Program-made: the position numbers and the translations under genes
In this document: piece by piece, positions 1-64,000 of the stretch
How the letters are laid out: the number at the start of each line of letters is the position of its first letter
Numbering within the stretch: the stretch's first letter is position 1
NCBI GenBank assembly: GCA_035221665.1
Contig: CM069143.1
Location: 41,354,001-41,418,000, forward strand
Reading direction: 5' to 3'
DNA from: Okamejei kenojei
Lineage: Eukaryota
Length of the DNA: 64,000 nt
The notes under the pieces: model-generated
What the model was told of the DNA's origin: nothing
Database searches by the model: none
What the model saw: only the letters and a program-made list of their open reading frames with translations

Positions 1-639
1 GATCCTTAATGCAGTGTGGCTGTGACAATGAGAAAGGTTTAATTTCAGCACAGGCAAGATGGAAAACTCGATAGGGAGGGTAGGGCAGAGTGTGCTGTGG
101 GGTGCAAGGGGAAGAGGAGAAAGCGTGGGGAAAGTGAGATGTACAATGAAATATTAGATCTTGAAGCCATTGTAACATGAGTCTGCCCAAGACAGATACT
201 TCTTCCAATATCAAACTCTATAATTCTGCAGAGTCTCTATCAAAACCATTGAAAATGTAAGCCAAATATCCACAATGAACAAATACATGGCATGATTCAG
301 CTCTACTAATGTGGGACCACAATTTGTACATTCAGGCCACTTAATGATTCCTCAGGCATTACAGGTTTTTGTGCTGTAGTGTGCCTTTGTATTTTACATA
401 ACCAATTTAAGTGTTTGTTCATTCATATAAAGCACGGAGATTAATTCAGAAATGACCATTGTTATTTGGTGCCATAAGATGCTTATTTGTGAAGATGTTG
501 TTTTGTTTCCTGACAAAACTTTTTGTGCTTTACCAGAAAAGAAACAATGGTTGCCCCTGGGACAACTTGAAATACGATCCCCTGTAATGCTCCAAAGTGT
601 TTAAAGAGGGACCTTATTGTATGGTTCTTTGTGTGCATT

Positions 640-930
640 GCTAGAGAAAGACTAGAGGGCATAACTATAAGGTGAAAGGGACAAAGTTTAAAGAAGATGT
701 GGGGGCCAGTTTTTTACACAGAAGGTGGTGGGTGCCTGGAACATCTGTCCGGAGTGGTGGTGGAGACAGATATGATGGTGGCATTTAAAAGGCTTTTAGA
801 TGGATATGGAGGGAATGGAGAGATATGGATTATGTGCAGGTAGATCAGATCAGTTTATCTTGGCATCATGTTCGGCGTGGATATTGTGGGTCTAAGGGCT
901 TGTTTTTCTGCTGTACTTTTCTATGTTCTA
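640..930 (+). mobile_element. CR1 LINE 3' fragment (approximate ends)
   Basis: TRGH-type ORF2 tail and CTATGTTCTA terminus. Confidence 0.75.
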
Positions 931-3164
931 ATTCTCGAGAGGGAAAATGTGTGGCAAAGGCTAAGGATGTAACTAAGCTCCGTGGTAATGCATGACCACA
1001 AATCCTTCCTTCACCTCTGTACTTGGTACCCCATCAATATTTGTCCTTTAGAAGCACACTTAAAGAAGGAGACTTGGTCAACACATTGAAGAGTTGGCCA
1101 AGCCGTGGACATGCATCAATTGAATTCCTCAGCGAGGACAAATGGGGAGGCGCGTACATGTGAACAAGCTTAAAACAAAGGTCACAGATATAATCATGAA
1201 TCAAATATACAATGTTTTAGATAGGGATACGGGATGCTCACATATACTGCAAGTTCAGACTTTCTTTATCTGAGACCCTGTTCAAAAAGACTTGAGTTGC
1301 AGTTCATTTAATGTATAGTTCAGATATCATAGGTCTCTTTGTGCTGTGATTGCATCCTGCCTTTTTGTCAGCCTAATTAAAATGTTTATTCATTTTTATC
1401 AGGCAACTTAATCGAGTATAATGTGAACTTTGCTATTCAGAGTTAAAATGTGCTGACCCATGAATTCTTACAATAATGTAGCTAGGTCGGGTGCTATGCA
1501 CTTTGTACCGCTAAGATTCACCTTCTTAACCATTGGTTAGATTCTGAGAAGTAATTTTGTAGTCAGCAGCTACTAAGGTATTTACAACAGTGAGATAAGG
1601 GCCTTGATGTGGAGTCAGCAACTGGATGTGTACTTAACATTGTTCCAGCTCAATAACACTCAAGGCAGGGAGAGGACTTTTGCCATTCCTAGCCGCTCCA
1701 GTTGCATGTTTAAGCATAACAATCGATATTGTGTAATTGAAAATGCATTGCGGAATATCTGCTTCACACTTAGGGGGTAGATTTCGTCCAGTTTGCGTTA
1801 CGTGGTATTGTGTTGCCTGAGTCACATTGATTTTGATTGTTATAAGGTTGTTTTTCATTGCTCAACCTAAATGTACGACATCCAATTAAAATAAAAACAT
1901 AAATAAATGCCTATGATCAAGGCCACTGCCTCAAGATTAAATCCCTGGGCCCATCCATTGTCTCTAAATTATCAGCCTACTTCTCCAAAAGTTCAGTTTG
2001 GCTTTGTTTAGTTTTGGTTAGCTTTCTCGATGTCTTCTTTTATGACATGCTTTCATATTAAGCTTCTTGTAAAGCACCTTGGTGTATCTTACAAGGAAAC
2101 AGGCCCTCTGGCCCCCTGCATATATACCTACATACCTACCACTGATCACCCGTTTGCATTAGTTTTATGTGCTGGTGGTTGGGAGGGGGGTGGGGGGCAA
2201 GAAAGTTAGAAGAGGGGCAGGACAAAGCTTGGCAAGTCCTGGGTGGATTAAGGTGAGGGGATTTTTAATAGGCAGATGGTAGGACAAAGGCCAGAGATGA
2301 AAAGTCAGAAGGTGTGAGACAAAAGGATTGAAGAAATGCAAATTATGGAGCTATAAGAAGGGATGTAGGTGGAAGGGAGGGGGGGGGGTGGGGGAGGAGA
2401 GAAATAGGTGCAAGTCTAAGTGGAGCACAGGGATAGATGATGGGGTGGAAATGAAGTGGGGGAGGGGGGGGAGCACTGGTAGTTACTTAAAATTGGAGAT
2501 TTCAACGTTCATTAGGTTGTAAGCTACCTAATCAGGATGTTATGTGTTTTTTCTACTGTAAAACAGCCACTGCAGTTCCTTATTTCCATATCTTGAGCAA
2601 GCATTTGATCACCTTTCTCAATGTCTTCTTTGATGACATGCTCTCGGATTAAGCTCTGTAAGATTCTTGTGAAGCACCTTGGAATATTTAGAAACCTAAC
2701 AAACCCATATAATGTTTGTTGCATCAAATTCCTTTTTAATAAAACATGGGATTTTGTTATTTCAGGATCACAATCCACAATTTAATTTTTCCTATGATAT
2801 ATTGCTTATAATTCACTTCCTCCCCAGATTATCTCCTTTCAGCACCAGCTAAATTGTATGTGTGAATTTAGATGGTTAATGACTGTAATGGCTGAATTAC
2901 AGATGGGAGAGAAACAGAACTGCTTGCAGGATTCAACAGTGTCAAACCAAGGAGCCACAGTAAGATAAGAGTCAAAAGGTCAATAGGAGTAAAAAATTCT
3001 CCTGACATGAACATTAATGGCTGCCACATTGGCATGCACAAAAGGACCTTCTCTGGCCAGTATCCAATTGCTTAATAAATTATATGTGATGCTTGGTGTT
3101 TATAAATAGAGGCAACCTATGTTGAATTTCGCCTTACTGACATTCTGCTATTCTCTCAACGATC

Positions 3165-3450
3165 AGGCAGCACGGTGATGTAGCGATAGAATCTAAGAGA
3201 ACCGTGTTTGATCCTGATTACGGGTGCTGTATGTACGGAGTTTGTACATTCCCTCCTTGACCTGCGTGGGTTTTCTATGGTTTCCTTCTACACTCCAAAG
3301 ACATATAGGTTTGTAGGTTAAATGGCTTGGTAAAATTGTAAATTGTCCCTAGTGGGTGTAGTAGGGTGCGAGTGTGTGGGAATCGCTGTTCGGCATGGTC
3401 TCGGTGGGCCGAAGGGCCTGTTTGCACGCTGTATTTCTAAACTAAACTAA
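3165..3450 (+). mobile_element. HE1-like shark SINE (other copies near 9668-9985 -, 18500-18750 +, 38165-38466 -, 52697-52970 +)
   Basis: tRNA-like head, GGAGTTTGTAC...CTCCAAAGAC core, (CTAAA)n tail. Confidence 0.8.
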
Positions 3451-4291
3451 TCGAAACAGTCAGTTCCCAAAATCTTTCTACTGTTTACAAGGCACAAATC
3501 AGAAGTGTATGAAATGCTCACCAATTTTCTGGAGAGGTGCAGATACAATGACACTCAAGAACACCAACACCAATGAGGGCAGATTTTACCTGATGCTCAA
3601 CTTGCATGACCATCCCCATCAGCTATCTCTGGCTGTAACAAGTCAGACCCAGCATATTCACTCAAACCACATTTTGGCAGTGGACAACATTAACTTGTTA
3701 ATTTTGTATCATGTTATACTTAAGTTCAATGGGCAGTACCTTTCTGACCTTGTTTTTCTGCTAGCAGAAGGTTATCGCTGATGTTATTGATGCTAAAGAT
3801 AATTTCATGCAGGCGCTTTTGGTATTTTAATCTCCACATAGAAAACATTTTGCAAATGAATGCCAAAGTTGAAACTGGTGTGGCAAGTGCTAAATAAAGG
3901 AAGAACAAATCTGTAAAATTTCTAAAGCCAGATTATGGAATTTATATGTATATCATCTACAATTTAAAGTAAATGTAGCCTATTTTTCTCATATTTTTAT
4001 ACACACAATTTTTTTTTCTGACCCAGTATAAACAAGTACACACAAAGTCATTGTTTGTGGTTCCTGGAAAGCAGAAAGATCTTTGACAGTGTAGATATAA
4101 TGGATTATACACTCCCATTGAACCTTGGGTAATATGGCTGTCTGGTTAGTGACATGTACAATATATAAAGGAGACCTAGCTAAGAACACAATGGTCTGAA
4201 AGAGAATTTGTATCAACAGCTCTGAAATCAATCCAATCCAGTCCAGATTACTTAAATGTTTCAAATATAACAACACGTGGAGAATTGGTAA

Positions 4292-4601
4292 AGCCCCTGT
4301 CCCACTTTCCCGAGTTACTCACGAATTCTCCCGAGTTTTCGCCTTGATTCAAACTCGGAGAATTTTGGTAATAGCTAGCTATTACTCGGGGTTATTTTTT
4401 TTACTCGTGGACATTTTTCAACATCCCTGAAATAACATCCCGACTTATCTGATGACCCTACAGCTGGCATTGCGAGCCGCTACGGACTCCTATGGACTCG
4501 CTATGGACTCATACGGACTCGCTACGGACATTCTCCGAGTTTGAATCAAGGGGAAAACTCAGGAGAATTTGTGAGTAACTCGGGAAAGTGGGACAAGGGC
4601 T
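4292..4601. mobile_element. PIF/Harbinger-type MITE
   Basis: About 75-bp TIRs AGCCCCTGTCCCACTTTCCCGAG, TAA TSD, internal GCTACGGACTC tandem repeats. Confidence 0.85.
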
Positions 4602-5049
4602 TAACTGTGCTAAATATCGTTGAAGTTAGGAGATGGTTATAACATTTGTCACTCTCACCGATAAAGGCTGTGCAATTTAGTGTTGTACCTCAACAAAGTC
4701 AATCCTGAAGAATGATCAGTTTCTACCGATGGTAGAAATGAGAAGTTCAGGTAGGTACTTTCACAGGAAAATGGGTGGCTAGAGCAGCTGTCTTTTGCTT
4801 GTGGTGTCTGGATTCAATGCCAGCACAAACTGAGACGATCTGTCCTCTCAGCCTATTCTGCTACTGATGGCTACAGTTGGGCGAGCCTTAAATGATAAAT
4901 GTGTTCATATTTGTTGCACTTTGGTACTAACCTGTCAAATTTACAAAGAGCAAAATTGCGCTGCTGCAGTAGGAGATGCACTGCTCAAGTGGAACCTGGT
5001 GCACATGACTGGGACTGAGCAGAAGGCTGTGAAAATGATGATGGGACTT

Positions 5050-5172
5050 TAACCTATGTTTGATTCTGTTCCCTCTCAAAATGATATGTCTAACTAGACC
5101 GTGGTCTTCCTCTGAGAACACAGTCTAGTTAGACACATCATTTTGAGAGGAAACGGAATCAAACATAGGTTA
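5050..5172. mobile_element. Short palindromic MITE
   Basis: About 50-bp inverted arms TAACCTATGTTTGATTC...GAATCAAACATAGGTTA. Confidence 0.7.
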
Positions 5173-6565
5173 TAAAAACAAAGTGAAGAGTACCAATCAT
5201 CACTGGATATGAATTCATAAGTTCTAGGTGCAGAATTAGGCCATTCGGCCCATCACGTCTACTCTGGCTCAATCATGGCTGATATATCTTTCCCTCTCAA
5301 CCCCATTCTCCCTTCTCCCCATAACCCGTACTAATCAATAATCTGTCAATCTCCACCTTAAAAGTATCCATTGACTTGGCCTCCACAGCCGTCAGTGGCA
5401 ATGGATTCGCCACCGTCTGACTAAAGAAATTCCTCCTCATCTCCTTTCTAAAGATATGCCCTGTTATTCTGATGCTATGGCCTCTGGTCCTTACCTGTTC
5501 AAGGAGCTGGGATAAGCATGAGTAACCGAGGATTATTTGAGATCATGGACCTGGGGTTTACACTTTTAATTATTTCTGGTAAATAGCCCGTGTGTGTCCA
5601 TTAATATCAATTAGGTGCCCTGTGGACTCTGCATGTTGAAGCAGAGTTTTGCTTCCTGCGTACTGCAGAGTGCTGACGTGTTAGATTACCATTTAATACT
5701 GCAGTAAACCTTTAAAACTGGTTTCAACTGAGAGTCCCAGCCCAGCTTATTTTGCAATGCAGTCATATCCATGTGGAATAACTGCTACAGAGTTGCAATT
5801 AATAATATTATACCATAAACTAACCTCCTGCTTCTGTTCCTCAGCTGAAATGACAGAATGTTGAAATTGTTTTTGACAATTTAAACCATTGGTATGATAG
5901 GGTGATATTTGTTTTATTTAACTGTACTAATACCACCTTTTAAATATCTTCTTAGTAAGCCTTTATTTCAGTTTTTATCATATATTGCAACACCCACATC
6001 AAGGAACCGACAACTTCTTCAAACAGAAGGTGAAATAATAGAGGGTGCTTTCTATTAGCTAATTGTTATTTCTTTTATAGGAACCAATATACCACAATTA
6101 TTCCATATATTTTATTCCTCTCCCAGCAAGATATTTTCCCTCTCTTTTAAAGGCATTGATACATTAAATCACGTTCTGCCATACTGTACCTCACTACTGT
6201 ACCTCAACATGTCATATTCCTTGATACCTGACCAGATACAAGTTTATAGGGCTATCTTGAAAATTTCAAATGACGTTTGACAGATATGATTCCAGATTCC
6301 CACTATCCTATTCATGTGCGTGCACGCGTGTGTGTGTCTAAATCTTTATACTGCATTTCAAATTAATCTGCTGGATGAAATTCTGTCCAAAACCAGTAAT
6401 TAGCTTGGTCACACCTCCCAGGATTCACCTTTCCTGATAAGTTACTGGGCACCACTTTGTTGCTAGATCTCTGATCATGTAACATTATTCTTCAGAAAAT
6501 TGTATCTGATTTTTAAAAAAAACAGTTTCTCTCAGAGGGAAATTTAGTGATGACCATCTCCAGGC

Positions 6566-6713
6566 TCTTTTCTTCGTCTTCTTCTTTCGTGTGGTGTGCA
6601 CAGCCTAAAATTGTAGGACAACTTGTTCTATTTGATCTTTCGTTTGTGCACGTCGAGTTGATTGCATTAGTCGAAACAGGGCGGACCACGTAAAGGTTGC
6701 AATCTTCCACCCC
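6566..6713 (-). mobile_element. Short SINE or LINE 3' end with (GAA)n tail
   Basis: GGGGTGGAAGATTGCAACC start and GAA-repeat tail on the minus strand. Confidence 0.55.
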
Positions 6714-8548
6714 AAGGCTGGTTTCTGTTACTCTGGAAATTCAACCAGATATTTCAACCTTGCTTACGATTAATTCATGCCACATGCAATGCCCCTATGG
6801 AGCACTGCAGGGAAGATGTTTTCAAGTTGTCACAGGAGCACTCACTGTGGACATTTGTGGGAATGTTATGGTCTGTAGAATGGCACTGTGATGCAGCCAA
6901 TAGAGATAGTGTATCATTGCTGTAGGACTTTCAGCCCTGATCTCTTGTGATGTCTGTGTAGAGTTTCAATATTCTACCTATGTCAATATGGTTTACCCCA
7001 AGGGCTATTGCACCATAAATTATCTTAGTGGATGGTGGAATCATGAGGGAGTCGATGGGACTGTTGTGAGAATAGGTCCCTGGGTAAATTATTCTGGTAA
7101 TGGGTTGCATAATGATCCAGCATAGACAAGGATTGGGTGGCCTCTTTCTACATTATATGGAAACATAGAAATTCATGTTACAAAGCTGGATTTGCTTCAT
7201 CCAACGCCGCTCCCCTCTTTCCACAGCAACAGCACAGCTCCAACACCTACACCCCAATTCCCCCAACTCCTGGGACTTGGGGTTGAGATGAACGACTAGA
7301 TGTTCTCTCCCCCACCCAGCCTCATATCTGATCCCAACTTGCTTGCAGACCAGTCCCACCGCCTACCCCAGTCCTATTTGCTGACCTTTTCCCCAATCTG
7401 CCTCAATCTGGCTTAGATTTCTCAATGGGCATTAGTGTGAAAACAGCAGGTATATTGGGAAGTAATGTAAGTTCTCCTCCATGCCTGGTAAAGAGACATC
7501 ATTGAACATCTTGCAAGTCATGAGGTTGTAAATCTACATATTTCCAAGTGTCAGAAATGTGTTAATCCAAAGCAGAAGTAAAATGCGTCATCTTAACATC
7601 ATCATAGATGGCCATTGAAAGTCATAGCTGTGAGGAAACCATATACTGGCACATGCAGGAAACTATCACACAAGTGACTATTTTAACCATTGCACGAGCG
7701 TTGCTTTCTTTGTAACTGAATCAAAGCAACACACTGGATTCACATTTAGCAAGTGAGGAAAACTTCAACCCTCATTTTAAAGATCAGTATTTTCTGAGTC
7801 TGTGCATTAGTATGTTATAGGTCTTTTCTTTTGTAATTTATAATTGTAATTAATTTATTAGCCAAGTATGTAAAAACATACAAGGAATTTAATTTGCTTT
7901 ATGGTCATATCAAAAAAACACAACTCCATAAAAATTAACATGAACATCCACTACAGCACACTGTGATGGAAGGCAATAACGTATTATTTTCTTTTTTCCC
8001 CACGGTCGGGGCAGTCAAACCATCTGCAGTCAGAGCGATCAAGACTCCCGCAGCCGGAGATCGAAGCTCCCGCGATCGGGGCAACTGTCAAAGTTCCTGC
8101 GGTTGGAGCTCCCGAAGGCGACCCCCAGCAAAGGGACCGCCAGCTCCACGATGTTAGGCCGTAGTGCAGATGGAGATACGATACGGAAAAAGTCGCATCT
8201 CCGTTGAGGAAAGAGATTTTAAAAGTTTCCCCACCCCACCCTCCACATAATACAAAACTAAAGATACACTAAAACATACATTTAACAACAGACTAAAAAC
8301 AACAAAAGAAGAAAAAGACGAGACAGACTAGTTGGCTGCAGCAATACGGTCAGGTTCCATGGAGTTTATTGCTGCGTGGTGGGTGCCCCATTGTAGGTGC
8401 TGCTCAACTGGCCAATACCAAAGTATATGTCAGAGCTAGAGGAGGTGCAGCTGCTGAACTGTCAGTGTGGATGTGATCAGCGCACGTACGATAACACAGC
8501 AAAGTAATGTTTCTTTAATGAATTATGTCTTTTTTTGGTTCTTTTCAG

Positions 8549-8623
8549 TTATTTGAGAAGATCGACAATACAATGGCATCAAACATCAACCACTTTCTGA
8601 GTAATGGAGTGCACAATAAAGAG
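8549..8623 (+). CDS. MPP1: Putative upstream MPP1 exon (LFEKIDNTMASNINHFLSNGVHNKE), CASK L27-linker-like; may carry the start codon at 8573
   Basis: Polypyrimidine tract and cag acceptor; 75 nt open in phase 0; ACAATGG Kozak context; ends GAG|gt in frame with the next exon; resembles CASK [26 protein letters not shown]; donor gttttt is weak. Confidence 0.6.
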
Positions 8624-11219
8624 GTTTTTACATTTCACTGAAGACTTTATCACAAATCATGTGGTTTACCTGACAATGCCTGGTGTTCTGTCTGCTCAGC
8701 ACCATTAGTTTGTATGTTCACAAGCTCTTTGAAATGAGTTGATTCCAGACAACAGTAGGTGGGCCATGGAAATTGAATTTGGCACCCATATGTTAATGAG
8801 AGGCAATGTATCCAAGGGTAGGGGCTAACTTTAATCTAACCCGTCAGCAGGAAGAAAGATGAGATCAGTTCAACTACACATTTTACCCTTTTCCCATTCT
8901 ATTTTGATGGATTGTAGAATTGAGTAGCATTTAAAATGTGTGAGTAATACAACTTCCAAATTGTCCAATGAAGCAAGTTATGTTTAAATATCTGCCCTGG
9001 CTTCCACTCCAGGTTCAGTGTTTGTTGCTGAACCACAATTTAAGGTGTTTCTTCACGGAAGCCTGAAGCATAGTTGTTTCACACCCAGAGTCTGGATGGT
9101 TTGAGGGTGCCGTTACTGCCTTCCTAATGCAGGCTATCAGACTGTCATGTAAACCACAGGCAGCAAACTAAATCCAAATCAAAAATATTCTTACACTCTA
9201 ATGGAACTTGATTCTGATCAGCTTACAATATTACTGTTACTTGGACACAAAACTTGGAGAAGAAATCTGACCTCACTAGACAGTGATGGCTTGATAATCA
9301 GACTCTTAGGAAGCCCAGGCAAAACAAGCTCTTTTCTCTGACAAAATAAACTCACTGAAACATACAGGCTTTCGACTAAATATTTGATCTAATTATTTCC
9401 ACTCGCAAGTAAAGGTAGAATGTTTCCCAATTGTTCTTAAGTACCCACTGGCTTATTGGGAAAATGTACAGCTAAATATGTAATGCAAATGTAAGACTGG
9501 GCTGGTTTCAGTTCAGACAAAAGCTGGGGCATTTCAGCTGAAAGAGTAATTGGATACTTCAGTTGGCTTCAGTCTTGCTGGGGTGGTGTTGGGAGTAATT
9601 AAATGGTTTGGAGGCAGAGGGTGGATAATGGTGTAGTCAGCTAATGAATGAAGGCTGCAACACATTTTTAGTTTAGAGATACAAAATGAAAACAGGCCCT
9701 TTGGCCAACCGAATCCATGGCAACCATTGATGACCTGTTCACACCCGTTCTATGTCATGCCACTTACTCATCCACTCATTTACACACCAGGGGCAATTTA
9801 CAGAGGGCAATTAACCTGCAAAACCTTCTTTGGGATGTGGGGGGAAGCCGGATTACCTGGAGAAAACCCACATGGTCACAGGGAGAACGTGCAAACTCCA
9901 CATAGACAGCACAGAAGGTCAGGATCGAACCCGGGTCTCTGGTGCTGTGAGGCAGCAGCTCTTCCCAGCTGAGTCACTGTGCCAGCCTTGTACACTAATG
10001 GAGTTTGGGATTACCTCCAGCCCGACACGTCTGCCTAAGTAAATCCCAGTAAGTATCAAGAAAAAGAATAGAAAAAAAGAGGGTTTTGTAAAAATCAATA
10101 ATTTGTGGAAAGAAGCTAAAATCTCTTCATTCAATTTAAACCTGAAAACTCATTGTGGTCATTTAATAAATGTTGAAGTGCCCGTGATCAAACTTTACTT
10201 CGGTACTGGGGCTTCTCTCATTCAGAGATAGTCAGAGTAACGAGCCACCCTGTCAAGTTAACATTAACAATAATCTGCATGAAGCTCTGATTTTGATGGC
10301 CGCACTATTTGTTGACTGACTGTTGGCCTGCGGACTTTGGGAAGTTGTGACAGTGCTCTGGTTGTACCTCTGGAGTGCCTTGGCAGGTCATTCGCTGAAT
10401 CTTTATTATGTGCTGATTTGAAAAAGAAAGTCTAACAAAAATCATGTGAATTTTTCACTCTTCGAGTAAAGTTCGTGAATATCTACATTGCACCAATGTA
10501 AAGTGTAATACTTCCTGAAGATGCAGTGATGCCTGGCATGTGAAGCTACAGAAAAAGTTTGACTCTAATGGGCAGCACTGCTACATGCTATCTGCAGTGT
10601 TTTATACATCTCGCTGAATATAATACTAGAATATTTTCACATCCTGATATTAAAACCAAAGGCTTCACATGTTATTGATATTCCATTGTCAGTGGAAGTA
10701 CCCAAACATGTAAAATAAATGTGTTAATGCTGCTGTAATGCAGAATACCGATGAATGTCACATAAATACACACAGTTTTTCTACTGATATCCTCGACATT
10801 TATTTCTGAAGCTTGATGTTCCTTGAAGTCGTTATTTGATGTAATTTGAGTTAAGCAGACAGTGGCTTCAAAATTGTACCCGAATTTGAGATCAAGGTTA
10901 CCTCATAGGGAAGATCTACAAGGAAGGGGAAGAAGATCTTGGCTCTGCTTGCTCATTTTATCAGAGTGATTTCCAGATCTAGGAGTGATTCCCCAGAATC
11001 ACTGCACCTGCCCAACGTATGCTGGTCTCAGTCCATGTATAAAATTAAATCAGATTGCATCCTTTTAATCAAGGATACCTGAAAAATGTCCTCAGGATTA
11101 TATCAATTGCCAAACCATCCTCGTTTGAGCGAGGCTCAAGTATCCAGTATGTAGTAAAGGGCAAGTAGTTTGTGAAAAAAAAAAGTGTTAAAGAAGGAAC
11201 TGCAGATGCTGGAGAATCG

Positions 11220-11409
11220 AGGGTACACAAAAGGCTGGAGAAACTCAGCGGATGCAGCAGCATCTAAGCACAAAAGGCTGGATAAGAAGAAGCATCTAAG
11301 CACAAAAGGCTGGGTCTGAAGAAGGGTCTCGACCCGAAACGTCGCCTATCTCCTTCGCTCCTTAGATGCTGCTGCACCCGCTGAGTTTCTCCAGCCTTTT
11401 GTGTACCCT
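11220..11409. repeat. Penelope-derived palindromic element containing a hammerhead motif
   Basis: 49-bp inverted arms (1 mismatch) flanking CTGAAGA-AGGGTCTCGACCC-GAAACGTC. Confidence 0.75.
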
Positions 11410-11976
11410 GTGAAGAAAAAAAATCAGTTTGAAGTTGAAAATTTGTTTATAATTCATTTAGATTCTACAGACAATATTTTTCCCATTACAGTACTTTTAA
11501 GATCAATAAGTGCAGTTAAGAAGGAATGGGTTTTCACAACACATACATAATGAGGACAGACGCACAGAATAAAGTTGATGAACAATGTAATTTCAGTGAT
11601 GCATGGTAAATATGAAGCATTGCACATATTACAAATTGATCAGAATTAGCTGCATCTCATCTGCTAATAAACTCACCATCCTTTAGCATGTGTCTGCCAA
11701 CATTCACATTTACAATAACTGAATACAACGATGCAGTCAAGTTACAACTTGAACAAAAACAAAACTGCTCCAGGCACATTTGGAGAGAGGAGTGTACCCT
11801 AGAGAAAAAAGTAACCTGTTGTGTTTCAGTGGATTTTGTCCAGGAAAAATAGGTAATACATTTTAGTCTGGTTGACTTCATCATTTTCCTATTTGGGAGA
11901 AAACAAGACACATTTGCCACGTTAGAGCCTAGTTTTATTGTTATTTTTGTCTAACTTATTTATGTCTTATTCCTAG

Positions 11977-12135
11977 AGTTACATGCTGACCTGTGCTGGT
12001 GCTGCCCAGGAAGTCTACAGTAATGGCAGTACCAACTCTTCCCCTTACATGAATGGTAACAGTAAAGAACACGAGGTGCATAACATGAAGAAAATCCAAA
12101 TGATTACCTTCCAGAAAAGTACAAATGAACCCATG
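11977..12135 (+). CDS. MPP1: MPP1 exon (SYMLT...FQKSTNEPM), start of PDZ
   Basis: tag acceptor, ATG|gtatgt donor; matches MPP1/CASK 'FEKVTEEPM/FQKNTDEPM'. Confidence 0.9.
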
Positions 12136-14112
12136 GTATGTCAACTTTCTGGGAAGAAAACTATTTGTACTCCTCTTGCAAAAAAAAGCTTCTAAATCTC
12201 ACCCAGCATTTTATACAAACGGAAATAAACACTCATTGTGCTTTCAGATTTTGTCTAAGTTTATTGTGGATGCTCCAAACTCCTTGCAATTTGCTTCAGA
12301 ACCAATCTGTTCAACCCCCAACATCTATTCCTGGTTTAGCAGCAGATCCCAACTCCTTCCTGCTTCACCTTACAATGCGTTTTGACCTGTTTGACCAAGG
12401 GCTGAGCTTCCAATTCACATCCTATCTGCTACTGTGATTATCTATCTATCTTCAGTGCCAAAGCATAATTTTCTACAGCTTTTACCTCCTGCTAAAAATA
12501 ACAACCATTCCTTCTTACACTTCCAGTTCCAACTTACACTTATCTGCTGCGTAGCTGGTTCAACTTTTGCCTTCCTCTGAAAATATTTACTTGCAGATCA
12601 TGATCGTGGGACTGTGCAAGGTGCTTTACATTAATTAATTAATTCTCGCTTTTAACTCTAACACATTCAGAACAAGACATTCATATTCTCTTTCACTATC
12701 CAACTAGGTAACTTCCATTGATTACTGCTACCCAGCTCATTATTTTCTAAATCCTGCCTCTTCTCATTAGTCCTTCCACAGAGTCTGCCCTCTTAACCTT
12801 TGTCGTTTCCTTTAGATTGCAATTTAGCCATTCCATCTGTTTTTTCAGCTCTAGTGCAATTCTTTCCACTCTGCAATTTACACAATCTTATGCCGATATT
12901 CTGGAATTTCCTCCTTAAATTCCTATAATTTCAAAATGTTCCTAAAATATGCTTCTCTGGCATAGCTTTTAACCCCTTCCCTAATCATTGCAACCGTGGT
13001 TCATCTTCACTCAAATGTGCTATGTTAGGGATTTGATGTAAATAGAATTGTTAAGAAGTTCAACAAAATAATTGAGATACAAGGAACTGTGGATGCACAA
13101 ATCCGGAGCAAAGCACAATGTGTTGGAGTAACTCTGTGAGTTAGGCAGCATCTGTGGAGAAAATGGTGGATGATGTTTCAGTTTGGGACCCTTCTTCAGG
13201 CTCAAAATAATTGTGATGGTTTTGCCCGGGGTTGGTGAAAGCATTAGTAGGTATACACAAGCTTAATATTAGTGTACATATTAGGCAAATTGTGACAATA
13301 TGCAACATGATTTGTCATCAGCATTACCAAAATAGTTCTTCAATCAGAGCCTTCATCAATTCTGCACAACTGATAATCATCAGCAACAAACTCACCCAGA
13401 GGATTAATACTGAAAGAGGAAGGGAGGAGACGATTTAGTCTCTTTCCTAGATGTCGCTAAATAATTCACTTGTTAACAACAGTAATTCTTGTAACCCAGT
13501 CACACAACTCTCCCTCTCTCTGTAACTATTCATTTACTTGGCCACTGAGCAGAAAGAAAATGCATCAAAAAAAATCCAGTACAAATTTAGATATGGAAAC
13601 ATGCCAAATAGCTCATTATCATCAGGCTGGCTGCAACTCAGTTGGGTACATTTGGTGCATTTGTATCTCTACCATCCTAATAATGGTAAATAATCCATTG
13701 TCAATAATGGCAGCAAGTAGCTTCACATGCAAATAATGGCAGCATGTAGGTTCAAACAAGCAGCCACTTCCCATCCCTTCCAGTTAGCAGCATCCAGCTG
13801 CCCCTACCAATGCTCCCCATCACCTTGGCAGCGGGACCGAAGTGGCACGTTCTGCAATCAATTGGTGATGTGGCTTTCATGGCTGACCGGCTGTAAGTGC
13901 ATCACAAGTTGTGAGATTCATGCCCGACCTCTGGGCAGTGCCCAGTGTGTTGGTGTGGTGAAACTTGTGAATGTAAAATAGGTAGAGTGTGGTGAACTGC
14001 GCTGTGTTTGAGCTAGAACTAAGGTGCATTTGATAGAAAATGGAATTGGAAGTTATATTCTACATTTGAGATTTTGCTGATTCATACATGTGTAATCTCT
14101 TTGCATCTACAG

Positions 14113-14191
14113 GGAATTACTCTGAAACTGAATGACCAGGGACGCTGTGTCATTGGAAGGATACTACATGGAGGGATGATTCATAGACAAG
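14113..14191 (+). CDS. MPP1: MPP1 exon, PDZ ([27 protein letters not shown])
   Basis: 79 nt, AG/GT boundaries, PDZ motif. Confidence 0.95.
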
Positions 14192-15620
14192 GTGTGAAAT
14201 CCTTAAAGATTCTGCCATTCTCTCATTCTGGTTATATTCATGCCATGCACATATGTGCGTGTGTGCGTGCACGTTTAAATTACTTGGATGTAAACATAGA
14301 CAGTTTAGTAAGTTTGCAGATGGCACCACGATTGCTGGAGTCGCGGACTGTGAGGAAGTCTGTCAAAGTTTGCAGTGGGATATAGATCAGCTACCGAAAT
14401 GTGTGGAGAAATGCAGATGGAGTTTAATCCAAGCAAGTGCAAGGTGTTGCACTTTGGGAGGTAAAATGTGATTATACAATTAATGGCTTGACCCTAAACA
14501 CCAAGTCCAGAGAATGCGGGGAAACCTGAGAGAAGTATATACGATTATGAGAGGCATAGATGGGGACAGTCAGAATCTTTTTCCCAGGATGGAAAACTAA
14601 AATACTGGAGGGCATAACTTTATGGTGAGAGGGGCAAAGTTTAGAGATGTGTGGGGCTTTTTTTTTTAACTGCAGGGCATGATAGTTGATGCAGATACAT
14701 TAGTAGCATTTAAGAGAATTTTGGATAGGCATATGGATACGCAGGGAATGGAGGGATATGGGTTATGTGGAGGCAGATAACTGATGACCTTGGCATCATG
14801 TTCAGCACAGGCATTGTGGGCTGAATGGGTTGTTCTTGTTATGTACTCTTTTATGTCCTATATCTTGAGACACGATTAAAACTTAAATCTTTCAATGTTT
14901 ATTTCCTTATGTCTGCCCCTTTTCTGCCTCTTGTGTGCTAAGTCTGTGAGCGTGCAGAAGATACACATGTGAACTACAACAGGAGCAGGCTATTGAACAA
15001 GATCATGGCTGTTCTGATGATAATATCAACTCCACATTCCCATTCACATCTCACCCACTTTGCTTATCAAATCTCATTACTTGTGACCTAAAATTATTGT
15101 AATCCTCCGCTTCAGCTGCCCTTTGAGGAAGAGAGATCCAAAGACACGCAATTCTCTGAGAGATAAAAGTTTCACTTCATATTTGTCTTAAATGGGTGAT
15201 CTTTATTGTTGTGTAGTAACCCCTGGTTCTAGATTGTCTCACAACAGAAATCTGCCTCTCTGCATCCAACCTGTCAAGACCCCTATGTGACTTGTATGTT
15301 TGAGTGTAGTCACCTCACACTTCTCAGCTTCAGCAGATCCATTTTCTGGGTGTTCTAGCTGCGTTGTGGATCATCATATGGGAGATATCTGATATCCACA
15401 TGCATGTGAGAAACAAAAGCCCTAGTTGTTTTTCCCTAAACCAAGGAAAGTAAAATACCAATTGTTACATCCTACAGCTAAATGCCTCTGAAGTTATGTT
15501 TTTAAGTAATATTATACCATGTTAAGGTCTTTGTGGTCTCTATAGTTCACTTTACTGACTGATCAAAGATTAATTCTACCAGTGAAACTATATCAATAAC
15601 CAACTCTCTGCAAGGTTTAT

Positions 15621-16088
15621 GGGATGTCAGGACTTTCATATGAAGAAAGATTGGATAGACTCGGCTTGTACTCGCTAGAATTTAGAAGATTGAGGGGGGA
15701 TCTTATAGAAACTTACAAAATTCTTAAGGGGTTGGACAGGCTAGTTGCAGGAAGATTGTTCCAGATGTTGGGGAAGTCCAGAACAAGGGGTCACAGTTTA
15801 AGGATAAGGGGGAAATCTTTTAGGACCGAGATGAGAAAAACATTTTTCACACAGAGAGTGGTGAATGTCTGGAATTCTCTGCCACAGAAGGTAGTTGAGG
15901 CCAGTTCATTGGCTATATTTAAGAGGGAGTTAGATGTGGCCCTTGGGGCTAAAGGGATCAGGAGGTATGGCGAGAAGGCAGGTAAGGGATACTAAGTTGG
16001 ATGATCAGCCATGATCATATTGAATGGCGGTGCAGGCTCGAAGGGCCGAATGGTCTACTCCTGCACCTATTTTCTATGTTTCTATGTT
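15621..16088 (+). mobile_element. CR1 LINE 3' end
   Basis: LSYEERLDRLGLYSLEFRRLRGDLIETYK...TRGHS; CTATGTTT tail. Confidence 0.92.
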
Positions 16089-17041
16089 ATACGAATAGGT
16101 TCAATACTAACTTCAATAGGGGAATGGACAATTGCTTGAACAGGAAAAATCTGCAAGGTTTTAGGATAGAGCAGGGAATTGTGATTAATTATATTGTTCT
16201 ATCAGGTACAATGGCCTGAGCAGTCTGTTTGCCGTTGATTAGGATGCTGTAATAAACAGAATTGCAATGAATGCAATAATGTGAAGGAGGAAAAATGAAT
16301 GTTACAAAGGTGCAGATCATAAATGCCAGATTACAGTAAGTCTTTTAATGAAAATATGCATATTCCAAAGGTTTGTTGGATGAATAATTAAAGGCTGTAA
16401 TAGGCATGTTAGTGGCAAGTAGCCAATTGTACATCATTGAGACAATTTTAAATTCAGCTCATCTGCTTCACTCAAATCTGGATACAATCGTCATTCATTG
16501 TGGAAAGAGAGATTGTTCACCACCAACAGATAGACTTGCTCTGTGTTTGCTATTTAATGTAGTCCTGCAGTTTTAAAAGTGACAGGAAACCTAAGCAAAC
16601 CTGTCTCAGTGAAAACAAGACACAAAGTGCTGGAGTAACTCAGTGGGTCAGGCAGCAACTCTGGGGGAAATGGATGGATGACGTTTCGGGTCGGGACCCT
16701 TCTTCAGACTGATTGTGGTGAAGGGGGATAGAACTGGAAGAGAGGAGTGACAGGGCAGAGCCTGACAAGTGATAGGTGGACATGTGTGGGGGTTTTGATA
16801 GGCAGATGATTGGACAAGGGCCAGAGATGGAAAGACAAAGATGTGTGATAAGGATGGAAGAAATACAAATTATGAAGCTAGAGAAAGGATTATAGGTGGT
16901 AGGGAAAGAGAAGAAATGGGTGCACGAAGGTGAGGCACAGGAAAGTGGGAGTTGGCGGGGGGGGGGGGGTTCTTTGTAGGCTAAGCAAATTCAATGTTCT
17001 TACCACTGGGTTGCAAGCTACCCAAGTGGAATATGAGGTGC

Positions 17042-17534
17042 TTTCTATAAGATCCCCCCTCAATCTTCTAAATTCTAGCGAGTACAAGCCGAGTCTATCC
17101 AGTCTTTCTTCATATGAAAGTCCTGACATCCCATAAACCTTGCAGAGAGTTGGTTATTGATATAGTTTCGCTGGTAGAATTAATCTTTGAGTGACTTTGC
17201 AAGTACATTCAGTCAGTAAAGTGAACTATAGAGACCACAAAGACCTTAACATGGTATAATATTACTTAAAAACATAACTTCAGAGGCGTTTAGCTGTAGG
17301 ATGTAACAATTGATATTTTACTTTCCTTGGTTTAGGGAAAAACAACTAGGGCTTTTGTTTCTCACATGCATGTGGATATCAGATATCTCCCATATGATGA
17401 TCCACAACGCAGCTAGAACACCCAGAAAATGGATCTGCTGAAGCTGAGAAGTGTGAGGTGACTACACTCAAACATACAAGTCACATAGGGGTCTTGACAG
17501 GTTGGATGCAGAGAGGCAGATTTCTGTTGTGAGA
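17042..17534 (-). repeat. Inverted duplicate of 15237-15711
   Basis: Near-identical reverse complement over about 475 bp. Confidence 0.95.
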
Positions 17535-17929
17535 GAATGGAAGAGGCCCAGGACAGAAAGTATGGGAATGGGAAGGGGAGTTAAAAGAGATCCAGCGGGC
17601 CTTGGCATACTGAGCTGGTGTTCAGCGAAATGGTCGCTGAGTCTACACTTGGTCTTGCCGATGTAAAGGACGCCCCAGTGAAGTGGGGTTTCAGTACTGC
17701 TCCCATCACACTAGTAGGAAGATGCAGATCTTGTTATATCAAAGGCCACATTAAATCCTGCATCTACTGAAGTGAGGGCTGGAGCCCTCTTCACACCTCT
17801 GTGAAAATTAGAATCTGTTTTGTCTCCTGCAGTGACAGGAGAGTTCAAGTGTCGATGGTTTACTCGACTATCAAATCTGTTTCCATTGCCTGGTGAAGTT
17901 GCAAACATGTTTTGCTTCTGGATTTACAG

Positions 17930-18015
17930 GCACACTCCATGTCGGTGATGAAATTCTAGAAATAAATGGCAAAAGTGCTGCAAATCAAACAGTGGAACAA
18001 CTGCAGTTGCTGCTG
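17930..18015 (+). CDS. MPP1: MPP1 exon, PDZ ([28 protein letters not shown])
   Basis: 86 nt, cag/gtatgt, phase-compatible with neighbours. Confidence 0.95.
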
Positions 18016-18873
18016 GTATGTACTGTGCTCTCCAAAGTCCAGTCTGGTTCATAAGAAATCATTAAACATCACCTCACATGAAAAACTGGAGAGTGAAAAT
18101 CTCCTTTTTATCATTTTAGCCTAACAGTTATGGCAGAATTGAATTTGAACAATCCTGACTAACCTTCTAGAAAGCCTGGATCCACTGTATATGTTTTTGT
18201 AGTAGACGTCATAACAAAGCAATCAGCAACAGAGTGCTGGTTACTTTTTTTCTCTGTGACGCGAAATAATACCATCCTACAGAACTCGGGAGTATCTTTA
18301 CCAGAAGAACTGCAACAGGTGGGAAAGGATGACGACACCCCAGAGTAATTACGGATGGATAACAAATGCCAGTGAAGCCCATGCCCCCCCCAAAAATTAA
18401 AAAGAATTAATACTAATTACTGACAATGCAAAAGTTATAGTTGTGACTTGTCGAATCTCCCCAGGCTAAATAGGTCTGCAGATATGGGATTTACAAATAG
18501 ACCAATGCATGGAAAATGCATGGGTTTGATCCTGACAATGGGTGGGGGTGTTGCTGTCTGTAGGGAGTTTGCATGTTCTCCCTGTGACCATGTGGGTTTT
18601 TCCTTGGGGTGTTTCAATTTCCTCCTATATTCAAAAAAACATGCAGGTTAATACGTTAATTGACTTTTGTAAATTGTCCCTTGTGTGTAGGATGTGTGAT
18701 CATTGGTCGATGCGGACATGGTGCGCCTATTTTCACGCTGTATCTCTAAATGAATAAATTGGTAATACAGATGAGAAACAACAGGCAAGCATCTGATTAC
18801 GAGGAAGGTCGTTTTCTCTACTCGGTTTAAGAGAGTTATTCATTTCTGTAAATTTCTTCTGTTTGCATTACAG

Positions 18874-18942
18874 AAGGAAATGATGGGAACTGTCACTTTA
18901 CAGGTTCAGTCCAACTACCATTGCAACCCTCTGTCCTTTGAG
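18874..18942 (+). CDS. MPP1: MPP1 exon, end of PDZ (KEMMGTVTLQVQSNYHCNPLSFE)
   Basis: 69 nt, cag/gtgagt, phase 0/0. Confidence 0.92.
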
Positions 18943-19834
18943 GTGAGTGAGATCATCACATGTGGATCTAAAACCCTAACCTCTAATTCCAGATTTAATC
19001 CTTTCAAATTTGAACTAACTGTGTTTTATTATTAGTACCGTTACTATATAAGTCACATAGATGGAGACCAGGAGGGTTTGAGTTTGACTACTCTTTTGGT
19101 TATGTTAAGTGGTCTGAAAGGAATGGAAAATGAATTCTAGAATTTGGTTTGTGTCATCATCCTGTGCTGAAATTCCCATTGCTTTATTAGTCAGCCTAAC
19201 TGTCAAAGAAGACACTAATAATTCACATGAGTGTAAGCCATTCAGTAAATCAATGCCTTCAAAAATATCCAACTCTTCTCATTAAGCCCCTGCTTCTTTT
19301 CCCAGCCATAAGGATATACTTCTGAAAGAAACTAGTGTTCTTGCTTATCCAATTATTACTATGCATCAAGAAAATGGAGAGTTGCCTTCGTCAGTCTAAA
19401 TCTTTCCTCAGGCTTTATGAAAGCTGGCATAAGTTTCTATGGTGCACGACTCCCTTCAATGTGTCATCTTCATGTCAGCTAGCTAACGATTGCCAGCAAA
19501 TTGTTTTTCAATGTGGGGCACTGTAACTGAGCCTAATATTTGGTCTGCTCATGCATGCTTTCAAGCCACGTCATCAGGTAAGTGATTCAAAACAATCATG
19601 CTCGCTAATTTATTTCTTGTGAGCAAAGAAAACTGCGTTACTCTCTTTCATTGAGCTCAAGCCACCTAATACTGTACAAACCAGGAAAACGGTTGACATC
19701 TTCCTGATCTATAAAGTTTTGCTTCAACATCATTTAACACAACTGACCCCACATAACTATCTAAGAAATGGCAACATGTATGCAAGTGAATTTATTGCTG
19801 TATTGAGTGCTTCTCATTGGCTTTTGTTTCACAG

Positions 19835-19867
19835 GAAATGTATTCAAATCAGCCACCACTAAGAAAG
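19835..19867 (+). CDS. MPP1: Putative 33-nt cassette micro-exon (EMYSNQPPLRK) between PDZ and SH3
   Basis: cttttgtttcacag acceptor, AAG|gtgaat donor, frame-preserving; resembles CASK alternative exon DLPSTTQPKGRQ. Confidence 0.6.
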
Positions 19868-20016
19868 GTGAATATTGTTTCAAATCCTCTTCTTCCACTC
19901 ACTCCATTTCACTGTTTGTCTCCAAACCACATTGACGATACTCCATACAACATGCTGCTCTTACAATTGCTCCTGGGGTCTATTTAAACATTAACAGAGT
20001 CTTGTTAATATTATTT

Positions 20017-23000
20017 ATTATTATTTTTTTTTTGTTAAATATTTTTATTGGACGTAAGTACATATTAAAAGAGTAAACTTGTCACATACATTGTAATATT
20101 AACAATTATGTCTTATTTGTATTTCTATATATTTTTTATTGCAGATAGGAAAAAATAGAGAAAAATAAAGTAAAAATAGAAAATCAAAAAAAAAAAATGA
20201 GTGGAGTATTAAACAGGTTATCCATCATTGGAGATATATGATTTGTTATATATCCATGATTTGTTATATATGATTCTTCACCCATTCCTTTATTCAGGCT
20301 TCAGTCAGGTTCTCGCACCAAGCCATTTTGACCCTTTAAATATTCAATAAATGGAGACCATATCCCTCGGAAAAGATCCAACTTGTCCAGTAGGACAAGC
20401 CTTAATCTTTCCAGATGAAGTGTCTCCGACATTCCTGTAATCCACATTTTGGTTGTGGGGGATGTAGGACCTTTCCAGAATTTCAATATTAATTTTTTCC
20501 CAATTATTAAACTGTAATCAATGAAAATTCTTTGATTCATTGTTATTAGTTGATCTGTTTCTAATATTCCCAATATTATTAATTTTGAGTCAGGGATCAG
20601 ATTCATATTAACAACATTCGAAATTATCTTAAATATTTCTGTCCAACATTTAGTAATTTTTATACAATTTGTAAATGAATGCGTTAAGTTAGCTTCTAAG
20701 TGCTGACATTTATCACATATGGCAGATACATTTGAAGAAATACTATGTAATTTGGATTTTGAATAATGTAATCTAGGTAATATTTTAAATTGCATAAGAG
20801 AGTGTCTAGCATTTAATGAACAATGGTGTATATGTTGTAAACTTTCATCCCATACTTCTAGTCTGATTAATTGACCTAATTCATTTTCCCATGATTGTCT
20901 ATATATTTCTGTCATTGGGACATCATTTTCCAATAAAATATATATGATATCAATTTTTCTGTGTTTGGATGTTTATTTAGACATTCATCTAAAATTTCTG
21001 TCTTTCTATTTCTGATTTATTGTGTGTTTGCTATTACATAGTCTCTAATTTGTAAATATTTAAAGTAATCTTTTGAATGTAATCCATAAATTTGTTGTAA
21101 TTCTTGAAATGACATGGAGTTTTCCCTATAGAGATCGCCCATCTTATTAATTCCATAGTTTTTCCATTGTAAAAAACCTTTGTCCATGATTGAAGGTTTA
21201 AATGTAACATTATTTACAATGGTTAGGGCTAGTGGTATACATTTCAATTTTAATGTTTTCTTTATTTGTTTCCAGATACGTATCCCACTTTCTATTATAG
21301 GATTTTCACTATAGATTTTCTTACCTAGTTTAATATTAACGAATAAAATCGAGCTAATTTCAAAAGGCGAACAATCTTCTTTTTCCATTTTTAACCAGAT
21401 TGGTTGTTTATCTGTCTCTACTAACCAAAAATTCATATTTTTAATATTAACTGCCCAGTAATAAAACATAAAGTTTGGCAGTGCTAGACCTCCATTTATT
21501 TTTGATTTACATAAATGTTTTTTTATTTATTCTTTGGCTCTTATAATCCCAGATAAAGTTGGTGACTATAGAATCAACCTTCTTAAAGAAATTTTTAGGA
21601 AGATATATCAGAATCAATTGAAAGAGATATAGTAATTGCAGGAGAAAAATCATTTTTATTGCATTAATTCTACCTAGCATTGAAATAGGTAATGTTTTCC
21701 AACATAAAATATTCTTATTTAATTTATTCAATAAAAGTGGAAAATTGGATTTAAATAAAGAATCAAATCTTTTTGTTACATAAATTCCAAGATATTTGAT
21801 TTTTTCGTTTGCTATCTTAAAAGGAAATTGTTGTAGTATATGTAAGTTATTTACCATTATTGACATAAGTTCACTTTTATTCCAATTAATACAAAATAAT
21901 CCAAATTCAGTTATTAATTTTAGTAAATTTGGAATACTAATTTCCGGCTTTGTAATATAAAGTAATATATCATCCGCATATAAGGAGATTTTATTTTCAG
22001 TATCTCTGGTGTCATACCCATATATTTCAGGATGTAATCTCACACGTTGAGCTAATGGTTCTATTGCAAGTGCAAACAATAGCGGGGATAAAGGACAACC
22101 TTGTCTGCAGCCTCGGAATAAATTAAATTTAGTTGATAGCATTTGATTTGTTAGTATTTTGGCTGTTGGATTAGTGTATAATAATTTAACCCAAGTAATA
22201 AACTTCTCTCCCAACTTAAAATAATCCATAACCAAAAACAAGTAAGACCATTCCACCTGGTCAAAGGCTTTCTCCGCATCTAACGATATAATTACTAGGT
22301 CTTTATTAATACCTCTTTTCGAATATATAATATTGAATAATCGTCAGATTATATGAGGAATATCGTTTTGGTATAAATCCTGTTTGATCCGGGTGAATTA
22401 ATTTATTAATAACTGTGCTTAGTCTTTGTGCTAATATTTTGGTTAGTATCTTTTGATCAGTATTTAAAAGAGCTATAGCTCTATATGATCCTGGGTCATC
22501 CTGATCTTTGTCTATTTTAGGTATAAGTGTTATAATAGATTCATTTAACATTTCTGGTAGTTTCTGCTGGGTATAAATGAATTCATAGAGTATCTTCAAA
22601 CGTGGTGCAATCAGATCATAAAATGTTTTATAAAATTCCGAACCAATACCATCTGGTCCCGGTGTTTTACCATTTTTTAATGATCTGATAGATTCTTCGA
22701 TTTCTTTTACTGATATTTCAGCATTTAGTGATTCTCTATTTTGTGAATCCAACCTATTCAGAGTATTTTTTTTTTAAATGCTTCTATTCCTATCTTGTTT
22801 TCTGTCGTTTTAGCTGAATATAAATTTTTATAATATTGCAAAAATCTCTCATTAATATCTTTGGGTTGTACTAATGATTAGCCATAGTATGATTTAATCC
22901 TATGGATCATTTTTTCTCCCTCCATTTTCCGTATTTGACGAGCAAATAATTTTTGAGGTTTATCTCCAAATTCAAATCGTAATTGTTTAGTGTATTGATA

Positions 23001-26000
23001 GAGTTTTACAACTTGATCTTAGTATATTTTATTTAATTTATATTTCAGTGCAGCATTTTGTTTTGCTTTGTTATGGATGGATTAGCAGCATTCTCTGTGT
23101 CTAATTGTTTAATCTCCTTTTCCAATTCCTGTTGTTCCCTCCGATTCTCTTTATTATAAAATGCTTGAGAAGAAATCATAATTCCACGGGCATATGCTTT
23201 AAAAGTTTCCCATAATAGGGAAGAAGATATTTCCGGTTTATCATTTATTTCAAAGAAAATCTTGATCTGTTCTATAATATATTCCTGAGTTATTTTGTCT
23301 TTTAAAATTTGTGGGTTAAATCTCCATTGTCCGTTTTTTTCCGTTTTACCATTTATTTTAATCATAAATGTTAAAGGTGCGTGATCTGAGATTGTAATAT
23401 TATGATATTTTGAATTATAAGTAAGTGAGATAAGTTTAGCGTCAACCAAAAAATAATCACTTCTTGAATAGGTTTTATGTACAGGTGAATAAAATGAATA
23501 TTCTCGTCCAGTTGGAAATTTCTACTCTCCAAACATCTTTAATATTACTAGTATCCGTATATGCATTTAATAAGTCACTGGAATGGGATTTGGTTTTCCT
23601 TTGTCTTGTGGATCTATCTAAATAAGAATCTAATGTACAATTTAAAACTCCTCCAATTATTAAGTTATGTTGTGCTATTTCTGGGATGTTATTAAATATT
23701 TTCTTAAAGAACAGTGGACTATCAAAGTTTGGTCCATATACATTGACAAAAATCATTTTTTGTGCATTTAATTCTCCTATTACAATAATGTATCTACTGT
23801 CACTGTCAGTTATAGTTGATGTATGTTTAAATAAAGTGCCTTTACGAAATAATATTGCTACGCCTCTGGATTTGTGTGTAAAAGAAGAATGTTACGTTTT
23901 ATCTATCCATTTAGATTTCAGCCTATGCTCGAAATCTTTTTTTAAATGTGTTTCTTGAATAAAAATCACATCAGCTTTAATTGCTTTTAAATGTGCTAGT
24001 ACTTTACCTCTCTTAATTGGTTCATTAATACCTTTAACGTTCCAGCTACAAAACGTTATTCCTTCATTCCCCTTATTCATTTTTAAATCTTGCATCTTTT
24101 GTCTCTGGGGGGTCTATAATAGAGCCAATGGTTCAGTTCGACAGAGCCGACCTTACACCAGAACTCCGAATAGACGAATTTTAAGACCCTTGAATGTCTC
24201 TCACGTGTATATCTCCTTTGATCCAACTTGTAACTCCATTCAAACTGAAAATAATAATGATAGATTATAATAGAGAAGAAAAGAGGATAGGTTAAGAAAT
24301 TAGTATTGTGCACAAAGAAGGAAAAAACTACATCTAGTATTAGTGTAGTTAGTGCTAGCCATACTAGCATGGCTAACCATCTACCGACTTCCGTAGTTGA
24401 TGTTACCAACTTAACCAGCTCCTTGGTTTCTTGGAATTTTTATTCCATAGCAGTATTTTACCAGGGATATTAGATTTTAAAATATTCGGGTTCCAATAGT
24501 CGGAAATGTGAGGATACATATATTTAAAACTTGTTTGAAATATAATAAAAAAACGAAAAGAAAGGAAAAAATAAAATAAAAATAAAAATAAAAATTACTA
24601 ATAAAAAAGAAAAAAGGTTTCCAAGGAGGGCAAATTAAATCAAACTCTATATTTGACTCTAATCATTCCATTATAAGTAGGTATTAGTCATTAGTGATAA
24701 TTATTAACTCTGATTAGTAAAGATACCACACTATAATTTTAGTATTTATTAGTTTTATTAGTTATTTATATTAGTAGTGCAGTTATACTAATTATTAGTA
24801 TCCATGGGAGAGTTTCTGATCCACATCTTTCTCCAGCTTCCTTAGTCACGACTTTAATTCCATCCAGTCATGCAAAGTCAGTTTATTCAATGATGAAGTT
24901 CAGTTTTAAAAGTATTATTCAAGCATCCTCTCGAACCTTAATCTTCTGGGCAAAGTCCAATGCTTCCACAGGGTTGGTGAAAAAGTGTTCCTTCTGATTG
25001 TAAGTGACTCTTAGGGTAGCTGGATACCTCAGACCATATTTCAAATTCTTCACTTCCCTCAAGATTCTTTTGATCTCATTAAACGTTTTTCGTTTCCTGG
25101 AGACCTCTGCTGGATAGTCTCGATAAATACTGATCCTGTATCCTTCAAATGCAAGATTTCTGTTTCTTGCAATTTTTTGCATTATCTCCTCCAGGACATG
25201 GTCGTACTGGAATTTTATTATCATTTGTCTTGGGGGAGCGCTTTGTCTTGTCTGGCGTCTCATCACTCTGTGTGCTCGGGCAAGTAAAGGCTTTTGATCC
25301 TGAGATAAAACTTTTTGCAGTGAATTCTCGGGCATCTTCATCCGTCTCTTTCCCTTCTGGAATACCCGCAATTCTTAGGTTCTGTCTTCTCTGGCGACCT
25401 TCCAATTCAGTACATTTCTCGGTTATTTTGCCCAGTAATTCAGTTAGACGTTGGTTTTCTGTGATAAGCTTTGCTGTAGTCTGAGCACTTGTTTCGGCTA
25501 GTTCTTCAAGGCCCTTTATGGCTGCCGTCTGTTGAGTCAGTGCCAGGTCCACAGGATTCAGCCTTTCTTCAAGATCAGTTTTCACTTTTCTGATTTTAAC
25601 ATTCGTCTCATTTGTCAAACTTGCAGTTTGTTCAGTCAATATTTCTGCAATTTATTTCTTCAGTTCATCCGATGTATTCTTAGCCGTGGTATTCATTTCA
25701 AGCTTTAACTCCTTCATTTCCTCCTTGATTTTTTTTATTTCTTCCCCAAAATTCATCTTCTTCAATTCTTCATTCATTTTTGCCAGTTCATTCTTTAGTT
25801 CCACCTTTATTTCCTCCTTTAAACCAGCAATTTCACTTGCAATAAAAGTTTTAAGTTCTTCACCTTCCGATTTTTTTCATCGGTTTTTTCGACACATCTT
25901 CTTGGGATAGCGTCCTGCCTGAGCCCGAGGCTTCAGTCGGGCCTTCCACCGTTTTCTGCCTGGTAACCCGACTTTTTGGTTTATCCGCGGGTGGGCTGCG

Positions 26001-26156
26001 CTGTGTGGACATAGTAAGTCGAGCGCCTGATGACGTCACTCACAGCAATCGGTACAGAGGCAGCAAGTAGGTCGCTTTCTCCCCGATTTTTCACCATTTT
26101 TTTCACGGAAATGGCTGGCGTTGCTCTCTAGCCCTCCATAGCGCCACCGGAAGTCC
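20017..26156 (-). mobile_element. Full-length L1-clade LINE (about 6.1 kb), decayed ORF1 and ORF2
   Basis: 5' GGACTTCCGG; ORF1 from ATG 26012 to 24919 (frameshifted); ORF2 with APE endonuclease (SWNVKG, QETH, SDH), RT (YADD) and CCHC; AATAAA plus A-rich tail; TSD aat(a/g)ttattt at 20007-20016 and 26157-26166. Confidence 0.95.
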
Positions 26157-26936
26157 AATGTTATTTTTCAATGCTTTAGAATAATTGTTTTACCAGTTAG
26201 CAATTATGCTTGCAGCATTTTGTGAATAATGGCTCAGACAGATCTTGCTACAATTTTGATTCCCAGTCAAAAGCAGAAATGCAACGTATGATGTCAGAAG
26301 AGATAAAAAGAAGGTTACATGGAGACACTCCCACAGCCTCTGCCTATAAATCACAGTGATTGCATGAACATGGAGTATTAATGCATTGATTCCACATTTC
26401 ATAAAATGGATAGTAATTGAGAGTTTAGCGATCTAATGGCCTATGATTGCAAATGAAGAACTGGTTTTGAAAAAAATAACTTCCAAATATGTTACCTCAG
26501 AGGAAGCTACGTGGAAATGTAATGTTTTTTCTTTTTATATCTCTACCTAAAACCCATCTATTTTTCTCCATCTTCATTTCATTTCTTGCACAAGATTTCA
26601 GTGTGAATTATGTTCAACCCATTGAGTTCCTCCAGCCTATTATTTGTTGCTCAGGAGTCCAGCATCCACAGTCTCGTGTGTCTCCATTGGTTTGTCTAAT
26701 CACTAAAATGAACAGAATTAAAAGTGGTTCAAACTAGCTTACACAAGTGGTTCAAACTAACTCAATTTGCAACTCTATGGGAGGTGAATGATAGACATTG
26801 GTTCCTTACCGCTAATGGTAAAATTTGGGCTTGAGTGAATGGCATTCAGTAGAAGGTTATTGTACCTGAAGTGAGTTTTGCCTTTCTTGGTCTCCACTTG
26901 GTCTCCACAATAGAAATTCAATAAGAAATATTAATA

Positions 26937-27018
26937 TCATTAATGTTATAATGATGTTAGCCCTCCAATTTTACGTACTGAGAAAATTGGAGGGCCAACA
27001 TCATTATAATATTAATGA
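26937..27018. repeat. Hairpin/palindrome with 36-bp arms
   Basis: TCATTAATGTTATAATGATGTTAGCCCTCCAATTTT-10 nt-AAAATTGGAGGGCCAACATCATTATAATATTAATGA. Confidence 0.85.
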
Positions 27019-27654
27019 CGCTTGTGATAAAGTACATTCCTTGGATATTTTGTTAGTAACTGGTACTTAACCCCAATGGCTTTTCTTCATGTGTTAGCCA
27101 AGATTCATCACTTAACAAATGGGATTATTATGTCATGTGATAGGAGCAGAATTAGTCCATTCCGCCGATCAAGTCTACTCCACCATTCAATCATGGCTGA
27201 TCAATCTCTCCCTCCTAACCCCATTCTTCTGTCTTCTCCCCATAACCCGTGACACCTGTGCTAATCAAAAATCTATCTATCTTTGCTTTAAAAATATCAA
27301 TTGACTTTGCCTCCACAGCCTTATGGTGGAGCTCCCTATAATACACTCATCTAACATGAAGCACGTTCTAATAGAACTCACCAGTTTATAATCCAAGGAA
27401 TGCTGAGGTTCTTTGTACTACCTCTCCTGTTGGGGTCAACTAAATCAGCACAGACTGAACCCACTCTTTACTGATCTGTGGGGTTGAGCAACACAGATAA
27501 ATACTTCAAGTCATGGAGCTATTTGGATAATACTGAGGATCTTGATTTACATCATTGTAAAAAAATAGAGAATATGACCAGCATCAGCACTGTTTTAAGG
27601 TACATGAAAGATTCATTGAGAATACAGAATAATTATTTTATCTTTTTTTTTCAG

Positions 27655-27848
27655 ATGTACATGCGAGCTCAGTTTGATTATGACCCAAAGAAGGATGATC
27701 TGATCCCCTGCAAGGAAGCTGGATTAAGTTTTGAGACTGGTGACATTATCAAGATAATCAGTAAGGATGATCCCAACTGGTGGCAAGGCACACTGGAAAA
27801 TACAGGCAAAACCACTGGACTGATTCCCTCTCCTGAGCTGCAGGAATG
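27655..27848 (+). CDS. MPP1: MPP1 exon, SH3 ([24 protein letters not shown]...PSPELQEW)
   Basis: SH3 motif, AG/GT boundaries, 194 nt. Confidence 0.96.
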
Positions 27849-30341
27849 GTACACTTTGTTCCTACAAAGCTATATAAGAAAAGGAACATAGACGGAAAAA
27901 TATGGTGGTAGACCTGGAAAAAATATCCATAAAGGGGCGGTACCTTCTCTATAGGAAGGAACTTCAGTTACTAGTTTATATCGAAGATAAGGCACAAAAT
28001 GCCGGAGTAACTCAGCGGGTCAGGCAGCATCAGTGGAGAAAAAGGATAGGTGATGTTTTGGGTCGAGACCCTTCTTCAGACCCCCAAAAATGTCACCTAT
28101 TCCTTTTCTTCAGCATTACTCCAGCATTTTGTGTCTTATTCAGTATCTTCTGTACTTCTTTGCCACTGCCTTCGCTACCCTGCCTGTCCCTTGCCTTCTC
28201 ATCTTTTGTTATATCTCCCACATTCTTATTTTGTTCCATCATTGAAATCATTACAGCACAGAAGCCCAAGAGTCTTTGTCAGTTCCATGCAGAGGGGTCT
28301 ATTTACTTGCCTCACTCTTTCTCCATGCCCCTGTAAATTAATTTCATAGTGCCTTTTTCTAAGACCTAACTAAATCTGCTTCCAACATCCCAAAAGGCAC
28401 AGTTGCAAATCACCTCCACTCTGCATTAAAAAAATCTCTGATCCCATCCCCTATGTTTTACTCTTGACTTTAAATTTGTGCCTTGAATATCTTTCCTATA
28501 CTTATCACAACTAAAGTCATCATGAGCTTGTACACCTCCATCATTCATCCCAACCTTCTCTGCTCCAAGACGAAGCATGGTTTCCCCAGTCTGAACTAAT
28601 TTCTGATAACCATCATTCCAGAATCATCCTGGAGCTTTTCTTCATCCACCCTATGACCTTTATATCCTCCCCACAGGCTGATAGCCAGGATTGGGCACAA
28701 TATTCCAGTGGTTTTGTAATCATTCCTTTGTCAAACATTCAATGCAACTCCCTGACACTATTGATGAAATCCTGCACCCCGAAGCCTGTCAATCAGCTAC
28801 TCAACATATACGCTTCTTTTAAATGTTTAAGCACATCTGCAGCCAGGTCTCTCTGTTTTTGTGCATTTTTTAGAGTTTTGCCATTAAGCTTATTTTGTCT
28901 CTCCTCGTTCATTCTGCCAAATTGTATCAGTATCTCATATTCTTCTTCATTGTTACTTCAGACTCCTTGTTTTCACTTCTCTCCCTCGCTCCTCTCCCGT
29001 TTGAATTGGCTACAACATGTGAATGGGTTTCTTATCATTTTATTTTCTATGCTGAACCAGGTTAACCATAAATTAAGCATTTGAAAGTTGGGACTCCTTG
29101 AGGTAGAAATTCACCCTCATTGGCTAAGTGTCTAGTGCATTTTACACTGCTTCTGAAGTCAATAGAATTCAATTTTGAAAGCGCAATGTGCTTTGGCTAA
29201 TGTGTGGTGTATTTGGTTCATGTGTCTGATGATGAGGATCAAACTCCATTAATAGTTAAAAGAGCTGACAGAATGCTGATATTTATCTTACAGGACTTAG
29301 ATAGAAAGTAAAGTCAGTTGTGTGATATATCTCTGGCAGACGATTTTAGGCTCAGAAGTACAGTAGAAACGTACCAGATTGAAATAAGGGGGTGAATGAA
29401 GAATGTATGTATTTAGCTTGTATATGCTCATGTTGATTATGTCAAGGCCAATCGCTTAAAAATATGCTACCGAGCATGGTGGTGGAAAAAGTTACCATGG
29501 CAGCTATGGAATTAAAATACCGAATAACCTAAGCAGCAATGAGTGCAAAACCACTGGATTATTGCAATAGTAACTGATGTCCTTTAAGGTTCTGGAGATC
29601 TGATCTGGTCTGGAGATAAATCTGGTCTGGATCTAAAAATCATGGAGATAGTCTTGTCAGGATTGAAAGAGAGGAACAATTCACTCAGAAAAAAAGCGGG
29701 AATCGAAAATTTATTCCCGAGCCAGCTGTAGATGCTGAATCAATTCACACTTTTCCAGAATGCTTTTAACTTCTGTAAAATTAGGTTATGATATCATGTG
29801 ACTTCATCATTACAAATTAATGGAGTTGGGTACAGATCGGAGAGGAAATTAAAGCGTTCTATTAATTTACAACCAAGATATCAAGAGAATAAGAATTGTC
29901 AGTGTAATGTAATAATTTAATTGCATTCATGAATATTCCTTTTGTTCAGTCACTCTAAGCTCTTACATTGCATGTAGAAACCAGACAAATATTTGCCCAG
30001 AGTGAAATCAAAGTCAAAACCAACTCCCTGCTCCTATCCTTTCAGCTCACACAAGAACCACATTGTGGGAAATTAATAAGAAATGGGCCATAATTTTCTG
30101 TTCATTAAAATTAATTGGTGTTATGTTTGAAATAGCACATTATTGACTCATTATTGTTTTAACTGCAACTCTTGCAGCATATTATTCGTGAAACTAAGCA
30201 AAGTGACAGCAGGATAACACATTGATATCATCATAAGAAAGGCCACAGGGCAATCTCTCAGACGTGCACTCATCTTACAGCAGATTTCATTATAACAAAT
30301 AAAAGCTTAATGTTAATCTTTGGTAATCTGTATTGTTACAG

Positions 30342-30451
30342 GCGTGTGGCTAATAGGAATACAACAAATCAGGATGTGACATCAGGATGTGGTGTATTTG
30401 GGAAGAAGAAAAAGCAGTGCAAAGACAAGTATCTGGCCAAGCACAGCGCAA
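30342..30451 (+). CDS. MPP1: MPP1 exon, HOOK/4.1-binding region (FGKKKKQCKDKYLAKHSA)
   Basis: Basic KKKK motif, 110 nt, phases 2/1. Confidence 0.95.
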
Positions 30452-30969
30452 GTATGACTTCTGCCATTTTTTATGTGGCATTGCTCATTAATGTTTGGGA
30501 TACATGAGGAACACCAGATGCTTGCTACCCTTCTGGTCAGGAGATGGAGATATTAATTGCAAAAAATGTAAACGTATCCAGACGGTCTGATTTTACTGTG
30601 AGGTCTGGAGCCACATGGTCAGTTCCACATCATAAGGGAAATGATACTGATGATAAAAGATTACATTTTACACATTTAGCATTATTGTCAAGGCAGGCTA
30701 TTGTCTGAGGCTCTACCAGATCACAATTGTGACGTTCCAATTAACTCTGAATTCAGCTATTCCAAATCATCCCCATCACATACGCTGTTTGTTTTAACTA
30801 CTGAGGAACTGCACATTCCTTTTTACTTTTTAGGTAATTATTCTAAAGTTCCTTGGGAAGGCCTTCCCTTTTCCATTAACTCAAGCTCATTCAAGACTCC
30901 TGGTTCAGCAATCTCTCAATTTTAAAACCCTTCAAGGTCTTGACTATCTTTGTAAACGTCCAAGATATA

Positions 30970-32581
30970 CAGTGGCTTGCAAAAGTTTTCATACCCCTTG
31001 AACTTTTCCACATTTTGTTACGTTACAACCACAAACGTAAATGTATTTTATTGGGATTTTATGTGATAGACCAGCACAAAGTGGCGCATAATTGTGAAGT
31101 GGAAGGAAAATGATACATGGTTTTCAAATTTTATTACAAATAAAAAACTGAAAAGTGTGGCGTGCAAAAGTATTCAGCCCCCTTTACTCTGATACCCCTA
31201 AATAAAATGCAGTGCAACCAATTGCCTTCAGAAGTCACCTAATTAGTAAATAGAGTTCACTTGTGTGTAATCTAATCTCAGTATAAATACAGCTGTTCTG
31301 TGAAGGCCTCAGAGGTTTGTTAGAGAACATTAGTGAACAAGCAGCATCATGAAGCCCAAGGAACACACCAGACAGGTCAGGGATAAAGTTGTGGGGAAGT
31401 TTAAAGCAGGATTAGGTTATAAAAAAAAATCCCAAGCTTTGAACATTTCACGGAGCACTGTTCAATCCATCATCCGAAAATGGAAAGAGTATGGCACAAC
31501 TGCAAACCTACCAAGACATGGCCGTCCACCTAAACTGACAGGCCGGGCAAGGAGAGCATTGATCAGAGAAGCAGCCAAGAGGCCCATGGTAACTCTGGAG
31601 GAGCTGCAGAGATCCACAGCTCAGGTGGGAGAATCTGTCCACAGGACAACTATTAGTCATGCACTCCTTTATGGAAGAGTGGCAAGATGGCCATTGAAAG
31701 CCATTGTTGAAACAAAGCCATAAGAAGTCCCGTTTGCAGTTTGCCACAAGCTATGTGGGGGACACAGCAAACATGTGGAGCAAGGTGCTCTGGTCTGATG
31801 AAACCAAAATTGAAGTTTTTGGCCTAAATCCAAAACGTTATGTGTGGCGGAAAACTAACACTGCACATCGCCCTGAACATACCATCCCCACTGTGAAACA
31901 TGGTGGTGGCAGCATCATGCTGTGGGGATGTTTTTCTTCAGCAGGGATAGGGAAGCTGGTCAGAGTTGATGGGAAGATGGATGGAGCCAAATAAAGGGCA
32001 ATCTTGGAAGAAAACTTGTTAGAGTCTGCAAAAGACTTGAGACGGGGGCGGAGGTTCACCTTCCAGCAGGACAACGACCCTAAACATACAGCCAGAGATA
32101 CAATGGAATGGTTTAGATCAAAGCATATTCATGTGTTAGAATGGCCCAGTCAAAGTCCAGACCTAAATCCAATTGAGAATCTCTGGCAAGACTTGAAAAT
32201 TGCTGTTCGCAGACGCTCTCCATCCAATCTGACTGAGCTTGAGCTATTTTGCAAAGAAGAATGGGCAAGAATTTCAGTCTCTAGATGTGCAAAGCTGGTA
32301 GAGACATACCCCAAAAGACTTGCAGCTGTAATTGCAGCGAAAGGTGGTTCTACAAAGTATTGACTCAGGGGGGCTGAATACTTTTGCACGCTAAACTTTT
32401 CAGTTTTTTAGTTGTAATAGAATTTGGAAACCATGTATCATTTTCCTTCCACTTCACAATTATGCGTCACTTTGTGTTGGTCTATCACATAAAATCCCAA
32501 TAAAATACATTTACGTTTGTGGTTGTAACGTGACAAAATGTGGAAAAGCTCAAGGAGTATGAAAACGTTTGCAAGCCACTG
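30970..32581 (+). mobile_element. Tc1-family DNA transposon, DD34E transposase pseudogene
   Basis: TA TSD, about 210-bp TIRs beginning CAGTGGCTTGCAAA; [14 protein letters not shown] and SPDLNPIE motifs; frameshift near 31670-31700 and stop at 31992. Confidence 0.96.
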
Positions 32582-32820
32582 TATATACTCTCTGATCCTG
32601 GCCTCCTCTACATCCCCATTATTAAATGGGCCTTCAGCTGCCTCAACCCCAACAATTTTATGTTTCTAAACCAACTTTCTACCTCGCTCTTAAAATGTAT
32701 TTCTTGAAGATTTCGGTTACCCGCTCTAATATTTTTCAGTCATATTTTATATGAAATGTTACATCTTGGTAAATCAAAGGCACAATGTAGTTGTTAAAGG
32801 AAAGCTATGTACTGTGATAT

Positions 32821-34735
32821 CAGAGCTGCCAACTCTCGCGCATTGAGCATGAGACTCACGCATTGAGCATGAGACTCAAGCATTTCGCCCAATTCTCACG
32901 CTCTCACGCTGATCACAGAATTTCTCACGCTCTGTCGTGAGAATTTCTGTGATCTACGAGAATTTCAAAACTCATATCAACTGCAGGTGTTGGAGTGCCG
33001 TGGCGGAGGGAGGGATGGAAGCAAAAGCAGCGGCGGAAACAGATGCGGATGGGGAGCCGGGGCTGGCGAGTGTTTGCTGGTCTGGCAAGTCACTCCGGCC
33101 ATGGAGCAGCCTCAGTGCAAGAGTCCCGGGCCGTTGAAGGCATTGCGCCGCTGCCGTGAGAGCACCGAATTCACCCTGGTGAACGGCATGGACCAAGGCT
33201 GCGGCTCGGTGCATCCTGGAGGACAACCAGTGGCTGCTGGAAGTAGGTTCCAAGCACTGGGTAGAAGCAGTGGAAGATAGTGGCCTTCAAATGGGGGTGG
33301 TTGGAGAAAGCATCCTGCTTGCCTGCTAGATTTTCACTTACTGTAACTGCAGGAAATATGTTCCCGATGTTCAGAACCAGGGGTCACAGTTTAAGAATAA
33401 GGGGTAGGCCAGTTAGGGCTGAGATGAGGACAAACCTTCTTCACCCAGAGAGTTGTGAATCTGTGGAATTCAGAAGGCAGTGGAGGTGGATGTCAATTCA
33501 TTGGATGTTTTCAAGAGAGTTACATTTAGCTCTTGGGGCTAGCGAAATCAAGGGATATGGAAAAAAAACAGGAAAGAGGTACAGATTTTAGGTGAACAGC
33601 CATGATCATATTGAATGGCAGTGCTGGCTTGAAGGGCCGAATGGCCTATTCCTGCACCTATTTTCTATATCTCTATGCTTGAGTATATGGCAATAAAACC
33701 CGACCACTTGATTTTGAAGCATTCATGCATGGTGGAGGTGTAATGTAGTCATAGAGTGATACAGCTGAGAGGAAGACAGCAAAATACCTAAAATATTGGG
33801 GGTGAAAATGACTTGACAGTTTGTTAGGGAAATGAAGGAAATGGTAACAGAATACTTATACAGCCGAGTGAGTATAATTTAATGGATGAGAAATTGTGTT
33901 CAACCAATTGATGACTTCTTTGACAAAGTAACTAGCATGTTAGATAACAAGGAAGCCAAAGGATGTAGCAAATTTTGCTATACAAAATTTGGTCCGTGAA
34001 GTGCCCCATAAATGATTACCGTATTAGATAAGCACCTGTGGACTTGAACGTAATAGGTTAAGTCCAGGGGGTCAGATATGGGGCTTTATGTGTGGGCCAG
34101 ATATATTGTCAGTGCAAAGGGGCTAGGAGCAAGGCCAAGTGTGCATTCAGAGTCAAGGTCTGGAATAGTACTAGGTGTGCAGTCAAAGCTTGGACAATGG
34201 GAGTGTTCAGCACAGGGAACCTAAGCAGGTAAGCAGCAATGATCAGGGTAGAATAGGGGGCCAGGTACAAGGCTGGACTCAGGATCAGGAATCAGAGAAC
34301 GTATGCAACTGGAGTCAGGGTCAGGAGTAGTACCACAAGTGGTAGTCTCACAAGTGTGCAGTGAGACCCAGGTTGGTCAACATGGGCCAAGTGCTTGAGT
34401 ATAATCAGGTTTCCATACATGAATACACTAAGATAATTCATGTGCTGCAACCTGTTGATCAGAGCCTGGCTCTACTGTGGAATGTAATTAGGAATGTAAT
34501 TTAGCCGAACCTTATTCATAGCTAATCCAATTTAAAGCATAAAGACTTTGTTAAGACTTGCTACAGTATGCACCAGATTGCACAATTTCAAGCTGAAAAA
34601 TGCAAAAGCTCCATACCAATAGGAGGGGGCACACCATCCACCCCCCCCCCCCCCCCCCTTCGGTCGCTACGCTCCCTCAGGCTTGGTCTCTCACAATTTC
34701 TCACTCCCAACTCTCACCCAATGTTGGCAGCCGTG
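32821..34735. mobile_element. Non-autonomous DNA transposon (hAT-like) with nested CR1 fragments
   Basis: TIR CAGAGCTGCCAAC / GTTGGCAGCCGTG; GTGATAT direct repeat on both sides. Confidence 0.65.
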
Positions 34736-34921
34736 GTGATATATTGTTGCCATACAGACTGAGAAATGTCCTGCTGTGTCCACAACGTTTGTGCTATTAA
34801 ATACTTTGAACTGCTGTCACTACCCTCCAGTGCTTTCGCAGTTGTTACTGTATACATCAAAGTGGCAGCAGTCCACTTTATTTTCCTTTAAACTTACAGC
34901 TTTTGACTGTTGTTTCTCCAG

Positions 34922-35002
34922 TTTTTGATCGCCTGGATCTAGTCTCATATGAGGAAGTGGTGCAACTCCCTGCATTCAACAGAAAGACTCTGGTGCTTCT
35001 TG
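34922..35002 (+). CDS. MPP1: MPP1 exon ([26 protein letters not shown])
   Basis: 81 nt, cag/gtgagc. Confidence 0.95.
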
Positions 35003-35333
35003 GTGAGCATTGCTGATTAACTGCAACCGACTGTTTATAATCACATCATACTGTTTCACGACTGCTTTCTTAGATTATCAAACTCTTTTCAAATTTTAAA
35101 TGTAGCTTTATCTGATTGGAAATTTAGACTAGCATAGCAGAATCCTTCCATTTAGTGGATGGATAGAAGACATGTGCATTCCCTATACTGTGTGCATGTC
35201 ATCCAGCATATACTTAGAATAGGTGCAAGGAAACAGAATCTCAGCCTCAACACTAAATAGAACACCCTGCAATGAAGTATCACGTTTACTAATGCTCACA
35301 AGTGTACTAAAATTCTTTCCTTTTCATTTGCAG

Positions 35334-35414
35334 GGGCCAATGGTGTCGGGCGAAGTCACATCAAAAATGCTCTGATTACTAAACACTCTGACAAGTTTGC
35401 ATATCCAATTCCAC
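35334..35414 (+). CDS. MPP1: MPP1 exon, GUK (GANGVGRSHIKNALITKHSDKFAYPIP)
   Basis: 81 nt; GRSHIKNAL is MPP1-type. Confidence 0.95.
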
Positions 35415-35546
35415 GTAAGTACCAGCAGAGGACTGCAGAAAAAAACAATCATTGTATCACTGTTGTTGGAGTAAATATAACTTCCTGCCATTGTCTTGAG
35501 AAATAATATTATTTGTGTCAGTGTAGGTTCCTCTTCCTAAATTATT

Positions 35547-35860
35547 TTCTTCTTACTTTTTAAGCCCGATACTCCTCTAGGGAGCATAGGCCATTGACAA
35601 ATGTCCTCCACCTCACTCGGTTGTTGGAAGTTCTTTCGAGATCTCCCCAGTTGAACACACTCTCAGACATTTCTATCTTGACACCTCTTCTCCAGCTGTT
35701 CCTGGGGTGACTTTTTTCCTTGGGGGTTCCATTTCAGGGCTTGCCGGGTGATGTTTGTGGCAGGTTTCCTGAGTGTGTGTCCAATCCAACTCCATTTTTT
35801 CCTTTGAATTTGCAAGTGAATGGGTTCCTGGCTTGTTCTTTTCCACAGGTCCACATTGAC
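35547..35860 (-). mobile_element. RTE-clade LINE 3' fragment
   Basis: KWSWIGHTLRKPATNITRQALKWNPQG motif. Confidence 0.8.
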
Positions 35861-35863
35861 TTT

Positions 35864-35906
35864 GAGAGAGAGAGAGAGAGAGAGTGAGAGATGAGAGAGA
35901 GAGAGA
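35864..35906. repeat. (GA)n microsatellite
   Basis: Direct reading. Confidence 0.9.
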
Positions 35907-35910
35907 TCAC

Positions 35911-36120
35911 CCAACCCGTAATTAGATGTAATAAATCTATGAATGGTATCCATGCCTTCGAAAGATTATCTGGTTTTTCTGTGTCTAATATTTTCAACAT
36001 ATAGTGTCTTGGACATTCGCTGTTATCAGGCCATAATTAAGGAAACGTCTTTGAAATAATGATAGCTCAGAGCAGGCTAGTGATGTACCTAGAATGATCA
36101 ACTCCGTGTAGGGATCCGAT
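35911..36120 (-). mobile_element. L1-clade ORF2 C-terminal fragment
   Basis: IILG...LNYGLITA...WIPFIDLL, resembling the end of the 20301-20933 ORF. Confidence 0.6.
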
Positions 36121-36689
36121 TGTATTTTTAGATCGCATTTTATAATGCGCCGCTGAGTCATTCTGACCACCGGCGCCCCCCCCCCCCCCCCCCCCATTAC
36201 ACCCTTCTTCACGGCGGCCCTGTGATGTCTCGGATCGTACAATTTGAGGGAGCTACCCGGTAACAACACTAAGAGCAGCTCCGGACCGCCGTGCTCCCCG
36301 ATTCGAATCGACTCAATGACTTACGGACACACGCTCCATCCTGCACTGCGCTTGCTGCGGACCAGAAAAAATCTTGTGGCGGGCCAGATGTGGCCTGCGG
36401 GCCATAGGTTGGAGACCCCTGGCTTAACCCAAAAATATTTGTACTTAAAGGCCTTGGTTATAGCAATTCAATCTGGGGCACTCTTTTTAGAGATTGTTTT
36501 AAGATTTCAGCTGAGAGATTGTGCCTTGACTTGATCCCCAAAGAATGGTTTTCTTAGTCTCAGGCTCCTCGCCAGGAGAAATCAACCATGTCATGCACTG
36601 AGAACATCAACAGTGCTCCACCAAAGCAACTGTAGGATCTGCAGTGTGCCCAAGCAGAAAATGTGATAGTTGCTCTTAAATCTACTTAA

Positions 36690-37590
36690 ATCAGAGCATT
36701 GAATATAGGAGTAGGGAAGTAATGTTAAAATTGTACAAGGCATTGGTAAGACCAATTCTGGAGTATGGTGTACAATTTTGGTCGCCTAATTATAGGAAGG
36801 ATGTCAACAAAATAGAGATGGTACAGAGGAGATTTACTAGAATGTTGCCAGGGTTCCAGCAACTATGTTACAGAGAAAGGTTGAACAAGTTAGGTCTTTA
36901 TTCTTTGGAGCGCAGAAGGTTAAGGGGGGACTTGATTGAGGTCTTTAAAATGATGAAAGGGATAGACAGAGTTGACGTGGATAAGCTTTTCCCATTGAGG
37001 GTAGGGAAGATTCAAACAAGAGGGCATGACATGAGAATTAAGGGACAGAAGTTTAGGGATAACGTGAGGGGGAACTTCTCTACTCAGAGGGGAAAACAAA
37101 TGGCCGGCACAGACTGGAAGGGCCGAGTGGGCCTGTTTCCGTGCTGTAATTGTTATATAGTTATATGGTTACTGCACCAAGGACAACTAATGCAAAATTA
37201 ATTAAAGCGTGACGAATCATGTATACATCTTTTGTGTATAAAATCATGAAAGGAATAGAGTGGGTAGATGCACACAGTCTCTTGCCAGAGTAGGTGAGTC
37301 GAGGACCAGAGGACATTGGTTTAAGGTGAAGGGGAAAAGATTTAATAGGAATCTGAGGGGTAGCTTTCTCACACAAAGGGTGGTGGGTGTATGGAACAAG
37401 CTGCCAGAGGAGGTAGTTGAGGTTGGGATTATCCCACCATTTAAGAAACAGTTAGACAAGTACATAGATAGGACAGATTTGGAGGGGTATGGACCAAATG
37501 CGGGCAGGTGGGACTAGTGTAGCTGGGACATGTTGGCTGGTGGGCAAGTTGGGCCGAAGGGCCTGTTTCCACACTGTATCACTCTATGCC
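36690..37590 (+). mobile_element. Two adjacent CR1 LINE 3' fragments (approximate ends)
   Basis: LYKALVRPILEY...RRLRGDLIEVFK and TRGH motifs. Confidence 0.88.
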
Positions 37591-37934
37591 TCTATCACAA
37601 AGATTATAAAAGCTGTTTTTATGTGTCATTATGTGTTATCGTTAAACTTTTCAATGTCATCCATGGAAGTATGTTTACTGAAGAATCAAATCATCTTCAA
37701 TTTGTGGAACTTTTAATTCAAATTCCTTTGCAGAAGTAAAGAGCTCCAAAGGAAAAATGCAAAATTGTTGGCTAGATTCCCATATTCCAACACAATATTT
37801 TGCTCTGCGCTAATTGGTAGAATTATAATCTGATAAGCAGAAACAACAGAAAATCTTGCTTTTCCACTTCATAATCTGCTCCCATCTCCCCACCTCACAA
37901 AAATGAACCTTTCATACTTATTTTCCGTTACTAG

Positions 37935-38140
37935 ACACTTCAAGGTCACCAAAGAACAATGAAGAAGATGGAAAGAGCTACTACTTTATTTCCAATGATG
38001 ACATGGTGAAGAACATTACCTCAAATGAATTCCTGGAATATGGAAGCTTCCAAGGGGCCATGTTTGGAACAAAGCTGGAGACAATCCGTAAGATCAACGA
38101 AGGACAGGGGAAAATTGCAGTGGTGGACATTGAGCCCCAG
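37935..38140 (+). CDS. MPP1: MPP1 exon, GUK (HTSRSPK...[17 protein letters not shown]...DIEPQ)
   Basis: GUK signature, 206 nt, tag/gtatgt. Confidence 0.95.
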
Positions 38141-39611
38141 GTATGTCCCAAAATGGAACTAATTAGATTAGAGATACAACGTGGATACAGGCCCTTCGGC
38201 CCACCGAGTCTGTACCGACCAGCGATCCCCGCACATTAACACTATCCAACACACACTAGGGACAATATACATTTTAGGCCAAGCCAATTAACCTACAAAC
38301 CTACACTTCTTTGGAGTGTGAGAGGAAACTGAAGATCTCGGAGAAAACCCACGCGGTCATGGGAAAAACGTACAAACTCCGTACAGACAGCACCCAGAGT
38401 CAGGATCGAAACCTGGTCTCTGGCGTTGTAAGGCAGCAACTCTACCGCTGCACCACCGTGCTGCCCTATTCCAGAGGATTATATTCTAATGTTTTATTAT
38501 AAAACACAAAGCCTCCCACTGAATACAGTGGGGGACATTGTTTGTTGGACTCCATAGATTAAACTTTTAGTATATTGGAAAAGATGACTAGAGCATAATA
38601 GGGCCATCTCATTCCGTTGGCTACTCTCCCAACAGATTTTGATCCTGTTGCATTTACCGATGTTCTTCCTCGCAATCTCCTATATGGACAATTTTGCTGT
38701 CATCTGCAAATCTACTAACAATGTTAGCTATATTGTCATCTAAATTGTTCAGATTTAACTAAGAGGCAACAGTGGACCGAGCACCATCCCCTGCAGCGTC
38801 GGAAGCCAGGGCTCTAAACAGCCGTGAAGATGGTGCGAGCTGGGGATGGGTCAGCAAATCATTCCATTCATATTCCGTTTACATTTTATATTTACTCTAT
38901 TCTGGCACTCCATGGGGCTTTAGAAATACAGGAGGAGTGGCATCAGCGGGCCAAGGGTGTGTTGTCATTTCATGTGATCTCTGTTGGTCCAGAAAACTGG
39001 ATAATCCAGAAAGGCTCTGGAACCAAGAGTGCTGGAAACCTGTAACATAAAATAAACTACTGCCTAAAATTATACCAGATTTTATAGTGATCTTGAGCAA
39101 TAAGTTATGGCAGAAGACATGTGTACTTTATTTTGAATAGTAATTCTGGACCTTGTACTTCTACCAGTCACCAAGCCCTCTTCAATATCTGTTCAATATT
39201 TCTTTCAAAATAAATCAAATTAATACTCCCTTCGTGTTGCATTGAACCCATAATCTTCCGATTTCCAGGCAGGTTCAACACCTCTGCTACTTGAGGGTAG
39301 AAATTTGTTCATCACAAGTGGGAAGCATGCATTATAGTAGAAACCACATACAATTTAGGGCTGAATTTTGAAGCCAAATATAATACTCAGCTACCTAAAG
39401 CATTTAGCCTAAGGAGTCAAGGCTGAATTTCAACCCTGTGGTCTTCCTGTAAAATGATGTTTACAGGATATTGTTTTGTTATGCTGTAGGTTAAATGCTA
39501 TCTAAGCTTTACCATTCTAGGACAAAAATGTTATCTCCGCTCAAAACCAGGCATATTCTGCCATACAGCGATGTATTATCCTTACCCTGCATGTATTCCC
39601 TCTGTTACCAG

Positions 39612-39695
39612 GCCCTGAAGGTTCTCAGAACGGCTGAGTTCGCACCACTGGTGGTTTTCATCGCTGCTCCCTCTGCAACTCTGCCAGGCACTCAG
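39612..39695 (+). CDS. MPP1: MPP1 exon, GUK (ALKVLRTAEFAPLVVFIAAPSATLPGTQ)
   Basis: 84 nt, phase 0/0. Confidence 0.93.
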
Positions 39696-41246
39696 GTATA
39701 GAGTTTTTTTTACTGAAGATAGTTAAGTTGAAATCAAATTGTTTCAAGTTCAGAAAAAAATAGTACAAACTCATCTGCAGAATAGAGAAAAATAATTTGG
39801 ATTTACAAGACCTAAATCAGGAAATATGGAAAATAAAATGTGATCATTGGACCCCATGGCAGTTTCTACAAATGACAATAAGTGTTGTAACCCCACTTAA
39901 GAAATATCTTGCAGTCACACTACCCTCAGTTACAATATTAGTCTGGGCAGCTCTAACTAAGGAAAGGGGGAAAATGCTGTTTGAGAACTAGGTTTGTATC
40001 AACTCTCCCATGAGACGATCGGTAGAAAGGCCGCAGGATAGAATGTTTTAATATGCTTTTTTACCCCTCTCCATTGTCTATTGGAAATCAATAGTTAACT
40101 GCATCAATTAGATGAAACAGAGCGAGAAGGCTATTTTTAAATAACATTCTGGATTTTAAAATATACCCATTAGAACAAAGGTTTCAAAATGTGATTAATC
40201 TTGGTGCTGTGATTAATAGTCATAACACCTAGAATTATAGTCTCATTATAAAGAAATGGTAAGATAGGGGATAACTTGCATGCTTCATTCTTCTACTGAA
40301 TTTTTGACATTTTCAGTAATGGATTGGTATCCATGTCAATCACCATTCAATATTAATATTCAAGGCAAACAGTTTAGGAATGTCCCCAAAACCATTCTTC
40401 CATAATTTTAGCGTTTCTCTGGACCAGAGCCACGATCGTACACAGTGCCTGAACTTTCATGCCTTTTCATCTTTTGTGAGGAATTTTTTAAAAAAATATA
40501 TCAAAAGTGTATACAAAGTGAATTGCTGTCAATAAAGGGTGGAAAAGGTTCAAAGTGAAACAGCCACCTCAAGTAACACTGGTCATTGACAGTGGCAGGA
40601 AATTGTGTTAATTGAGCAGTGTGAAGCAAAGAAGTAAAATCAAACCCAGAAAAGCAAGGGGCAAAAGCAGAGGAATGTTCATTCAGGATATTAACTTCTA
40701 TTGCTTGCATTTAAATCAGTTCAATTTAAATAGCATGTCAAGAGGTACAAGGGGAACAATGGCTATATGGACTGGAAAGTCATTTACAGTGACAGGGAAC
40801 AGAAGGGGTGGGGGTGGGGCAAGAAGCAAGTCTGAAGGAACACACAAGGTGAGCCAATAATTAAGCAGAAACAAAATATGGAGCCCAAACTCAGAGGTGC
40901 GAAATCAGCTCTCAAATGCGATGTAAGCATTATTCATTATAGGTACATAATATGGATAATAAAAATAATCCCAATATACATTAACAAAACCCCTAGAGGC
41001 CATAATACTTAATCATTAAAATTGACCATCTTGCACATCTATCTATAGCTCCGAATCACTGGCTGTGGCTTTTACAAGCAAGGCCAGCATTTAATGGATC
41101 CATCAACAGTAAAAGATATTCCCTTGATTTAGATAACTGGTGATAATCAATACCACATCCAAGTACGTAACAGACAAGGGATTTTTTTTCTCTGGTCAAA
41201 TGAGCGAACTACTTCAAGGCTAATCTCGGTTCTTTTTTCTCCCCAG

Positions 41247-41423
41247 GCTGAATCTCTCAAGAAGATCCAAAAGGAGTCTGAAATCCTACAGCAAACCTAT
41301 GGACATTGGTTTGACCTGACACTGGTTAACAATGAACTAGAAGATACAGTGCAAAATCTAGTGGAGGCAATTGAAAGTGCATGCACTACAGCACAATGGG
41401 TACCCGTTTCATGGGTCTATTAG
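41247..41423 (+). CDS. MPP1: MPP1 last coding exon ending QWVPVSWVY*
   Basis: Canonical p55/CASK C-terminus, TAG at 41421-41423; tail-to-tail position with DKC1 supports MPP1 rather than CASK. Confidence 0.95.
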
Positions 41424-41449
41424 TGGACCATTGGAGAGTGGGTACAGGA

Positions 41450-41455
41450 AATAAA
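41450..41455 (+). promoter_or_regulatory. Candidate polyadenylation signal for MPP1 (alternatives at 41833 and 43807)
   Basis: AATAAA downstream of the stop; usage unknown. Confidence 0.35.
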
Positions 41456-41896
41456 ATGTACTTTTTAGAATTCATTTAATCCCAAATCAGAGTGCAGTTT
41501 GGAGCGGTCATTTATACTGAAAAACACCTCCACTAGCTTTTTAAGAGTTCATCCAATTGATTCATCTTTCTCCAGAGCCATCAAATTTTATATACTTTAA
41601 AAAAAAGTGACTGTTAACTAATGGGATATTTACAATCGTATTACTCAAAACGTCAGCTGTCTTGCCTAGTGCATAACTTGCGTTTGCTTTAAGTAGCTTT
41701 CCTGCAACCTATTGTATGTGGCCCTTTAATGTACCTGGCCTGCTATTTAAACTCCTCCCATCATTGTAGTGAATGACTCTCTTAGACTCTCTTCTATGTT
41801 TAATATTGCAGCATTTGCACAAAATAGAGAACAATAAAGCATCACTATTTCACCAGCAGATTCAAGAATGGGACATACTGGTCATTAAGCTCAATA

Positions 41897-43547
41897 CAGT
41901 GCCCTCCAAAGTGTTTGGGACAAAGACCCATCATTTATTTATTTGCTTCTGTACTCCACAATTTGAGATTTGCAATAGAAAAAAAATCACATGTGGTTAA
42001 AGTGCACAGTCAGATTTTAATAAATGCCATTTTTATACATTTTGGTTTCACCATGTAGAAATTACAGCTGTGTTTATACATAGTCCCCCTCTCTTTTCAG
42101 GGCACCATAATGTTTGGGACACATGGCTTCACGGGTGTCTGTAATTGCTCAGGTGTATTTAATTGCCTTCTTAATGCAGGTATAGGAGAGCTCTCAGCAC
42201 CGAGTCTTTCCTCCACTCTTTCCATCACCTTTGGGAACTTGTATTGCTGTTTATCAACATTAGGACCAAAGTTGCACCAATGAAAGTCAAAGAAGCCATT
42301 ATGAGACTGAGTAGCAAGAATAAAACTGGTAGAGACATCAGCTAAATCTGAGGCTAACCAAAACCAACTGTTTGGAACATCATTAAGAAGAAAGGGAGCA
42401 CTGGTGCGCTTACTAATTGCAAAGGGACTGACAGGCCAAGGAAGACCTCCACTACTGATGACTGAAGAATTCTCTCTATAATAAAGAAAAAAAACCAAAC
42501 AATTGTCCGACAGATCAGAAACACCCTTCAGGAGTCAGGTGTGGATTTGTCAATGACCATTGTCCGCAGAAGACTTCATGAACAGAAATACAGAGGCTAC
42601 ACTGCAAGATGCAAACCATTGGTTAGCTGCAAAAATAGGATGGCCAGGTTACAGTTTGCCAAGAAGTACTTAAAAGAACAACCACAGTTCTGGAAAAAGG
42701 TCTTGTGGACAGATGAGGTGAAGAATAACATATCAGAGTGATGGCAAGAGCAAAGTATGGAGAAGGGAAGGAACTGCCCAAGATCCAAAACACACCACCT
42801 CATCTGTGAAATGCAGTTGTGGGGGTGTTATGGCCTGGGCATGTATGGCTGCTGAAGGAACTGGCTCACTTATCTTCATTGATGATACAACTGCTGATGG
42901 TAGTAGCATAATGAATTCTGAAGTGTATAGACACATCCTATCTGCTCAAGTTCAAACAAATGCCTCAAAACTCATTGGCTGGGGTCCATTCTACAGCAAG
43001 ACAATGATCCTAAACATACTGCTAAAGCAACGAAGGAGTTTTGCAAAGCTGAGAAATGGTCAAATCTTGAGTGGCCAAGTCAATCGCCTGATCTGAACCC
43101 AATTGAGCATGCCTTTTATATGCTGAAGAGAAAACTGAAGGGGACTGGCCCCCAAAATAAGCATAAGCTAAAGATGGCTGCAATACATGCCAGGCAGAGC
43201 ATCATCAGAGAAGACAACTGGTGATGTCCATGAATCACAGACTTCATGCAGTCATTGCATGCATAGCATATGCAACAAAATACCAAACATGACTACTTTC
43301 ATTTACATGACATGCTGTGTCCCAAACATCATGGTGCCCTGAAATGGGGGGGGGGGGGGAAACTATGTACGGGGACTGCTGTAATTTCTACATGGTGAAA
43401 CCAAAATGCATAAAAATTGCCTTTATTAAAATGACAATGTGCACTTTAACCACGTATTTTTTTCCTATTGATAATCTCAAATTGTGGAGTACAGAGGCAA
43501 ATAAATAAATGTTGGGTCTTTTTCCCCAAACATTATGGAGTGCACTA
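41897..43547 (+). mobile_element. Second, more decayed Tc1-family transposon
   Basis: TA-flanked TIRs CAGTGCCCTCC...; WTDE and DLNPIE motifs; multiple stops and frameshifts. Confidence 0.93.
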
Positions 43548-44120
43548 TACATACCCTCGAAACGCAAAATGATCTTACAAGTCCACATTTGAACTGCAGT
43601 GGGGAATGGTGCAAGATATAGTCAGTCATGTCATGTCTTTTCACCACTGTACTGCCAATGTACACACCCAAGGATAAAGTACATGTTCTAAATCCTCTAG
43701 TCAACTTGAAATTATGCAAAATATTAGGTGCTAAACGTTAACTGCAAGGGTACACCATTTAAATGCTAAATTATGTAATTTTCTCATTCAAATGAAATGC
43801 TTATTGAATAAAGGCATTTACCTCTAAATTGCTGGAGTAATTTGACTGACAACTTTTTTGACTGACAACTGAAGCACAGCTCACATCACTGCAATATTTA
43901 AATATGTTCAGGATCATATAATTTTGGATTAATGTGTGAAACAGGACAGTCAATCAACGAGCAATCATCCTTTTCTTGCAATTTGCCTAAAGCCTTCTAC
44001 GTCTTGGCAATATGGATAAATGTGAGGTTATTCACTTTGGAGACAATAACGGGAAGAGACGACGTTACATAAAATACATTCCATATAAAAACACCATAAA
44101 ATACATATAAAAGCTTAGTA

Positions 44121-44479
44121 TATCTATAGTCTTATAAAACTCTGATCTTGGATGTTTATGTACTTGCTTGTTCCCTTGTGTGTTTGATTCTCTTTTTCTG
44201 TGATTCACATCTCCTCGAAAACCCTACGCGCTAACCCGACGGTGACATTTTTACATATTCCGGTAGAGATTTACCACATGATCTCGAAAATCGCCTCATC
44301 TGAAAATCTGATGAAATATTTCCCCGAGTTATTTTTTCAAATTCTTCACCAATCTGAGATCTTTATTGAAGTTAACGAGTTGAAGCGCGCCCCACCCCAC
44401 CCACACCGGCCTCTCTTTCACCACCACCCCGGCCTCTCTTCCACCCCCTCGTTGAGGGAACGGGACCCCCTTGTTCTAG
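44121..44479 (+). mobile_element. Non-autonomous Helitron-like element
   Basis: A|TC 5' end, GC-rich subterminal hairpin, CTAG 3' end; homologous to 52014-52391. Confidence 0.7.
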
Positions 44480-45236
44480 CTACTTATAAAAACATCATAA
44501 ATTATATCAAAAAAAAAACAATACATGATTTAAAATCCAGAATAAAAAGAAAGATCAGTGTCCTACAACGAGACAGTCTCTCCACAACTGGGATTTGTAG
44601 CCTGTAGTGCTAAACCTCATGTTTGACAAGGCCACGATAATTACAATTTTAGTCATTTATCCTGCAAATGAATTTATACACATGATTTCTTTGGATAACT
44701 TATAAAGTAAGATAATATAAGACAATATAAAATTATTATCTTGACAGAACTGAGCCATATGCTTGGCAAATAATGAGTTCCTGTCTGAGATATCTGCATT
44801 CATATCCCCAATGACATATACACTAGAATAATTGTTTTGATAAAGGAATACATTAAAGCAAGCCTATTTAAATATTCATCCTCATTCTGATGGCATTCAT
44901 AGGGTGTATGGATAATTTGTTCAGGATAACAAATTCCTTGTTGTTGTGAGAAAAGTGCATTGCAATACACCAGTCAGCATCAAGCCGAACCACATTTTTT
45001 TAATTTGTTCCAGAGAATAACCGCACCCCCTGATATCCTACCTCTGACTATTCCCATGCCAAGGTCAGTTGTAGACTCCCCAGCCCCATGAAAGTTGTCA
45101 TTGAGGATTGAGTTTGTCCAAGTCTTGCTTCGCTAAAAATGTCTCTGCCATACATAGTATGTCACAGTTCTCCAGAAGGTTGTCAACTGTGCATCGAGCT
45201 TTATTCCCTGCGCTCTGGCCCAAACGCAGGCCATGG

Positions 45237-46365
45237 CAGTAGTACAGGTTAGGAAAAGGGGGTGTACAACAAGACCTGGTTGTCTTAGTACACCAGTCAC
45301 TGAAAGTAAGCATACAGCTACAACAGGCAGTGAAGAAAGTTAATGGCATATTGGCCTTCATAGAGTTGAGTATAGGAGCAAAGAGGTCCTTCTGCAGTTG
45401 GACAGAGCCCTGGTGAGACCACACTTGGAGTATTGTGTGCAGTTTTGTCTCCTAATTTGAGGAAGGACATTCTTGCTATTGAGGGAGTACAGCGTAGATT
45501 CAGAGGTTAATTCCCGGGATGTCGCTGCTATCATATGATGAAAGAATGGAGCGACTGGGCCTGCATTCACTGGAATTTAGAAGGATGAGAGGGGATCTTA
45601 TAAAGAGCTGCCAAGTTTTGTCAGAGCATTTCAGTATTCTAGTACCTGAAAATCAGTATTTTTACGCAGTGTTGTTTTGCTGAAAAAAATGTTCTTTTTT
45701 TAAATGTGCGGTCATACCCATGTAAGAGTTCACGAATGCATAACTTGCTACCAATTGACATGTCTTCTACTCACCTTACTCGACAGTGCATTTATTGCCA
45801 TCTCTTTGTATACTGCTGTTTGAACGGCTGTTGCTTTTAGCATCAGATGATGATGTAGAAGCCATTTTGGAAGCCTCCCTCCCTCCCCTCACGGTCTGTG
45901 AACCATAGCGCCGTGGCCAGAGCACCATGGGTAAAGCCCATAGTGCTATGTGTAAAGGCAATAGCGCTCCAGCTGGGAGCGCTATTTTTAGAACCCATAG
46001 CGCTGTTCTTTGAAATTCCCAAGCATTAAACTGACAGCACTGTGGGCCAGGCAGATCAAAGCTTCCAGATCTTGAAATTTAAAATACTAATAGATTTAAT
46101 CTGCTATAATTTTTAGAGATACAGTATGATGTTTTATATCCTTGCATTTTTTGAAGCAGCAAGATGAAACAGGAAGGCAGTGGAGGCCAATTCACTGGAT
46201 GTATTTAAAAGCAAGTTAGAGCTCTGTGGGCTAGCAGAATCAAGGGGTGTGGGGAGAAGGCAGGAACGGAGTACTGAATGTGGATGATCAGCTATGATCA
46301 TATTGAATGGGGGTGCTGGCTCCAAGGGCCGAATGACCTACTCCTGCACCTATTGTCTATGTATC
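45237..46365 (+). mobile_element. CR1 LINE fragment interrupted by a family A transposon
   Basis: LVRPHLEYCVQF-type sequence and CR1 3' UTR. Confidence 0.8.
45603..46174. mobile_element. Family A copy, right end deleted, inserted in a CR1 LINE
   Basis: Left TIR and internal homology; CR1 sequence on both flanks. Confidence 0.8.
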
Positions 46366-47791
46366 TGTATTCAAATGCTTTCTAGACACAAACTGTCAGC
46401 GACTGTTCTCATTGCTCTTAGCAAATGTATTCCAAGTGGGTACTATTCTCTGGGTGGATAGGTCCCTTCAAAGCTTTTCCCCTTACTCTAAATCTGGCAG
46501 GTTTTAGCTAAATCTAAAATGGGAAGGTTTCCTGAAATCTATCGCATTTATAATCCTGGAATCTATACACCTGTCACATCCCTTCTTTAACCTCCTCTGC
46601 TCCAGGGAAAGCAGACCTAGCTACTCCAGTGTTTCCACACATATTTTATCCCAAATAGCCCAGGATTCCTCCATTGCATCATCTCTTGCTGTGTCATTTT
46701 GTTTTAGTACGGTGACCAAACCTCAACATAGGCCTGACCAATGCCATATAATTTTGGAGCAAAACATTCCTGCTCTGGGTACTCATTGCCCTGACGAATG
46801 GAAGTCATTATTCTATATGCCTCCTCAACAACCTGTACTGACACCTTTACGGATCTTCGGACGAGACACTAATGCAAAGGATCTGCAGGCTTTTTCAGAC
46901 TCAATGACATGCTAACATTTATCTTGCCACAGAGCAGATGCACTTTCAGCATGAGAAATATTGCACAGAACATCTTTTGCATTTACATCACATTTCCAGA
47001 AACCGCAGTATTTGCTTTGGGTATTTTGCATGTTAACATCATCCAAATCTCTCGAAAACACACACTTCAGTTCACCTTTGTACACAAGGTGAGGATTTGT
47101 TTTCAGAATTGTGAGCTGCAATTCCCGCAACATTAGTTTATTGACACTGCCACATAAAATTTAGAACGGAAAAAATGCAAGTAGTTCAAACCATTCCACT
47201 ATATTAATGAAATAAGATTAATTTCCTTATCTTCTTATAGCATGGGTCATTTCAGCCCATCGAGTTATGACAGATCACAAACACAATTCCCCACCAAATT
47301 TCCTTGCAAGCCTATTTGTTCTACTCTCCCCATGTGGCACCAGTCACACACTAACCAGGGCCAATTTAGCAGCCTCTCAACCCACACAATTTGCAATATG
47401 GGAAGAAATTGGAACACCCATGTAAAACCCAAACGGTCAGACCCCACCAGCAACAGGAATGTCACCCCAGAGAATTAAATATATTCCTTCTGGCCACCTC
47501 GATGCCTATTCACTTGCATACTTACGGTATATGGAATTCATTGGTTCAGTTTAGTTTAGAGCTACAGCGTGGAAACAAGCCCATCAGCCCACCAAGAGCA
47601 ATGAAACGGGCCCATACCAAGTTAAATAAGTGTGGAAGGAAACCAAAGATCTAGAAAGAAGCCATTTATTTTAAAATGACCAGGCGTGTTACAATAATCA
47701 GACTGTACAGTTAAATGTACCATGGGCTCAAAACCAACACAGCACATCTTGAAGGACAAGTTAATTCCAAAACGTTGCATTTAAATTCAGT

Positions 47792-47797
47792 TTTATT
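47792..47797 (-). promoter_or_regulatory. Candidate DKC1 polyadenylation signal
   Basis: AATAAA on the minus strand about 830 nt after the stop; another at 47665-47670. Confidence 0.45.
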
Positions 47798-48628
47798 ACA
47801 GTGTTCATAATACAGTAACCTAGATCCCCAATAGAAAAATAGTTAAAATATTTACATTGGTAGTACTTTGCAAATTCATCCCATTATAGGCAACTCATTC
47901 CCGAAGTCTCCATGGTGTCTTTTCTAACTTATTTGGTGAACTGAGCCCTAGGAGGTAGTAGCCTGTTACATTTTCCAATGGATTTAGACCTCACATAAAC
48001 CAAATGCCAATAAATGAACATCACTGGACAGTTAAAAACAAATATACCCCAATAGATTTTTTTCAGGCGAGGGGGAACGACCAGGATGGAGGAAGAGAGA
48101 ACAAAGGAGAAGCTGTTGGGGGGGAAAGGAGAGGGAAAGGAGAGAAAAAGAGAGAAAAAAGAGAGAGAGAGAGAGAGACAAAGGAGAGCCCGGTACTTAC
48201 TTCATTCATAAGCAAAGGGAATGGAACAATAGATAATACTCCTGACCAAGAGGGGATGTTGGCTATTCCTTGGGGGGGGGGGGGGGGGGGGGGGGGGGAA
48301 AGAAATCAGTTAATCTCTCCTATCCTCAAATATTCTTTCCACAAAATAACACACCATTCTAACAGAGGTAACCATGAACACACTGCACATAAGTGCATCC
48401 ACAAATCTTCGACTGTTATCCTTAAAACAGGATATTAAACCAAAGGAGGCAAAAGTCTAGTTACATACAAAATTGCAAAGTTTGAGTATGAAAGCCATTC
48501 AAACAGCAAAACTTTTAACATTTCTAATTGCCGTGATAGCAATTAGAGCAGTACTTGTTCTTCGGATTCAGCCCTGCAGAAGCTGCCTTCTCGCCATTGA
48601 TTCAGAAACCCAGATGCAACGCACCTCC

Positions 48629-48694
48629 TTACTCGCACTTTTCCGCTTTTTCCTTTTCCTTTTTCTTTTTCTTCTTTTTTGAGCTTTCGGTCTC
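48629..48694 (-). CDS. DKC1: Dyskerin last coding exon (ETESSKKKKKKKEKEKAEKCE*)
   Basis: ctacag acceptor, poly-Lys tail, TAA stop. Confidence 0.9.
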   Translation of the reverse strand, partial: ETESSKKKKKKKEKEKAEKCE

Positions 48695-49389
48695 CTGTAG
48701 GCAATAATTCCCATTTAACAAATTAACAGTTACAGGGCAAATGCCTATTTGGCTTAAGATTTCACATTGCATTACACATTAAATTTCAAGAACCTCAAGT
48801 CAGCAGTATAAATATCCTCAAGCATATAAATATCCACAATTTACACAGAAGGCAACAATTATTATGTTCAATTACAAAACTATGTTTTCTACCTTCCATA
48901 AAACCAATAAATTGCCACAAAGAATTACTTCACAGAAGGCAGCCATTGGTCTAAACAAATTCTATTTCCCCACACATTCCTATAAAAACCCAGCAATTTT
49001 CAAAACATTTATCATACCAATTTTCCCTTTCAAATCAAAGTGACTACTACCCACCACTTTTTAAAACTTTCCCTCCTCAAACAACCCAATCTGGTACTTT
49101 AACTCTCAACTACAGGAATAATCTCTCTCTGGTCATCTCAGCAGTAACTACTTTAGACATCAAATCTCAAACTGCTCTTCCACCCCCAAGAACCACCCCA
49201 GCGTCTTGTCTATCTTTAGCACCAGCTGTCGTCCTCCAAAATACATTGCAATATCCCACCCCTGAAATATCCTTGGAATACAAACTATCACATGATGGCA
49301 TTTTAACTACTGCAGTTTGTTCTTCAGAATTGATTAAGTATCTTGTTACTTGACAGCAAGAAAAGGCTGCTGTTCTGCAATAATCTAAT

Positions 49390-50072
49390 CAGAGCTGCCA
49401 ACTTTTGTCGGAGCATTTCAGTATTCTCGTTCCTGAAAATCAGTATTTTTACACTGTGCCATTTTGCTGATTTTTTTTTTATATATGTGCAGTCATACCC
49501 ATGTAGTAGTACAAGAATGCATAACTTTGCTACCAATTGACATGTCTTCTACGCACCTTACTCGACAGTGCATTCATTGCCATCTCTTTGGATACTTCTG
49601 TTTGAATGGCTGCTTCCTGCTTTTAGCACCAGATGACGTAAAAGCCATTTTGCAAGCCTTCCTCTCCCTCCCCCACTTTCACCCTCCTTCCTTTTTTTCT
49701 CTCTCCCTCCCACCTCCCGAACAGTCTGTGACCCATTGTGCTATGTGTAAAGGCAATACCGCTCTAGCTGGTAGCACTATTCATTTAAATTCCCACGAGC
49801 TGTTTAAACCTGTAGTGGAGATGGGCAAATCAAAGCTTACAAAAATAATCATCCAGATCTTGAAAATTTAAAATACTAATAGATTTAATCTGCTATAATT
49901 TTGAGAGTTACAGTATGACTTTTTATATCCTTGCATTTTTAAGTAGCAAGATGAAACAGGAAGTCGGGCCGATTTTTAAAAAATCCGTATTTTACAAAGC
50001 AAATCCGTACATCCGTATTCTTATCACATTTTTGCACAAAATACGGAAAATCCGTACTACTTGGCAGCTCTG
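49390..50072. mobile_element. Non-autonomous DNA transposon, family A, complete copy
   Basis: 12-bp TIR CAGAGCTGCCAA; homologous to 45603-46174 and 59313-59937. Confidence 0.85.
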
Positions 50073-50112
50073 TATAATACTTCTAGGATTAGCAACTTTT
50101 AATGGCACTTAC

Positions 50113-50232
50113 TCCAGTACTAGACTTTCCCATTTCCATCTCTTTTTTCTTTTTCTTTTCTTTCTTGCTGGCTTCTGGACTGGATTCTTGTGCGACTGGT
50201 GTAGACATTGGCTCAGGACTTTCAATTGTCAC
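50113..50232 (-). CDS. DKC1: Additional Lys-rich dyskerin exon (VTIESPEPMSTPVAQESSPEASKKEKKKKKEMEMGKSSTG)
   Basis: 120 nt, tttgcatag acceptor, gtaagt donor, phase 0/0, open frame. Confidence 0.8.
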
Positions 50233-51368
50233 CTATGCAAAGGAAAGATCCACTGACAATCTTAAAACAAAGTGTCATCTTAGCAATGTCTTTATTAGTG
50301 ACGTCTTGAGCATTCCTCACCATTCAATGAGATCAGAACTATTCTACAACCTACCACCGCTGCCCCCCCCCCCATCCATCTCTACGCTGTGGTGAAACAT
50401 CCACAATCTGAGATTGAAAATACATTGATTTGCACAGGTTACTTGTCTAAATTGATCCATCTTTATTTCCTTCAATAAACGTTCCTTAAATCACAAACAA
50501 TCCAAATCCCAGGAAACACAAATTTACAAGATCTTATACAACCAACACATGTGTTGACAGTGAAACCTCTCAACATTTAGTGCTTGCTCTTGTCAACATC
50601 ACTTCCAAAGCAAATAATCCACCTTTAGCCAAAGAAAACAAAAATGCTTCAAGTGCATGGTCTCATTGAAGGCCAATGCACTCTCAGCAACATTAACTTG
50701 ATTTGATACCACCCCTTCTAAATGTCATACTATAAAATTGTTTACTCTCCGCATGTCTGCAGCAGTTCTTTCCACACATCGACATTTCAAAATGCCCAAC
50801 CATGCGTTTCTCCTACCATATGTCCATCTATCAGCTTCTTGCCACATTTACCCGGACCACATTTCTCCAGATTTTATATCCTCACTGCTCACTCCCTCCT
50901 AGGATATTGTATCACTAAATTTAGATACATCTTTCAAAGTTATTCATGCAAAATGTGGAGGAATCAATACAGATTTATTGAGTATTGGGGTGAAATATAC
51001 CAACTTTTCCAAAAATATAGTCTAAAATACATCGACATGTTCACCACTTGACTTCACGCAAACCACAATGTGTCAAATCCTTTCCCACCCCCACACAGAT
51101 ACAGAATGCAGATTAAGCCCTAGACTGGTACATTAACTCAGAAGAAACAAGAGGACAAATTCAGACAAAGTCAGCACAGTTTATTTTATCTAAAGACCAC
51201 TAAAGATTTTCTAGCTTTATCTAGCAATCAAATCGGGTCATGACACAAAAAGCTGGAGTAACTCAGCAGGACAGGCAGCATCTCTGGAGAGAAGGAATGG
51301 GTGACTTTTCAGGTCCCTTCTCCAGACTGGTTAGGGAGTAATTTCCATTTTGCAACATAGACACTCAC

Positions 51369-51506
51369 CGGTGTTTCCTGTAATAACTTTTGCTTCTTTT
51401 CTTTCTTCTTTTTCTTTTTCTCTTTCTTAGTTAGCTCTGGCTGGGATGTTACCGTTGCAGGGGTGGATGGTACCACAGACTCATCACTCTCGCTTTCTCT
51501 CTTTCT
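51369..51506 (-). CDS. DKC1: Dyskerin exon 14 (RKRESESDE...KKEKKKKKKEKKQK...)
   Basis: 138 nt, RKRESES motif, Lys-rich NLS. Confidence 0.93.
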
Positions 51507-52013
51507 CTGAAGAATACGTAATAACAGCGTAGAGTTAGCATTAAAACACCACAATTCCTTACAAAAAACCCCAATGTACACATTTTACACACTTGTGTTC
51601 AGAACAGCACAACATAAAAACAGCAATGCATCTGTTTCCTCAGTTCCTGCAAGTAGTTTTCCCTGTGAATGCATTGGTTTCCCCCCAAATCCCATGGTTA
51701 TGTTTCTGGGGGAAGTTGATGGAAATAAAATAGTATTGGTGTAAATGAGTGATTGAGTGGACCTAAAGCCCTGTACCCACTTTACTTGACAAGAGTAACC
51801 AGACGCCTCATAGGAGCACTGCTTTCAAAAGATAGATTAATGCCAATGAGTTTACAAGTACAAATGCTCTATCATTGGAGAGCAACCAAGAGTCTACCAC
51901 CCCCAACAATGTGAATAACCTAATGTGAATGTTCAGGAACACATTACATAATGCATCCAGCATTGGTATAAGCAGCCATGCAAGAACCGACTAGACATCA
52001 ATATACCACGACA

Positions 52014-52391
52014 TCAATATACATAAAACTCTGATCTTGGATATTACGTGTGTATTTGTGTGTTTTTCTGTGATTCACATCTCCTCGAAAACACGACGCA
52101 CCAACGGTAACATTTTTACACATTCCGATATTTACCTCATGACCTCGAAAATAGTCTCACCTGAAAATTTGATTCATTATTTCTTGAGTTCTTTTATTTA
52201 AATTGTTCACAAATATGAGATCTTTTTGAGGCAAACGAGCTGATGACGTCACAATGGCTCTGCTCGTCGCGGCCAGCTGTGCAGTTTTCAACAAGCAGCC
52301 TGCTGCGCACTGTTTTTTGCAAGAGCTGCGAGTTACGTTAACCCCCGCAACCACGTGTTGAGGGGACGGGACCCAACGCCCCCCCGTCTAG
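52014..52391 (+). mobile_element. Non-autonomous Helitron-like element
   Basis: A|TC...CCCGTCTAG|T, no TSD. Confidence 0.75.
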
Positions 52392-53039
52392 TTTCTTATA
52401 AATCCCTTAACTACCTGTACACCCACACCAGTCAAATAATCATTATGTTTGAAGCAAGGTCTCGACCTGAAACGTCGCCCATTTCCTTCACTCCATCGAT
52501 GCCGCCTCACCCGCTGAGTTTCTCCAGTTTTTTTGTCTACGAATGATATGTCAACATCTTTTGCCTTTCTAGATTTACTTTGCATCTATCTTGCTCTGAT
52601 TGTTGAACGAGGAAATTGATAATGACACAAATTCAACATCCGCAGAACAAAGGTGAACACAATGCGTCTCAAAATGGTGTCTAACTATAATTTTCGGACA
52701 CGGTGATGCAGCAGTTGAGCTGCTGCCTTAGAGTGCCAGAGACGCGAGTCGATCCAGACTATGGGTGCTGTCTGTAGAGTTTATACTGCATGGATTTTCT
52801 CCGGGAGGTCCGGTTTCCTCCAACACTCCAAAGACGTACAGGTTTGTAGATTAACTGGCTTTGGTAAAATTGTAAATGGTCCCGAGTGTTGGCGTGCAGG
52901 GATTGCTGGTCGGCACCGACTCGGCGGTGTATCTCTAAACTAAACTTCCCGTGCTATATCTCTAAACTAAACAATTAAATTGGAATTAGTGACTGAAATA
53001 TTGCTATTGCTAAAGTTAACTCCAACCCCTCATATTTAC

Positions 53040-53088
53040 CTTCACTGCTTGGATTTGTGCTGCATTGCGAGGTCCTACATTTCCAGGA
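53040..53088 (-). CDS. DKC1: Dyskerin exon 13 (PGNVGPRNAAQIQAVK)
   Basis: ctttcttcctag acceptor, AAG|gtaaat donor; 49 nt joins phase 2 to phase 0. Confidence 0.8.
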
Positions 53089-53243
53089 CTAGGAAGAAAG
53101 CAAATTGAAAAAAACAATCAGTGCAGATATGAAAGAGATGTTTGAAAGAAAATAGTTGCCGTACCAAACACATTCCAAATGGGCAGCTTTCCAATGCTCA
53201 GTGGCAGACGAAAGAGAAATAAGTACTACCACCACAAGACTTC

Positions 53244-53369
53244 GTATGTTAGGAAATGCTGAAGCCGACAGCCCCACAATGGACTGCAGAAATCTTGCAA
53301 TTCCAATTCCTTTTGCAGACTGACTCCCTCTGAAGCCACACCAGGCTGGAAAGGGATAACTGTCTGCTG
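53244..53369 (-). ncRNA. SNORA56: Box H/ACA snoRNA SNORA56 (DKC1 intron 12)
   Basis: GCAGACAGTTATCCCTTTC...GAGGGAGTCAGTCTGC hairpin, H box AAAGGA, terminal ACA; same intron as in human. Confidence 0.9.
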
Positions 53370-53649
53370 GTTCTCAGCTTTAAAAGACCATTCTTGCACA
53401 AACTGAAGCAAGTTATCAATTCTCATTACACTGGAGTAATTTCAACACGGCACTGTCATCAAGTGGGGCCAGGTGTACATTAGGAGATCTTAACATAAAC
53501 ATTGCACCCAGCAGCTTCAAGTACAAAACCTGTCGGTGCACACGATTACAGTGCACCACACAGTGGTTCAGCTGCAATATTGCTCATAATGAAGTGGTGA
53601 TACAAGTGCACCACCAAGTGGCAAAAATCACAACTGAGGAAATTCTTAC

Positions 53650-53753
53650 GTGTAATCCACATAGTCCTTTTTCCATGTTTCGGGAGTACTCCCATTTGGT
53701 CTGCCATGTTTGTCTAGCAAGCCCTTCTGGATCATCATTTTCTTTTGACTTGC
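53650..53753 (-). CDS. DKC1: Dyskerin exon 12 ([34 protein letters not shown])
   Basis: 104 nt, AG/GT boundaries. Confidence 0.96.
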
Positions 53754-53810
53754 CTTTCAAGTTAAAGAAAAAACATTGGTTACTGATCTGAATCTCCAGA
53801 TGATCTACAG

Positions 53811-55189
53811 CAGCGTCTCTCAACCTTTTTACCCTTGCAGAACCCTTGAAATAATGTTCATGTCTCATGGAACCCCCAGGTTTGTGGTTGCCGGGCCCGC
53901 CACCATTTTGAGACCGCTATTTTGACTCTCGTCAATACGGGGACCCAGCAGTTGGGAGAGGAGTGCCGGGCCGGGATTGCCATTTTAACATCCAGCGTTG
54001 TGTATAGGGCGAGTGCTACTAGAGGGAATATTGCATTGGGGAGGGGGACGCAATGGGTCCACACTTGGTTTAGTTTAAGGGTGGCAAACTCATTTTAGGT
54101 CACGGGCCGGATTGGGCAAAATCTGACTTCATGCGGGCCGGATCAGTTGTGCACACGCACTCGCTCGCTCCCACAGCTTTCGTTGCCTTCGTTTTTTCCA
54201 ACCTGCTCTCATATGTCTCAGTCTCTGCTATAAGTACAAAGTGTTTCACTTTACGAATTTTGTTTAAGAAGATTGCCTAGCAAGCATTACTTTTGATTTG
54301 TATTAACTAATGGTCATTAACTACAAGAAAGTTGTGATGAGAGAAAAAAAAACGCTGCTACTTTGGCAAAGGTTGTTTTGGGAGCCGCACTCTTTCCAAT
54401 AACAAACCATTTGAAATCGAACATTAGCACATTCAAATTAAGACCCAACAAAACAAATTGCTGTTTTGTTAGGTCTACTTCTCCACCACCATTTTAGCGC
54501 TGGCATGCAAGTGAGACTCCGGTTTGTGACCTCCCAGTCAGTGCGGGTTTCTGGGACGATCGGGAGACTGGGAAGGGCCTAGAACAGACGCTTTGCAGTT
54601 GGCTGAGCTCTCTCCTCCGCCATGCTGCTCCACACAGTATAAAGAGAAAACTATCTACCGGGCAGCCCGCACCGTTACAATGTTTTTTTTCCTCACAGCA
54701 TTCGAACCCAGCACCCAGCCGCACCGCGCAACCTAACCCCACTCAGTGCCCCCCCCCCCCCACAGCTGACTGCCCAGAGGACGTCCCTCTTATCGGGCCA
54801 CCATGGTGTCAGTCACGCGAGATGACAGGCTGCCCGTTTGTCTGGCTCTCACCGCATTCAGACCCCCTTCCCCCCTGCGGCTCGATTGGTGGGGTCAGGT
54901 AAGAGTCAAAGAGTCGTCACAATGCTGGTAGCGCGCAGCCGTGGCCTCACACGCCATATACGGAGCGTGTGGCTGATCAGGAGGGTGGGTCATGCACACG
55001 AGCAGCGGCTCAGGGGGAGCCTGGCACCAAGGCCAGCTGCAGCCCACTCTGGCATTGGGGAAATCATCCCGTGGGCCGGATTGGCCGCAACAGGCCCGCG
55101 GGCTGGTAGTTTGACACCCCTGGTCTAGTTTTTTCTCAGAACCCCTAGCGAACTCTAGCGTTCCAGAGAACCCCAGTTGAGAAACACCA
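53811..55189. mobile_element. hAT non-autonomous element (outer)
   Basis: TIR CAGCGTCTCTCAAC / GTTGAGAAACACCA; 8-bp TSD ATCTACAG. Confidence 0.85.
54076..55122. mobile_element. hAT non-autonomous element nested in the outer hAT
   Basis: TIR AGTTTGACACCCCTG; 8-bp TSD GT(T/C)TAGTT. Confidence 0.8.
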
Positions 55190-55579
55190 ATCTACAGAGA
55201 ACACCATTTTCCGCCTTATAAAACACCTAGGTTTCAAGTAAATTACATGCAGCAAAACTACAATAATCAGCTCTGGAACTATTCTGAAATCCGGACTGTG
55301 CAGCATCTAGATTGCCAAGTAGTGGGTTTTCTCTAGTTTCTAGGGCCCTGGATCCCACGCTTCCTTTTATTCACTGTTGTCAATTTGTAAAAGCTCTCCC
55401 ATTTCCATCTTTTGCCATTTTGTATCTTTCAGGTTTAACGGCAAATAGTCAATTAGAAAGCTTGGACTGCTGCAGTGCAGAGAACCGTTCCTATCACCTT
55501 CTGATGTGCAATTCTGGTTAGCCATTAGCCAGCAACATCACAAAAATAAAGGCCTGACATAAAATGCATTATCCAAGTA

Positions 55580-55660
55580 CTAGCCATCAGTTAAGGGTGA
55601 TAGATAAAAGTCATCTTTGCACAATGTGCTAATGTTCATTGCAGATCATCATATGGCTAG
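55580..55660 (-). ncRNA. Box C/D snoRNA of the U83/U84 family, copy 2 (DKC1 intron 11)
   Basis: CTAGCCA/TGGCTAG stem, C box ATGATGA, ATCTATCACCCTTAA-CTGA. Confidence 0.85.
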
Positions 55661-55702
55661 ATCACCTGGTTCCCATCCACTGTCCAAACAAACGTGGCTT
55701 AC

Positions 55703-55821
55703 CTTCGGCCCCAGGCCCCACTTACGTGGGTAGGTGTCCCGTTCCATGATAACACGTTTGATCTTTGCCACCACACCATGGTCACATGTCGATATTACTG
55801 CCGTCGTCATTAATGCAACAC
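55703..55821 (-). CDS. DKC1: Dyskerin exon 11 ([15 protein letters not shown]...RKWGLGPK)
   Basis: 119 nt, AG/GT boundaries. Confidence 0.97.
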
Positions 55822-56036
55822 CTAATACCAGAGGAAAACCAAAAATTAACATACTTGAGCCTGAAGAATTTCTTTAACCAAAACTAAAAAATGTCAATCT
55901 GTGAGCCACTCGTGCAGACGAGCTGAAGTATTTGAGCAACAGTTAATAGTGAAAATCTAAAACAACAAGGAAAGTGATTTCCTAAATACATTAAACAACA
56001 CAATTTAATGATATTCAAATGAAATCGGTCAATTCA

Positions 56037-56219
<183 letters not shown>

Positions 56220-56748
56220 TTAGAAACAAGCTTCTGACTTCTTCAAAACATGGACACGGAGTCATGCCATTAATTATCTATATTTCCCCCTCAAATTTGA
56301 CCTCCCAAGTGCTACAACCTGCCGTGTACAGTGCTCCTAATTTACCCATTCCCTTCCAAATAGTAGTAAATCCCTGTCTCAAAGAATCATCTCCAATAAC
56401 TTGCCTACTACTAATATGAAGCTCACCATCCTATAATTTCCTGGATTCTCTGCCTCCCTTCCTAAAAATGGAACATTAGCTACTCTTCAATCCTTGCGGG
56501 ACCTAGTCTGCGGCTGGAGTAGGCGCAAAGATCTTTGTCAAGGCTTCCGCAATCTCATCTCTTGCCATTCTGAATAACATGGAATATATCCCGAAGCCCT
56601 CAGGGAATCATCCACCTTGATGTTCTCAAGAGCCCCACACTACAATCTCAAACTGCGCTTGCTATTAGTATTCTCCACAATGATCTCACTGTCCTCCATA
56701 CCCGTCTCCTTGGCGAAAATAGATGCAGGCAGATTCGCCTCTACTTAC

Positions 56749-56892
56749 TGCACTGTCCTTCATAACGATCCGTTTATGGGTTGCCATCAACTTTTCAAGA
56801 GGTAATATGACACGCCGTAGATAGGTTTCATCCTTGTTGTGGTCATATTGCCACTGAGCATCCAACACATCATGCATTGTTACCATATTGTC
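56749..56892 (-). CDS. DKC1: Dyskerin exon 9 ([14 protein letters not shown]...VMKDSA)
   Basis: 144 nt, AG/GT boundaries. Confidence 0.97.
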
Positions 56893-56951
56893 CTGAAGTT
56901 AGAGCAAGAACTTAAGATTACCAACACAAAAATAAACCATTGACCATATAC

Positions 56952-57088
56952 AACTGTTAGCCAGGGGTCTCCTGGTGGGAGCAGGCACATACACAGCCAC
57001 CATGTACAAAAACCCCTGGCCTTTACTTTCCCAAAGTATAATTACCAGAACAGGAGTAGGAACCTGCACTGAACTCAACACTTTGGGG
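56952..57088 (-). ncRNA. SNORA36: Box H/ACA snoRNA SNORA36 (DKC1 intron 8)
   Basis: 5' hairpin CCAAAGTGTTGAGTTCAGT...TAATTATACTTTGG, H box AAAGTA, second hairpin, ACA plus 3 nt; same intron as in human. Confidence 0.9.
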
Positions 57089-57185
57089 GGGAGGGGAAAC
57101 AGAATAAAATTAAACACAAGCAAGCTGAAAATCATTTGGGTATCACCTGGCTTTCAAAATTATATTCAAAAATCACCAGATTTTA

Positions 57186-57356
<171 letters not shown>

Positions 57357-57517
57357 TTACTACAGAAAACATTACAGCATTAAAATGAAAGGCTGTAGGA
57401 AGGAATCGGGTAAGGAGTAATGTTATGGAGTTTATGTAATAGAGAAAAGATTATTCAAAGGGCAGAAAATCATGACAGTAACTGCCATTTTCAGGCTGGT
57501 GTGTGTATGTATGTGTG

Positions 57518-57521
<4 letters not shown>

Positions 57522-57580
<59 letters not shown>
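57522..57580. repeat. (TA)n microsatellite
   Basis: Direct reading. Confidence 0.95.
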
Positions 57581-57593
<13 letters not shown>

Positions 57594-58183
57594 CAAGATT
57601 GGATATTTAATTAATTACATCTGTAACTGTCGATTCATTAGAGCACATTACATCTAAGTTCACAAAATAAGCTAAAAAATGATACTGGGCGAATGTAGAA
57701 AAAAATTAAATGATTTTATTTGGGAGAACAAAGACTTTTTAAATGCTACAAAAAGGCCAAATGGTTTTGTAAAGTGGGACACCATAATATTTGTATATTA
57801 AACAAATGTGCAGATGCAGCATGAAAGGCATATTAACCTGTTTTGTAAAGGTGGATGAAGCACAAGGGTAAAAAGGTTTTGCTGCAACATCACAAAACGT
57901 TAGCAAGACCACACCCAGAAAATAGAGTACAGTTTGAGTCTCTGCACCAGAAATAGGTATTCTTGCCCTGGAAACAGTAGAGCCCTGATCAGAACAGGTC
58001 CTTGAATGAGAACATTGTGTACGCTACACCCAAGCTTACTGGTTTTCCACTTTACCCAAAGCAGTTTGTGGAACAAAATTGTACTATGTAGTACTTGAGA
58101 CAATACAATTACATTTGCATTAACCAAACTAGATACTTTTGAGTTGCTTAAAATCTCCATGTTTAAATATTCACATGGTGCAA

Positions 58184-58262
58184 TGGCCATCAGTCAAGGG
58201 TGATAGATGTGAGTCATCTTGGCACAGCGTGCTCAATTCATCAACTTAGCATCATGTGGCCA
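58184..58262 (-). ncRNA. Box C/D snoRNA of the U83/U84 (SNORD117/SNORD84) family, copy 1 (DKC1 intron 7)
   Basis: TGGCCA terminal stem, C box ATGATGC, ATCTATCACCCTTGA-CTGA D element. Confidence 0.85.
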
Positions 58263-59312
58263 GAAAGCAGCTCAAATCTTTCACATCATTTTTAGCAATT
58301 GACCTTTGTGACATCAAAGTCACAAAACCACATTCTTGTTACTTTCAGATGCAACTATATCTGTGCTTTGCTAATCCACCAGTCATCATACAATTTTATG
58401 CTCATTACTAAACTACATCGCTTGTGTCTTGGCTCTTACTACCCATTCACCAGTTGTTTCAACTTCGTATCCAGTAAACTAATGGCATTCTACCTAATGG
58501 AAGGATTCACACCTTTAGTGGTCGGATACAAAAAGCGTCCGAGCCATGATACCATGATTTAAAATGCTATAAACCACCATACCCATGTCTCTTCGATTTT
58601 CTCAAAGTGATAGTGCAGCAGCTAGAATTGCAGCAGAATCTGACCTGGTTGATGGAAATATGAGCAGAATCTACAGGATTAGAGTCAATTGGTGTTTTGA
58701 TGGTTTGCATGTATTTGGGTTAAAGGCTTTTTCCCCCCCATGTTGTACAAATCAGAGAAAAAGCCCCTTCAGCCCATGCCAACCTTTTTGCCCATTGACA
58801 CCAAATCCATTGGACAGATATTAGGACAGGATTCAATTTTGCCTTTAAGGATCTACGACTGCTTCATTGCATGACTTAGGACTGCATGGCAGAAATATTG
58901 TGCCTAGAATACAAAGCTTGCAACAATCTCCCTGAACCATGTCCCAAGACATATCCTAAAATCTGATAGTGCTTAAGGTCAACAGGTGGTTCCACAAATA
59001 AATATCTTTATAATTGTATTTGCAAGTGACCAGTAGCCATTCATAACAAATGGCAAGAATAGTCAGAAAATTTCAGGACAGCTTGGGAGCAAGGCTGGAT
59101 TCCTTTGTGTGGTCATTCAGACTGGTTCACTTCATGGGATATCTGCGGCGGTGCTGCCCTCAGGACTACATAGACGTTAAAGGTAAGTGCAATCCAGGAC
59201 AGTTCCATACTGAAGTATAATATTGCCCATTGATAAACAAGCTTCTATGTAACTTTGCTCATAATTCCTGTAGCTCAGTATCAGAATTGTGCAGCGAGAA
59301 GTGCATTTAAAT

Positions 59313-59937
59313 CAGACCTGCTGAGGAAATCTGTATTTTTACGCGGTGCCATTTTGCTGAAAAAAGTGTTTTATGTGCGGTCATACTCATGTAAGAGTTC
59401 AAGAATGCATAACTTTGCTACCAATTGACACGTCTTCTACGCACCTTACTCGACAGTGCATTCATTGCCATCTCTTTGTATACTGCCGTTTGAAGGGCTG
59501 CTTCATGCTTTTAGCACCAGATGATGTAGAAGCCATTTTGGAAGCCTCCCTCACTCTCTCCCTCCCTCCTTTTTTCCTCCGTCCCTCTTTTATTCCCTCC
59601 CTCCCTCTCCCCAGTCTGACCCATAGCGCTATGTGTAAAGGCAATAACGCTCCAGCTAAACTGACAGCGCTGTTTAAACCTGGAGCGGGACAGGCAGAGA
59701 TCAAAGCTTACAAAAATAATCTTGAAATTTAAAATACTAATAGTTTTAATCTGCTATAATTTTTAGTTACAGTTTTCTCCTTTTGATATCCTTGCAGTTT
59801 TTAAAGCAGCAAGATGAAACAGGAAGTCGGGCCGATTACAAAAAAAACCCCGTATTTTACAAAGCAAATCCGTACAACCGTATTCTTGTCGCATTTCCGT
59901 ACAAAATACGAAAAATCCGTACTACTTGGCAGCTCTG
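59313..59937. mobile_element. Non-autonomous DNA transposon, family A
   Basis: Same internal sequence; flanked by TTAAAT on both sides. Confidence 0.85.
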
Positions 59938-59960
59938 TTAAATGTTTTTCAGACTACTCA

Positions 59961-60158
<198 letters not shown>

Positions 60159-60389
60159 TTAACAATAATTGTTCTGTTAAAATTTTCATTTTTAGCTATT
60201 ACTGAGTGGACATTTTCATGCAAAATAATAAAGAACTCGTTTCTGCCCCAAATGTCACAGTATGGGTGGACTTAGAATCAACTACATAGGTTTACGAATA
60301 AAGCTACAGCATTAAACATGCATTGTGGAAAAGTCAATCAGAAACCCCCGCGTTGACTCAGTTAAACCCAATTAGAAATACTTATGGAC

Positions 60390-60625
60390 GTGATCAGATA
60401 TATCACTCATCTTTAAGAGTGGGAGCATAAAATGCTGCCAACCCTGACAAACCATCTCGCATTCACATACACCTAATCAGGCACCAGTAACTTCTCAGCA
60501 GAACGCCAAGATGATATGGCACAAGATAGATGCAATTCACACTGACCCTAAAACAGGAATCAGCATGCAGTGAAGCGAGTGGTTTGCATTTCTCAGCGAA
60601 TGGATAAACTTACTCATCATTTCAC
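60390..60625 (-). ncRNA. SNORD17: Long box C/D snoRNA SNORD17 (DKC1 intron 6)
   Basis: GTGAA-ATGATGA...AGTTTATCCATTCG-CTGA ... AAAGATGAGTG...CTGA-TCAC; 236 nt; terminal stem; guide complementary to 28S UGAAUGGAUGAAC. Confidence 0.88.
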
Positions 60626-60957
60626 GTACACAATATCAAGGCCCAGATGATTATTGATATAACATGACGAACATATACAAGATATCAGCAATATTGGAAA
60701 ATGTGAATACTGAGATGTAGGCAAATTGGGAATTTCAATCGTGCTACTGAAGCACATTTACGATACGATAAAATTTTATTCCCCGGAGGCCCAATTACTC
60801 CCCAACATTATGTTAAGAGTAATTTGCTGAAATCAGTTCACAGTAAGCCACACAAAACCTATATATACCCATGAATTATAACGCCAGACAACTTCAGAAT
60901 CTCAAACAAGCTACGCTTTTGATCTGCAATTATTTTTTAAGATTCAAACATACTCAC

Positions 60958-61022
60958 CCGACTAAGCTGAAGTTCACTTTCAATAGCATTGTGCAGCCGA
61001 ACAATTCCCACATACTCTTTGC
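60958..61022 (-). CDS. DKC1: Dyskerin exon 6 (KEYVGIVRLHNAIESELQLSR)
   Basis: 65 nt, AG/GT boundaries. Confidence 0.96.
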
Positions 61023-61303
61023 CTACAATTAACAGCAAAAGAGTTGTCAGGAGAGGCCACGTCAGTTACTGTATCTCAAATTAAGAGTTTGAGAAACTCA
61101 AGATCATTTATAAGACCCCTTCCCTTTATCGCACACCCCAAACCCACTTAGGCGAAGATGACTGTACACACAAAAAAAAGTGCGCAATTGTACCAAAAAC
61201 CAACACAGTTTATCAAAATTACAAAACTTTAGTATTAGGTTGAAACTTCAATTACTATTAGTTGTTCATATTACAGAAGCAAATATGAGAAATCGGTAAT
61301 TCA

Positions 61304-61555
<252 letters not shown>

Positions 61556-61913
61556 TCACCGGTATCTCCCTGTTTTTTTTTCAATAGTTAATTAATGACA
61601 GCACCCATTTAAATAGTGCCTTTGATATACACGGTTTGAAAGTCAGAAGGGCACTAGTTACAAATAATGTGGCTGGGTTAAGTGTGTTTCGTTTAGAGAG
61701 AGAAAAAAACTTGGTTTGCCAATACAGAAGACAAGAAAATTCAAGTTACATATTGCAGCAACCCAAGGAACAACAGTCAAGAAATGTGGGACATCGAAAC
61801 AATGCTGTCAATGAGCAATGCATGGATGAGTAACAGCAGTGGCCTCAGATCCCATATGGGATGAGAGGCAATAGGTAGCATTGCTTGTTGTTCCATGGCA
61901 ATGAGTGCTTGAT

Positions 61914-62057
61914 AACATAGAAACATAGAAATTAGGTGCAGGAGTAGGCATTCGGCCCTTCGAGCCTGCACTGCCATTCAATATGATCATGGCTGATCAT
62001 CCAACTCAGTATCCCGTACCTGCCTTCTCTCCATACCCCCTGATCCCCTTCGCCACA
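61914..62057 (-). mobile_element. CR1 3' UTR fragment
   Basis: AACATAGAAACATAG tail; matches 15950-16088. Confidence 0.85.
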
Positions 62058-62128
62058 ACAAAACTAAATCCAATGAATTCAACAGTGTCAAGAGTATGCA
62101 GTCACATCAAGAGGATGAGAAAAGATTA

Positions 62129-62939
62129 CCGTATTTCCCGGCAATGAAGACACTATTTTTTACCCAAAAATAAGGCATGAAAATTTACCTCTTGGAGGCC
62201 GAAGGTTAGGTTTCTAGTCAAGAAAGATGGACTTGGCTATCCCTCATTGTTGGCAGCTGATGGGAAGCGACTGTAAAAGGACAGCGCCGCTGGGGGGGGG
62301 GCGGGGAGAAAGAGTTCCTTTCACAGCGTGTGGGAAGTCTGGCCTGGGTCAGCACGGCCTGGGCTCCACAAATTGGCTGGGCCGTCAGGGGTAAAATTGC
62401 GGAGAGGGCAGGAGCTTTGAGAAGGAGGTCGGGAATCATGCCAGCAACTCACTCATGCTGCCATGTAGCTTGGGAAGCTGCAAGCGGCCGGTAGCTACTG
62501 GGTGGAAGACTGGCCGCTCCATCCTGGGCTCACTCTCACTATTGGTCCCGGGGAAGAGGACCTGGGCGCAACAGCCAGACCTGTGGCGAGCCGACCTGGG
62601 CGCTAGCCAGTCTCGTGACACGCAGGCGACCTCGGAACTGCAGCCATTCACAGGGCAATCGAGCCGACCTGGGAACTGCAGCCATTCACGGGGCACGCAG
62701 CCGACCTGGGCGCTACAGCCAGTCCCGGAGCTCGCAGGCGACCCGGGAACTGAAGCCAGTCCCGGGGATGCGAGGGATCTGGGAACTGCAGCTAGTCCCG
62801 GGGCACGCAGGTGATGTTGCCGACCCCTGGACTAAAACAAACCCTTGATCCTGTTCCACCACCCTTTTTTCAAAATTTAGCAACGTAAATTGGGGGTGCG
62901 TCTTCCACGCAGATGCGTTTTCATTGCCGGGAAATACGG
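62129..62939. mobile_element. Tc1/mariner-pogo-type non-autonomous element with internal GC-rich tandem repeats
   Basis: TIR CCGTATTTCCCGGCAATGAA, TA TSD; repeats of GCCGACCTGGGAACTGCAGCCA at about 62570-62810. Confidence 0.85.
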
Positions 62940-63249
62940 TACTTTTGCTGCAATTAATCAGATTATTTGTTATTTGGATCATAGATCGGAGGTACAATCG
63001 CAGAAATTAAATCAAGGAGTTCAAGTGCCGATTTTAAGACCATGCAAATTTGAAACATGAAGTTTGGGGTGGATGAAGTGAGAAAACACGAAACAGCTAA
63101 AATTATCCAGCTTCATTGGTTGCAATATCCCTGCAAAACGCATTCCAGACGTTGTGCAACTAACATCAAAATCGTTTTTGTCGTCAAGCACCTCACAAAC
63201 TGGAAGGGTGGCTCGGATGTGCAAATGTTTGGTTCGGTGTATAACTTAC

Positions 63250-63341
63250 CTTACGTAGTCAGCGATTTCCCTCTTGAGAGGCGAGCAGCCATTCGGAATG
63301 GGTGTGTAATGGGCCGTTCGTACATTAAGTTTGTCAAAATT
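63250..63341 (-). CDS. DKC1: Dyskerin exon 4 ([31 protein letters not shown])
   Basis: 92 nt, conserved DKCLD domain. Confidence 0.97.
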
Positions 63342-63587
63342 CTGTAATACAATGATTATATTGAAGATAACTTGTATCCAGTAATGACCCCAAGTATTCC
63401 TAAATTCCCCCAGAAGCAATAAACAAAATTAATATGCAGGTGAATGATGCAGCCAAATTACATACAGGAGAGCTCCACAAGTTGGCAACATTAGCTCAAC
63501 GGCTATGGCATCTTAGGTTCAAATAAGTTAGTTTTTAAAACTAACAATCAAACTTTACATTACATCCACACATGTGGGTGAGCTTAC

Positions 63588-63674
63588 CTTCAGCAACAAT
63601 GGCCAATGAGATGTGTCTAACTTTACTGTCTTTGATTCTGGTGCAATTAGAAAGTCCGTCGCTTGCTGGATGTC
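63588..63674 (-). CDS. DKC1: Dyskerin exon 3 ([29 protein letters not shown])
   Basis: 87 nt, AG/GT boundaries, matches dyskerin. Confidence 0.96.
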
Positions 63675-64000
63675 CTGGAAATTGAAGACATTTTGAAACG
63701 CCGTTAAATTTGCACCAGCCACAAAGGATGCCATAATATATACCGGGACAGTACAAAAATGCATCCAAAACGGCAGCAGAACATCATTGAGTGGGAGAAC
63801 CATCATAAACCAGGAACTGAAGATGCTGGTTTACAATCAGTCACAAAGCGCTTGAGTAACTCAGCAGGTCAGGCAGCATCTCTGTAGAATACAATTAGGT
63901 GACACCGTGTCATCTGCATAATTACTGACAATGTTAGCTACATTGTCTTCAATGTACATAACAGCAGTGGGCCCAGTACTGGTCCTTGCAGCACTTGTAC

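Follow-up and report, generated by a model that had tools for sequence, protein, structure and literature searches.

MPP1, or p55, is a 55 kDa erythrocyte membrane protein that serves as a red-cell scaffold. From phylogenetic trees it has been argued that MPP1 is a CASK derivative that lost the kinase and L27 domains (PMC2859873, accessible text), and MPP1 alone is described as being without L27 domains in the accessible parts of two other papers (PMC4610023 and PMC7662862). A short MPP1-like product, CASK-alpha, is made from a second CASK promoter in Drosophila, according to the available portion of PMC4075472; it resembles the shorter form of MPP1 treated below in joining a short unique start to a PDZ-SH3-GK core, with neither kinase nor L27 domains, and differs from it in coming from the CASK gene, as one of its isoforms, rather than from a separate paralogue. 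As far as the accessible text of PMC8208546 goes, the only alternative exons of CASK in human fetal brain are 11, 19, 20 and 23L. Closest to the locus described here are X1-type MPP1/p55 gene models of elasmobranchs (XP_048400840.1, XP_067853050.1, XP_051877084.1 and XP_078403272.1), which have the same gene, exon order, insert and junction; these models carry no remark on the origin of the insert, and the examined skate models, from other species, are without it.

The window analysed here, a 64-kb stretch of Okamejei kenojei DNA, contains most of an MPP1 gene. When the exon at 11977–12135 (+) was used as a query, it retrieved skate MPP1, which aligns to eleven exons on the plus strand, between 11977 and 41423, with 90–100% identity where blocks match one exon. 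The first of these is MPP1 exon 2; it begins SYMLTCAGAAQEVY and corresponds to CASK exon 15; the preliminary description had pointed out its colinearity with CASK. It is followed on the same strand by PDZ exons at 14113–14191 and 17930–18015, a PDZ-end exon at 18874–18942, an SH3 exon at 27655–27848, a HOOK-region exon at 30342–30451, an exon leading into the GK domain at 34922–35002, GK exons at 35334–35414, 37935–38140 and 39612–39695, and the last coding exon with the stop codon at 41247–41423. Pfam recognised PDZ, SH3 and GK domains in these exons (at 17930–18015, 27655–27848, 35334–35414 and 37935–38140), and together with the exon identities this upholds the earlier naming of the gene as MPP1. 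With refined ends, exon 2 to the last exon total 441 codons, which equals skate MPP1 minus its 43-aa first exon, and skate MPP1 falls in the MPP1 clade with 100/100 support in a tree built without the window's own protein. DKC1 exons span about 51300–57000 on the minus strand, convergent with MPP1, and an open reading frame at 56689–56898 (−) holds one of them. We take MPP1 to adjoin DKC1 in the human genome.

The 43-aa first exon that skates, sharks and chimaera share (hereafter the MTLK exon) had no match anywhere in the 64 kb, and therefore the first exon of this MPP1 most likely sits upstream of position 1. An in-frame M-T-L-K at about 3548 was rejected as a first exon, being unlike the 43-aa elasmobranch sequence and attributable to chance. 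Several other features of the gene were observed. The start of exon 2 (11975–11978) has a tandem acceptor, TAGAG, and the exon opens with a Ser codon, where the other elasmobranch proteins examined have Gly. Intron 1 contains short inverted-repeat elements, likely small transposons, at 4288–4605, 5050–5172 and 11220–11409. In intron 3, two inverted arms of about 480 nt (15233–15711 and 17042–17538) are 99% complementary and lie 1330 nt apart, which points to a misassembly or to a recent inverted duplication. Broken open reading frames lie in introns and downstream at 31337–31720 (+), 42466–43221 (+), 20304–25374 (−) and 36680–37198 (+), which we take to resemble Tc1-type transposases and pieces of LINE reverse transcriptase or endonuclease.

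Positions 8549–8623 (+), in intron 1, form a 75-nt segment that is open throughout, has phase 0-0 and encodes the 25 residues LFEKIDNTMASNINHFLSNGVHNKE. The segment is probably an in-frame exon that is conserved in sharks and rays, optional in gene models and likely derived from CASK exon 13, and that, when included, adds 25 residues to a predicted-disordered N-terminus. A polypyrimidine tract and AG acceptor precede it at 8529–8548; by a simple weight matrix, with frequencies taken from general knowledge, the AG at 8547–8548 after its long pyrimidine tract is in the 99.7th percentile of AG sites in the window. By the same matrix the GT donor at 8624–8629 (GAG/gttttt) is weak, at the 58th percentile of the window's GT sites and the lowest of the 12 MPP1 donors scored. 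The open phase-0 segment and its good acceptor had been described correctly, and the weak donor was absent from that account. Were the donor left unspliced, the frame would end in a stop codon five codons past 8623. The phase of the segment means that both inclusion and skipping keep the frame, and the combination of a weak donor with a strong acceptor makes skipping the likely default.

A 25-residue insert with identical ends is found in RefSeq MPP1 models of Stegostoma, Cetorhinus, Heptranchias, Pristis and Hemiscyllium, and the window peptide shares 17–21 of 25 residues with these five inserts; 11 of the 25 positions are invariant across the six species. Skipping isoforms are recorded for four of the five insert-bearing species, and the inclusion isoforms are computed RefSeq models, that is, predictions. 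Because the ends and frame recur in five species alongside skipping isoforms, 8549–8623 is, by comparison of gene models, a conserved cassette exon that is optional in shark and ray MPP1; its conservation in sharks and rays, part of a check proposed at the outset, is thus borne out. Altogether, the insert occurs in 5 of the 33 cartilaginous-fish MPP1 proteins examined (the shark protein cluster being represented by the 15 of its 37 members among the matches listed) and in none of 117 bony-vertebrate proteins, a set drawn mostly from the best 120 of 708 matches to a query without the cassette. Within the protein, the cassette changes fastest (77% vs 85–98%), in line with mild constraint.

The cassette was found in none of 12 skate-cluster proteins, seven of them from Logan assemblies, and this absence, together with the very weak donor, is what would be expected if a CASK-derived exon that works in sharks and sawfish had already fallen silent in O. 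kenojei, its frame still open through recent ancestry. We consider such a silent relic rather improbable, since the frame, both splice sites and 17–21 of 25 residues are intact. In addition, in a relative's DNA contig none of the 23 listed differences (38 in that piece), which lie between 8333 and 8931, falls within 8497–8640; the tentative probability of so clean a stretch is about 0.035 for the exon and 0.005 when the splice sites are counted, on the basis of the 23 of 38 differences listed.

In run X7, an RNA-type contig of 2072 letters (record 26, depth about 102) shows exon 2 spliced to exon 3, free of differences. It carries 261 letters ahead of exon 2 that did not align to 7400–14400, and hence represents the form without the cassette; these letters presumably are the MTLK exon. 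No RNA record was listed for 8480–8700. None of four aligned runs showed a joint involving the cassette, the tables of joints and loose ends being crowded with repeat-derived contigs; the X3 run gave only short, unspliced, low-depth pieces. The cassette may be included in O. kenojei mRNA.

The preliminary description had also raised the possibility that the exon is reused as the start exon of MPP1, with translation from the internal ATG at 8573–8575. The Kozak context of this ATG is indeed good (A at −3, G at +4), and one Hemiscyllium model (P0145) places the cassette near the N-terminus, behind a different 3-residue start. This start-exon reading nevertheless appears extremely improbable and was rejected, because the upstream acceptor is strong, the codons upstream of the internal Met are conserved, Heptranchias has Val in place of the Met, not one of the 33 proteins starts at it, and cartilaginous fish throughout have the MTLK exon. 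The insert sits between the MTLK exon and exon 2 in the Stegostoma, Cetorhinus, Heptranchias and Pristis models, the Hemiscyllium model itself begins upstream of the acceptor, and the sole CpG-rich stretch nearby is a high-copy repeat. The suggestion had been made from a view of the gene that ended, at the window edge, short of its first exon. Other short 5' starts feed the cassette or exon 2 in several shark and ray models (P0144, P0145 and P0146), which hints at additional promoters in intron 1; within the window, no counterpart of these alternative starts was located.

For the comparison with CASK, we used a segment of 26 residues (374–399 of P0389), within which Pfam places the end of the first L27 domain (L27.1) and the start of the second (L27.2). 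The CASK peptide quoted in the preliminary description is letter-for-letter identical to this database sequence. The ends of the segment were deduced from models that skip it (P0243) or skip the next segment (P0303 and P0304) and from exon counts, not from CASK DNA, and its number, exon 13, was obtained by counting between exons 11 and 19 as they appear in the accessible text of PMC8208546. By this counterpart, the cassette would run from the end of L27.1 through the linker into the start of L27.2. The cassette matches exon 13 in position, in both phases (0-0) and in both end residues, and its length is nearly equal (25 vs 26 codons). It differs in being one codon shorter, in lacking the proline-rich middle, in having no exon 14 behind it and in forming no L27 domain. 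It is also skippable in MPP1, whereas exon 13 lies outside the alternative set given for human fetal brain CASK in the available part of PMC8208546; models in which CASK itself skips exon 13 or the next exon also exist.

Aligned end to end with CASK exon 13, the peptides of the six species reach z 4.6–7.5; against exons 12 and 14 no z exceeds 2.1. In this anchored alignment, the score of the window peptide was matched by none of 5000 shuffles and none of 1672 natural 25-mers, and the peptide ranked first of the 1134 plus-strand open segments flanked by AG and GT/GC (score 23, with the next at 4). As a control, one minus-strand segment among 887 reached a score of 21, so that such a score arises by chance about once in a thousand. 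A profile-profile comparison of the six-sequence cassette with the CASK L27 pair landed on the first residue of exon 13 with an E-value of 0.0045 and was equalled by 0 of 150 column shuffles, and eight further CASK-like equivalents of exon 13 all scored above shuffles (z 2.3–4.6). The Heptranchias cassette is identical to CASK at 10 of 26 positions, and its undisputed exon 2 at 25 of 63. Less restricted searches gave no significant likeness: the unanchored comparison of the window peptide with whole CASK had p 0.65, a CASK exon-13 HMM run on six-frame segments of the window left the cassette outside the top four, a cassette HMM run against CASK gave E 0.1, and a broad MAGUK profile ranked the correct place only fourth. 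Significant profile likeness to CASK, one of the checks named in the preliminary description, was found in the profile-profile comparison and not in the HMM searches in either direction. PDB sequence searches with the cassette and with exon 2 found no match, a Pfam search gave none either, and an ESM Atlas search returned nothing usable.

These null results and the control segment with a score of 21 would fit an exon that arose anew in intron 1 of elasmobranch MPP1, its likeness to CASK being due to chance and selective choosing. A late origin would likewise account for the absence of the cassette from five of five chimaera models and from all 117 bony-vertebrate proteins as well as two losses would. 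We regard such exonisation as unlikely, because CASK played no part in confirming the exon, which is the sole conserved insert at the place where colinearity predicts exon 13 or 14; in that setting a chance level of about one in a thousand is persuasive. The agreement with exon 13 in position, both phases, both ends and length to within one codon, and the eight further equivalents, also speak against it. The cassette therefore very probably descends from CASK exon 13, as judged from sequence comparison, and the earlier proposal of descent from the CASK L27-linker exon can be graded as likely.

The intervening CASK exon, exon 14, had been said to have no counterpart here, and this holds: the best global score among 34 candidate segments in 8624–11976 was −7, and no exon-12-like or exon-14-like segment was found in 1–11976. 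In a tree of 34 sequences from the PDZ domain to the end, MPP1 is sister to vertebrate CASK (100/99) amid CASK-like outgroups, which agrees with PMC2859873 and PMC1978500 as far as their accessible text shows. Descent from CASK exon 13 would be explained as follows. CASK would have been duplicated early in vertebrates, and one copy, having lost the kinase exons and exon 14 and gained a start at the MTLK exon, would have become MPP1, with exon 13 remaining in the new intron 1. Phase 0-0 would have allowed its inclusion or skipping without a frame break, and the strong acceptor and weak donor would have made skipping the probable default. Elasmobranchs may then have retained the cassette under mild selection, and bony vertebrates likely lost it. 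When included, it would most likely serve as a putative regulated spacer, or as a short contact segment, lying between the conserved helix of the MTLK exon and the PDZ domain.

Pfam found no L27 domain (PF02828) in the cassette or in four inclusion isoforms, and the CASK controls matched. Half of each domain is missing, as the cassette represents no more than the end of L27.1, the linker and the opening turn of L27.2, so no L27 domain can form from it and none is retained. MPP1 of sharks, rays, skates and chimaera likewise has the MTLK first exon and no kinase or L27 domain. To view this gene as an intermediate in the truncation of a CASK-like ancestor is an overstatement; it looks like an ordinary MPP1, with neither kinase nor L27 domains, that can carry one optional relic exon. 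Residues 1–105 of the AlphaFold prediction have pLDDT below 50, and there the model is evidence neither for nor against a fold. An amphipathic helix was rejected as a conserved trait of the cassette, because the test gave p 0.018 for the window peptide and 0.08–0.50 in the five relatives.

A further-reaching reading treats the whole N-terminus of MPP1 as a worn-down L27 pair, with the MTLK exon corresponding to exon 12, the cassette to exon 13 and exon 2 to exon 15; inclusion would then rebuild the last helix of L27.1 and yield a splice-controlled remnant of SAP97/DLG1-type L27 binding in sharks and rays, lost in bony vertebrates. We find this very doubtful. Against CASK exon 12, the MTLK exon gave global z scores of −0.2 to 2.3 over 11 sequences and hhalign E-values of 0.03–0.17. 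One broad-profile test was matched by 0 of 300 shuffles, and the CASK-only test gave p of about 0.2. Non-L27 regions outscored L27 in a control scan, and the conserved helix of the exon fits the L27 helix register no better than controls. In the same scan, the first residues of the MTLK exon had their highest score against the beginning of the PDZ domain, probably by chance.

A second cassette of 33 nt, also of phase 0-0, lies at 19835–19867 (+) and is present in the X1 models of the skates Leucoraja and Rhinoraja. It occupies the place of the CASK alternative exons 19/20 and is weakly similar to exon 20 (z 2.6, p about 0.012 before correction for four comparisons); it is possibly a second CASK relic.

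The insert was already present in public gene models, and the origin of MPP1 from CASK is in print. A search of the open-access literature, with subscription papers outside its scope, found no link between the MPP1 insert and a CASK exon. The finding leaves the view of MPP1 function in mammals unchanged and has modest evolutionary weight; what it likely records is the paring down of MPP1, and neither a new gene start nor a new system. If true, a CASK exon still present in MPP1 of sharks and rays would attest physically to the origin of MPP1 from CASK. It would constrain that origin, in that the new first exon would have been acquired upstream of the exon-13 position and exon 14 lost separately, and the L27 region would have been lost exon by exon rather than in one cut. 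An exon that once coded for part of a domain would have survived in one lineage as a skippable cassette, which yields a testable pair of isoforms.
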